Assembly (NCBI GenBank): GCA_002269645.1
Contig: NIVC01004086.1
Location: 1-61,135 of the forward strand
Reading direction: 5' to 3'
DNA from: Macrostomum lignano
Taxonomy: Eukaryota
DNA length: 61,135 nt
In this document: one piece after another, positions 1 through 61,135 of the stretch
Position numbering within the stretch: position 1 is the first letter of the stretch
How the letters are laid out: each line of letters opens with the position of its first letter
Made by a program: the position numbers and the translations under genes
The notes under the pieces: generated by a model
What the model was told of the DNA's origin: nothing
What the model saw: only the letters and a program-made list of their open reading frames with translations
Databases searched by the model: none

Positions 1-429
1 ATACCGAATGATTTTCCATCTGAAAATGCAATACGTATAGTATGAAGTTTACATGTAGTATTACTTATCACTGATATTGTAAGCTAATTGCCGTCTTTCA
101 ATAGTGACTGCAGCACCTGTAACCCAGACATGATCAATACCTGTGCACTTGTAGCATGTACGCAAAGTATTGTTCAAATTTGTTGCTACGAGCATACTGC
201 TGCCTTATTAATACTGCTGCTGCTGTGACTTTCATTCAATTCAAAATATATTGCGCAGTCAATGCTATTATTAGTATTATTATTATTATAATGTCTTCAC
301 AAGATAATGATTAAATTGGAAGTTTCGAATTTTTTTAATATTACGCTCATATTAGCTAGTTGCCAGAATGTTAGCGAATAATGATGTCTGTAAGTTTAGG
401 TACTGCCAGGAATCCTACACAATACCATA

Positions 430-736
430 GATACTAGAGTAACTAGGCCACTCAGCACATTTGCGTGCAAGCTACTCGTACTTTCAGTTCAAGTAGTAAG
501 TTAAACAGAAAGCATTTTAATGTATTTTTAAAGCCAAGGCTCATTTATTGGCTCTTACCACCAGCTTAAACCCTCCAACGCGCCTTTCCACACTACCCCC
601 CGCCCCGCCCCAATTTTTATTGCCTTTCTCGAATTCCAGCCTAAAAGCTGCATGTACATTTCAGTGGACTGGCTAATGTACATTACTGCAGAACCAATTA
701 GCAAGTTGTTTACGCCTGCAAGATTGGGCTTCTAAA
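430..736. repeat. ~305-bp dispersed repeat, copy A (inverted relative to copy B at 20583-20888)
   Basis: The reverse complement aligns along its whole length with 20583-20888 (e.g. gctaatgtacattactgcagaaccaattagcaagttgtttacgcctgcaag), with small indels and substitutions. Confidence 0.9.
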
Positions 737-1271
737 CTTATCAAAGTCATTTCAGCTGCTTTTTTTTATATATTTTTCTTTGCTACTGAACTGAAAGTAT
801 CAGTCAATCTTTTTATTTACACACAACAGATAAAATTTCCAAAGGCAAACAAAACCTACTGCCTAAAATACTATGATTTTTAACCAAACCTTGAAGATTT
901 TCAGCATTGAAAATGATATAATGAAAATATTACGCGTATATAATGTACCCACGCTTCCAGTAAGCCTTGAAATCTCAGCATTCCCCCCGTCCGTAAGCGT
1001 TTCGCCAGGGTGCCCACAGCCCTCGTGCAAATATGCATTTATGCATGTGTTAAATAACTATTTTGATGCGCCTAAAACTGTATAAATTTCGAGGTGGAGC
1101 AGGCAAAACAAACAAAAAAGCATTTTACAAACTGTTAGATCTACCAACAAGCGTCTTAAAAAATCGATATTCTATCTATATGGCTGTCAATAAAATATTG
1201 TAGTTAGCTATTGAAATCTAAGCTTTACTAGATTACCTTAATTATTGTCTCCCGTTCGCCCAACCCAGGCA

Positions 1272-3632
1272 TTGTTACCCCCAATCTTGCGTCGCGTGCT
1301 GTTGAAACGGCGCTTATTGGCGCGCTGCTTGGCTCTGACCGCTCTGATTGGCTGCATAATCTGGCTCGCTGGCTAGCTTTCCCAGCCTCCTCCTCCTCCT
1401 AGCCAATCGGAGACGCCGGCTGCCCAGGCGAAGGAGATGGTTGTTTCCAGTCTTACCCCGGCAGCCAATCAGAATGGGCCGTCGCTGCCCAACTATCGTG
1501 TGCACATATTTTATTACGCCTGGTACGGCGAGCCCGGCACTGATGGCGCCTGGCTGCACTGGAATCACAGCCGCCTGCCGCACTGGAACGCTGAACGGGC
1601 GCGAAAATTTAGCCAAGCCGGCCATACGCCACCTGGCGACATTGGCGCCAATTTCTACCGGAACTGGTCCCTATTCTAGCGCCAATATCAGTGTTGTACG
1701 CCGCCACTTTGCCCAGATCAGACGTCGGGCGCTGGTACTGTGGTTGTGTCCTGGTATCCGCCCGGCATGGCGGATGGCAATGGTCGACCGGTTGATCGGC
1801 TGGTTCCAATGCTGCTGTCGGCTGCTCGGAATTCCAATTGCGCTTGGCTCTGCATATTGAACCCTATGCGGGCAGGTCGCCTGCTAATCTGCGCCGTCAT
1901 CTGCGCTACATAGCCGCTACTCATGCCAGGTTTGTAAATCAATATTATCTTATACAGGTAACATGACCTATTTTCACCGGTTCACAGAGGATTCTGGATT
2001 GATGGGGCGGGCAGACAAGCGCGCCACTGCTTGCTGGGTGCTTGCTTCTGAATAGCAACATCTTTTTTAGTCATATTCTTGCATAGATTCCCTACTCACC
2101 TACTTAATATCGCCAGATCAGTAGTATAAAGCGCTAATGTTATTTATTTATTGCATCCAGGCATCCGGCTTTCTATCGAGAACGGACCGCGACGGTCGCT
2201 GGCTGCCGGTGCACTATATCTACGATAGCTATCGGATTCCGCGCAGTCTCTGGCGCCCGCTGCTACTTGGCGGCGGTCTCGGCGGATCTGCCAGCATCCG
2301 CGGCAAGTCAGAGGACGCCCTGATGTTCGGCTTGGCTATGTCGATTGGCGATTGTCAAACAATTAAAGAGAGCGGCTTCGATGGAGCGTATACTTATTTT
2401 GCTGCTGACGGCTTCACGCAGGCTTCTACTAGGTTAGGGTGTTGTGGAAAATGTTTTGCAGTCTAAATATTTGATTTATTTACTAAATCAAATGTGTCTA
2501 TTCGGATTAGGGAGTTAAAATAGTTTCTAAAATGGCACAATGTCAGGGTATCCAGAGGGGCGGCATCAGGGTGGCATCAGAGGGCGGCAGCAGGGCCGGC
2601 GGAGGGCCGGCATCAGGGCCGGCATCAGGGCCGGCATCAGGGCCGGCATCAGGGCCGGCATCAGGGGCGGCAGCAGGGGCGGCGGAGGGCCGGTATCAGG
2701 GGCGGCGGAGGGCGGCATCAGGGCCGGCATCAGGGGCGGCGGAGGGCCGGCATCAGGGAAGGCATCAGGGGCGGCGGAGGGCGGCATCAGGGCCGGCATC
2801 AGGGGCGGCAGCAGGGGCGGCGGAGGGCCGGCATCAGGGGTGGCATCAGGGGCGCAGCAGGGGCGGCGGAGGGCCGGCATCAGGGCCGGCATCAGGGCGG
2901 CAGCAGGGCGGCGGAGGGCCGGCATCAGGGGCGGCGGAGGGGCGGCATCAGGGGTGGCATCAGGGGCGGCGGAGGGGCGGCATCAGGGGTGGCATCAGGG
3001 CCGGCATCAGGGGCGGCAGCAGGGGCGGCGGAGGGCCGGCAGCAGGGGCGGCGGAGGGGCGGCATCAGGGCCGGCATCAGGGGCTGCGGAGGGCGGCCGC
3101 AGGAGCAACCTACAGCAGCTACATTTGCATTGTACATGTACTTCGTCTACTCCCAGCCTTTCATTGGCTAGCTGTGCACATTGAGTTGCATACTACTAGC
3201 AACAAATATGAAACAATATTTGCACAAATGCCAAAAAAGCTTAAATAATACGTGAATAGTCGTCTTAACTTGTCCAAAAACAGGTCGAACTGGGCCGCGA
3301 TGAGCAGGCAGTGCTCAACCGCGGGAGTCGCATTCGCGCCCAGCATCGGGCCCGGTTACATCGATACGGCTGTGCGGCCCTGGAACGCCGAGAACACCAG
3401 GCAGCGCGAGGGCGGTCGCTACTACACTGATGGCCTTCGCACGGCCATCGCCGCCCGGCCGGTCTTCTTGAGCATCACCAGCTTCAACGAATGGCACGAG
3501 GGCACCCAGATTGAGCCGGCGGCGCCTCGGTACGGCTATCTGGACTATACGCCGCGCAAGCGGGACCACTATTTGGACCTCACTGCCCAGTACGCTGCTC
3601 TGTTTAAACCGGATACGAGTGCAGGCTTGTAA
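1272..3632 (+). pseudogene. MANEA: Glycoprotein endo-alpha-1,2-mannosidase (GH99, MANEA-like). Frameshifted in this sequence: pseudogene or consensus errors
   Basis: Exons ~1272-1929, 2161-2432, 3284-3632 with GT-AG introns, both phase 2. Family motifs: HIFYYAWYG, WLHWNH, PPGDIGANFY, SWYPP, LHIEPY, HPAFYR, YIYDSY, GFDGAYTYFAADGFT, SIGPGYIDTAVRPWN, SITSFNEWHEGTQIE. N-terminal hydrophobic anchor LALTALIGCIIWLAG. Continuity needs single-base deletions restored near 1658, 1667, 1724, 1839 and 2189, and TAG at 1374-1376 is in frame. Confidence 0.9.
2555..3100. repeat. GC-rich minisatellite (GGCATCAGG/GGCGGCGGAGG modules) in MANEA intron 2
   Basis: Tandem modules are directly visible and lie between the donor at 2433 and the acceptor at 3283. 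They explain the spurious ORFs at 2532-3248. Confidence 0.9.
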
Positions 3633-3794
3633 ATATCTGTGTTTGAGTTACTGTATGCAACCCTATTAGCGATCTTTAATGCGATCTAGTCTAATTTTAA
3701 TAAATACCTTTCCTGTTGATTCATATACGCAATTTGAAATTATATCAATATGAATTTACATTTTATTATTTATATCAGCTTGCAACAACAACAA

Positions 3795-4370
3795 AATACA
3801 CCCCGCGCCGGCCACGAGTGGTCGCCGAGGGGGGAGGTGTCAGAACACACGCTTTTGGGCTGCACTTTTCAAAAATCCAGCTTCTCCAGTCAGAGTCAGA
3901 ACTGGGGACTCTCGCATCCCTCAGAGGCAGCTGGGGGAAGCGCGTCGTTTGCGTCGAAACGCAGAGCGCAGCATCGCAGAGTGCGCGGGTCCAGCTGCTT
4001 CTCCAGGGCATCCATCAGTGTCCATCAGCTTAAATGTGTTTTTTCCTACTTGCAAGAGGTCGTAGGTCAGTATCCGAAAATACATGTAGCTCGGTAACGA
4101 CTCTCAAAGTGCGGATGGAGCCGATGTAGACCGCACCGAATGCGCGCCTGTCCTCGCTGGTTATCAAAAGCATCAGCAGCAGCAGCAGCAGCATTCCCCC
4201 CTCGACCTTGACGACGCGAACTCGGTCTGCCGTTTTCTCCGGAAGGTGGGGTGCCCTCAGGACCGCCCAGTCCCCGGCGTCGCGGGAGCTGTGTAGAAGA
4301 AGAAGCAGCATTTCCCGTACCAGCTGTGCAGTGTGTGGGCTTCGGTCTTCTGCACCGATCTAGCAGCTAT
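3795..4370. other. Unassigned GC-rich island with possible coding exons
   Basis: GC-rich with a CAG tract in AT-rich surroundings. Several plausible frames exist (e.g. + 4090-4296 LGNDSQ...HQQQQQQHSPLDLDDANSVCRFLRKVG) but no family is recognised. Confidence 0.25.
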
Positions 4371-6442
4371 AGACAGCAAATTTTCACTGAAACGCTGCAG
4401 GTCGACTTGCTACAGTTTGCATTAGAAATTTCAATTAAAAAGAGATATCAAAATATGTAGAATTTGCCAGCATTATATAATCACGGAATGCACTATAGTT
4501 TAATGGTGTTTCTTGGCATTCACAACAAAAAATAAAAAACGTTAAAGTGACTTTATATTATTATGACTCATTATCAATCTTCTACCAGTGTAATGCCCAG
4601 TCAGACAGGTGCCTGGATTTACAAGTAGCTTAAAAAGAACCTCAGAAAGAGTTTCTATTTGATTGCATAATTGAACCGTAGCGATCAATCAGATACATGT
4701 AATTTGGAGACAACTGCAGTTTTCATTAGAGACAATCTACGGAACGGTCAAAAGTTATTCGTTTTTTCAGCAGTTGTGATTATAAATATACTATATGGAG
4801 ACTAAAATGCTTTATTCTTGAACTGCCCCCCCAGCTAGTCAGGTCAGCAATAGGTCATTGTATGGGTCATTCTCAAACACTTAGAGCTAGTATTTTTTAT
4901 GCATTTGTTATTTGTAACTTGTATTAATTTCTCTGTAAAAACTCAAAAAATAAAGTATTATTGTTATATGATCAGCTTGAATTATAGCGACAGATATACG
5001 CAATGTACATTGCGTATGTTCCTCCTACTTAACTGAGGATTAAATTCATAAAATACTAAAGATAATACATTTAGGAAATAATTCTGATGTACCATGCAAA
5101 CTCTACCATTACTAGGCTTGTCATCATGCACTGCCTTTAAAGATAGGGCTATACATACATTTATTCCCACCTGCTGCAGCAGTCTGTTGGGGGGGATTTT
5201 GTTTAGTTGTCAAGTCAGGGCTGGGCTTGTGTGCATATATCCTGGCGACTTTAAGCGGGTGTCGCACAACTGGCGATAGAGGCGTTATCTGCAGATCTGT
5301 AGACGTCAACATGCAGATTCGATGATCATATTAGATACGTGCACAGTCATGCATGTACGCACAGGGACTTTACACTGTGTGCCTTGTAAAGTCCCCAGTG
5401 TCCCCGCCGGGAAATTTGAGGGTTGTGTGACCTTTCTGTGTGAGCTCTTTAAGCGCACACATTAGAACTTTAATCAGGAATCATATGGCATGAATGACAC
5501 GCAAGCTCACACAGAAAGCTCACGGTGCACGGCCGTCAAGTTTTCCAGACAGCTATGCGCCCCTGAAAATTTAGTAAAAATTTTGGTGTAACATAACAAA
5601 ACATAAAAAATGCAGGCCTATTTTCGTCAAACCATGACTTTAAATGAATTAATCAGCATTTTTTATGTTTAAGTTAAAAAAATTCGAACAAATAAGTCAA
5701 TGTTATTATTTTTATATTTCTGCATATAATTCAAAGCTAAACATTGCTGAATATATGCGCGCGAAGCTCTGGCAATTGGCAACCAACTACAACTGCTGTT
5801 CGCTCAAATTCACAGAACAAAAGCTTTTTACAAGCTTTAAGCTTTAGAAGATTTAATAAACCTATAATAAGATATATAAAAATCCAGGAATGAGATAAAG
5901 TAACATCTACGCACTGCTGACTGCTGCATTTGTTCAATAGTACAACTAGGCGTAACTAAGCGGGTCTACATCTAAACCTAAGTTGCCTGTTGCCTGACTA
6001 AGCTAACTAGGCTAGGTGCGGTAATTTAGGTCTAATGTATGACCGCATCATGTTAAGTTTTTTGTGAACAATATATATATTAAAATGCTAGTTTTACATG
6101 CTATGATAGCTATGATAGTAATCTGACACTTCTAGAATAGTATGAAAAATGTATATTAGGATAGGAAGTAGGCCACTGTAGGGGTATTTTCGAGATTATC
6201 GAGATGTAAGATGTATACTTTCAAGATAATCAGGATTCAATCAAGATTCGAGATTAAGCCTAATTAGCATCTAATATTTACACTATTCTATCTATTATTG
6301 CTAATATTTTTATTTGTTAAATGTGTAGGCCTAGTGTACAACAATAATGATAGAAGGAAAAACAATTATTATATAATATTGAACTTGCTAGTAACTTGAT
6401 ATATGTCAAATATGAGGGTTGTTCGGAAAGTCCGCAATCAAA

Positions 6443-7841
6443 TAGAGATGGACCGAAAGCAGAATTTCAATCAAAATCGAAATCGAAATGTTTTAAGTAT
6501 TATTGAATTTATATAGTTTTTAGTATAATAAATTAAATTAACTTAACCTTCCGATTAAATTTGTTATGTGGCTGAACACGTACTTAAATTTGAATGTTGA
6601 ATTTTCCAGAAAAGAATTTCAAGGATCTTAAAGACTACATACAAGTAAAAGGCAAATTAGAGTATTCGTAATCTTAATTCGTCAAGGAATTGTTTAACAT
6701 ATTTAACAATTAAGATATACGAAACAACATTATGGCATTGAATCGATGAGTGTATTATTAAACATTTGGTGGAAACCTATTGTTAGTACATAAATAAGAA
6801 AGTTTACATGTAAAAATAAGAAGGAATTGTACATGTAATGTAACTGTACATGTGCATGTAACTGCAGCATTGTCGTATGTACACGCGGTTATAATTGTAG
6901 CTATTGCACTGTAGTTATAATTCATGCATAAAAGAGTTTTTTGGTCGACAGTCTGAACTTGAAAGTGAAAGACACTTAATTGCTAAATTTCAATATTTAA
7001 ATTTCCATCGACAAATAATAGCATTTGCGCCGTCTCCGGTGAAAGTCGATTTCTCTTTTCCGTAACGATGAGACTTTCTGCACTGAAGAGCCACTCTGAA
7101 TCGGCGCTGGATGGCGGCACAGCAAGGAACCTCCAAGCTACTTTGGCTAGTAGCGGATACTTAAAGCGGTTCACCGACCACCAGCGCAGCGTGTTGGCCA
7201 TCTGCATTTTTGCGTCTCGAGGCCTGGACAGAGGCGCTTCACTAGTGTAGCGATGCAGCTCATCAGCTGCAGAAACTTGCGACTGGCACCTCAACTTGGG
7301 TCAGCTGTGCCCCCTATAGGAAAAAGTTGTAAATCCGCGGACGGCGTCCGGCGCACTTTTGAAATTTTTCTAAAGCGCGGCGCGCGCACAGGCGCGCAGC
7401 GCCTGCGCGGCGTGCGCGCGCTGCCTTTTCTTGCTGGCTGCTGCTCTAGCAAATACATATGCATGGAAAGGGGTCATCTAATACCTCTGTGGAAGGGGCC
7501 TATACACTTATAATTTATAAAGCTTAGAGATGTTCCGAAATTTCAATTTGAATTTTCCAAAATTAGAATTTTTATTAAGAGCAAATTTCAATTTCGAATA
7601 AAATTAGAAGTCAAAATTTGGAAGCTAAAATCGAAAAGTCAAAAATCGCTAAAAAAGCAGTAATTTCTGCTACATCTACGTGTATTTCATTTTGCATAAG
7701 CAGTAAATCGAATGTAAAAAGTGAGTATTGGTCATACTAAACTTTGTTTTTCTGCGTGTTGATTTCGGAAAATTTCAATTTTGAGTTTGGAAAGTTAACG
7801 AATTTTGATTTCGAGGAAACTGCTCTTTCGGGACATCTCTA
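6443..7841 (-). mobile_element. Defective hAT DNA transposon with C-terminal dimerisation-domain remnant
   Basis: Minus-strand 6983-7294 encodes LRWWSVNRFKYPLLAKVAWRFLAVPPSSADSEWLFS...RNRLSPETAQMLLF, matching the hAT dimerisation domain. TIR-like ends TAGAGATGGACCGAAAG (6443) and CTTTCGGGACATCTCTA (7825-7841). No 8-bp TSD found. Confidence 0.8.
7525..7841. mobile_element. hAT-type MITE-like unit (317 bp)
   Basis: TAGAGATGTTCCGAAA at 7525 matches the reverse complement of TTTCGGGACATCTCTA ending at 7841 at 15/16 positions. AT-rich interior. Flanks ATAAAGCT/ATTATCCT match at only 5/8. Confidence 0.55.
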
Positions 7842-8840
7842 ATTATCCTAAAGCGCGGGAAAATAATTTGACTCTATTCTAAAGCGCGCGTCCGCGGGTT
7901 TTCAACATTTATTCCAATAGGGGCTGTGCCCCACAGGACCGGACCAATCGTCAAAGGCTTCAAGGTTGAAGGCACTATGATCAGCAGCAGAAAAAATGGC
8001 TGAGTAGCTCGGAGCATCAGCTATGACAGTCTCGACGCTGTCATCTGCTGGGCTGCTTTTGCCGGCTGCACAAAGAACTGCTTCGTGAGCACAAAGCACA
8101 CTGGCCGGGTCTCCCTGGAATCCAAGGTCACGATTATCCAAGGTTAATCGCAAATAAATTTAATTTCTTTTTTTGAAAAAATGTATTTTGTCTACTAGCA
8201 GACAAAAAGCAATTGACAAAATGATTGTACACCCCCATGGTAAAGGCCTAACCTACACTAGAAAAAATACTAAAATCTTTTGTTTATGGTTGGTGCCATG
8301 TGCCTAAACTCAAAGCAGTTTTATGTAGCATAATATTTTAACCAATAAATTTCATATTGTAAAAATATAAAATGCATATATAGCTTTAAAAGAAATAAAA
8401 TTTATATATTAAAGATAAAAATTTAAATTTAGATATAAAGACTTTAAAGAACTGCTTTTTCTAAGTTATAGTTTTTTATAAACTATAATTTGTAAATCTT
8501 AGTGAATTATTATTTGTTTTATATATTTTTGTTTTTTATTTTTGCTAGGTATGTTAAATTTTTGTTAAGTCTTAGTCTTGGGCTTCCTTGTTTAGGCTAG
8601 TTTAGACTTAAAGAATGCCATTTGCATATAATCCAATACTCTAAAAATAATTAGCCCCTATAAGGAAATATCCTTCTAAAGCAATTAGAAAAGTCAAAAT
8701 GTCAAATTTACCCATGAAGCAATGAAACAACAACCAGACACACATTCCAATTTTCAACAATGAATCTTTTACCAATGGGTATTTGGATACAAAAATAGGA
8801 GAAACTCTGTCTTACATGCAACACAAAACTTGAGCAGGAG

Positions 8841-10227
8841 TAATGTAGCCTCCGCCATATACAATAACTTGGCCCAAGTGGGTGATAAGCTTGTCCTGTT
8901 CCTTTCAAAACATGGATTCTTCTGTCCATCTCAGACATTGTAGAGCCGCTTCTTTAACCATTGCTAGGTCTTGAAAATGCACCTGGCATAGGCTGTTCTT
9001 GACATGGTTGTTCAGCCAGCAGTTGCACAAATTCAAATCAGGGGAGTAAAGTGGCTGATGAAAGGTCTTCACTTGTTGCTTTGCAAAGAAGTCAGGACAA
9101 TGGATTCTATAGATTTGTAGTGGGTATCTCGGTCTTTGCAGAAATCTCTTGCACAATGATGTGTGGATCATCGCTAACAAGTGTTGTGTTGTGCACTTTT
9201 ACAGTGCCTGTGTACCTGCCTCCCAGCCGGCTGAGTCACCCCTCAACTAGTTGTTTACAGTACTTTTTGTTATTCCCCCCTCTGCGTTGCCATAGCCAGA
9301 GGCTTAAGTTGGTATGAGTTTTGGCATTTGTTTGCTCACCCTGCGTGGCGATTGGTTGCAGCCAGCCAGTCACATAGTGATTGGCTGGGCCAGTGGCAGG
9401 CATGGTGCTGCGATCCCCTGGGGGTTGGTGGGGTGGTGGAGTTGAGAGCGCGTGGCCCTCCCCCTCTGTGGGCGTGTGCTATTTAACATTGCTCGCGGCA
9501 GGTTGGAGTGGTGCGCGTCTTGACTGTCCTCTCTCTGTGAACTCGGCTTTTCGTCAGAGCTATATATAGCCCAAGTTACGATTGGACCCCTTGATAAAGA
9601 AATATACTGAAAAAGGCCATCTACCTAAGCCCTGAACAACAGCCGCCAGCTAAGTAAGTGCACGTCCTGTCTTCTTTCTTTTGGTTGCCTAGGGGGGCAG
9701 AGAGTCTGTGTGTCCAGATGCCAACTCAGCTAGTTGGGGTTGATATGTCAGAAGGATACCTACCATATGCCTCTATGCCTCTACGCCAGCCAGTGCGTCC
9801 CAATGCCTCACTAAAGGCGGCCTGCACCACTGCGTCCCAACGTGTGGGAAGACTGCGTGGGTGCGTCCTGATGCCCCAGACTGTCAGGGGAAGTGCTCGC
9901 CCTAGTGCCTGCGCGCAGGCTTAGCAAGGACCTGATTGTACTGTACCCTGTAGGACCACCCTACTGCTGGGCCGGGGGCTGCAGGGATACAACATCAAAA
10001 TTTCCTGCGACCTGTCATCCCCACTTGCAAAAGCAGGCCAGCCACATCAGGCAGGTCTTCAAATGATGTCTGTCTTACAGATTTAAAGTCAGCCAGCCAG
10101 TTTTTGACAGTGGCATAGCATGGCGCCTGATCATTCCAAATCTGACTTAGCACACAGTAAATTTCAACAGCATTCTTGCTGTCCTGTGTAAGCAAAAAAC
10201 CAGGCCTTCTCCTTATTGTGACTCATT
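8841..10227 (-). mobile_element. Decayed mariner (Tc1/mariner) transposase, internally deleted and interrupted
   Basis: N-terminal HTH-like KNAVEIYCVLSQIWNDQAPCYATVKNWLADFKSVRQTSFEDLP (9995-10195); second HTH-like VHNTTLVSDDPHIIVQEISAKTEI (~9125-9200); C-terminal PLYSPDLNLCNCWL...VKEAALQCL (8905-9110) with the mariner YSPDL motif. The DD part of the catalytic core is missing. Confidence 0.85.
9205..9991. mobile_element. Solo-LTR-like insertion (787 bp) inside the mariner remnant
   Basis: Begins TG (9205) and ends CA (9991), flanked by ACAG/ACAT (3/4 match). TATA-like TATATATAG near 9561. Removing it restores a continuous mariner frame (…NFDVKVHNTTLVSDD…). Confidence 0.5.
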
Positions 10228-11714
10228 TCAGTATTTCACAATCATTTCATCTATAGAAAAGTATAGCAGGCAACTCAGAAACAGAAAGACAACTACTAAC
10301 TTTAGGCACCAGTAAAAATGCTTTTAAACCACGGCTCTGGTTAGAGTTTGTGACCATAGATAACTAGGTTGAAGTACCCATTGCACTGCAGAAGCTAGGC
10401 TTAACATTCTGCCTGATAAACTCTTTTAAGTATTTGACTGAAAGCCCAAACTTTACGTAGCTGCTTGGCCCATATACATGTGCATGTGTATATTTTTTCA
10501 TTCATTTATATACCACAGTTTAGAAGTTACTACAGGGGGCTAATTACTTTTGGAACACCATATTATATATATAGTCATAGGTTAGAATCACAGCTAGTTG
10601 CAATTTGCAAGTACATTGCTCTTTTGTAATAGAGTATTAATTAGGATGCTTTGAAGGATATCCAAATATACTAAAATGGTATTTATTGTACCTATATCAT
10701 GATTTAATAGGTATATATGTATATGTAGCCTATAAAATTACATTGGCCATGTAGCTTTGTTTGATTATAAATAAAACTTAGTTTTATAATTCACTTAAAA
10801 AAATCTAAAAGTTGTCAAAAATGGTCAATTTTACAACTTGCCCTTGGTCTGCCACAATTTGTGCTTGCTAGATATATCATATATATGTTTATTTTTTTTA
10901 TTCTTATATAATTATAGTTTTTGCACTTTTATTTTTTCTACATTAAGCTTTAGACATAACAAAGCAAGCCATTTAGCATGCTCAGACCCAACTCATGAAT
11001 TAATTATGTGAAAAATTGTCTAAAAAAGCTCTACTTATTTGTCATTTACTATGCAATGTTACAACTTAAAAATATTTCAATGTGTCCAGAAGTATCCCAG
11101 ACTAAAATATAGGATTATTCCTTTATTTGTTTTTTGGTCTACCTGCAAACTAATCATACATGTGCAACACCCAGCTGATCCAGCTGACTGGCAAGGGGCC
11201 CACCCAAGGTAAGTTGCAAAATGCCCACCCAAGTACTAAGTAGATGACGAGGAATTTAGCCTTAATAATACAGTCATATTTACTCCTGCCGTTTATATAA
11301 AATTACGTTAATTTTGCTTAGGTTTCTTTCATAACTAAGTCGCATTTTTTGGTCAAAAAGTCGCATGGTGGTATAAATCAAGGGCGGTTGCACATGTATG
11401 GAACTAATGAACTAAATTAAATTTTATATTATAGCTAACTAAATACTTATTATCTTTAATAACTTCTCTCCCGTTTCTGCTGTTTTTCTTCTCCTAATTA
11501 AACAACAGACCATAAAAAACGGATCGCCTAAAGGAGAATCAGCGGCAGTTAATGCAGGGAGGCCAGGCGTGGAACAGGTAGCCAGCAGTAGCAGTGAGGT
11601 AGATAGGCAGCAGACTAATCAGCAAGCAAAGTTAACAGCCGGGGGAGAGAACCGGTAACGTCTAAAATCTAAACAGGATAAGGCAACATTAAAGCATCAA
11701 TCTCGAGGGGCTAA

Positions 11715-18361
<6,647 letters not shown>

Positions 18362-18827
18362 TGAAGCTGCTGTCTGATCTTTGTTGTCGCTCTGAGTTTT
18401 TTATCTTTGTTTTTGACAAAAAATAGAAAAAAGAACGATTGGAAAAAATTACGCTTTTATTAATACTACTATTTGAGTAGTATAGGCTGTCTCGTGTGTG
18501 TGCGTGTATTTATGAAATATTTATTTCCGCACACGAACTGTAGCAACAATATATAATCGCATGTATGTTAAAAACCCGTTTATCCGGCTTGAAAGTTTTT
18601 TGTAACTCTGCGCTTCACTTACCCTCACTAGCGCTCATGATTATAATTGCGGTCTAACTAATGCGTAGAGAAGCATTGCATAGCCATATTTTTGGTCATT
18701 TGTACAATCGAAATGCACAGGAAAATAACAGACTTCTTTTTGCATCTTTAGCGCTTTCTATTACACTTGCCTGCTCATGTCCTGTCCTGCGTGCTGATTG
18801 GCTTTAAACAGCTTTGTGTATTTTGGA

Positions 18828-20040
18828 GCTACTAGGGGTGAGATTTTGGAGCTACTAGGGGTGTGATTTTGGAGCTACTAGGGGTGAGATTTTGGAGCTA
18901 CTAGGTGTGAGATTTTGGAGCTACTAGGGGTGAGATTTTGGAGCTACTAGGTGTGAGATTTTGGAGCTACTAGGGGTGAGATTTTGGAGCTACTAGGGGT
19001 GAGATTTTGGAGCTACTAGGGGTGAGATTTTAGAGCTACTAGGGGTGAGATTTTAGAGCTACTAGGGCGAGATTTTAGAGCTACTAGGGGTGAGATTTTG
19101 GAGCTACTAGGGGTGAGATTTTGGAGCTACTAGGGGTGAGATTTTGGAGCTACTAGGGGTGAGATTTTGGAGCTACTAGGGGTGAGATTTTGGAGCTACT
19201 AGGGGTGAGATTTTGGAGCTACAAGGGTTGGATTTTGGAGCTACTAGGGGTGAGATTTTAGAGCTACTAGGGTGAGATTTTAGAGCTACTAGGGGTGAGA
19301 TTTTAGAGCTACTAGGGGGAGATTTTGGAGCTACTAGGGGTGAGATTTTTGAGCTACTGGGGTTGAGATTTTGGAGCTACTAGGGATGGAGATTTTGGAG
19401 CTACTAGGGGTGAGATTTTGGAGCTACTAGGGGTGAGATTTTGGAGCTACTAGGGGTGAGATTGTAGAGCTACTAGGGTGAGATTTTGGAGCTACTAGGG
19501 GTGAGATTTTAGAGCTACTAGGTGTGAGATTTTAGAGCTACTAGGGGTGAGATTTTAGAGCTTCTAGGGCGAGATTTTAGAGCTACTAGGGGTGAGATTT
19601 TAGAGCTACTAGGGGTGAGATTTTAGAGCTACTAGGGGGAGATTTTGGAGCTACTAGGGGTGAGATTTTTGAGCTACTGGGGTTGAGATTTTGGAGCTAC
19701 TAGGGATGGAGATTTTGGAGCTACTAGGGGTGAGATTTTGGAGCTACTAGGGGTGAGATTTTGGAGCTACTAGGGGTGAGATTTTGGAGCTACTAGGTGT
19801 GAGATTTTGGAGCTACTAGGGGTGAGATTTTAGAGCTACTAGGGGTGAGATTTTAGAGCTACTAGGGGGAGATTTTGGAGCTACTAGGGGGGAGATTTTT
19901 GAGCTACTGGGGTTGAGATTTTGGAGCTAAAAGGTGTGAGATTTTAGAGCTACTAGGGGTGAGATTTTAGAGCTACTAGAAGGAGATTTTGGGGCTACTA
20001 GAGGTTAGATTTTAGAGCTACTAGGGGGAGATTTTGTACC
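18828..20040. repeat. 23-bp minisatellite (ttttggagctactaggggtgaga), ~52 copies, intergenic
   Basis: Directly visible tandem array with 22-24-bp variants. Confidence 0.95.
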
Positions 20041-20582
20041 TACTGAGATCAGTCCCTAAATCTGTCGATAAAGTTCCTAGGTAGCAAAGTAAAATTGTTT
20101 GTCATTTTCAGTCGCAGGCTGAACGCACTGCTTATGAAATCATATCATATGTATGCATCAATTTTATGTATAAATATTTTATCTAGAATCGCGTGCCATA
20201 TATGCTACTGCCAGTAAGCAGTAAGCACTACTTACAGGGATGATAGCGCAGTCGCTCAGCCCTGCGTCGTTGCGAAGATTTTTTGTTTTTATTTCGTGGC
20301 AGTTGGAGACTGTGAAAAAAGACAAAAATTGCCAAAAAAAATTTTGGAGCGAAAATTCTTTTCTCTTTGTTCTCTGATTGTTGCTTTTTCTACCCAGCAA
20401 AATTTTCTTTCTCAAATCGCTTTGGACTCTGTTCTAACAATTGATTTTCATTTCGCCTTGTCTAATGGCGTTTCTTGGAGAAAGGAATTCGATCGTTTTC
20501 AATTATCTTGTTATTCCGTTTGGCACCCTCGGGGCTCGGAGTCAGCTAACTACGGACTGAGAACTTGTGTAAGTCTAAAAAT

Positions 20583-20888
20583 TTTAGAAGCCCAAGCTTG
20601 CAGGCGTAAACAACTTGCTAATTGGTTCTGCAGTAATGTACATTAGCCAGTCCACTGAAATGTACATGGCAGCTTTAGGCTGGAATTCCGAGAAAGGCAA
20701 TAAAATTGGGGCGGGGCGGGGGGTAGTGTGGAAAGGCGCGGCTGGAGGGTTTAAGCTAGGGGTAAGAGCCAATAAATGAGCCTTGGCTTTAAAAATACAA
20801 TAAAATGCTTCTGTTTAACTTACTACTGAACTGAGAGTAGCTTACAAGCAAAAGTGCTGAGTGGCCCATCAGTTATTCTACTAGTATC
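20583..20888. repeat. ~305-bp dispersed repeat, copy B (inverse of 430-736)
   Basis: Aligns with the reverse complement of 430-736. Confidence 0.9.
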
Positions 20889-22192
20889 TGTGGAGAGCAC
20901 TGAGGACAGGAGGCTGCATCTAACTATAATTGTTTCTCGAGGTAAGGCGATCGAGAAAACGTAAATTTAACGATGTTTCTTATCAAATAGATATAATATT
21001 TATTAAGAGGTTATAAATTATGGGTGCTGTACTATTAAAATATGCAGGGCTAAGATGTGCATAAATATTCTAGCGTCTTGTGTACAGATTTACACAGGTT
21101 TTCTGTCGGTATGCCGCTTAGCTAGTAGAGCTCGGGGTGCAAGAGAGTCCAACAGGAGTCAAATGAATTGGTAAGCTTTTTTGGGACACCCGTTATACGT
21201 ATACGAACTACCTTTTTCATTAGTTTTTTTACACCTGCACGCGTTATTATTATTATTATTGTTATATTATGAAACACGACTGTCATATTCGGTACACAAC
21301 TGTGAGCTTGTCCTCAATCAATTCTAATGTGTTATTATTTGTCCGCTCTTTTTTTGTAAATTTCCTGTACAACCTATGTGTACGCGTGCGTCTTTTTTCC
21401 AACCTGCTTTCTTAATTTGCGACTGTCATAAGCGCAGCATGCTACTACTGCAACTAATTGTTACTCAGTAAGCTCTTGCGAGCATGCTTTACGTGTGGGT
21501 TTCTTGTTTTCTTGTTTCTCATTTTTTACATCAATCAGTGCTATTGTTCTTATACTTACCAAAAGTTAACTAATTGATTAAAGATATCCTTTAGCGGTGA
21601 GTGCGCGTCAGTCTGTTTTGTGTCACCCTGCCTGTGTGTTTCTGCGTCTGTTCTGTCTTTTGCTTTGATATACTGCAGCGGCTGTAAAAGGCAGAAAGCT
21701 TTTTCTTTCAAACCAGCACTGTCTGTTTAGACATGATGTACCCCCCTTCTAAACAAGTAGAACTTTTAAATAATAAAATATACGCGTTACAATCGCCTAA
21801 GGAATGCGCAGGATAGGCGCAACTGTTCTTGCGGCTTTCATTTATCGCGCAGATTCGGGCGTCATTAAAATCAAATTTATGACCATATTTGTTTTTATTT
21901 TTAGTGCACATTTGCACTCGAGCTACTGATAGTAGCTCAGTCTTGGTCGAAAGCTCGTAAATGGCGGGAAAGGGCGCGAATAGCGCAATTCAACTTTATT
22001 TGAAGCAGAAATGTCTAGAAAAAATTTTCTTCCAAATCAAATCAAGGCTCAAAATCGGAACTCACAAATGAAATCTTATTGCACTGTAAATAAGGAAAGA
22101 ATCTATTAAAATATTGCACTTTTACAACCAGTATAAAAACACAGAAGTCGGCTGGTTTTACCGGCGCCCGAAGTCAGCCATGTGCGGTCGCT

Positions 22193-25100
22193 TCACAATC
22201 GAGGCGCGCTTCTATCGTTGGTCAGATTGGCGACCTTCTTCAATTTGGCGCCGCGGCGAATGTCGGACAGAAGTGCGCCGCGACCTGTCGATCGCTCCGG
22301 CGCGCGCGACGGTGGCGGCGGTGGCCCCGGCGGGGGAGGCGCTGGAGGCGGTGGGGGAGGCGCTGGAGGCGGCGGGGGAGGCGCTGGAGGTGGCGGGGGA
22401 GGCGCTTGCGGAGGAGGCGGAGGAGGCTCAGGCGCCCGCGGTGGTGCCCGCGCAGTCGGAGGCTGAGGCTGCGCCCGGACGTCCCGAGGCTGCCGCGGAC
22501 TTTCCGCGGCCGCTGTCGCGACGCCGCCGCTGCGAACCCCTGCTGGCAGGCGCTTGCGCACCCGCTTGAGAAAGGACGCGACCACCGCTGTCGAGGCGGT
22601 GGAATCGGAGGCAGCGGCCGTCTCGGCCACCGGGAACTCGACCATGCAGCCGGCGAAGAAGGCGTGATCAGCGATGGCACCGAGCTCCGGTATGCTGCCG
22701 AACGGCAGGCGCTCGAAGATGAAGTTCAAGACATCCAACAGTGGCCGGTATTTTCGGCCCTTGGCTGCGAGGATCTGAAAGGGGGTCGAATGCACTCTGT
22801 GAGCATCAGCAAAATGTGCCTCATTCTGAGATTAGGCCTCTATTCAGTTGGACACCTTTATCCAGTTGGAAACCTCACTACCCAGTCGGACACCTCACTA
22901 CCCAGTCGGACACCTCACTACCCAGTCGGACACCTCACTATCCAGTTGGAAACCTCACTACCCAGTCGGACACCTCACTACCCAGTCGGACACCTCACTA
23001 CCCAGCCGGACACCTCACTATCCAGTCGGAAACCTCACTATCCAGTCGGACACCTCACTATCCAGTCGGACACCTCACTATCCAGTCGGACACCTCACTA
23101 TCCAGTCGGACACCTCACTATCCAGTCGGACACCTCACTATCCAGTCGGACACCTCACTATCCAGTCGGACACCTCACTATCCAGTCGGACACCTCACTA
23201 CCCAGTCGGACACCTCACTATCCAGTCGGACACCTCACTACCCAGTCGGACACCTCACTATCCTGTCGGAAACCTCACTACCTAGTAGGAAACCTCACTA
23301 TCCAGTCGGACACCTCACTATCCATTCGGACACCTCACTACCCAGTCGGACACCTCACTATCCAGTCGGACACCTCACTACCCAGTCGGACACCTCACTA
23401 CCCAGTCGGACACCTCACTATCCAGCCGGACACCTCACTACCCAGTAGAAAACCTCACTACCCAGCCGGACACCTCACTATCCAGCCGGACACCTCACTA
23501 TCCAGTCAAACACCTCGGACACTCGCCTGAAACTCCACCGCTGTTGGGGCTGTCGCTGTCAGCTCGAAGCCGGTTGCCATTTCGAACAGCAGGTGTCCGA
23601 GCCCAACTGAATCCGTGAGGTGGCGCCTTCGGCCACCTGCTGGCAGGAGTCGGCGCAGCTCGGGCCATCGCGGCGGCACCTGGCCCGTCAGGACACTCTC
23701 CAAGCCGCCCAGCTGGACGCCTTCGTTGCTTAGCAACACGTTGCCAGCGTGTACAAAGCCGTGAGGCCGCAGCCCGCAGCTGTGCAGGTGCAGCAGGGCC
23801 CGCAGAACTCGGCCGGACCAGGCGTGCAGCTTTCCGAGCGGAACTGGACGGCGGCGACGGGCCACCTTCGTCTGGTGCGGGTACAGCGGGTTTGTCTGCG
23901 GAGGAAGGGCGGGGTGTCTGGTGCGGGTACAGCGGGTTTGTCTGCGGAGGAAGGGCGGGGTGTCTGGTGCGGGTACAGCGGGTTTGTCTGCGGAGGAAGG
24001 GCGGGGTGTCTGGTGCGGGTACAGCGGGTTTGTCTGCGGAGGAAGGGCGGGGTGTCTGGTGCGGGTACAGCGGGTTTGTCTGCGGAGGAAGGGCGGGGTG
24101 TCTGGTGCGGGTACAGCGGGTTTGTCTGCGGAGGAAGGGCGGGGTGTCTGGTGCGGGTACAGCGGGTTTGTCTGCGGAGGAAGGGCGGGGTGTCTGGTGC
24201 GGGTACAGCGGGTTTGTCTGCGGAGGAAGGGCGGGGTGTCTGGTGCGGGTACAGCGGGTTTGTCTGCGGAGGAAGGGCGGGGCGTCTGGTGTCTGCAGAG
24301 AGCAGGTTACTCCATACCTGGCAGATGAAGTCTCGCACGCTGCCTTTCGGACAGAAGGGCACAATGTGCAGGAACCGGGAGTGCTTCTCAATCAGGTCAA
24401 GCTGGCCAAGCAGCAGGCATTCGTGCTGCAAGGAAACCGAATAGATCAGAGATTTCGATTTTGGTGAGCAGAAGAGTTAGGGTGTCACTCAATTCCTCAG
24501 GGAGGGTGTCACTCAATTCCTCAGGGAGGGTGTCACTCAATTCCTCAGGGAGGGTGTCACTCAATTCCTCAGGGAGGGTGTCACTCAATTCCTCAGGGAG
24601 GGTGTCACTCAATTCCTCAGGGAGGGTGTCACTCAATTCCTCAGGGAGGGTGTCACTCAATTCCTCAGGGAGGGTGTCACTCAATTCCTCAGGGAGGGAA
24701 TCACTCAATTCCTCGGGGAGGTTGTCACTCAATTCCTCAGGGAGGGTGTCACTCAATTCCTCAGGGAGGGTGTCACTCAATTCCTCAGGGAGGGTGTCAC
24801 TCAATTCCTCAGGGAGGGTGTCACTCAATTCCTCAGGGAGGGTGTCACTCAATTCCTCAGGGAGGGAATCACTCAATTCCTCAGGGAGGGTGTCACTCAA
24901 TTCCTCAGGGAGGGTGTCACTCAATTCCTCAGGGAGGGTGTCACTCAATTCCTCAGGGAGGGTGTCACTCAATTCCTCAGGGAGGGTGTCACTCAATTCC
25001 TCAGGGAGGGTGTCACTCAATTCCTCAGGGAGGGTGTCACTCAATTCCTCAGGGAGGGTGTCACTCAATTCCTCAGGGAGGGTGTCACTCAATTCCTCAG

Positions 25101-27620
25101 GGAGGGTGTCACTCAATTCCTCAGGGAGGGTGTCACTCAATTCCTCAGGGAGGGTGTCACTCAATTCCTCAGGGAGGGTGTCACTCAATTCCTCAGGGAG
25201 GGTGTCACTCAATTCCTCAGGGAGGGTGTCACTCAATTCCTCAGGGAGGGTGTCACTCAATTCCTCAGGGAGGGTGTCACTCAATTCCTCAGGGAGGGTG
25301 TCACTCAATTCCTCAGGGAGGGTGTCACTCAATTCCTCAGGGAGGGTGTCACTCAATTCCTCAGGGAGGGTGTCACTCAATTCCTCAGGGAGGGTGTCAC
25401 TCAATTCCTCAGGGAGGGTGTCACTCAATTCCTCAGGGAGGGTGTCACTCAATTCCTCAGGGAGGGTGTCACTCAATTCCTCAGGGAGGGTGTCACTCAA
25501 TTCCTCAGGGAGGGTGTCACTCAATTCCTCAGGGAGGGTGTCACTCAATTCCTCAGGGAGGGTGTCACTCAATTCCTCAGGGAGGGTGTCACTCAATTCC
25601 TCAGGGAGGGTGTCACTCAATTCCTCAGGGAGGGTGTCACTCAATTCCTCAGGGAGGGAATCACTCAATTCCTCGGGGAGGTTGTCACTCAATTCCTCAG
25701 GGAGGGTGTCACTCAATTCCTCAGGGAGGGTGTCACTCAATTCCTCAGGGAGGGTGTCACTCAATTCCTCAGGGAGGGTGTCACTCAATTCCTCAGGGAG
25801 GGTGTCACTCAATTCCTCAGGGAGGGAATCACTCAATTCCTCAGGGAGGGTGTCACTCAATTCCTCAGGGAGGGTGTCACTCAATTCCTCAGGGAGGGTG
25901 TCACTCAATTCCTCAGGGAGGGTGTCACTCAATTCCTCAGGGAGGGTGTCACTCAATTCCTCAGGGAGGGTGTCACTCAATTCCTCAGGGAGGGTGTCAC
26001 TCAATTCCTCAGGGAGGGTGTCACTCAATTCCTCAGGGAGGGTGTCACTCAATTCCTCAGGGAGGGTGTCACTCAATTCCTCAGGGAGGGAATCACTCAA
26101 TTCCTCGGGGAGGTTGTCACTCAATTCCTCAGGGAGGGTGTCACTCAATTCCTCAGGGAGGGTGTCACTCAATTCCTCAGGGAGGGTGTCACTCAATTCC
26201 TCAGGGAGGGTGTCACTCAATTCCTCAGGGAGGGTGTCACTCAATTCCTCAGGGAGGGTGTCACTCAATTCCTCAGGGAGTCACTCAATTGCTAAAGGAG
26301 GGTGCAGTCACTGAATTCCTCAGGGAGGGTGTCACTCTGATCAGCACTCCCAAATGAGGGTGCCGCCCATGCAGTCACCCGCAGTCCTTCCAGCCACTGC
26401 CTGACGCAGGCGAAGCTCTTCTGCTTGAGAGGCAGCGGGCAGAGGGCCGGGTCGGACACGTAGGGGCTGAGCAGCAGCAGGCAGAAGCGATCACCGCCAG
26501 CTGAAGTGACGCTGAACCAGTTCCAGGATCTTCTAGTGCCCAGCTGGCTAAGGTGGTCCTTCACTATCCACTGGCGGCCATTTCTCAAGTGAAATTGCAG
26601 CATTAGAAATGCCGAATGCCTGATCTGTTCGCTCTCCTCCTTGATGCTGGCGTTCATGATCTCCAGGGTGCCGGACGTGTCCAGGCTGCTGGACCCGTTC
26701 TCCAGCTGCGAGTATCCGCTCCGGCTGGCGGGTGGGGGGAAATTGAAAATTGATTGATTTAGGGGCGATGAACAGGAAGCTAGAAAGTGGGGAAGCTGGG
26801 TAGATAAAAGAGACATGGGAAGACAGGGGGGTGGGTAGACGGGTGGGGTGGGTAGACGGGTAGGGTGGGTAAGCAAGGAGAGGGTGGGTAGACAGGGGGG
26901 TGGGTAGACAGGGGAGGGTGGGTAGACAAGGGAGGGTGGGTAGACAGGGGAGGGTGGGTAGACAGGGGAGGGTGGGTAGACAGGGGAGGGTGGGTAGACA
27001 GGGGAGGGTGGGTAGACAAGGGAGGGTGGGTAGACAGGGGAGGTCCGGTAAACAAAAGAAACATGGGGAAGACAGGGGGAGGGTGGGTAGACACTGGAGA
27101 CTGGGGAGGGTGGGTAGACACTGGAGACAAGGGAGGGTGGGTAGACACTGGAGACAGGGGAGGGTGGGTAGACACGGAGGGTTGGGAGGGTGGGTAGACA
27201 CTGGAGACAAGGGAGGGTGGGTAGATACGGGAGGGTGGGGAGGATGGGTAGACACTGCAGACAGGGGAGGGTGGGTAGATACGGGAGGGTGGGGAGGGTG
27301 GGGAGGATGGGTATAGACACGGGAGGGTGGGGAGGGTGAGTAGACACTGGAGACAGGGGAGGGTAGGTAGATTATTAGAGCAGACAAGAAAGGCAATTGT
27401 ATTGAGTTTACTGAATCACATCAGTAAGCTTCTATGACATAGTGATAGCTTAAGACAATGAAAAGTACCAAAGTCCTATGATTTGAAATACTGAGTAAAT
27501 GGATATCAAGAACATGGATTAGGCCCAAGGTTCTTACCGATTTAATATGCACTTTTGGCATACCAAACAGATAATCAGACATAAAAGTAGAAACGCTAGT
27601 AGACCACCAATTAAAGATGC
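22193..27620 (-). CDS. Slob: Slob/PXK-family pseudokinase with predicted TM helix, Pro-rich linker and C-terminal WH2 domain (5' end incomplete)
   Basis: Exons 27620-27538, 26724-26379, 24425-24318, 23871-23527, 22774-22193, total 1464 nt in frame to the stop; a probable extra 26-nt exon at 28000-27975. Slob-like segments: [42 protein letters not shown]...[38 protein letters not shown]. Tail [18 protein letters not shown] is a WH2 motif. Confidence 0.85.
22855..23515. repeat. 20-bp minisatellite (cacctcactatccagtcgga), ~33 copies, last Slob-like intron
   Basis: Visible tandem array abutting the donor at 23526. Confidence 0.95.
23872..24290. repeat. 46-bp GC-rich minisatellite, ~9 copies, Slob-like intron
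   Basis: Unit tctggtgcgggtacagcgggtttgtctgcggaggaagggcggggtg, near-perfect copies. Confidence 0.95.
24478..26338. repeat. 24-bp minisatellite (gggagggtgtcactcaattcctca), ~77 copies, filling a 1953-bp intron
   Basis: Near-perfect array between exon ends 24425 and 26379. Source of the artefactual 623-aa and 617-aa ORFs. Confidence 0.97.
26810..27365. repeat. Variable G-rich (plus strand) minisatellite, core gggagggtgggtagaca, Slob-like intron
   Basis: Visible degenerate tandem units, C-rich on the sense strand. Confidence 0.9.
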
Positions 27621-29639
27621 CTGTAAATATTTAATATGAATAGTGAACTGATAAGTATTTTATAATGAAATTTTCAAAACTGCAAGATATTGCTATAAAA
27701 AAGTTTCTTTTTTATCATATTTTACTAGTTTTACTAATTTTACTAACTTTACTAATGACGATTAACCTGACAATATTTTTAACGACTAAAAACGATTACA
27801 TAAGATAAAAAATTACAAATTATGCTTGTAAAGTGGAGAAATCATTAAATTTGCTTTAAATAGAAAGGAAAATTTATACATGCGTCAATTATGAAAAATA
27901 TTATCGATTGAAGTAAAATTGCACAAAATTAGCGGTTAATTAAGGTTGCTTGTTCGATTTCAATCGCGACTTACCCAAAATACTGGACTCAATGTAATTC
28001 CTGCATATAACTCACTCATTTACAGAACTCTTACAGAACTATTGTGAAAATATTATAAGCCCACAACCATCTGGACGTATATTACTAATTATATTTACTT
28101 CCTATGTCAATATAGTTCTAGATAGACGCACTTTGACTCCGTGCGATTACGCTATTTTGGCACACTAAGAAAAATTATTGCAGAAAGAGTAACTTAAAAC
28201 TTGGATATGTAAACCATTCACAGAAATTAAGAGGTACAATAAAAGACAAAATATATTTCTGTCTAAACTATTAATCTTTTTCATCCTTAGATTTTTTCTG
28301 TCTAATAATTTTTTCTTCCACTGGTTTATTATTTTGTTTAAGTATTTTAAGCCGAAGAATTTAAATGTCCTCATTTTATCTCGGTGTACAAGAAAGAGGA
28401 CTTTAAACTATTTTTTTCTTACATTTATTAATAACCTATTTCAGTTTGCTTCGGCCTTTGTGTGCTCCCAACTTTAATCACAAAATACGAATAAAGTACA
28501 CGGTAACTTTATAAAACCTCCAGATGATGCACAGCGTGGATGTCCTGTACATATATATTTATATATATATTAAATGCTTAGTAAATCAGCCGGCGTATTC
28601 GCCCCCTTACTGACGACTGACTACGATCGGATACGGATAGTAGTTACCCGATGGGCTTGCAAAAAAGGTCAAACGGCCGCAACAACGAAAACTTTGCCCA
28701 TAGACTATGCCGTATACAGCGCTTATTCTGATCCATGACTACTCAAAGTAGAATAATCGACGAGAAACTACGTTTCTTAGAAAAAGTTAAGAAGGCTGGT
28801 TTTCGCCGAAAATTAGACTACGGAGATAGGAAGTTTTCATTTTTTCAACACAAACCAACACAAACATTGTTATTGATTTCGATGGGAGGCAGACCCAATG
28901 TTAATCTTTTGATATGTTGTGCCTTTCTTATGTTGATATTCATAGAGCTTTTTGTTTAGGAAATTAGAATTCTTTGTCAATCTTCTATTCTACGAATATT
29001 TCCTGTACCTAAAAATCTAAATATTTGGTTTTATGAATCTATTTTATCGTCTCTGTTACAGATTTGTTACGCAGTCAGCTAACAAGTAGGAATGACAAAA
29101 TAGATTCATAAAACCGCCGTGTCATTTTAATGGTTTTTTGGCACAGGACATGTGCAATTGTACTTAGAATAAAGAGCCAGATAAAGAGTCTAGATCATTG
29201 CCGAGCTGCGGGCCAGCTGAGAAAGGAGTGGGGAATAGATCAGAGAGAAGAGGAAAGAGGAGATGAGAGATGAGAGATGAGAGGAGAGGAGACGGGAGAG
29301 GAGAGAAAAGAGAGGAGAGGAGAGAGAGGAGAGGAGAGACAAACCATGAGCGAGCGGCTTTAAAGGGCCCAAGGGCCGGATAAGAGAGGCTTCAGGGCCG
29401 TATGTGGCCCGTGGGCCGCGGGCCGACCCCCTGTTCAGGATGCAGACCGGCTAAAGTGTCATCTAGATACTTTACTCCGCGGATGCTGCCACGAATTTGT
29501 TGTCGCAAATAGCATAAAACCAACGACCGGCACCCTGGGCGGCAATGAGAGGCATCGTCAGCTTCTGAACCGGCGTGCATCAAGTGAGTCTGGAATGGCC
29601 CTCTATTGTATCTGCACACCATTAGACAGTTGACCGCGG

Positions 29640-29846
29640 TCATGGCTTGTACACTCTGCTGCATCCTACTAACTGTCGAATGATTGTCTCGGGCGTCAAG
29701 TCGCGCGGGTCCGTCATTCGTATGATGACTCGCTTCGACTGTGTGCCGTCGGTGTATGTATAATGTATACGAATGTTTTCGATGTCGAAAGACACCGAAT
29801 CGACGAGCACAAGTCGAAAGTGAACGACGCTTTCCTGCTGCGCCAT
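29640..29846 (-). CDS. Hypothetical 68-aa ORF (MAQQESVVHFRLVLVDSVSFDIENIRIHYTYTDG...)
   Basis: ATG-initiated, non-repetitive, protein-like composition. Overlaps a second ORF at 29392-29664. No homology recognised. Confidence 0.25.
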   Translation of the reverse strand: MAQQESVVHFRLVLVDSVSFDIENIRIHYTYTDGTQSKRVIIRMTDPRDLTPETIIRQLVGCSRVYKP

Positions 29847-30496
29847 AGCAACCGCAGACAGGAATTGTTGTGATTTTTCCGGCGGGTGCGATTAAAGCGC
29901 TGTCTCTGTGTTGAACGACTTACCGGGTGTAGAAACTGTGAGTCGATCAATAAATTACAGACTACACACCGGGTTTGTACACCGTGCGGAAGCTTCAATC
30001 CCATCCAATCTTCGCCCTCCGCTCTTCCCAATCCCTCCTCACGCAGCCCAACTCTGCGTCGCGTGGCGCAAGTTGCGTCACTCAAAGCTAGAATTTATTT
30101 GCGCACTAATTCTGTCGGAGAGATACCTGTCCTCATTTTTGGGTGTTTTCATGCACAAAATCTTAATTTTATCTCATTTACAGAAGCATTAATAACTGAG
30201 CGCTTTTTTCCGTTTCTGATTTGAGAGAGTCCACGTGAATACTGATCTTACATGTATAATGCGTGTACAATGAACAACAGTACGTATGATACATAAATAC
30301 ATTGCACATGGCAGTAGCTCCAGCTCGGGGCTCGGCACAATCTGCCTGGCAGCAAACCCGAAAGAACCCACATGTAAAAGGGTTAAAAATCGACCAAAAT
30401 CGAAAATCTTCAAGGAAATTAATTCATGATCCTAAAGCCAGCGTCAAGTACAAGCATCATCATAGTCGCTGAGCCACAGCGCGCTGTATTGAACTC

Positions 30497-31678
30497 CTAG
30501 GCGGTGGAATGCCAATACAGAAAGCTTCTGTTCTTTTCCGACAGCAGCTCAGATCTGGGTGTCAAAACGAAAAACGATCCGGGTCTGTCTAAATTAACTT
30601 CTCTGTCTTCGATCTGCAGCGCGGCTCCCTTGTTACCGCGCGTGCCGTGGTACCCTGGCGCACTGCACAGGGTGATGCAGAGACGGTCGTGCCGCAGAGC
30701 GAAGCCTTCGTTAGCGATCTCACGTCCACGGACCAGCAGAGCGGCATTCACAGATCTCAGTGAGGAGCACAGAGCCTCCTTAGAGAAGTGATAGGAGCAG
30801 CTGCGTCCGCGCGTCACCCAGTTGAGCTTCAGCCGCTCTCCCTCCGGCACGGAGACCTCGAAGTTGTCCCGAGCTGGCGACTTCATCGGGTCCGAGCACA
30901 GCAGGTCGCACGCCAGGCCGAACTGTTGCAGCTCGAACGGCCGCTCGATCTTATTGTTCAGCAAGTCGGCGTTGGTCTCCGGCTGACCGGACGCGAACGG
31001 CTCCAGCTCGAAGCTCGGCGACACTCCGCCGTGGCAGCACAGCAGCTTCCCGCCTACGATGGCGGCCAGCGGTAGCCACTGGAAGCAGCGGAGGAAGCCG
31101 ACAAGCACCGAGGTGCCGCTGTTGGCACCGAAGCGGCCAATCAACTCGTCCTTGAAGCCGTAGTGACTGCATTTGCTGGCGCACTCGGAGCTGCCGCGGA
31201 GCAGCACGACCGAGTCTGGGTACATCAGCATCAGGCTCAGCAGCAGAACAATCACCTCCAGAGAGAACTTGCCCTTGTTCACGTAGTCGCCCAGAAACAG
31301 GAACTTGGCCTGAGGCGGCTGGCCCAGCTGGTCAAAGAAGCGCAGCAGGTCGTGGAACTGGCCATGAAGGTCGCCGACAATGTTGATGGGCGAGTCCGTT
31401 TGTACACAGACGCTGGTGCTGCTGCTCAGGTACTTGATCGCCATGTGGCACACGATGAGGCAGTCCTGTGCGGTCAGCTCTGGGTGCACCGAGTAGTCAT
31501 AGTTGGGCGCCTGGAAGCTGAGCAGCCGCTTCACCAGCTCCGCTAAGTCAGCATGGTCCATGACAACAGCAGAGGCGTTGCTTCTATTTTCTAGCATTGG
31601 TGCCTGAGTGGCGGAACTCTCGGCGCTCTGCATTTTGGCGCAACCAGGCGTGCAAGCCTGTGCGTCTGCCGCTGCCAT
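30497..31678 (-). CDS. PP1-like PPP-family phosphatase homolog, copy 1 (393 aa), predicted catalytically impaired
   Basis: Intronless. PINIVGDLHGQFHDLLRFF, KFLFLGDYVNKGKFSLEVIVLLL, LLRGSSEC, FQWLPLAAIVGGKLLCCHGGVSP, GLACDLLCSDP, LCSAPGY. Confidence 0.9.
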   Translation of the reverse strand: MAAADAQACTPGCAKMQSAESSATQAPMLENRSNASAVVMDHADLAELVKRLLSFQAPNYDYSVHPELTAQDCLIVCHMAIKYLSSSTSVCVQTDSPINIVGDLHGQFHDLLRFFDQLGQPPQAKFLFLGDYVNKGKFSLEVIVLLLSLMLMYPDSVVLLRGSSECASKCSHYGFKDELIGRFGANSGTSVLVGFLRCFQWLPLAAIVGGKLLCCHGGVSPSFELEPFASGQPETNADLLNNKIERPFELQQFGLACDLLCSDPMKSPARDNFEVSVPEGERLKLNWVTRGRSCSYHFSKEALCSSLRSVNAALLVRGREIANEGFALRHDRLCITLCSAPGYHGTRGNKGAALQIEDREVNLDRPGSFFVLTPRSELLSEKNRSFLYWHSTA

Positions 31679-32266
31679 CTTAGTGATAATTGGACTGACT
31701 TCTGATATTCAGCTAATAGCTGGTTCTGAATGAGTTCAACGAAAACCAATGGCCACTGGTGCCAATGTCTATGGCCAATCCTTCGTCAGTTGCAAGCAAG
31801 TGCACAAATCGTTTATTTGCACCAGTGCGAGTGAAGGTTCCGTGATCTGGAGCGTCAATCTGGCATATAACTATTTACGGAGTAACTTTTAGACCCCTTT
31901 TGGCCCCGCCGAATAAGTCTATGGTCCAATATAAAAGACGTTTCTTTGTCCCGGCCAAATAAACGATCCAAATAAATAAGTCAAACGAATGAGCCACAAG
32001 AAAGTACTCAAAGAAATACCAAGGACCACTGTGGTACCACTACTACTACAGTGGTCCTTGAGAAATACATAGAAGCAACAGATTATAATGTTTTAGAAAA
32101 GCGAGCAGTTGTTAACCAGTTTTTTGGCTTGACAGTTAAAAGTGAGTCAATGGGTCGTAACAGATCAACTCAATCAAAGTAGACAATCACCACGCACAAC
32201 TCCACATTGACCCCCCCCCAAATCACAGAACTCACCAGTTGTCGTGGACATCACTACCAATCGCAA

Positions 32267-32599
32267 TCACATCTTCCGAGCAGAGTTTCTCTTCGGACGT
32301 CGGCTCTCATTGAATTCCCCGGTCCTTCCAGAGGCTCCATGGGTTTCCGCAGTGTTTGAACAAGTGTTGTTCAGTTTCAGTATTGCAGCATGCTGAAAAT
32401 ATTCCTTCAATGTAGAAGCGCCATAGCAATCACCACGTTAATTTCGGATCTCTAAGATAAAGCACTTAAGAACGTAGTTGAGATCGCGCTTGCTCAAACT
32501 CGGATAGTCGGTTGCGGGTGCCAATGGCAAGTCACTTTAGACAGCTTCGACTTCAGCAAGACTAAGTAATTCAAAGCTGACGCTATCGACATCACTCAT
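32267..32599 (-). pseudogene. Decayed ZMYM/QRICH1/Crypton-related (DUF3504-adjacent) fragment
   Basis: Translates MSDVDSVSFELLSLAEVEAV*SDLPLAPATDYPSLSKRDLNYVLKCFILEIRN*RGDCYGASTLKEYF.... The LNY-L--F--EIR---G--Y pattern resembles ZMYM-type/Crypton-derived proteins (recalled, not searched). Two in-frame stops. Confidence 0.5.
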
Positions 32600-33389
32600 G
32601 CAGCAAATTAGTCGAAAATGTCACAGAGAAGGTTTAGTAGAGATAGAGACAACTACTCATTCTTAACTACCCAACACAGTCGTTTTTGTGAACGGCATCA
32701 AATCAAAATTTCTCTATGGTTAAATGTACAGTGTTAATATGGCCAAACGGGGTATAAATATATTATTTCCGTTTATTTTTGTCTTTGGTCTGAAGCATAA
32801 GCTTCGGACTCGCATCCAGGCCTCGGTTTCGCCTCGGCCAAGAGACGATTCCTCTGCTTTTGCTTCAGACCAAAAAAATAAATAAGTATAAACGGAAAAA
32901 ACTTTCATTTACCACACTCTATGCATGTGCTCGAGTTTTCTTGATTGCCATTATCATTTTGATGTGTTGTTCGATCAACAGCACTAGGAAAGTACCATTA
33001 AATAAGAACTTATTCTCTGTACTCAGAAAATCTAAAGTAGAGACCAACCGACCCCCAACAACTAGAATTGCATTGTCAGCTTTTCAGACTATTCTGTAAA
33101 CCCATTTTCTCCGATGAGGCTTGGTCCGCAGTTTAACATTCGCTATATAGTCTGTAAAAGGTCGAAAGCCCTAGCTGAACAACGTCAACACATTACATCT
33201 AAACGACATGATTACATAAAATATGCCGACGGCAGCTAAAAGACCAAAGTTAAAATTAACCAACTTACATGTTTTTTGCAATGCTGCTCGATCCCTAAGG
33301 CTTCTTGTGCTGTACTGGCATCAATCATGCCATAAAGTCACCAGGCTGATGTACAAACAGAAAAAAAAGATGTACAAGTAAGTGCCGAA

Positions 33390-33625
33390 GGTTGCATGAA
33401 GGAAGGCTGCATGAAGGAAGGCTGCATGAAGGAAGGCTGCATGAAGGAAGGCTGCATGAAGGAATTGGTTGCATGAAGGAAGGCTGCATGAAGGAAGGCT
33501 GCATGAAGGAAGGCTGCATGAAGGAAGGCTGCATGAAGGAAGGCTGCATGAAGGAAGGCTGCATGAAGGAAGGCTGCATGAAGGAAGGCTGCATGAAGGA
33601 AGGCTGCATGAAGGAAGGCTGCATG
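33390..33625. repeat. 15-bp minisatellite (gcatgaaggaaggct), ~15 copies, unit 1 spacer
   Basis: Visible tandem array, duplicated at 37289-37524. Confidence 0.95.
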
Positions 33626-34380
33626 CCAAATATAAGTCACCGAAGGCTGCTGCATACCGAAAACTACCTGCCCAAGGTTTCTGGTTGAGAAGCATGCTCG
33701 TACCCTATGGCAAAAAACTTGGCCATATGTACATTCATCTTCACCTGCATGAACGCGAATACACGAAGGCGAACGCGAACGCGAAGACAAGCCGCTAGCT
33801 ATTGAATCCACTCAGACCCCAGTACCAATCGTGTCCTTGATTTGAAGGAGAGCTCCGACTACTTGGTGGTGTCGCCAACTAAGCTTAAGAGAATTTCTCG
33901 AATTAAGATACATGTAGAGGATCACGCTTTCACACCAGAAATGAATTAGCTTGATTCGGAACACTATCTATGATGACCGGTTTGCCTAGTCGGCTTGTAC
34001 GGCGTGGGCTAACCGGCGTTTGCGATTGGCTAGGAGGGGTTGTTTGGCTCCACCCGTGGGGGTGGGTTTGCGGCGCTGGGGTGGGTGGTGTGTTTTGTGC
34101 CTTTTAGGCCTCACTTTGAGCTGAGATCGCTCGTTCTCGCGGCGTTGAATCGAACAACTCAAAAGACTAAGGTTACCAAGTTTTTTCAACCAGCTGAAAA
34201 GTTTTTCGACAACAATGACCAAGTCCATGCATTGAAAACAGAATCCTTAGTCTTTTTTTGGACCGTGTGATTGAGTTGCGTAAATCTTTAATCTCTTCCA
34301 GTAACTTAAAATGTAATGCGAATTCAAAATAATTTCTTTTTCAATACAAACAGAAATAAATGCAATAACGGAGTGTCGCT

Positions 34381-35574
34381 TCATTTCTTTTCACCGGCAA
34401 TCTCGCCAGCACTCTGCCAGAGATGCTGCAGGTGCTTCGCCGCAGCTTTGACTGGGCACAGAACGAAGAACGCGCCCGGCTTCCTCGTGTTGATGTTGCT
34501 GCTGTCAATCTGCAGCACGGAGGCGTTGTTCTTTTTCTGGCCCAGGTAGTCGGTGGAGCTGATTAGGGCGACGCAGCGGCGGTCCAAAAGCACGTTGAAG
34601 CCATCAGGGCCGTGACACTTGCCCCGAATCAGTAGAGACAAGTTTAGAATCCTTAGCACTTCCGACAGAGCCTCCTTAGAGAAGTGATAGGAGCAGCTGC
34701 GTCCGCGCGTCACCCAGTTGAGCTTCAGCCGCTCTCCCTCCGGCACGGAGACCTCGAAGTTGTCCCGAGCTGGCGACTTCATCGGGTCCGAGCACAGCAG
34801 GTCGCACGCCAGGCCGAACTGTTGCAGCTCGAACGGCCGCTCGATCTTATTGTTCAGCAAGTCGGCGTTGGTCTCCGGCTGACCGGACGCGAACGGCTCC
34901 AGCTCGAAGCTCGGCGACACTCCGCCGTGGCAGCACAGCAGCTTCCCGCCTACGATGGCGGCCAGCGGTAGCCACTGGAAGCAGCGGAGGAAGCCGACAA
35001 GCACCGAGGTGCCGCTGTTGGCACCGAAGCGGCCAATCAACTCGTCCTTGAAGCCGTAGTGACTGCATTTGCTGGCGCACTCGGAGCTGCCGCGGAGCAG
35101 CACGACCGAGTCTGGGTACATCAGCATCAGGCTCAGCAGCAGAACAATCACCTCCAGAGAGAACTTGCCCTTGTTCACGTAGTCGCCCAGAAACAGGAAC
35201 TTGGCCTGAGGCGGCTGGCCCAGCTGGTCAAAGAAGCGCAGCAGGTCGTGGAACTGGCCATGAAGGTCGCCGACAATGTTGATGGGCGAGTCCGTTTGTA
35301 CACAGACGCTGGTGCTGCTGCTCAGGTACTTGATCGCCATGTGGCACACGATGAGGCAGTCCTGTGCGGTCAGCTCTGGGTGCACCGAGTAGTCATCGTT
35401 TGGCGCCTGGAAGCTGAGCAGCCGCTTCACCAGCTCCGCTAAGTCAGCATGGTCCATGACAACAGCAGAGGCGTTGCTTCTATTTTCTAGCATTGGTGCC
35501 TGAGTGGCGGAACTCTCGGCGCTCTGCATTTTGGCGCAACCAGGCGTGCAAGCCTGTGCGTCTGCCGCTGCCAT
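34381..35574 (-). CDS. PP1-like PPP homolog, copy 2 (397 aa): chimera with the copy-1 N-terminus and copy-3 C-terminus
   Basis: Same degenerate PPP motifs. N-terminus identical to copy 1 and C-terminus (SEVLRILNL...AGEKK) identical to copy 3. Confidence 0.9.
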   Translation of the reverse strand: MAAADAQACTPGCAKMQSAESSATQAPMLENRSNASAVVMDHADLAELVKRLLSFQAPNDDYSVHPELTAQDCLIVCHMAIKYLSSSTSVCVQTDSPINIVGDLHGQFHDLLRFFDQLGQPPQAKFLFLGDYVNKGKFSLEVIVLLLSLMLMYPDSVVLLRGSSECASKCSHYGFKDELIGRFGANSGTSVLVGFLRCFQWLPLAAIVGGKLLCCHGGVSPSFELEPFASGQPETNADLLNNKIERPFELQQFGLACDLLCSDPMKSPARDNFEVSVPEGERLKLNWVTRGRSCSYHFSKEALSEVLRILNLSLLIRGKCHGPDGFNVLLDRRCVALISSTDYLGQKKNNASVLQIDSSNINTRKPGAFFVLCPVKAAAKHLQHLWQSAGEIAGEKK

Positions 35575-36165
35575 CTTAGTGATAATTGGACTGACTTCTG
35601 ATATTCAGCTAATAGCTGGTTCTGAATGAGTTCAACGAAAACCAATGGCCACTGGTGCCAATGTCTATGGCCAATCCTTCGTCAGTTGCAAGCAAGTGCA
35701 CAAATCGTTTATTTGCACCAGTGCGAGTGAAGGTTCCGTGATCTGGAGCGTCAATCTGGCATATAACTATTTACGGAGTAACTTTTAGACCCCTTTTGGC
35801 CCCGCCGAATAAGTCTATGGTCCAATATAAAAGACGTTTCTTTGTCCCGGCCAAATAAACGATCCAAATAAATAAGTCAAACGAATGAGCCACAAGAAAG
35901 TACTCAAAGAAATACCAAGGACCACTGTGGTACCACTACTACTACAGTGGTCCTTGAGAAATACATAGAAGCAACAGATTATAATGTTTTAGAAAAGCGA
36001 GCAGTTGTTAACCAGTTTTTTGGCTTGACAGTTAAAAGTGAGTCAATGGGTCGTAACAGATCAACTCAATCAAAGTAGACAATCACCACGCACAACTCCA
36101 CATTGACCCCCCCCCCCCAAATCACAGAACTCACCAGTTGTCGTGGACATCACTACCAATCGCAA

Positions 36166-36498
36166 TCACATCTTCCGAGCAGAGTTTCTCTTCGGACGTC
36201 GGCTCTCATTGAATTCCCCGGTCCTTCCAGAGGCTCCATGGGTTTCCGCAGTGTTTGAACAAGTGTTGTTCAGTTTCAGTATTGCAGCATGCTGAAAATA
36301 TTCCTTCAATGTAGAAGCGCCATAGCAATCACCACGTTAATTTCGGATCTCTAAGATAAAGCACTTAAGAACGTAGTTGAGATCGCGCTTGCTCAAACTC
36401 GGATAGTCGGTTGCGGGTGCCAATGGCAAGTCACTTTAGACAGCTTCGACTTCAGCAAGACTAAGTAATTCAAAGCTGACGCTATCGACATCACTCAT
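36166..36498 (-). pseudogene. Second copy of the ZMYM/Crypton-like fragment
   Basis: Duplicate of 32267-32599 inside the second 3.9-kb unit. Confidence 0.5.
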
Positions 36499-37288
36499 GC
36501 AGCAAATTAGTCGAAAATGTCACAGAGAAGGTTTAGTAGAGATAGAGACAACTACTCATTCTTAACTACCCAACACAGTCGTTTTTGTGAACGGCATCAA
36601 ATCAAAATTTCTCTATGGTTAAATGTACAGTGTTAATATGGCCAAACGGGGTATAAATATATTATTTCCGTTTATTTTTGTCTTTGGTCTGAAGCATAAG
36701 CTTCGGACTCGCATCCAGGCCTCGGTTTCGCCTCGGCCAAGAGACGATTCCTCTGCTTTTGCTTCAGACCAAAAAAATAAATAAGTATAAACGGAAAAAA
36801 CTTTCATTTACCACACTCTATGCATGTGCTCGAGTTTTCTTGATTGCCATTATCATTTTGATGTGTTGTTCGATCAACAGCACTAGGAAAGTACCATTAA
36901 ATAAGAACTTATTCTCTGTACTCAGAAAATCTAAAGTAGAGACCAACCGACCCCCAACAACTAGAATTGCATTGTCAGCTTTTCAGACTATTCTGTAAAC
37001 CCATTTTCTCCGATGAGGCTTGGTCCGCAGTTTAACATTCGCTATATAGTCTGTAAAAGGTCGAAAGCCCTAGCTGAACAACGTCAACACATTACATCTA
37101 AACGACATGATTACATAAAATATGCCGACGGCAGCTAAAAGACCAAAGTTAAAATTAACCAACTTACATGTTTTTTGCAATGCTGCTCGATCCCTAAGGC
37201 TTCTTGTGCTGTACTGGCATCAATCATGCCATAAAGTCACCAGGCTGATGTACAAACAGAAAAAAAAGATGTACAAGTAAGTGCCGAA

Positions 37289-37524
37289 GGTTGCATGAAG
37301 GAAGGCTGCATGAAGGAAGGCTGCATGAAGGAAGGCTGCATGAAGGAAGGCTGCATGAAGGAATTGGTTGCATGAAGGAAGGCTGCATGAAGGAAGGCTG
37401 CATGAAGGAAGGCTGCATGAAGGAAGGCTGCATGAAGGAAGGCTGCATGAAGGAAGGCTGCATGAAGGAAGGCTGCATGAAGGAAGGCTGCATGAAGGAA
37501 GGCTGCATGAAGGAAGGCTGCATG
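37289..37524. repeat. 15-bp minisatellite, unit 2 spacer
   Basis: Duplicate of 33390-33625, including the same internal gaattggttg variant. Confidence 0.95.
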
Positions 37525-38278
37525 CCAAATATAAGTCACCGAAGGCTGCTGCATACCGAAAACTACCTGCCCAAGGTTTCTGGTTGAGAAGCATGCTCGT
37601 ACCCTATGGCAAAAAACTTGGCCATATGTACATTCATCTTCACCTGCATGAACGCGAATACACGAAGGCGAACGCGAACGCGAAGACAAGCCGCTAGCTA
37701 TTGAATCCACTCAGACCCAGTACCAATCGTGTCCTTGATTTGAAGGAGAGCTCCGACTACTTGGTGGTGTCGCCAACTAAGCTTAAGAGAATTTCTCGAA
37801 TTAAGATACATGTAGAGGATCACGCTTTCACACCAGAAATGAATTAGCTTGATTCGGAACACTATCTATGATGACCGGTTTGCCTAGTCGGCTTGTACGG
37901 CGTGGGCTAACCGGCGTTTGCGATTGGCTAGGAGGGGTTGTTTGGCTCCACCCGTGGGGGTGGGTTTGCGGCGCTGGGGTGGGTGGTGTGTTTTGTGCCT
38001 TTTAGGCCTCACTTTGAGCTGAGATCGCTCGTTCTCGCGGCGTTGAATCGAACAACTCAAAAGACTAAGGTTACCAAGTTTTTTCAACCAGCTGAAAAGT
38101 TTTTCGACAACAATGACCAAGTCCATGCATTGAAAACAGAATCCTTAGTCTTTTTTTGGACCGTGTGATTGAGTTGCGTAAATCTTTAATCTCTTCCAGT
38201 AACTTAAAATGTAATGCGAATTCAAAATAATTTCTTTTTCAATACAAACAGAAATAAATGCAATAACGGAGTGTCGCT

Positions 38279-39454
38279 TCATTTCTTTTCACCGGCAATC
38301 TCGCCAGCACTCTGCCAGAGATGCTGCAGGTGCTTCGCCGCAGCTTTGACTGGGCACAGAACGAAGAACGCGCCCGGCTTCCTCGTGTTGATGTTGCTGC
38401 TGTCAATCTGCAGCACGGAGGCGTTGTTCTTTTTCTGGCCCAGGTAGTCGGTGGAGCTGATTAGGGCGACGCAGCGGCGGTCCAAAAGCACGTTGAAGCC
38501 ATCAGGGCCGTGACACTTGCCCCGAATCAGTAGAGACAAGTTTAGAATCCTTAGCACTTCCGACAGAGCCTCCTTAGAGAAGTGATAGGAGCAGCTGCGT
38601 CCGCGCGTCACCCAGTTGAGCTTCAGCCGCTCTCCCTCCGGCACGGAGACCTCGAAGTTGTCCCGAGCTGGCGACTTCATCGGGTCCGAGCACAGCAGGT
38701 CGCACGCCAGGCCGAACTGTTGCAGCTCGAACGGCCGCTCGATCTTGTTCAGCAAGTCGGCGTTGGTCTCCGGCTGACCGGACGCGAACGGCTCCAGCTC
38801 GAAGCTCGGCGACACTCCGCCGTGGCAGCACAGCAGCTTCCCGCCTACGATGGCGGCCAGCGGTAGCCACTGGAAGCAGCGGAGGAAGCCGACAAACACC
38901 GAGGTGCCGCTGTTGGCACCGAAGCGGCCAATCAACTCGTCCTTGAAGCCGTAGTGACTGCATTTGCTGGCGCACTCGGAGCTGCCGCGGAGCAGCACGA
39001 CCGAGTCTGGGTACATCAGCATCAGGCTCAGCAGCAGAACAATCACCTCCAGAGAGAACTTGCCCTTGTTCACGTAGTCGCCCAGAAACAGGAACTTGGC
39101 CTGAGGCGGCTGGCCCAGCTGGTCAAAGAAGCGCAGCAGGTCGTGGAACTGGCCATGAAGGTCGCCGACAATGTTGATGGGCGAGTCCGTTTGTACACAG
39201 ACGCTGGTGCTGCTGCTCAGGTACTTGATCGCCATGTGGCACACGATGAGGCAGTCCTGTGCGGTCAGCTCTGGGTGCACCGAGTAGTCATCGTTTGGCG
39301 CCTGGAAGCTGAGCAGCCGCTTCACCAACTCCGCTAAGTCAATGGTGCAATCAGGAGGAACGTCGACACCGAGCGACACTGTGCTGCTTTTCCTCGGCAT
39401 CGGTTCTTCGGATTTACCAGAGGCGTCGTTCTCGGAACACTTGTCGGAGTCCAT
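38279..39454 (-). CDS. PP1-like PPP homolog, copy 3 (391 aa from the first ATG, MDSDKCSEND...)
   Basis: Same core with a distinct N-terminus. The first ATG is at 39454 (the ORF track start at 39589 is TTG). Core differs from copies 1/2 by L>F and a 3-bp deletion (LLNKIE). Confidence 0.9.
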   Translation of the reverse strand: MDSDKCSENDASGKSEEPMPRKSSTVSLGVDVPPDCTIDLAELVKRLLSFQAPNDDYSVHPELTAQDCLIVCHMAIKYLSSSTSVCVQTDSPINIVGDLHGQFHDLLRFFDQLGQPPQAKFLFLGDYVNKGKFSLEVIVLLLSLMLMYPDSVVLLRGSSECASKCSHYGFKDELIGRFGANSGTSVFVGFLRCFQWLPLAAIVGGKLLCCHGGVSPSFELEPFASGQPETNADLLNKIERPFELQQFGLACDLLCSDPMKSPARDNFEVSVPEGERLKLNWVTRGRSCSYHFSKEALSEVLRILNLSLLIRGKCHGPDGFNVLLDRRCVALISSTDYLGQKKNNASVLQIDSSNINTRKPGAFFVLCPVKAAAKHLQHLWQSAGEIAGEKK

Positions 39455-39837
39455 TCGCGATGGCTTGTCAATGTTGGTTATATAGCAATGCTGTTGACGT
39501 ATCTGGCTAAGTGACGTTTGCTCAGTTGCAATAGTAGGTTCTGTATTTGCTGTCACCTTATCAATGCTTTTTTGGCAGTTGATCCACAAATAAAAGTTTT
39601 CTGTCTATGGCTAGTGGATAATACGCTCGCTCGTAGTTATATAGATTGAATCAGACCATATACGATTGAGAAATCTTTCGACTTGATACCAGGGTATGTA
39701 TAGGATGTTGATCAAGCTCTCGGGGTTTTGGAGGATGTTCATTTGACTCTAAGTGTTCGCAAATATATATAGTGCGTCAAATAGCGTACATGGAGCTTTA
39801 ACTTGAACTGCTTTTCACTCTGCTATTAGTCTCTGCA

Positions 39838-39913
39838 ATCAGTCTGCTTTCGCTCCGCTATCAGTCTCCTTTCGCTCCGCTATCAGTCTGCTTTCGCTCT
39901 GCTATCACTCTGC
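39838..39913. repeat. Short 22-bp tandem repeat (atcagtctgctttcgctccgct), ~3.5 copies
   Basis: Directly visible. Confidence 0.8.
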
Positions 39914-41521
39914 CATCCATCGAAACAAAAGTATAAGGCGCCTTGATTTTTTTAATTCAATGATTTTATTTCAGTCAAAGGTAGCAAAAAACACCAAAAC
40001 AGAACGAGAGAGAGTGGGGGGGGGGCAAAAAAGATGCAGGCCTACTCCGCATTTAAGAAAGCTAGTGATGGATTCATTTTCATGTTCATAAATCAGTACA
40101 CTCCTGTATCGAATAGAACAGAGCCAATAAACTTAATATTAAACTGCAATGAATTCAATCCATCAGAAGCCCTCAGTAGCGGCGGAGCCTGGCAGTCGCA
40201 AGGGGAAGTTTCGGGAGAAAACTGCAGACCCAGTCAAGTAAATGCGATCGGGCAGGTCTGGGGGCTTCAGGCTTCGATCATATTGGAACAGAGTCCTGTT
40301 GCCATGGAGAACTAAAGTACAAGGACGCTGCAACTAGAGAGTAACGCAAAATCGAGGCCGCACACACAGGGGCCCAAGATTACACAGTGTATATACATAT
40401 ATAGGGCTTGTAAAATAGCATATGCATAGGGTCTGGTAATGCACAATATAGAAGAAAATAAACAAACACAAATATATTAGTTGATCAGCGCACGGCCGCT
40501 GCATGTACAAGACGAATTGAATAATTATGGGAGATCAGCTGCTTCGGCGGAAACGCACCTGCATATAATAAACAAGATCCTTGCAGGCCACTCATTTGTT
40601 TACGGGACATGAGCGAAAAAATACAAATGACAGCAGAGGGGCATGAGCTTCACTTAATCATAGAGCATGAATTGCTTGCCTTACAAATTTTGCAATTTCA
40701 GCTTTTCAACTGCAAGCAATAATTGACTGTTTGCAGTTAAATTGACATTCAGAGCTGAAAAATGCGAAATGTTGTATGCATAAATATGTATCTAGGCGAA
40801 TATAAACGCACCTTATGTACATTGCATATTGTACAGTGTACCTGTACGGCTGCCTTTTTTAAAAACACACGGGGATGACGCTTAGAAAAGATTATTATAA
40901 TATTAATTATAGGTAAAATAATATTAATCATTTACTAGGAAACTTTACGGCTAGGGCCTCTTTCACCTGTAGACTTGCAAACAATAAAAATGAATTTAAA
41001 CAAAAAAATAGCAGACTGATCTGTAAATCGGACTGGGGCCTCGCAGCTGCATCTTTGGGATGGCAAAATTGGGAGTTCAAGCACCAAAATATCAAGCTTA
41101 TATATGGCAAAATAGCTACTATTTGTGCATATGTACACAGGTACAGAGCGCGCTGGCTAAATGTAATGCCAATTTGCTGTGGGTGGGGGCAACAGACAGG
41201 GAAAAAAAGGGGTTCGAAAAGTAATAAAGTGGCGGGGGATTCCCTGGCCAGACGATAGCAAGTAGTATGGACAGCATATGCGTGCGTGAAGCGGAAAATA
41301 TTGTCTACGAGCTAAAAAATAGAGCAAGATTGATTTTGCAGCACGGTCAATCGAAACATGATGGTGATGAAGTTCGTAGAAAAATAATAAATGAACAGCT
41401 GATGCGTTGCTTTAGTGCTCATTAGCAAGTTGGCAAACTTTGTCACTGCACTCGCTGCGAAACTGGAAGTTGAGAACTGGCAATCAGAATCAAATTATGG
41501 GATTTTGAGTTGTATTGCGAG

Positions 41522-42960
41522 TGGGATCTAGAGTTGTCTTGAGATGGGATATCGAGTTTGTCTGAGATGGGATATCGAGTTTTTCTGAGATGGGATATCG
41601 AGTTGTCTGAGATGGGATATCGAGTTTTTCTGAGATGGGATATCGAGTTGTCTGAGATGGGATATCGAGTTGTCTGAGATGGGATATCGAGTTGTCTTGA
41701 GATGGGATATCGAGTTGTCTGAGATGGGATATCGAGTTTTTCTGAGATGGGATATCGAGTTGTCTGAGATGGGATATCGAGTTGTCTGAGATGGGATATC
41801 GAGTTGTCTTGAGATGGGATATCGAGTTGTCTTGAGATGGGATATCGAGTTTGTCTGAGATGGGATATCGAGTTTGTCTAGGGGATGGGATATCGAGTTT
41901 GTCTAGGGGATGGGATATCGAGTTTGTCTAGGGGATGGGATATCGAGTTTGTCTGAGATGGGATATCGAGTTGTCTTGAGATGGGATATCGAGTTTGTCT
42001 GAGATGGGATATCGAGTTTGTCTAGGGGATGGGATATCGAGTTTGTCTGAGATGGGATATCGAGTTTGTCTGAGATGGGATATCGAGTTTGTCTGAGATG
42101 GGATATCGAGTTTGTCTGAGATGGGATATCGAGTTTGTCTAGGGGATGGGATATCGAGTTTGTCTAGGGGATGGGATATCGAGTTTTTCTGAGATGGGAT
42201 ATCGAGTTGTCTGAGATGGGATATCGAGTTGTCTGAGATGGGATATCGAGTTGTCTTGAGATGGGATATCGAGTTGTCTTGAGATGGGATATCGAGTTTG
42301 TCTGAGATGGGATATCGAGTTTGTCTAGGGGATGGGATATCGAGTTTGTCTAGGGGATGGGATATCGAGTTTGTCTAGGGGATGGGATATCGAGTTTGTC
42401 TGAGATGGGATATCGAGTTGTCTTGAGATGGGATATCGAGTTTGTCTGAGATGGGATATCGAGTTTGTCTAGGGGATGGGATATCGAGTTTGTCTGAGAT
42501 GGGATATCGAGTTTGTCTGAGATGGGATATCGAGTTTGTCTGAGATGGGATATCGAGTTTGTCTGAGATGGGATATCGAGTTTGTCTAGGGATGGGATAT
42601 CGAGTTTGTCTAGGGGATGGGATATCGAGTTTGTCTGAGATGGGATATCGAGTTTGTCTGAGATGGGATATCGAGTTTGTCTGAGATGGGATATCGAGTT
42701 TGTCTGAGATGGGATATCGAGTTGTCTTGAGATGGGATATCCAGTTTGTCTGAGATGGGATATCGAGTTTTTCTGAGATGGGATATCGAGTTTTTCTGAG
42801 ATGGGATATCGAGTTGTTTTGAGATGGGATTTCGAGTTTGTCTGAGATGGGATATCGAGTTGTCTTGGGGATGGGATATCGAGTTGTCTTGAGATGGGAT
42901 ATCGAGTTTTTCTGAGATGGGATATCGAGTTTTTCTGAGATGGGATATCGAGTTGTCTTG
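41522..42960. repeat. 22-24-bp minisatellite (gagatgggatatcgagtttgtct), ~62 copies, just downstream of the RTK stop
   Basis: Visible array ending 38 bp from the RTK stop codon. Confidence 0.95.
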
Positions 42961-42997
42961 GCATGAATCCAGTTGCCAGGCAAAGTGACACGGACGG

Positions 42998-45900
42998 TCA
43001 CGGAAGGTCGGTGTGCTCGTAGCACCTCTCGAGTCCGTCCAGCCGGGCCAGGATGCTTTCGAAGCTGGGCCGATCGCGCGACTCCCAGGCCCAGCAGTCG
43101 CGCATGAGGCCGTAGAGGCCCTCGCCGGCGAGCACCGGCTGCGGATTGACGCCGCCGGCCTCCAGGTACGGCAGCACCCCGTTCGGCGACACGCCGGGGT
43201 ACGGGGTCTCGCCTTTGGAGAATATCTCGTAGAGGAGGATGCCGTAGGCCCAGCTGCAATTCAAGGAGGCTTGCTAGGCGTTGAATGGAACGATTTTAAA
43301 CTGCTTTGAGCAGTGGAGTTGGCAAGTTTTAATGGATTCGATAAGAGGATTTCAAGGATTCGACAAGAGGATTTTACGGATTTTTGAGATGGGAATATCA
43401 GGGATTTGAGATTGGGATTACATGGATTTGAGATGGGGTTTTATGGAGTTGAGATGGGATTTCATGGATTTTGAGATGGGGATTTATGGAGTTGAGATGG
43501 GATTACATGGATTTGAGATGGGGTTTTATGGAGTTGAGATGGGATTTCATGGATTTTGAGATAGGGATTTCATGGAATTTGAGATTGGAACTTAGAGATA
43601 TAGTATATTTGGATTTCATAGAGTTGAGAGGGGACTTCATGGATTTTGAGATGGGATCATAAAGGGTTCGAGTAGGGGAAACCAGATTTAGGAGAATTGA
43701 ACGTGAATAGAAGCGAAGAAACTCGTTGAACTTTGAAACTAGAAAAACAAGCCCCAACGTTCTGCAGTGACGCACCGGAATAGGATTCAAATATTTTTAC
43801 TAAGTGCATACGCAAGGTCAAAGAGCTGAAATGGGGCAAGGAGCAAGCAAATTTACAGCAGCTTTTGGGGGTGCAGCAGTGCACGCAGGATCAGATTCCC
43901 TGTTTAGGACCGGAGGGAAGGGGCGGGGAGTTATTTATACCCCCCTTCACTTGTCCCTTCAGCCAGGCCAGCAGTAGCTGAAAAGGCTTTCGCGCACTTT
44001 TCAAGTTTTGAGGCCAGCAGCGGGGCTTTTAAAGGCTGCTCTGTGAAAAAGCATTCCCCCAACCAATAAAGCGCGCAAGGTTGGCCTGGGAATTGCTGCT
44101 GTTTTGCTTCTCAAAATTCGTCCTTTATCCCACCGTTGGGATCAGGAATCGCCTCGCTGTTATTGTGTGAGCGAGGCCATTGAGCAATCATAAATTTTAC
44201 TTTCACCGGCGCGTGAACAACTCTCAAAGCTAAGCCAGTTGCAATTAATAAAATTCAACCGGTAGGTTAGGTAAAAAATCATCCCAAAACGCCCGGCAGG
44301 TAAGCAAGAACTCACTCAATGCGCTGCATCCATCAGCACAAAGGACTTTCCACGCGCGCAACAAAGAGAGGAACTATATTATAGGAGCCTTGTTCTCTTC
44401 CACCTCTCCCGCCCGCCTCCCCGTGCTACCCGCGTCCCTAAGCCACGACTCACTCACGTGGAATCACGTGATCCGATCTGGATTTCTATGAATGCCACGC
44501 GGTAAAAAAACCTGCAACGCACACACTGTAGAGAGGGGGGATATTTTACGGTATACCGCCGCCGCCGCGCTGTGCTTACAAAACTGGCGGTGAAGTGAAG
44601 ATCTCATGGCGCCCCCCGACCGCGTGGCGGTTCCGCGCAGGCCAGTTGTGGAGGGGCGAGCTGAGCAATGAAGTCGCAGCTGCACTGCTATGTTATTACG
44701 CTATTGCATTGACTGTCTGGCGGTAAAGATTTATGCACAGGCAAAGGTTTCTGCCATTCTATAATTCCGATTGTGTGGCCGGGGAATAAAAGGGAGGAGT
44801 AGCAGCAGGAGGAGAATGCCGAAGAATGGCGAACTCCGCTATTCTCACCGTCAGCCTTTTCACGCGCTGCTAGCAAACGGAGCTAGAAAATCAGTTATTA
44901 ATGACAATCTATAGCGGAATTCCAACAACACTTCCCGGTTCTTTCAATCCCCTCCTAACGCCGAGAAACTGGATCAGGATTAGCTCAATTTTGATCGCTG
45001 GGAGATTTATCAGATCGTCACCTTCCCGGGCGATTTAGGCGGGGTGTCTGTCAGGAGCAAAATGAGCTGCTGCTGCTGCTACTAGGGGAGGGGAGCAGAG
45101 AGACAAAGAGACTCAAAGCCCAGCTTATTGGTCAATCGCGGGCCGAGAATAGGGCAGCAATTTAATTATAATTAATTGCCTTCTTAGTCCGGGTGAAGGG
45201 CCTGACTTTGCCGCAGCCGCTCCGCTGCCGACCGCCACAGCGACGGGCTGAACTGAGCAAACTTGAGAAGGGTGGAGTCCCGCAACTCGGGGGGGGGGAA
45301 CGGTGTGGACATGCATAATTTATGGCTGCTGGAGCGCCTCCCGTTTAGACACTAATTGGCGGACGGAGACAAACGTGCCGTTTTGAGTAATAACTCCTGA
45401 ACTGGGCTGTTTAGTCAGCATCCCTCACTTCATCTGAGCCTTCTAGCAACAATGAAAAACACTTTTAAATGCAGTTTATTGAAATTTAAATACCAGACTA
45501 AAATGGAATAGGTGTGTGAAGTGTGTGAATGGATTCAAGGAACTGGTGACCACGATAGGTTCTCGAAATTCACGTTGTGAGATACCGGTTGACTCTAGGG
45601 ATTCACGGTTTGAGATACCGGTTGACTCGAGGGATTCACGGTTTGAGATACCGGTTGACTCAAGGGATTCACGGTTTGAGATACTGGTTGATTTAAGGGA
45701 TTCATGGTTTGAGATACCGGTTGACTCGAGGGATTCACGGTTTGAGATACTGGTTGACTCGAGGGATTCACGGTTTGAGATACCGGTTGACTCAAGGGAT
45801 TCCCGGTTTGAGATACCGGTTGATTTAAGGGATTCATGGTTTGAGATACCGGTTGACTCGAGGGATTCACGGTTTGAGATACCGGTTGACTCAAGGGATT

Positions 45901-47177
45901 CCCGGTTTGAGATACCGGTTGATTTAAGGGATTCATGGTTTGAGATACCAGTTGACTCGAGGGATTCACGGTTTGAGATACCGGTTGACTCAAGGGATTC
46001 CCGGTTTGAGATACCGGTTGATTTAAGGGATTCATGGTTTGAGATACCGGTTGACTCGAGGGATTCACGGTTTGAGATACCGGTTGACTCAAGGGATTCC
46101 CGGTTTGAGATACCGGTTGATTTAAGGGATTCATGGTTTGAGATACCGGTTGACTCGAGGGATTCACGGTTTGAGATACCGGTTGACTCAAGGGATTCCC
46201 GGTTTGAGATACCGGTTGATTTAAGGGATTCATGGTTTGAGATACCGGTTGACTCGAGGGATTCACGGTTTGAGATACCGGTTGACTCGAGGGATTCACA
46301 GTTTGAGATACCGGTTGACTCAAGGGATTCCCGGTTTGAGATACCGGTTGACTCCATGGATTCACGGTTTGAGATACCGGTTGACTCCATGGATTCACGG
46401 TTTGAGATACCCACTAACCCATAGTTATTAAAGGTGATTTGCTAGTACTAAGCAGAATTGCTCACAAATACAAACAATGTACACAGAACTTACACATCAG
46501 ATTTGCTGAAGAAGTACTGCGACTTCAAGCACTCCGGAGCCAGCCACTTCACCGGCAGCTTGCCCTGCAAAATATAAGATGCTTGTAAAATACTCAAGAT
46601 CGTATTGGGAAATTCTACCGGTTAGTATAAGTTATTACAACCCCGCAACTATACTCTGCTCTCGTAGTTCCTATCTCGAAAGGTGTGGGTTACACCACGA
46701 CCACGTGACATGTGACATTGCTCTGTACTTGAGCTGCCCCCCTCCCTAGCCAAAAGGCCAGACGAAAACAAAAACAGGCCTGTTCCAATCAGACAGACAG
46801 ACAGGCGGGCAGGCAGATCACACAAGTTTCAGTAGCCGGAATGATCAAATTATTTGAATGAAAACAGCCCCCCTGGTCCAGATATTTCACTATGGTCTTC
46901 ACTACTAAGGACAGCAAGTGTGGGCTTGTTCGAGTTGGAAGCGAAACTGTAGTTTTAGTACAGCTGCACCTGCCCCCCAAAGGTCTTTAGTGCATCTGTG
47001 CGCTGCGGCCACATTTACAAATATTTGAACAGCTTTCACTGAAAGCTAGGAAAGCAGCGGCTGGCTAAAATTTACTGGGCATTCGTAAATCACAGACTGA
47101 AAAAATCGGTGAGGGGCCACCCGGAGCAGGCGACAGAATACAATAAACTGTTTCTATTACGATGCTACGATAGACAG

Positions 47178-47233
<56 letters not shown>

Positions 47234-47370
47234 ATCTATCTATCTATCTATCTTATCTATCTATCTGTCTATCTATCTGTCTATCTATCTATCTATCTAT
47301 CTATCTTATCTATCTATCTTATCTATCTATCGATCTATCTATCTTATCTATCTATCTGTCTATCTATCTG

Positions 47371-47414
<44 letters not shown>

Positions 47415-47460
47415 ATCTATCTATCTATCTATCTTATCTATCTATCTGTCTATCTATCTG

Positions 47461-47503
<43 letters not shown>

Positions 47504-47504
47504 G

Positions 47505-47547
<43 letters not shown>

Positions 47548-47548
47548 G

Positions 47549-47585
<37 letters not shown>

Positions 47586-47616
47586 TTATCTGTCTATCTA
47601 TCTATCTATCTATCTG

Positions 47617-47683
<67 letters not shown>

Positions 47684-47732
47684 GTCTGTCTATCTATCTA
47701 TCTATCTGTCTATTTATCTATCTATCTATCTG

Positions 47733-47775
<43 letters not shown>

Positions 47776-47848
47776 GTCTATCTATCTATCTATCTATCTA
47801 TCTGTCTATCTATCTATCTATCTATCTGTCTATCTATCTATCTATCTG

Positions 47849-47939
<91 letters not shown>

Positions 47940-47996
47940 GTCTAAGATCTATCTATCTATCTATCTGTCTGTCTATCTATCTATCTATCTGTCTAT

Positions 47997-48038
<42 letters not shown>

Positions 48039-48095
48039 GTCTAAGATCTATCTATCTATCTATCTGTCTGTCTATCTATCTATCTATCTGTCTAT

Positions 48096-48157
<62 letters not shown>

Positions 48158-48158
48158 G

Positions 48159-48207
<49 letters not shown>

Positions 48208-51200
48208 TTATCTATCTATCTATCTGTCTGTCTATCTATCTATCTATCCAGCAAAACAAATCCTGAGCTCACCTCGGTGATGACTCGATAATAATCCTTG
48301 TCGGAGACGTTCCTTGTTAGCCCGAAGTCGGATACCTTGGCAACAATTTTGCCTTTCTCGTCGGAGTTGGCCACCAGAATGTTTCTCGCGGCAATGTCCC
48401 TGTGGACAATCTGTGCAGAAAACAGGCATCACAATCGCTGATTAACGAACTGTCCATATATAACAGTCAAATTGTATACAAGTATATATGTTTTTAATAA
48501 ACCAATTTGCTTAGAATCAATATTCCCAAACAAAAGTTTCTATTTCTAAACCTTCCCAATTCATAATCTTCCCAATTCATAATCTTTCCAATCCATATCC
48601 TCTCAAGCATCACATTGCGCAACTGTACACCAATCATGAATGCCCTAGAGCAGCTCACGCACTTTTATGTCGGCCATGAACTGCAGCGCCCTGGCCACGT
48701 CCCGGCTGAAGTGCAGCAGCTGAACAGGCCGCACGCAGGGCGTGAAGCAGACCTCGCGAGTGTCTGGCAGCACATTCATGTAGTCGGCCTGCTTCGAGGT
48801 GACAGGGCGCTGTTTTAGGAAGTCTCTTAAATTGCCGTAAAGTGCCAGCTCAGTCAGAAGCAGCACTGGGCCTGAGGGCGGGCGCGAGAGCGGTGGATAG
48901 GGGTTGTTCTCCGAATATGTGCACTTTTATTTTTAAACAAAAAAGCACTCCTGCCTGTGCACAATTATAAAATTTAATCAGTTAATTTATAGCTCCACAA
49001 ATCATATGACCACCTGAGAAGAGACATAAGCATTGAGCCGGCCGGATTGCTATTGTGAAGTTTCAAAAGACCCTAGGGCCGGATAGAGGCTTTGCGGGCC
49101 CCTCACCCCTGCTTTAGGCCCAAATTTTTTGCAAAAGAGCCTGAGTTAATGCTTCCGCATATCGATACGGAAACGAACCCTAGGTTTGGTGTCTTGAAAA
49201 GTATCTCTTGATGTTGGTGATATTAAGTTGCACCTGTACAATATTAAATAATCAATATTAACTTCAATCTAATGCATTACGTTGAAACCATATATAGCTA
49301 AGGCACTGTTAACAACACGTGACAATTGAATCAACAACGTCGGCTGATTCAGCTAAGTCAGGCCATGTCCGAAAATCAGGCGCAGCCTCCCAGCTCCTGC
49401 TTCATCAATCAATCACTTCGCTATACTCCCCCCCCCCTAACTCCTGAAGCTGAAAAACCAAGGAAGCGGGTCCCCTAAGTGCCAATAGGGGTCACAAGCC
49501 CTCGCTCTCACCCTCCCCGTACCCAGGCTTGTAAAAAACCATTCCCGTGCTCGGGCCTTGAGGGGAGCCGAGGCAAATCGAGCACTAACTCTCTCACCAG
49601 CTGAAGCAGTACTAGCGCCGGCTGTTTGGACCCTGGGAACGCCATCCAGGGCCTCTTAAGGGGCTCTCCGAAACTATTTTAACTAAACTACAGTAGCAGC
49701 AGCAGCAGCAGCAGCAGCTGAATTGCCCGTTAATTAAACCTCCCCAGCGGCAGTGCATGAGAAATAGCAGAAATCTTTAAAGAAAAATAGCGCCTTTTTA
49801 CAGCTTCTCAGCCTGCTCTGCTGAACAAAAAAGGAGAGAGAAAGTTAATATTTTTTATAATGCAGGTCGAGTTTATGAACGCAACGAAATTAAGAATAAA
49901 GAGAATTCGAACTTGAACCTAGGCCCCCATATCGCTCTTCTCAAAAGAAGGAAATTTTTGCTCAGCTCACTCAACCGATGGCCTAATAAAGATGCGCTCA
50001 TATAAAAAGCCCTTAGAGTCTCCTCGGCGTCTCCGGGTTTGGGGCAATCAAAACAAACTGCACTCTCTGGCCTTCCAATTTGCCACCTAAGTTGGAAGCT
50101 TGGGAAGGGAAACAGGAAGGGACGGGAAGGGAAGGTTACGGGGAGGCGCCTCCACGAAAATTGCTCGAAGTTGGAATAGGAAACTCGTAGCCTCTAGGAA
50201 TGGCCATATTTAGTTGCCGCCGGACACTCCCTTAACCCCTCCTATTTTAGACCCGTTTTAGATTTTACGATGTTTTGTTTAACGCAAAATGAAAATAATC
50301 AAAATGAAACATTGATCAGGGATTTAAAAAAATTTTCTCTGTCCTCGGGAGGAGGGGGGGGTCCTTTGAAACTTCACATTCATTTGAAACTTTGAAACTT
50401 CATTCGTGTAAATCCGTGCAATATAACTACAAGATTTTCATTATAATTGGGAACATAAAGCCACTGGAGGGTCGAGGGCGGCCTTAAAGGGGTTAAACTT
50501 CGAATACGTGGGAATCTCGTTGATTTATTCCTGCTAGTCACTAATCAGATGACGAAGTACGGGTATTTGGCTAGCTCAGGAGTCACAGTTACTTCCGCCC
50601 TTTACCCGTGCATTGTACTCAATCCAGCTCCTTCTGCTCATAAAAGAGGCCCACCACGTGTTGTTGATTTCAAAAGCACTGGGAAGCACGCCTCCCCAGC
50701 GTGGTGCCGAGGGGAATAAACCTGCCTCCCCCTCCGGCGCCTTGGGGGAAGTTTTCCAAGTTAAACAGCTGCTTGCCATACTGTGGAAATATACTATTAT
50801 AAGACTTGGTTGCTCAGACAAAGAGCTCACTAAATTAGTCGGACACAGGGGCACAGGCGGGCTAAGTATTAAAATGGTTCCCATCTGTCAAACAGCCCAG
50901 TGCATTTTATATATTTTCTTTCGTTCCACTCCAACACTCAAGTGGATTGAGTGCGTTTAAATTTGTGTTCCCATTTTCTGATAACGCTGGGGTCGCCTCA
51001 CATTTGCTTCCCCCGTGGGATTGTTTTGTGCGGACCTTAACCCAGATACTATTAAAAGGTTGAAGCATACACTTTAAATACAGTCTCAAGATACGGGAGA
51101 GACAAACAGAGGACAACACATACTAAGAGTCTTATAGCCACCAATCGAGCTCCAGATCTCCATATTGAGTCCCTAGAGTATTTCAGTCTCATACTCTGTC

Positions 51201-53859
51201 TTATAGCCCATAGAGTCCCATCGAGTCCCTGAAATCATAGTCCCATATGGAGTTCTAGAGTCTCGTAGTACCACACGGAGTAAATAGGGTCTCGTAGTCC
51301 CATATCGAGTCCCAAGAGTCTCGTAGTCCCATATCGAGTCCCAAGAGTCTCGTAGTCCCATATCGAGTCCCAAGAGTCTCGTAGTCCCATATCGAGTCAT
51401 AAGAGTCTCGTAGTCCCATATCGAGTCCCAAGAGTCTCGTAGTCCCATATCGAGTCCCAAGGGTCTCGTAAGTCCCATATCGAGTCCCAAGGGTCTCGTA
51501 AGTCCCATATCGAGTCCCAAGGGTCTCGTAAGTCCCATATCGAGTCCCAAGGGTCTCGTAAGTCCCATATCGAGTCCCAAGGGTCTCGTAAGTCCCATAT
51601 CGAGTCCAAAGGGTCTCGTAAGTCCCATATCGAGTCCCAAGGGTCTCGTAAGTCCCATATCGAGTCCCAAGGGTCTCGTAAGTCCCATATCGAGTCCCAA
51701 GGGTCTTGTAAGTCCCATATCGAGTCCCAAGGGTCTCGTAAGTCCTATATCGAGTCCCTAATCTTGCATTCCCATATCGAGTCCCTAGTCTCGTAGTCCC
51801 ATATCGTGCAAACCATTCACTCACCTCCTTTGGTGCAGACGCCAACCAGTTTAATAATGTTCGGATGCGGGTTCGACCTCATCATTTTCATGATCTCTAT
51901 CTCCTTGACCAGCGCAATCATCTCCTCTTCCGAGTAGTCGCCTGCAAAGTGATTTTGATACACGGGGCGAAGGAATAATTAGCAAGCTACACCGGTGCGC
52001 TCAGACAGGGACCAGGTGATTTTTTCTTGACCGATTGCTCACTACAGAGTCAATAATTGTCTACGAGTCTTTGTCGCTGAATATCAATAGGCTAGAGTGC
52101 AAACACAGACTCTACAAAGACTGCCCTGGACGGGCCAGGCACCTTCTTTACCTCCCAGGCACCAAAACAGCTGACCAATTGAGCTGAGTACGAGCAATAA
52201 GCACACAAAGTGCTCAAATTGTTGAGTTGATTCCCAGGTCTAAGTTTGCTATAGCCCAATAATGAATAATTTGATTTGAAAAAACAGGCTCAAAGCCTAA
52301 AAACTGGTAACAAAGGGACTGTCTAAAAACTACTCAAGAAAAATCTAGCCCTTCCCAAGTCCTCAACTGTGCGGCTCTGAGCCGGAGCTAGCTGAGCTCC
52401 AATAATACAATTTGGGAATAATACAATAACAATAACCCCAGGCATAATTCTAGATTTCTGCCAGTCCAGGTGGTGAAGCCTGCACCCAAAAGCAGACGGG
52501 CTCCTAACCAGCTCAATGATGGGTGGACTGGGAACTGAGGAAGTTGAGGAAGTGGCTGTAGGGGTGGGTGGAGCACCCAAAAAGGTGAAGCCACCCAGAC
52601 TCCATAATAGGGCCGCGTCTCGCGTCTGTCCCAATTAAAAGCATTCAGAGCGCCAGACAGACAGGCAGGCAGATGCTGGCTCTGTCTGGCGGGCTTGTGG
52701 GCCTCAGGAATTCTTTGCGGGAATCGGGGATGGTAGGAGATGTTATTGTTGAGTCCTGGTGGCCAACACATTCCCACCCCGTGAGCTCTACAGACTGACT
52801 CAGGCTAGCCAGTGCAACACAGCAGACTCGAGTAGACTCACGCTTGAGCATCTTAATCGCCACGTTGTGTATATTGGTTCCAGAGAAGGTGTATTGGCCG
52901 GAGTGCACAGTGCCGAAGGCGCCCTGACCAATCTTGCGGACCACGTGAATACTGCAGGACGGATTATAATTATTAATTTAGTAAGAGATTAGGGTCGGGG
53001 GATTAGCAGTGGGGATCGGAGATTGGGGTTGGGGAATTAGCAGTGGGGATTTGAGATTGGGGTCGGGGGAATTAGTGGTGGGGATTTGAGATTGAAGTCG
53101 GGAAATTAGCGGTGGGAATTTCAGATTGAGGACGGGGGGATTAGCGGTGGGGATCGGAGATATTGAAAATTGAATAAAACAAGACTCATTCCAGATTTAG
53201 ATTTCAAAAAAGATAAATAGCTCACCGTTTCCGATCGAGCTCGAACACCTGGCAGGCTGGAATAATGTATCGAACTTCCCGATTGGCCTCCGAAGCCCCG
53301 CTGCCTCTGCTGCTGCCGCCTCTCCGGTTGAACAACCGGCGACCCCTAGGACCCACCTGCTCCACGACTACTTCTGGTACAGTCAGACTCCAGCCGGGCC
53401 TGTCCAGAGACTCCTGCCTGTAGTAGCTGCTCTGGCCAAGAAGCGGAGAGTCGGAATTCTCCGTCCGGTTGCGCTGGTACAGCTCGCCATTGTCCATGTT
53501 CACGATGCGCAGACGTTTGACCAGGGGCGCAGAGCGGCGCTTTTGCAGGTAGTACAGGTAGAGCAGGGTGGAGACGACCAGGGACACCAGCAGTGCGGCG
53601 CCGACCCCAATGGCCGTGTAGGCGATGCTGTGAAGCTGGAAACCTGCGGGAAGCAATGCGGGTAGGCCCAACAGTAAGCGCTTCCGCCTAGGTATTTATG
53701 TAAGAGCAAGCAGTTGGACTGCGGGTGAGGGGGGGGGAAGATAGATGGAATAGAGAAGAGAGGATAAGAGAGGAGAGGAGATGAAATAGGAGAGAGAAGA
53801 GGACAGGATATTCGAGAAGAGAGAAGAGACACAAACTGTCTCTTCTCAGCTCAGTCTGT

Positions 53860-53920
<61 letters not shown>

Positions 53921-53927
53921 CTGTCAG

Positions 53928-53978
<51 letters not shown>

Positions 53979-53985
53979 CTGTCAG

Positions 53986-54029
<44 letters not shown>

Positions 54030-57000
54030 AGTGTCTGTCTGTCTGTCAGCGTCTGTCTGTCTGTCTGACGCCCCATATAGCCGGTAACCAACTACAGTCC
54101 TATAAAGTTTCCTTGATTTTTCTCTGGCATCGAAACAACCCGCAGTGATTTTATGATGTACGTCAATAAAGACTTGCACACTTTTTATCTCAGCAATTCT
54201 TCAAGTATAATAAAGATTTATGTATTAGAACCTTTGTTGCCGTGCGACCCTAGATCATGGAGCGAACCCCCGCCCCATTCAGTAAAGAGCACACTATCGC
54301 GTTGAACCAATTTCAGCGGAGCAAACAAGGCACACAAAACACACACGAGCACTAAACCCGAGTCCTAGTTGAGTTCACCAACAAAACTGTGCTCAGTACC
54401 TCCCAACGAGCTGTTTGACAGAATAAAAGACAGCCAAAGAGACAGATAAGGCAACTGTTCTTGTAGTCTTTCGGTTCCTTCCAGTTTGAACTGTGGAACC
54501 AAGGGCCTGGTCAGTGCAAAGCAGCAATGGCACGATAAATGACCACGATAAGCAGAAAAGGTGAGCGCAGGGTAATATCAATAGAAGTCAAGGCTTATTG
54601 CTGCCTCTAGGAGAGACAAGATGAAAGACATGCGACACAAGTTCAAAGAAAACAAAAAATAAATTTTATTGACGATCAACAAGTCTGCATAATTCTGGAA
54701 ATTTCAGTGCCAGTAGCAGAGCCTAAATAGTTCAGGATTCGGGTGCGATGACAGACAGACTGACTGACGTCTGACGAAAACACAAAAAGGCAGCTGGCAG
54801 CAACCAAAAGCATGAGACAGCAGCAGCTCACCCCGCTCCTGCCGGAAGCAGTGAGGCACAACATCCAGGTGCATGCCCTTGGCCTCGGGCCAACGCTCGT
54901 ACTTCTTGTCGAGCACTTCGCCGCTGCAGCTGTACCAGCCAGAGTTCAGCACCGTCAGGTTGGCCAGCGTCACCTCGAGAACGCCGTCCTGACTGCGGCC
55001 CGAGGCGATGACGAAGCGGGAGCCGATCCAGAGGCCCGAGCTGCTGTTCAGGGAGTAGCTGCCCAGGACAGTGGCTGACAGGGTGGGGAGAATTGAGAAT
55101 GGGATTTTCAACGGAACGGTCTTAGGATTTGCGGCCTGGGCTTTTTGACTAAGACTTACGGCTTTGCGTGAATTTATGAGAGACAATGATATGCTGAGAG
55201 ATGAAAATCGGGATCCCGAGATTAGACTCAGCAAGGGAATCGGGATCCCGGGATTAGACTCAGCAAGGGAATCGGGATCCCGGGATTAGACTCAGGATGG
55301 GAATTGGGATCCTGAGATTAGACTCAGAATGGGAATCGGGATCCTGAGATTAGACTCAGGATGGGAATCGGGATCCTGAGATAGATTAGACTCAGAATGA
55401 GAATCGGGATCCTGAGATTAGACTCAGGATGGGAATCGGGATCCTGAGATTAGACTCAATGGGAATCGGGATCCCGAGATTAGACTCAGAATGGGAAGTG
55501 GAATCCCGAGATGAGATTCGATCAGGGTTAGATTCGGGATCCCATTAGAACCCTATAGACGCATAGTTGCTAAGGCGTGGCCTTATCTGATGGACATTCT
55601 CAGGCACTTAACAAGAGAATAGCAAGGGATCCTGGCCTAAAAGTACTTAGATAGAGACTCAGTCAGCAGCAGTTACCGTTGGCATCGAAGTCAGCAGCAG
55701 CGGGCAGGAATCGGATTTGCATCTTGGCGAAGCTGGGCCTGATGCGGCACACCAGGGTGAGGCTGGATCCGGCGCACTTGCTGGTGTTGCTGCTGAAGCT
55801 GATTGTCGGGATCCGCAGCTCCTGGGGCCACACGCGCCGAGGCGGCTTCGTCGACAGCGGAGGCGACGTTGCCGGCCCGTTGGCGGACGGGGCGACGGCG
55901 CGCGGGGCGGAGGGGACCAACACGGAGGGAACTGACAGGGCACGAAAGGGCGGCGTCTTAAAAGCCAGCGAGCCGTTGAGCCGAACTTTGCAGCTGAAGA
56001 CGAGGCAGGATTTGGGCAGAGCATAGTTATAAACCCCAGCTCATAGTAGTTGATATTTGCGCGCCTGGTCTAGACGAAAGTAAGTGACTGGAAGATAGGA
56101 GCAATTTAACAATCTAGACAAGCAGGCGTTGACCGAGAACAAGAACCTGGGAACACCACAGCACAGGATCAGAGGACAAGGGATCAGATTACTAAGGGGC
56201 TACGTGACAAGACACCAGGAAACATGGGATCAGGGGACAAGGGACAAGGGGACAAGGGACCAGGGGACAAGGGACAAAGGACCAGGGGACAAGGGACAAG
56301 GGGACAAGGGGACAAGGGACCAGGGGACAATGGACAAGGGGACAAGGGATAAAGGACCAGAGGACAAGGGACCAGGGGACAGTCAGGACAGGATATGACA
56401 CAATTAAAGCTAAGGCCAACCTGATTACTGAAAACTGCTAAATACAATTCTTATCGATGCAAGGAAGGAATTAGTTAAAGAGGCTGGACAATGGACTCAC
56501 CTGTAGATCCCAATCGTGTCCCTGGTGACTTGAATCTGCACACTTGATTTGTAGCACTCCAGACGGTTCTGCAGCTCCCTGGGGATGCTGAACACTCCCA
56601 GATCATCTGGCTGGCAGGGCACCTGTAGAATCGAACTCGGGCCCACCGGCTCGATTGGCGGATGCAGACGGCGCCTCCCGTTGGACTCCTGCAGCCAGCG
56701 GACACTCGGGGGTGCCGCCGGCGTGGCTGCAGAGGACGGCCTCAGGACCAGCAGCCTGAAGTTTAGCCTCGATGGAGCGTTCAGAGAGCCGAGCTGGTTA
56801 TAGAAATCACTTTTGCGAGACAGGTAGGCTCTGCCGGGGCTCTGCTTCATCTCAGCTGGGCTGGCCAGGCGCAACAATTCCCTGATTAGAGGCGGATGGA
56901 CAGGTAGCAGCCGCCGCGTGGCGGGATACATGCCGTCCACTGCGATGGTGGTGCTGGCCTGGACGGGACAGGCTCGGAGGGGCTGGCCGGGCTGGCACAG

Positions 57001-59454
57001 GCTGCAGGTGTAGGTGCCGGCCAGCTCAGGTGTTACTAGAGACATGATGAGCTCGCTCTTCTTGCTGCGAGTTTTCTGCTTCAGCCCGAGATATGGACTC
57101 CAGCTGCGGAGGGTGAGACAGGGGGTCCACAGGTAAAATTCCAAATATAGCTTTTAATACGGATCAGGGAAACTAATTTGCAAGCTTTAGGCTTAAATTT
57201 CATTGCCTGCGAAAGGCGCCTTTAATAAGTAATACTTCATAAATAAAAAATAGGCAAGTTCTGTTCCTAAACTGCCGAGGCAAATGAAGATAAGACCTCA
57301 TTCAGATCCTGGGGAAAGTTCAGATCTCCAAGGGCAAGGTCAAATCCCATTCAGATCCCGAGGCGAGTTCAGATCCCAACCCAAAGCCAGATCCCGAGGC
57401 GAGTTCAGATCCCAACCCAAAGCCAGATCCCGGGGCGAGTTCAGATCCCAAGGCCAGATCCCGGGGAGAGTTCAGATCCCAAGGCCAGATCCCGGTCCCG
57501 GGCCGAGTTCAGATCCCAAGGCCAGACCTCGGGCGAGTTCAGATCCCAAGGCCAGATCCCGAAGCGAGTTCAGATCCCAAAGCCAGATCCCGAAGCGAGT
57601 TCAGATCCCAAGGCCAGATCCCGAAGCGAGTTCAGATCCCAAAGTAAGATCCCGGGGAGAGTTCAGATCCCAAAGTAAGATCCCGGGGCGAGTTCAGATC
57701 CCAAGGCCAGATCCCGGGGCGAGTTCAGATCCCAAAGTCAGACACAGAAAGTGACAGACTTACAAATGCGAGCTGTTTTCTTCGCCAACCGCCATCGAAG
57801 ACCCATCCGAGCCGAACTGGATCGGCGCTCCATCCTTTGACCAGCGGACGGCCTCCTTGCCGACTCTGCAGCGCCTCACTTTGCAAACAATAGCGGCGTT
57901 GGTTGAATAATTAACAAAAGATGAATTCTCGGTAATTCTGAGTCTGCATCCTTCCAGATGTGGCTGCCTGGCTGCTGCTGTTGCCAGCAGCAATAGGCTT
58001 GCTGCAGTTGAAAGCAGTGGGTTTTGGGTTTGTGAAAGTTAAATGCAACACAAACTCAAAAAGTCTAATAATCATGATATACAGGTAAACGGCAGGAGTA
58101 ACTATCTATTTGTTTATAATACGCAATGCTTCGCCAGCTAATAAGCAAATTCTAGAACGTGTGCTTGTGCACACAAGAAAGTTGAATGAAGTTTATTCTT
58201 ACCCCAGAAATAATACTCGTACATGATATACTGCTGCTTTAGAAGGCCAGAAAAGTTGATCGAGGCGGATTGCTGGAGTAACTAAGGCAAAATATAAAAT
58301 TGAGGCCCGAAGACCAGGAGCCGTAGCGAAGATTTTCTTGCTCAAAGGGGCCTCCCTAATGCTTTTATATGGTCCGCGGATCTAATATCGACCTGTGTAA
58401 AGGGTGATGGGGTATGCAACTAAAGCTAAACCCACACCATACATACCCAACCGTATTCGGGTAAAAAAATACGCAACAATAGCGATACTCAATCAGGGGG
58501 AATTTGTGTTCACAAGCTCAGCCACATAGGTAACAAGATCGATCGACACGATAGCACCTGGCAATTCAGTTTTGGATGGTTATGTGCTAGACGCAGGCAG
58601 GCAGATACCGGCAAAGTGAATGCTCAGATTCTTTGAGATCAAGTATATACTTGGAATCGGTTATATCACGACTTTGATCAAAAACTGATTATGGCGATGG
58701 CGCAATCATGTCAAAAGCTGGATCAAAATCGAGACATCTCTGCGTGCATGTACATGGATGGATATTACATGAATTCAATTAGCCGCAATCGAAGCATATT
58801 CTATAAAAATGTACTATTTAATTGCTAAGACTTGAAATTGTGATTTTTATAGCATTTTTTTAAACTAAAAAATTCGCCAATCGGGCCTGCCATTGAGTCT
58901 AGTGTGCTGTGTGCGTGAGCAGTCAAGTCGGTCAATGCCAATGGTCTGGACTTTTGTTTAGTCGATCTTCTTATATCTAAGACAAAGTGAAGTGTGACAA
59001 GGTGAATGTGCTCTTGTCTTAATTTCCGCGTCTCGAATACACAATTGACACAAACACTGTGTTTTTCTTGCAAACACACTAAGTAAGTATATAATTATAT
59101 TAGAATTCAAATAGAATAATAATACTATTGTAATAACTGAACCGACTGAGGGCTAATCGAGCTTGCCTTGCAGGCAGGGCAAATTGGATTGGTAAAAAGT
59201 AGACGAAAAGTTTAGCGCATGAAAATTGAAACACAAGATCGTGTGTGTGTTGTAATCGTATTGAATTTGTGTGTGCAGTGTGTGTGGGCTGTTTAATGCT
59301 TGATTGAAGTCTCGAGACTATAACTATCTACACTAGAGTGGTCAGAATTGTAATTTCTTGTAGTGTGATGAACAGTGCTGTTTGATGCGCATGCACAATG
59401 CGAATTAATAAAAAATTAAAGCTTACCAAGAACAACAATAGCAATTTTCTTCAT
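42998..59454 (-). CDS. Receptor tyrosine kinase, FGFR-like (signal peptide, 3 predicted Ig domains, TM, kinase), 915 aa
   Basis: Exons 59454-59427, 58001-57764, 57103-56501, 55993-55677, 55074-54832, 53643-53226, 52951-52842, 51941-51825, 48871-48663, 48410-48273, 46564-46494, 43253-42998. All GT-AG with matching phases, total 2748 nt. Signal [20 protein letters not shown]; Ig motifs VRWSKDG...AGTYTC, GIYSC, LTLVC...SGWYSC; [25 protein letters not shown]; kinase [91 protein letters not shown]. Confidence 0.93.
43330..43655. repeat. Degenerate minisatellite (gagatgggatttcatggattt-like), last RTK intron, acceptor-proximal
   Basis: Visible degenerate units. Confidence 0.8.
45575..46408. repeat. 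33-bp minisatellite (gagataccggttgactcgagggattcacggttt), ~25 copies with a 99-bp higher-order period
   Basis: Period of 33 measured. Variants ctcgag/ctcaag/tttaag cycle in threes. Confidence 0.95.
47178..48248. repeat. ~1.07-kb (TATC)n/(GATA)n microsatellite with TGTC variants, RTK intron
   Basis: Directly visible, ending 24 bp from the donor at 48272. Confidence 0.98.
51290..51805. repeat. 29/30-bp minisatellite (gtcccatatcgagtcccaag[a/g]gtctcgta[a]), RTK intron, donor-proximal
   Basis: About 17 visible units in two sub-blocks. Confidence 0.95.
52995..53150. repeat. Degenerate G-rich (plus strand) repeat in a 274-bp RTK intron
   Basis: Recurring ggggattagcagtggggat-like units. Confidence 0.7.
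53855..54068. repeat. (CTGT)n/(GACA)n microsatellite, RTK intron
   Basis: Directly visible. Confidence 0.95.
55205..55530. repeat. ~32-bp minisatellite (gggaatcgggatcctgagattagactcaggat), RTK intron
   Basis: About 10 visible units. Confidence 0.9.
56230..56380. repeat. GGGACAAG-based simple repeat, RTK intron
   Basis: Directly visible. Confidence 0.85.
57300..57738. repeat. 31-36-bp minisatellite (gagttcagatcccaaggccagatcccggggc), RTK intron 2
   Basis: Visible units ending ~25 bp from the donor at 57763. Confidence 0.9.
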
Positions 59455-59465
59455 GATGGAATCAT
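59451..59465 (-). promoter_or_regulatory. 4-codon uORF whose stop overlaps the RTK start codon (ATGA)
   Basis: Sense strand reads ...ttcag|tgtgtaaggac ATG ATT CCA TC-ATG-Aag. The uORF TGA (59453-59451) overlaps the main ATG (59454-59452), with a strong acceptor at 59477. Confidence 0.55.
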
Positions 59466-61135
59466 GTCCTTACACACTGAAGAGAAAAGGTAGGTTGAAA
59501 ACTGCAAGGTTATAGTAGTGGCTCCCTCGGGGTCCCAGTTGATTTCTTACAGGCCAATGTAGTGAGCAGACCAGTTTAGGGAGGGGGTGGGTGTGGGCTA
59601 CAGCCAACCAAAAGCTAGGGTTGAGGCCAGTTTATCGATTAGACCCCCGGAGCGCCGGGGTGGGTGACTTGAGTGAGGGGAGACGAAATAAGGCCCCGGC
59701 CCCCTTTTTATTTCGCGGATCGAGTCCCAAACGAGAAGTGTCGTAAACTTTACCAAGACTCAATAGGAATTTTCCTATGTGGTTCTGTTCTGTCCTTTCT
59801 TCGGGAGCCCATTATATATATACTTTAATTATAAAAGTATATAATACTCCTTATAAGTTTAAACAGTCTCTTTACGCCCGCTCCTTAAAATCACGCGTTT
59901 GTTACTAGCTTTGCCTTTGGCAAGACAATAATTGCAAATTAACACGAAAATAGACAGACACAGGTCAATAAAATAATTTCAGATTGGATTTGGAAAAACT
60001 GCTAATTGCAACTTGCAAGCAAACATTCTTTCTTTATCACTGAATCTTGGCTTCACTTATGCGCTACTGCCCAACTTTTCAGTTTAGACAATCGGCCTCC
60101 GTCTCATTTTGAGTAAAAGTGCTGCTCTTTAACTAGAGAAATTAGTTTCTGGAGTTCCTCAATCATAAAAAATTATGCATTACTTCTCGAGAGCGTCCAC
60201 AGATATTACTCGTAGCTTTTAATGTCGTGTTCCCAACTTCCCACCTCCCTTCCACCTCACTATTGCTTCAAAAATGTACAAACTAAGATTAATAAAATTT
60301 AAATGGTCGTCTCGTCTCATGACCCCCTCCACCAATCTACGAGCTCTACCTGTGCTCGATCTACCTGTTTGTAAGGGGATCCGGATTTCCAAGAAGTCAC
60401 AAATTTCCAGGCTAGAGTTCCAGTTTTTGTTTCGTGCATGCCTGGGGACCGAGAGTGTTGCGCTTTCACCCTTTCATCTACAGGTGATCTATTTGAGCTA
60501 TATGTTATTAAGCAAAATATGCCTAATTTCGGTGAGCATGAGCACAATCGCCACTAGCAGATTTTCTGCTAGCAAAGTTCATAAGACCTGATCGAGGCTG
60601 ATTAGCTACTTCAATCAAGCATTTTTTTACTTATCTATCTTCAGAGGTGCAATAAATGTAATTGCGGCCTTATCTTTATCTGTAGTCTAATCTTAGTTAT
60701 GAGGCTTTTCAGAACTTATAGCGCAGGATGGACAGGATGGACAATTATCTCAATTATAATTATCTCAATTGTCCCAATTAAAACGACTAAAAGATAAGTT
60801 TGCTTCTCAGATTAAGTGTGCCCTATAGTTTGTCATCGTAAGCCTTAATAAGGTATTTTATTAAAAACTTTGAATCGTAATTGAACCGTAATTACTGGAA
60901 GTTATGCCCACCTCGCTTTACCTCCATCTTTCACCTGCTAATCAATAAAATAACCAAAAGTGAAACAGTTAACACATCTCGATGGAAAATTATTTGTTGC
61001 ACACACATTATTTTGCATGTTCTATTTAAATTCACAGTTATCTGACACAGGAAATCATTGATAACATAATTGCTTATTATGATGTACATAGTTATTAATC
61101 GTGAATAAACAGCTAGTTAATAAATCCGTATAAAA

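Follow-up and report, generated by a model that had tools for sequence, protein, structure and literature searches.

Pseudophosphatases of the PPP family are rare, and the first one to be experimentally characterised, PfPPP8, was described only in 2023 (PMC10317984). PfPPP8 is essential, its recombinant protein is without phosphatase activity, and a role as a phospho-substrate trap has been proposed for it (PMC10317984). In addition, kinetoplastids carry PPPs specific to their lineage together with PP2B-like predicted pseudophosphatases, and the inactivity of these proteins was predicted from sequence (PMC2175518). In plants, PP7-like proteins named "PP7 inactive homolog" are recorded, for instance Brassica P0054. 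Most of the PPP retrogenes of Drosophila (such as PpY-55A, PpN58A, and PpD5/6) are male-specific in expression, and they have kept the residues needed for activity (PMC3137614). Furthermore, the flatworm Macrostomum lignano has a testis-specific PP1-like gene, RNA815_7008, and RNAi against it leads to aberrant sperm (PMC4490696). We found no report in the literature of a characterised PP1-derived pseudophosphatase in an animal.

Here, we analysed a stretch of 61,135 nucleotides of M. lignano contig NIVC01004086.1 (hereafter the window), which contains three adjoining intact PP1-like ORFs on the minus strand (table 1). The preliminary description had reported intact frames of 391-397 aa, and the ORF list agrees with this. 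The frame of copy 3 is open over 38279-39589, and we took the ATG at 39454 because it is the start in the near-identical NCBI protein P0001 (BOX15_Mlig015950g1), with which copy 3 shares 99.5% identity. Copy 3 has also lost 3 bp in frame (NN to N). The ORFs of the locus are GC-rich, and the spacers are AT-rich.

Table 1. Features of the PP1-like tandem locus, in positions of the window
Feature	Position	Strand	Description
Copy 1 (type A-A)	30497..31678	-	393 aa, intronless PP1-like ORF; PF00149
Copy 1, GDYVNKG	31271-31291	-	
Copy 1, LRGSSE	31184-31201	-	
Copy 1, RGRE	30719-30730	-	
Copy 2 (hybrid, type A N-terminus + type B C-terminus)	34381..35574	-	397 aa
Copy 2, GDYVNKG	35167-35187	-	
Copy 2, LRGSSE	35080-35097	-	
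Copy 2, RGKC	34615-34626	-	
Copy 3 (type B-B)	38279..39454	-	391 aa counted from ATG at 39454
Copy 3, GDYVNKG	39062-39082	-	
Copy 3, LRGSSE	38975-38992	-	
Copy 3, RGKC	38513-38524	-	
Tandem duplication block	30769..39349	.	Period 3896-3899 bp
Homogenised catalytic core, copy 1	30769..31560	-	98.7-100% identity between copies
Core equivalent, copy 2	34665-35456		
Core equivalent, copy 3	38563-39349		
Spacer 1	31679..34380	.	About 2.7 kb, 43% GC; 15-bp minisatellite at 33387-33625
Spacer 2	35575..38278	.	Near-identical to spacer 1; minisatellite at 37286-37524

The catalytic residues were compared using the numbering of human PP1 alpha. We found that D64, H66, D92, H173, D208, the phosphate-binding R221, and Y272 are kept in the trio, as are the motifs GDxHG (GDLHG) and HGG. 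Meanwhile, D95N, R96K, N124S, H125S, and W206C occur in all three copies, and H248 is replaced by R in copy 1 and by K in copies 2 and 3. The motifs thus altered read GDYVNKG, LRGSSE, RGRE or RGKC, and DLLCSDP, and GDxVDRG and GNHE are absent from every copy. In each gene, 5 of the 10 residues required for catalysis are lost. Two of the four M2 ligands (N124 and H248) are gone, and the M1 ligands D64, H66, and D92 are retained, so that the six metal ligands plus H125 found in a competent PPP are incomplete (N124S, H125S, H248R/K). The general acid H125 has been lost together with its partner D95. By comparison, 196 of the 211 PPP relatives covering all ten key positions are canonical at every one of them, and the residue combination of the trio was seen among the 211 relatives only in the M. 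lignano proteins P0001-P0003. Every motif string quoted in the preliminary description was recovered, and its claim of lost catalytic residues stands. However, SAPGY and the G of RG(HQ), which it had also listed among the deviations, are found in the catalytically intact proteins P0004-P0006 as well; thus, they are traits of the clade and not degeneration.

These features allow a comparison with the systems described above. PfPPP8 and its apicomplexan homologues resemble the trio in having a PPP fold with a substituted GDxxDRG motif (PMC10317984). However, PfPPP8 arose independently and is a large protein of a protist, with altered motif spacing and one changed motif (GNLINRG), whereas the trio consists of compact PP1-like domains in which GDxVDRG, GNHE, and RxH are all changed and which have very close active paralogs. 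The Brassica protein is likewise an inactive PPP and carries the identical LLRGSSE in place of LRGNHE, but it is derived from PP7, is about 620 aa long, and has D92N, D95G, and R221K with H248 kept; the LRGSSE likeness is convergent. The kinetoplastid proteins share with the trio lineage-specific expansions, long branches, and catalytic substitutions (PMC2175518), although they come from protists, belong to other PPP subfamilies, and are without the tandem-conversion architecture. The Drosophila retrogenes are similar to the M. lignano clade as an intronless PP1-type expansion followed by tandem duplication (PMC3137614), but one branch of the M. lignano clade has lost the activity residues that the fly genes keep. 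RNA815_7008 is also a divergent PP1-like gene of the same species, but it is a different gene with an unrelated N-terminal sequence. The trio is probably another case of the already known PPP-type pseudophosphatases.

All three ORFs matched PF00149 (Pfam Metallophos) with E values of 3e-24 to 6e-27, and their best solved relatives were PP1 alpha/gamma (E about 1e-47). The AlphaFold2 model reached a mean pLDDT of 82 and a pTM of 0.81, with most of the core above 90, and in a Foldseek search it matched PP1 with E 3e-33, a TM-score of up to 0.94 on the target, and an rmsd of about 2 Å. The trio proteins are therefore predicted with confidence to adopt the PP1 fold, and at the level of the fold they belong to the PPP / calcineurin-like metallophosphoesterase superfamily. 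A kept fold with replaced catalytic residues is one mark of a PPP-type pseudophosphatase, and both were found here.

The preliminary description had treated the locus as a trio of genes. Three ORFs are indeed present, but they are not three independent copies; the comparison indicates a pair of old tandem paralogs, type A and type B, and one recent hybrid formed by unequal crossing-over. What separates copy 1 (type A) from copy 3 (type B) is the disordered tail at the N-terminus and the last, C-terminal third of the domain. Over its first 303 codons copy 2 matches copy 1 except for 1 amino acid, and at the C-terminus it is the same as copy 3. Furthermore, 30769-35456 and 34665-39349 are 99.7% identical. 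Both end points of this duplication fall within the core that the genes share, a position that marks unequal crossing-over between the A and B cores. Between A and B the core is 98.7% identical over 792 bp with a dS of 0.016, against a pS of 0.77 in the N-terminal and 0.66 in the C-terminal segments. A core of about 790 bp that is nearly identical between synonymous-saturated ends points to gene conversion. The GC3 of the core is 0.86-0.87, and the high value of 0.87 fits biased conversion. A sister locus with two genes (L005) lies elsewhere in the assembly. Meanwhile, no genomic contig encoding P0003, which joins a B N-terminus to an A C-terminus, is on record; P0003 may be the reciprocal form of the unequal crossover. 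The locus exemplifies, in compact form, unequal crossing-over together with gene conversion confined to the core, within a genome of hidden polyploidy.

The clade of the trio has so far been seen only in M. lignano. The closest paralogs (P0004, P0005, P0006, and P0082) have 45-60% identity to the trio, share three clade-specific insertions with it, and are canonical at all ten catalytic residues. Thus, the catalytic loss is specific to the trio lineage. In addition, the catalytically intact P0004 and P0006 are equally intronless, with three loci each, so the absence of introns is older than the catalytic loss, and any retroposition predates the clade. The preliminary description had taken the lack of introns as a sign of retrogene origin. 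The coding sequences are indeed continuous in a genome whose genes have 4.9 introns on average (PMC5730564, Table 3). However, a retrogene origin tied to inactivity is not supported, given the intronless active paralogs, and the copies themselves did not arise by retroposition; they are tandem duplicates at the DNA level made by unequal crossing-over, in which the non-coding 2.7-kb spacer was copied too. We found no A-run after the stop codon of copy 1, and no intron-bearing parent gene was identified. H248 is absent from both the A and the B C-terminal segments, whose frames are both open. An origin of C-terminus A from the P0005 lineage and of B from the P0004 lineage, with independent losses of H248, is not supported, since the segment tree instead puts the two C-termini as weak sisters on long branches; as the bootstrap of this grouping is only 57%, independent late losses of H248 may still have occurred.

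To judge whether the proteins are maintained, this locus was compared with the sister locus L005. The coding sites differ at 8 of 2355 positions (0.34%) and the noncoding sites at 85 of 6025 (1.41%; P = 6.6e-6), and the N- and C-terminal segments untouched by A/B conversion differ at a single one of 801 sites (P = 5e-4). There were 6 synonymous and 4 non-synonymous changes, which are small counts. Both coding indels are 3 bp long, and the 26 noncoding ones are of mixed length. Some of this shortage of coding differences between the sister loci may be due to gene conversion and not to selection. For the C-terminal segments of A and B, pS was 0.66 (saturated) and pN 0.455, which gives an NG86 omega of about 0.44. 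For the trio core, omega was 0.35-0.46 against P0004/P0005 and 0.26 when the active paralogs were set against each other, and in relative-rate tests unique changes in the core were in excess by no more than 1.1- to 2.5-fold. The preliminary description had named a dN/dS near 1, together with a lack of expression, as a mark of decaying pseudogenes; the values lie below 1 and not near it, although those of the old comparisons are rough because dS is saturated. Taken at face value, and with conversion and synonymous saturation as confounders, these signs of constraint favour maintained proteins over decaying pseudogenes.

We give a probability of about 0.6 to the explanation that the trio would be expressed as PP1-fold proteins that lack catalysis and bind a phospho-ligand or a partner, forming a lineage-specific pair of pseudophosphatases. 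For these proteins we infer expression, a lack of activity, and a binding role. They would fold like PP1, be unable to hydrolyse phospho-serine / phospho-threonine, and act by binding. A phosphorylated ligand or a partner protein might be held in the pocket, which would still be positively charged with a basic K or R at position 248, or on the PP1-like surface. Gene conversion keeps the catalytic core of A and B almost identical, and the two tail and C-terminal variants may confer different partners or locations. In PP1, the C-terminal third is the regulator-binding face. A more detailed scheme is possible, although we hold it tentatively and consider it doubtful as a whole: the dead core would be homogenised by conversion across the tandem genes, the tails at the N-terminus would be free to diverge, as would the C-terminal third, and the non-catalytic products would serve as adaptors or as traps for phospho-ligands, each with its own partners, with K/R filling the lost M2 site and a site of action maybe in sperm.

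As an alternative, the genes could be non-functional relics, unexpressed or useless, with frames kept open by youth or by conversion repair among polyploid copies. Conversion is clearly active here, as the low core dS between saturated flanks indicates, and the genome is highly redundant, with 180 Mb in duplicated blocks that are at least 95% identical (PMC5730564). The trio also evolves faster in amino acids than the active paralogs (C-terminal pN 0.455 vs 0.228), the relative-rate tests were partly significant, and copies 2 and 3 are incompletely annotated. Furthermore, no expression data for the trio genes were found in the literature: the gene ID occurs neither in the full texts searched nor in the supplementary files of PMC7336406 and PMC5730564, and the k-mers of the trio are absent from the partial sequences of candidate transcripts in PMC4490696. 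As indirect support for transcription, copy 1, a part of copy 2, and the two genes of L005 have NCBI gene models, and the NCBI models of this assembly derive from RNA-seq-guided transcripts (PMC5730564). Against relics, the sister locus is the only donor for the N- and C-terminal segments particular to each type; these segments are nevertheless open, and their single difference stands against 1.4% in the flanks. In addition, pN stays below pS across a synonymous-saturated divergence, and five independent ORFs (three here and two in L005) are intact, with both indels being triplets. As all known copies of the lineage are catalytically dead, conversion cannot import function. We regard relics as unlikely, and the trio genes are probably working pseudophosphatases and not dead genes.

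The preliminary description had also proposed decoys for PP1 regulators, that is, sponges that compete with real PP1 for the RVxF-type partners of canonical regulatory subunits. In favour of this idea, the modelled PP1 fold is kept and L243, F293, R261, I169L, and Y255F of the RVxF pocket are conserved or conservatively replaced. However, other pocket positions are non-canonical (D242 to A/S, F257 to L/V, L289 to R/K, and C291 to G), and the SILK and acidic-groove residues are likewise altered. PF16891 (PP1 N-terminal domain) was not detected in the trio by Pfam, although it is listed for the PP1 relatives P0011 and P0012. By pocket and domain, the trio proteins are therefore not canonical PP1 catalytic subunits (PPP1C). 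The same kind of pocket change is found in the catalytically active paralogs, so the whole clade was already outside the canonical PP1 interactome. The decoy role is weakened by this and seems improbable to us.

It is still less probable that the proteins are remodelled phosphatases or hydrolases, for example with a single M1 metal and a Ser/Lys takeover or with a changed substrate, because, although the M1 ligands, H173, R221, Y272, and D208 are retained, R96K and H248K/R maintain or add positive charge, and GDYVNKG alone occurs in the PPPs P0023 and P0026 with the other motifs intact, with N124, H125, D95, and H248 lost together, half of the M2 site is gone along with the acid catalyst (in PP1 and lambda phosphatase, single substitutions at these positions lower activity by orders of magnitude), and plant proteins named as inactive homologs carry the same LRGSSE change.

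The unusually close active paralogs, with 45-60% identity, the same insertions, and the same gene structure, make the locus a clean natural experiment on the PP1 fold without catalysis. Restoration mutants are simple to design (N95D, K96R, S124N, S125H, and K/R248H), and RNAi and transgenesis are feasible in M. lignano. The current annotation needs correction. At NCBI, copy 1 has a 393-aa product, copy 2 has a product of 319 aa only (34381-35340), and copy 3 is without annotation on contig NIVC01004086.1; thus, the annotation lacks one copy and shortens another, and the database also has one fusion model. We found no functional link between the trio and the other large ORFs of the window. Apart from a HIPK-like kinase exon and a gene with a WH2 domain, these are tandem-repeat artefacts.

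Every one of the three PP1-like ORFs (copies 1-3) matched the Pfam domain Metallophos PF00149 (E 3e-24 to 6e-27), and PP1 alpha and gamma were their top solved-structure relatives (E ~1e-47). Residues were numbered after human PP1 alpha, and the typed reference was verified at 13 landmark residues. In all three copies, D64, H66, D92, H173, D208, R221, and Y272 were unchanged, and five substitutions were common to them (D95N, R96K, N124S, H125S, and W206C). In addition, the histidine at position 248 of PP1 was replaced by R in copy 1 (codon CGT, type A) and by K in copies 2 and 3 (codon AAG, type B). We found that 196 of the 211 PPP relatives, which came from two database searches and covered all ten key positions, were fully canonical at these positions, and the residue combination of the trio occurred among the 211 only in the M. 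lignano proteins P0001-P0003. This substitution pattern is far from chance.

Coordinates of the features in contig NIVC01004086.1 and in two other contigs of M. lignano
Feature	Position	Strand	Remarks
Kinase ORF	11748-12890	plus	380 aa; closest to HIPK2/HIPK3, E 8e-112
WH2-domain gene	22193-28019	minus	annotated, multi-exon, 510 aa; directly downstream of copy 1
24-bp-period repeat	~24479-26337		long; in coding region of WH2 gene
Copy 1 ORF	30497-31678	minus	393 aa, intact
15-bp minisatellite GAAGGCTGCATGAAG	33387-33625 and 37286-37524		~16 copies, one array per spacer
Copy 2 ORF	34381-35574	minus	397 aa, intact
NCBI call of copy 2	34381-35340		319 aa, starts at internal Met
Copy 3 ORF	38279-39454	minus	391 aa, intact; start ATG is that of near-identical NCBI protein
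23-bp minisatellite TGGGATATCGAGTTTGTCTGAGA	41522-42958		~62 copies, 93% matches; upstream of copy 3
33-bp-period tandem array	45568-46411		ladder of BLAST offsets against L005
L005 region compared with window	NIVC01001283.1, 10001-15242		B-B then A-A
Protein kinase gene	NIVC01001167.1 (L001), 1-2159		just upstream of P0005

The window spans the whole contig (61,135 bp) of the assembly Mlig_3_7. The nearest proteins to the trio were all from M. lignano, and BOX15_Mlig015950 was 99% identical to copy 3. Proteins outside M. lignano reached at most ~36% identity in BLASTP, and no closer relative turned up when 1.84 billion representative proteins were scanned. The paralog groups are Mlig013621 (P0004), Mlig022352 (P0005), Mlig023621 (P0006), Mlig030637 (P0008), and Mlig015896 (P0082). 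Three clade-specific insertions were common to the trio and the paralogs, one following HGG, one following DLLW(A/S)DP, and one preceding the last strand. Since the paralogs sharing these insertions retain GDY(I/V)DRG, LRGNHE, RGHQ, and DLLWADP, the loss of catalytic residues is confined to the Mlig015950 lineage. Every motif string quoted in the preliminary description was recovered in the trio. SAPGY and the RG(HQ) glycine, which the active paralogs also have, are clade traits rather than decay. Likewise, the canonical RVxF, SILK, and acidic-groove residues of PP1 had already changed before the clade, including its active members, diversified.

According to established PPP enzymology, the residue combination of the trio should abolish hydrolysis. 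By the residues at the PP1 positions, a PP1 fold retains the M1 site together with basic residues that contact phosphate (R221 and, at position 96, K) but has lost the acid catalyst, the partner of this catalyst, and half of the M2 site. Both old paralogs, A and B, carry a basic side chain at position 248. Copy 2 was modelled with AlphaFold2 from a 32-sequence alignment, which gave a mean pLDDT of 82 and a pTM of 0.81. Most of the core exceeded 90, and the disordered parts were residues 1-39 and 378-397. In Foldseek, the model matched PP1 structures with E 3e-33 and an rmsd of ~2 Å, and the TM-score on the target reached 0.94. The fold is thus predicted to be intact. The trio proteins may bind rather than catalyse, as a phospho-ligand trap or scaffold, and specificity could be supplied by the divergent tails and the C-terminal third. 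The earlier suggestion of decoys for PP1 regulators is weakened, because the RVxF pocket is non-canonical. A germline role would be only an analogy; RNA815_7008, a different divergent PP1-like gene of M. lignano, is testis-specific and required for normal sperm (PMC4490696), and most of the Drosophila PPP retrogenes are male-specific (PMC3137614).

The window self-comparison showed that 30769-35456 and 34665-39349 are 99.7% identical; the 4.69-kb alignment contains 5 mismatches and 4 gaps. The tandem unit is 3.9 kb, and both of its end points fall within genes. Copies 1 and 2 have the N-terminal 43 codons in common, copies 2 and 3 the C-terminal 90-95 codons, and all three the core of ~790 bp. 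The type-specific segments at the N- and C-terminus are 31561-31678 and 30497-30768 in copy 1, and 39350-39454 and 38279-38562 in copy 3. The order A-A, A-head/B-tail hybrid, B-B is the expected product of unequal crossing-over between the cores of neighbouring genes. The reciprocal product would be a single gene with B head and A tail, and the UniProt protein P0003 has exactly this structure; a look-up of the contig encoding P0003 retrieved none. The sister locus L005 (NIVC01001283.1) is collinear with the window and has just two genes, B-B followed by A-A. Its identity to the window was 98.0-98.4% by mismatch count in the short-range flanks and 94-97% in longer gapped alignment blocks. Two genes at L005 and three loci each for P0004 and P0006 are consistent with the hidden polyploidy and redundancy reported for the assembly. 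Between A and B, synonymous sites were saturated in the N-terminal (pS 0.77) and C-terminal (pS 0.66) segments, but the dS of the core was only 0.016. Thus, A and B are old paralogs, and gene conversion homogenises their core. GC3 was higher in the core (0.86-0.87) than in the active paralogs (0.72-0.78) and the terminal segments (0.53-0.73), against a background GC of 0.41-0.45, which fits GC-biased conversion.

Decay of the trio can be weighed against maintenance with several measures, to which conversion between sister loci, dS saturation, and small counts apply as caveats. For the C-terminal segment, A versus B gave an NG86 omega of ~0.44 (pN 0.455, pS 0.659), and the active P0004 versus P0005 gave 0.08. 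In the core, omega was 0.35-0.46 between the trio and P0004/P0005 and 0.26 between the active pair. These omega values are below 1, and dS in the old comparisons is saturated. In relative-rate tests, the excess of unique changes was 1.1- to 2.5-fold for the core and 1.5- to 7.5-fold for the C-terminus; some but not all of the tests were significant. Furthermore, the window and L005 differed at 8 of 2355 coding sites versus 85 of 6025 sites in flanks and spacers (p = 6.6e-6). In the type-specific terminal segments, which are beyond the reach of homogenisation by A/B conversion, there was a single difference in 801 sites (p = 5e-4). Six changes between the two loci were synonymous and 4 non-synonymous; both coding indels were 3 bp, and the 26 noncoding ones were of mixed length. 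The dead lineage has five intact ORFs, three in the window and two in L005. The C-terminal segments of A and B have open frames, and H248 is absent from both; in the segment tree they paired weakly (57% bootstrap), each with a long branch. Most simply, the loss of H248 would precede the A/B split, and relaxed but real constraint would have held both frames open since then.

A continuous coding sequence of 1.2 kb is unusual, since M. lignano genes have 4.9 introns on average (PMC5730564, Table 3), and a retrogene origin of the trio had been proposed from the lack of introns. However, P0004 and P0006, which are active paralogs, likewise lack introns, at three loci each, and intronlessness is therefore older than the catalytic loss. 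Retroposition, if it happened, would date to the base of the clade. The three loci of each of these two paralogs are near-identical. A single 2.7-kb sequence, perhaps an intron or an insertion, interrupts P0005 at residue 290. Intronless PPP retrogenes of Drosophila, mostly male-specific, resemble this clade, but they retain the catalytic residues, unlike the trio (PMC3137614).

PPP-type pseudophosphatases are already known. For instance, PfPPP8 was described as the first to be characterised by experiment (PMC10317984), and others were predicted in kinetoplastids (PMC2175518). The flatworm genes appear to add an independent case from an animal, derived from PP1 and accompanied by very close active paralogs. 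Motif changes of the trio recur in other PPPs by convergence: Brassica P0054, a plant protein named "PP7 inactive homolog", has an LLRGSSE motif identical to that of the trio. Brassica P0050, P0052, and P0056 have the pattern of P0054 at N124 and H125. In P0023 and P0026, PPPs from environmental assemblies, GDYVNKG occurs beside otherwise intact catalytic motifs. The finding on the trio is real, and its value hinges on demonstrating expression and lack of activity.

On NIVC01004086.1, NCBI annotates copy 1 in full, reduces copy 2 to 319 aa, and leaves copy 3 uncalled. In UniProt, A0A1I8H985 (627 aa) fuses a B-B gene to part of an A-A gene. The kinase ORF spans three quarters of a protein kinase domain, from the N-terminal end, and probably represents a single exon of a HIPK-like gene; nothing evident links it to the phosphatase-like genes. 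The repeat in the WH2 gene gives rise to long ORFs on both strands that are spurious, and to meaningless Pfam matches. Similarly, the repeat ORFs of 109-157 aa on both strands are not genes but products of the 15-bp minisatellite, and the 33-bp array accounts for the ORFs of 267-312 aa (both strands) and for the spurious Colipase-like and TfoX Pfam matches. The 23-bp minisatellite has a higher-order period of 447 bp and is found in L005 too.

Follow-up and report, generated by a model that had tools for sequence, protein, structure and literature searches.

The window analysed here is the whole of contig NIVC01004086.1 of Macrostomum lignano (61,135 bp; assembly Mlig_3_7, GCA_002269645.1). Three intronless PP1-like ORFs lie head to tail on its minus strand, in the order g3, g2, g1. 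The first of them, g3 (gene C), occupies positions 38279-39454 and encodes 391 aa from its ATG; the mechanically called ORF runs on to 39589, where it opens with a TTG, and the ATG-started CDS begins at 39454. The middle gene, g2 (34381-35574, 397 aa), is chimeric, with a 5′ part equal to that of g1 and a 3′ part equal to that of g3. The last one, g1 (gene A; 30497-31678, 393 aa), matches Pfam Metallophos with E = 3e-24. Orthologs of A and of C were found in two further contigs of the assembly (L001 and L004, described below), and a g2-type gene was absent from both. When the g2 protein was used as the query of a protein search, Macrostomum lignano proteins were retrieved at 85-99% identity.

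Each gene is made of three segments, all on the minus strand. A core of about 781 bp is common to the three genes and extends over 30769-31550 in g1, 34665-35446 in g2 and 38563-39341 in g3. It is preceded by the segment N-a in g1 (31551-31678) and g2 (35447-35574) and by N-c in g3 (39342-39454), and it is followed by C-a in g1 (30497-30768) and by C-c in g2 (34381-34664) and g3 (38279-38562). In a three-way alignment, g1 and g2 were 100% identical 5′ of the core, through N-a and the upstream spacer, and g3 was unalignable with them there (about 40% identity). On the 3′ side, g2 and g3 were 100% identical through C-c and the downstream spacer, and g1 showed a DNA identity of only 40-58% to either. 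The composition proposed for the array in an earlier note on this DNA, with N-a/core/C-a in copy 1, N-c/core/C-c in copy 3 and N-a/core/C-c in copy 2, is therefore exact, given the 100% identity of the segments concerned, and both junctions of g2 keep the reading frame, as had also been claimed. The description of A and C as diverged paralogs was correct too, because C-a and C-c share only 36.8% protein identity; N-a and N-c cannot be aligned to each other at all. A and C appear from these comparisons to be old, deeply diverged paralogs, and g2 appears to inherit the upstream region and N-terminal tail of A together with the C-terminal third and the downstream region of C.

In the NCBI annotation of the contig, g2 figures only as a 319-aa product that starts from an internal Met at 35340, without N-a, and g3 is not called. 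An exact-sequence look-up in the protein collection and in the gene-position index found the full-length product of g2 (N-a/C-c) or of g3 nowhere else. No paper naming these locus tags was found in the literature, and a search that combined Macrostomum with chimeric genes or unequal crossing-over gave no Macrostomum paper among the matches listed.

The rest of the window is crowded with long arrays of minisatellites and microsatellites, whose periods range from 4 to 46 nt; a 24-mer reaches 77 copies. The arrays lie at 2556-3084, 15782-16381, 18820-20044, 22840-23516 and 24479-26337 on one side of the genes and at 41522-42958, 45568-46411, 47178-48248 and 51286-51806 on the other. Several of these arrays create long spurious ORFs, and their copy numbers differ between the window and the homeologous contigs. 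A 380-aa ORF on the plus strand (11748-12890) carries a Pfam Pkinase domain (E = 1e-47) and probably represents a single exon of a kinase gene nearby. Downstream of the PP1-like genes, at about 22.2-28.0 kb on the minus strand, there is a WH2-domain, pseudokinase-like gene that was found in all three homeologs.

The region 30769-39341 consists of 2.2 copies of a unit of 3896/3898 bp, with unit starts at 30769, 34665 and 38563. A self-BLAST aligned 30769-35446 with 34665-39341 over 4681 nt at 99.77% identity, with 4 mismatches and 3 gaps. Both ends of the repeat fall exactly on core edges, and there are no novel or inserted bases at the junctions between units. The figure of 3.9 kb, which the earlier note gave as the length of the spacer, is in fact the repeat period; the intergenic spacers measure 2702 bp between g2 and g1 (spacer 1, 31679-34380) and 2704 bp between g3 and g2 (spacer 2, 35575-38278). 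Each contains a 15-nt minisatellite detected by TRF (33387-33625 and 37286-37524, respectively), with the same copy number in both. No substitution separates the two spacers over 2701 aligned bp, and the only differences are the lengths of two homopolymer C-runs. When all the duplicated sequence outside the core was considered, 0 substitutions were counted in 3114 bp, so that the four inter-unit substitutions are all inside the core (P = 0.012).

To place these observations, the background of the assembly has to be considered. Mlig_3_7 is a Canu assembly of PacBio reads (coverage 130x) of the inbred line DV1, polished with Pilon (PMC5730564). The DV1 genome is neopolyploid and comprises three homeologous subgenomes with a SNP divergence of 1.9-2.4%; 36% of the scaffold length of Mlig_3_7 has been reported to be chimeric between subgenomes, and copy-number errors are known in addition to the chimeric scaffolds (PMC10733133). 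The flanks of the WH2-domain gene, which is present in three copies in the assembly, in the window and in two further contigs, were used to locate outgroup loci. These contigs, NIVC01001283.1 (L001, with L003 on the same contig) and NIVC01001730.1 (L004), are collinear with the window and carry the A/C array (positions 10001-15242 of L001 and 331-5983 of L004). Each of them holds just two PPP genes, a C gene (N-c/core/C-c) and an A gene (N-a/core/C-a) separated by a spacer, with no third gene. The core edges in both arrays are the same as in the window, and the 15-nt minisatellite of the window spacers is present in their spacers as well.

The spacers of the three homeologs are about equidistant, at 0.93-1.2% substitutions, which amounts to 25-32 substitutions between the window spacer and either of the others. 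The divergence seen here was 0.93-1.9% for L001 and 1.2-4.5% for L004. This range matches the published divergence of the three subgenomes (PMC10733133), and L001 and L004 are most likely the other two homeologous subgenomes. Were the duplication as old as the split of the homeologs, about 29 substitutions would be expected over the 3114 bp in which 0 were observed. The two-gene array is thus ancestral and the three-gene state derived, as read from the two-gene condition of both outgroup contigs and from the contrast between 0 substitutions within the window spacers and about 1% between homeologs. The middle gene had been called new, and this agrees with an extra copy that is young and derived: from these counts, its age would be at most about one-tenth of that of the subgenome divergence, unless conversion has erased differences. 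As a separate observation, the C genes of L001 (10001-11179) and L004 (331-1509) have 0 differences over their whole CDS, whereas 22 sites separate the A genes of the same two contigs and the spacers diverge by about 1%. The identity of the C genes may be due to strong constraint on C or to conversion between homeologs.

Core variants were then tabulated over seven genes, namely g1, g2, g3 and the A and C genes of L001 and L004. In the outgroup homeologs, 5 of the 781 core sites distinguish A from C and provide fixed diagnostic positions at core offsets 12, 39, 41, 59 and 444. The g2 core is A-type at all five of them, and the gene is C-type from offset 781 (the 3′ edge of the core) on. This pattern fits a single A-to-C exchange within the last 336 bp of the core, from offset 444 to its 3′ edge (34665-35000, minus strand). 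At offsets 39, 41, 44 and 59, the C genes of L001 and L004 have C, T, C and T, whereas g3 has G, G, A and G, like g2. The A at offset 44 (44A) is common to g2 and g3 and absent from the other homeologs. A conversion tract from g2 to g3 over offsets 39-59 (39281-39301, minus strand), in which A-type bases are accompanied by the window-specific 44A, would account for all of these bases in one step. In g1, a G-to-T change at offset 48 replaces Asp by Tyr.

If the window is considered alone, the core variants of g2 form a mosaic relative to g1 and g3, with an A-C-A-C pattern, and the first reading of this mosaic was a crossover with a simultaneous conversion patch. That reading was set aside, since with two outgroups it requires one event more than a single exchange; it may be kept as a possible alternative at that cost. 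With both outgroups, one exchange and a series of later events save one step, and this history is preferred. Conversion tracts in this array are short (21-431 bp). The near-identity of the core within sharp limits, in paralogs that are diverged elsewhere, together with the A-type patch in g3, is the pattern by which gene conversion is recognised. In each of the three homeologs the likeness of the A and C cores stops sharply at the same edges, and the homogenisation of the core therefore predates the subgenome split. A 3-bp deletion (AAT, one Asn of 'LLNNK', core offsets 594-596) was also noticed in g3 (window 38747) and in gene A of L001, the other five genes being without it; this common deletion is either recurrent slippage or the result of exchange between paralogs and homeologs.

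Taken together, the sequence data make it probable that g2 is a young hybrid gene produced by unequal exchange in a C-A array at one of three homeologous loci. The ancestral locus would have consisted of C (N-c/core/C-c), a spacer of 2.7-2.9 kb and A (N-a/core/C-a), head to tail, and gene conversion would have homogenised the 781-bp centres of A and C ahead of the subgenome split. Later, and in the lineage of the window alone, two chromatids or homologs would have paired out of register, A core against C core, and a crossover within the final third of this region would have generated one extra 3.9-kb unit. The product chromosome, of the anti-Lepore type, would carry C, a spacer, the chimera (the A promoter, N-a, the core, C-c and the 3′ flank of C), a second spacer and A. 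For the later events we infer the following order: a C-to-A substitution in g2 at core offset 44, the short conversion tract from g2 to g3 (offsets 39-59), the substitution in g1 at offset 48 and the 3-bp deletion in g3.

The signature of homologous unequal exchange between cores is a duplicated block bounded exactly by the core edges with no new junction, as is the case here. Likewise, three features of NAHR were found at this locus: the duplication ends in pre-existing direct repeats, the parental array is present in the outgroup and the switch is single and in frame. The proposal that an A-C array had misaligned and crossed over within the shared core is thus supported, both by the two-gene parents preserved in L001 and L004 and by the position of the repeat ends on the core edges.

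Against a young hybrid gene it could be argued that only two genes are real, and that a false overlap through the 781-bp cores, which are more than 99% identical, led Canu to double one 3.9-kb unit, the differences between units being left by the polishing of multi-mapped reads. The array does rest on assembly sequence, from one Canu and Pilon assembly of a neopolyploid genome with known copy-number errors and chimeric scaffolds (PMC10733133). The spacers are identical down to the copy number of the minisatellite, every variable base of the g2 core is also present in g1 or g3, as would be the case in a mixed consensus, and the g2 and g3 products are without an independent record. The older assembly ML2 is also relevant in this regard. 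Two UniRef models derived from it, P0080 (1380 aa) and P0082 (627 aa), are fused neighbouring genes. P0080 confirms the L001 locus as two-gene. In P0082, an N-c...C-c gene with a window-type, g2-like core runs straight into the latter half of a g1-type gene; this model resembles a two-gene version of the homeolog in the window, which ML2 may hold as two genes. A collapse of g3 with g2 would produce P0082, and so would a genuinely two-gene locus; the model could also point to an over-expansion in Mlig_3_7.

Other features of the array speak against such an error. The array is in the middle of a contig of 61 kb in which there is no N anywhere and therefore no scaffold gap. The two spacer consensuses were called separately, since they differ at two homopolymer lengths, instead of a single consensus having been placed in both positions. 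Each of the three cores represents a haplotype of its own, and the 44A of g2 and g3 is window-specific. In general, near-identical tandem copies are much more frequently lost by collapse during assembly than created by it. Finally, with an array of only 8.6 kb and 130x of PacBio coverage (PMC5730564), spanning reads should exist. On balance, we regard a doubling by the assembler as unlikely, albeit with a real chance of being correct.

A related candidate was P0003 (UniRef A0A1I8HH36), an ML2 model with the architecture N-c/core/C-a, the reciprocal of g2. It is not taken as evidence of a reciprocal product of the exchange, as it is an exact join of a 186-aa prefix of the C gene (L004 331-1509) and a 336-aa suffix of the A gene (L004 4802-5983), both of the third homeolog, with no contig on record for it. 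P0003 could be a collapse in the gene model or assembly, or a real deletion haplotype of another homeolog.

The three genes could also be real and have arisen by a route other than crossover, which we consider very unlikely. If the homology of the cores were used in replication template switching or in break-induced replication, the end product would have the same sequence as that of a crossover, and nothing in the sequence separates template switching from meiotic or mitotic unequal crossover. The other possible route, a whole-gene duplicate later converted at one end, needs more events and would not put both ends of the duplication exactly at core edges. Least credible of all, an ancestral three-gene array from which both other homeologs lost the middle unit by reverse unequal crossover, with the units of the window homogenised by conversion, can appeal to the fact that a g3-g2 unequal exchange would regenerate exactly C plus A and to the demonstrable activity of gene conversion in the array, but it is rejected because of the identity of the window spacers, as 3.1 kb of non-coding spacer with a hypervariable minisatellite would have had to be homogenised to 0 substitutions, against about 1% between homeologs, by conversion tracts that are short here (21-431 bp), and two independent identical deletions, or one deletion and its spread between homeologs, would be needed. 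Unequal crossover between A and C thus remains the preferred origin of g2.

Concerning the proteins, A and C genes match Pfam Metallophos (PF00149) with E = 1e-24 to 1e-27, and the closest solved structures are those of PP1 alpha/gamma and of Chlamydomonas PP1 (FAP15), with E of about 1e-47 over residues 40-359. Compared to the PP1 catalytic subunit (PPP, PF00149), homology extends along the PP1 domain and the GDxHG and HGG motifs are kept. In contrast, A and C genes have GDYVNKG in the place of GDYVDRG, RGSSE in the place of RGNHE and R or K instead of the histidine of RAH; the SAPNY motif is SAPGY in C-a and SSTDY in C-c, and there are two insertions. When the catalytic motifs were examined in all the A and C genes, GDLHG was thus conserved and the other three were replaced by GDYVNKG, RGSSE and RGR/RGK. 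The altered residues have established roles in PPP catalysis. The A/C genes are therefore not to be filed as active phosphatases, three of their catalytic motifs having been replaced, and they are probably catalytically dead pseudophosphatases. Two M. lignano paralogs, P0004 and P0005, retain all the PP1 motifs, and C-a and C-c are each 41-49% identical in protein sequence to these catalytically intact proteins. All seven A/C ORFs are intact, and pN/pS between homeologs was 0.08-0.47, on few differences; by these measures they do not look like decaying genes. The set as a whole looks like a lineage-specific family of PP1-like pseudophosphatases. If functional, g2 would probably be a non-catalytic, PP1-fold binding protein that combines the N-terminal tail and the regulation of A with the C-terminal third of C.

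A broader interpretation would join these elements, with the core as a standing recombination cassette that shuffles N-tails and promoters against C-terminal thirds, selection keeping the termini distinct, g2 functional and expressed, and P0003 a real reciprocal N-c/C-a haplotype in another subgenome. The C-terminal thirds, by analogy with PP1, would contribute much of the surface for the docking of regulators, and selection on the termini would account for the sharp edges of the core. As a whole, we hold this combination to be improbable.

If reads confirm the array, the origin proposed for g2 would make it an unusually clean and very young hybrid gene formed by unequal exchange. Since the genome retains the ancestral state at two loci, every step receives a direction without recourse to another species, from old paralogs to homogenisation of the core, unequal exchange and further short conversion. 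The array is also an illustration of incipient divergence in gene content among the three subgenomes of a neopolyploid flatworm, and it flags an uncharacterised family of PP1-like pseudophosphatases. Its practical use would be mainly as a marker of two- versus three-gene haplotypes in M. lignano lines; in addition, the locus is a test case for the accuracy of assemblies in tandem repeats and a tidy case for teaching.

As to its kind, g2 is a new example of a well-known event, of the anti-Lepore type, which involves no new mechanism and holds no surprise for a specialist. Chimeras produced by unequal crossover between tandem paralogs include the anti-Lepore and Lepore haemoglobins, the red/green opsin hybrids and the GYPA/GYPB hybrids. 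As in these systems, tandem paralogs in the same orientation appear to have misaligned at a region of homology, both parents persist on either side of an in-frame hybrid, the junctions contain no new sequence and the ends of the repeat fall inside the homology block. In contrast to the globin, opsin and glycophorin hybrids, homology in g2 is confined to a conversion-homogenised core of 781 bp instead of being gene-wide, with C-termini that are 37% identical and N-termini that cannot be aligned. The ancestral state is moreover preserved in M. lignano in two homeologous subgenomes of the same genome, and the genes are probably PP1-like pseudoenzymes. A second comparison can be made with the concerted evolution reported for Drosophila duplicates (PMC2588116), in which tandem paralogs are partly homogenised by gene conversion. 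An island of near-identity within diverged paralogs is common to both cases, as are short shared derived patches, here from g2 to g3 at offsets 39-59. What differs in M. lignano is that the island would have gone on to serve as the substrate of a change in copy number that created a new gene.
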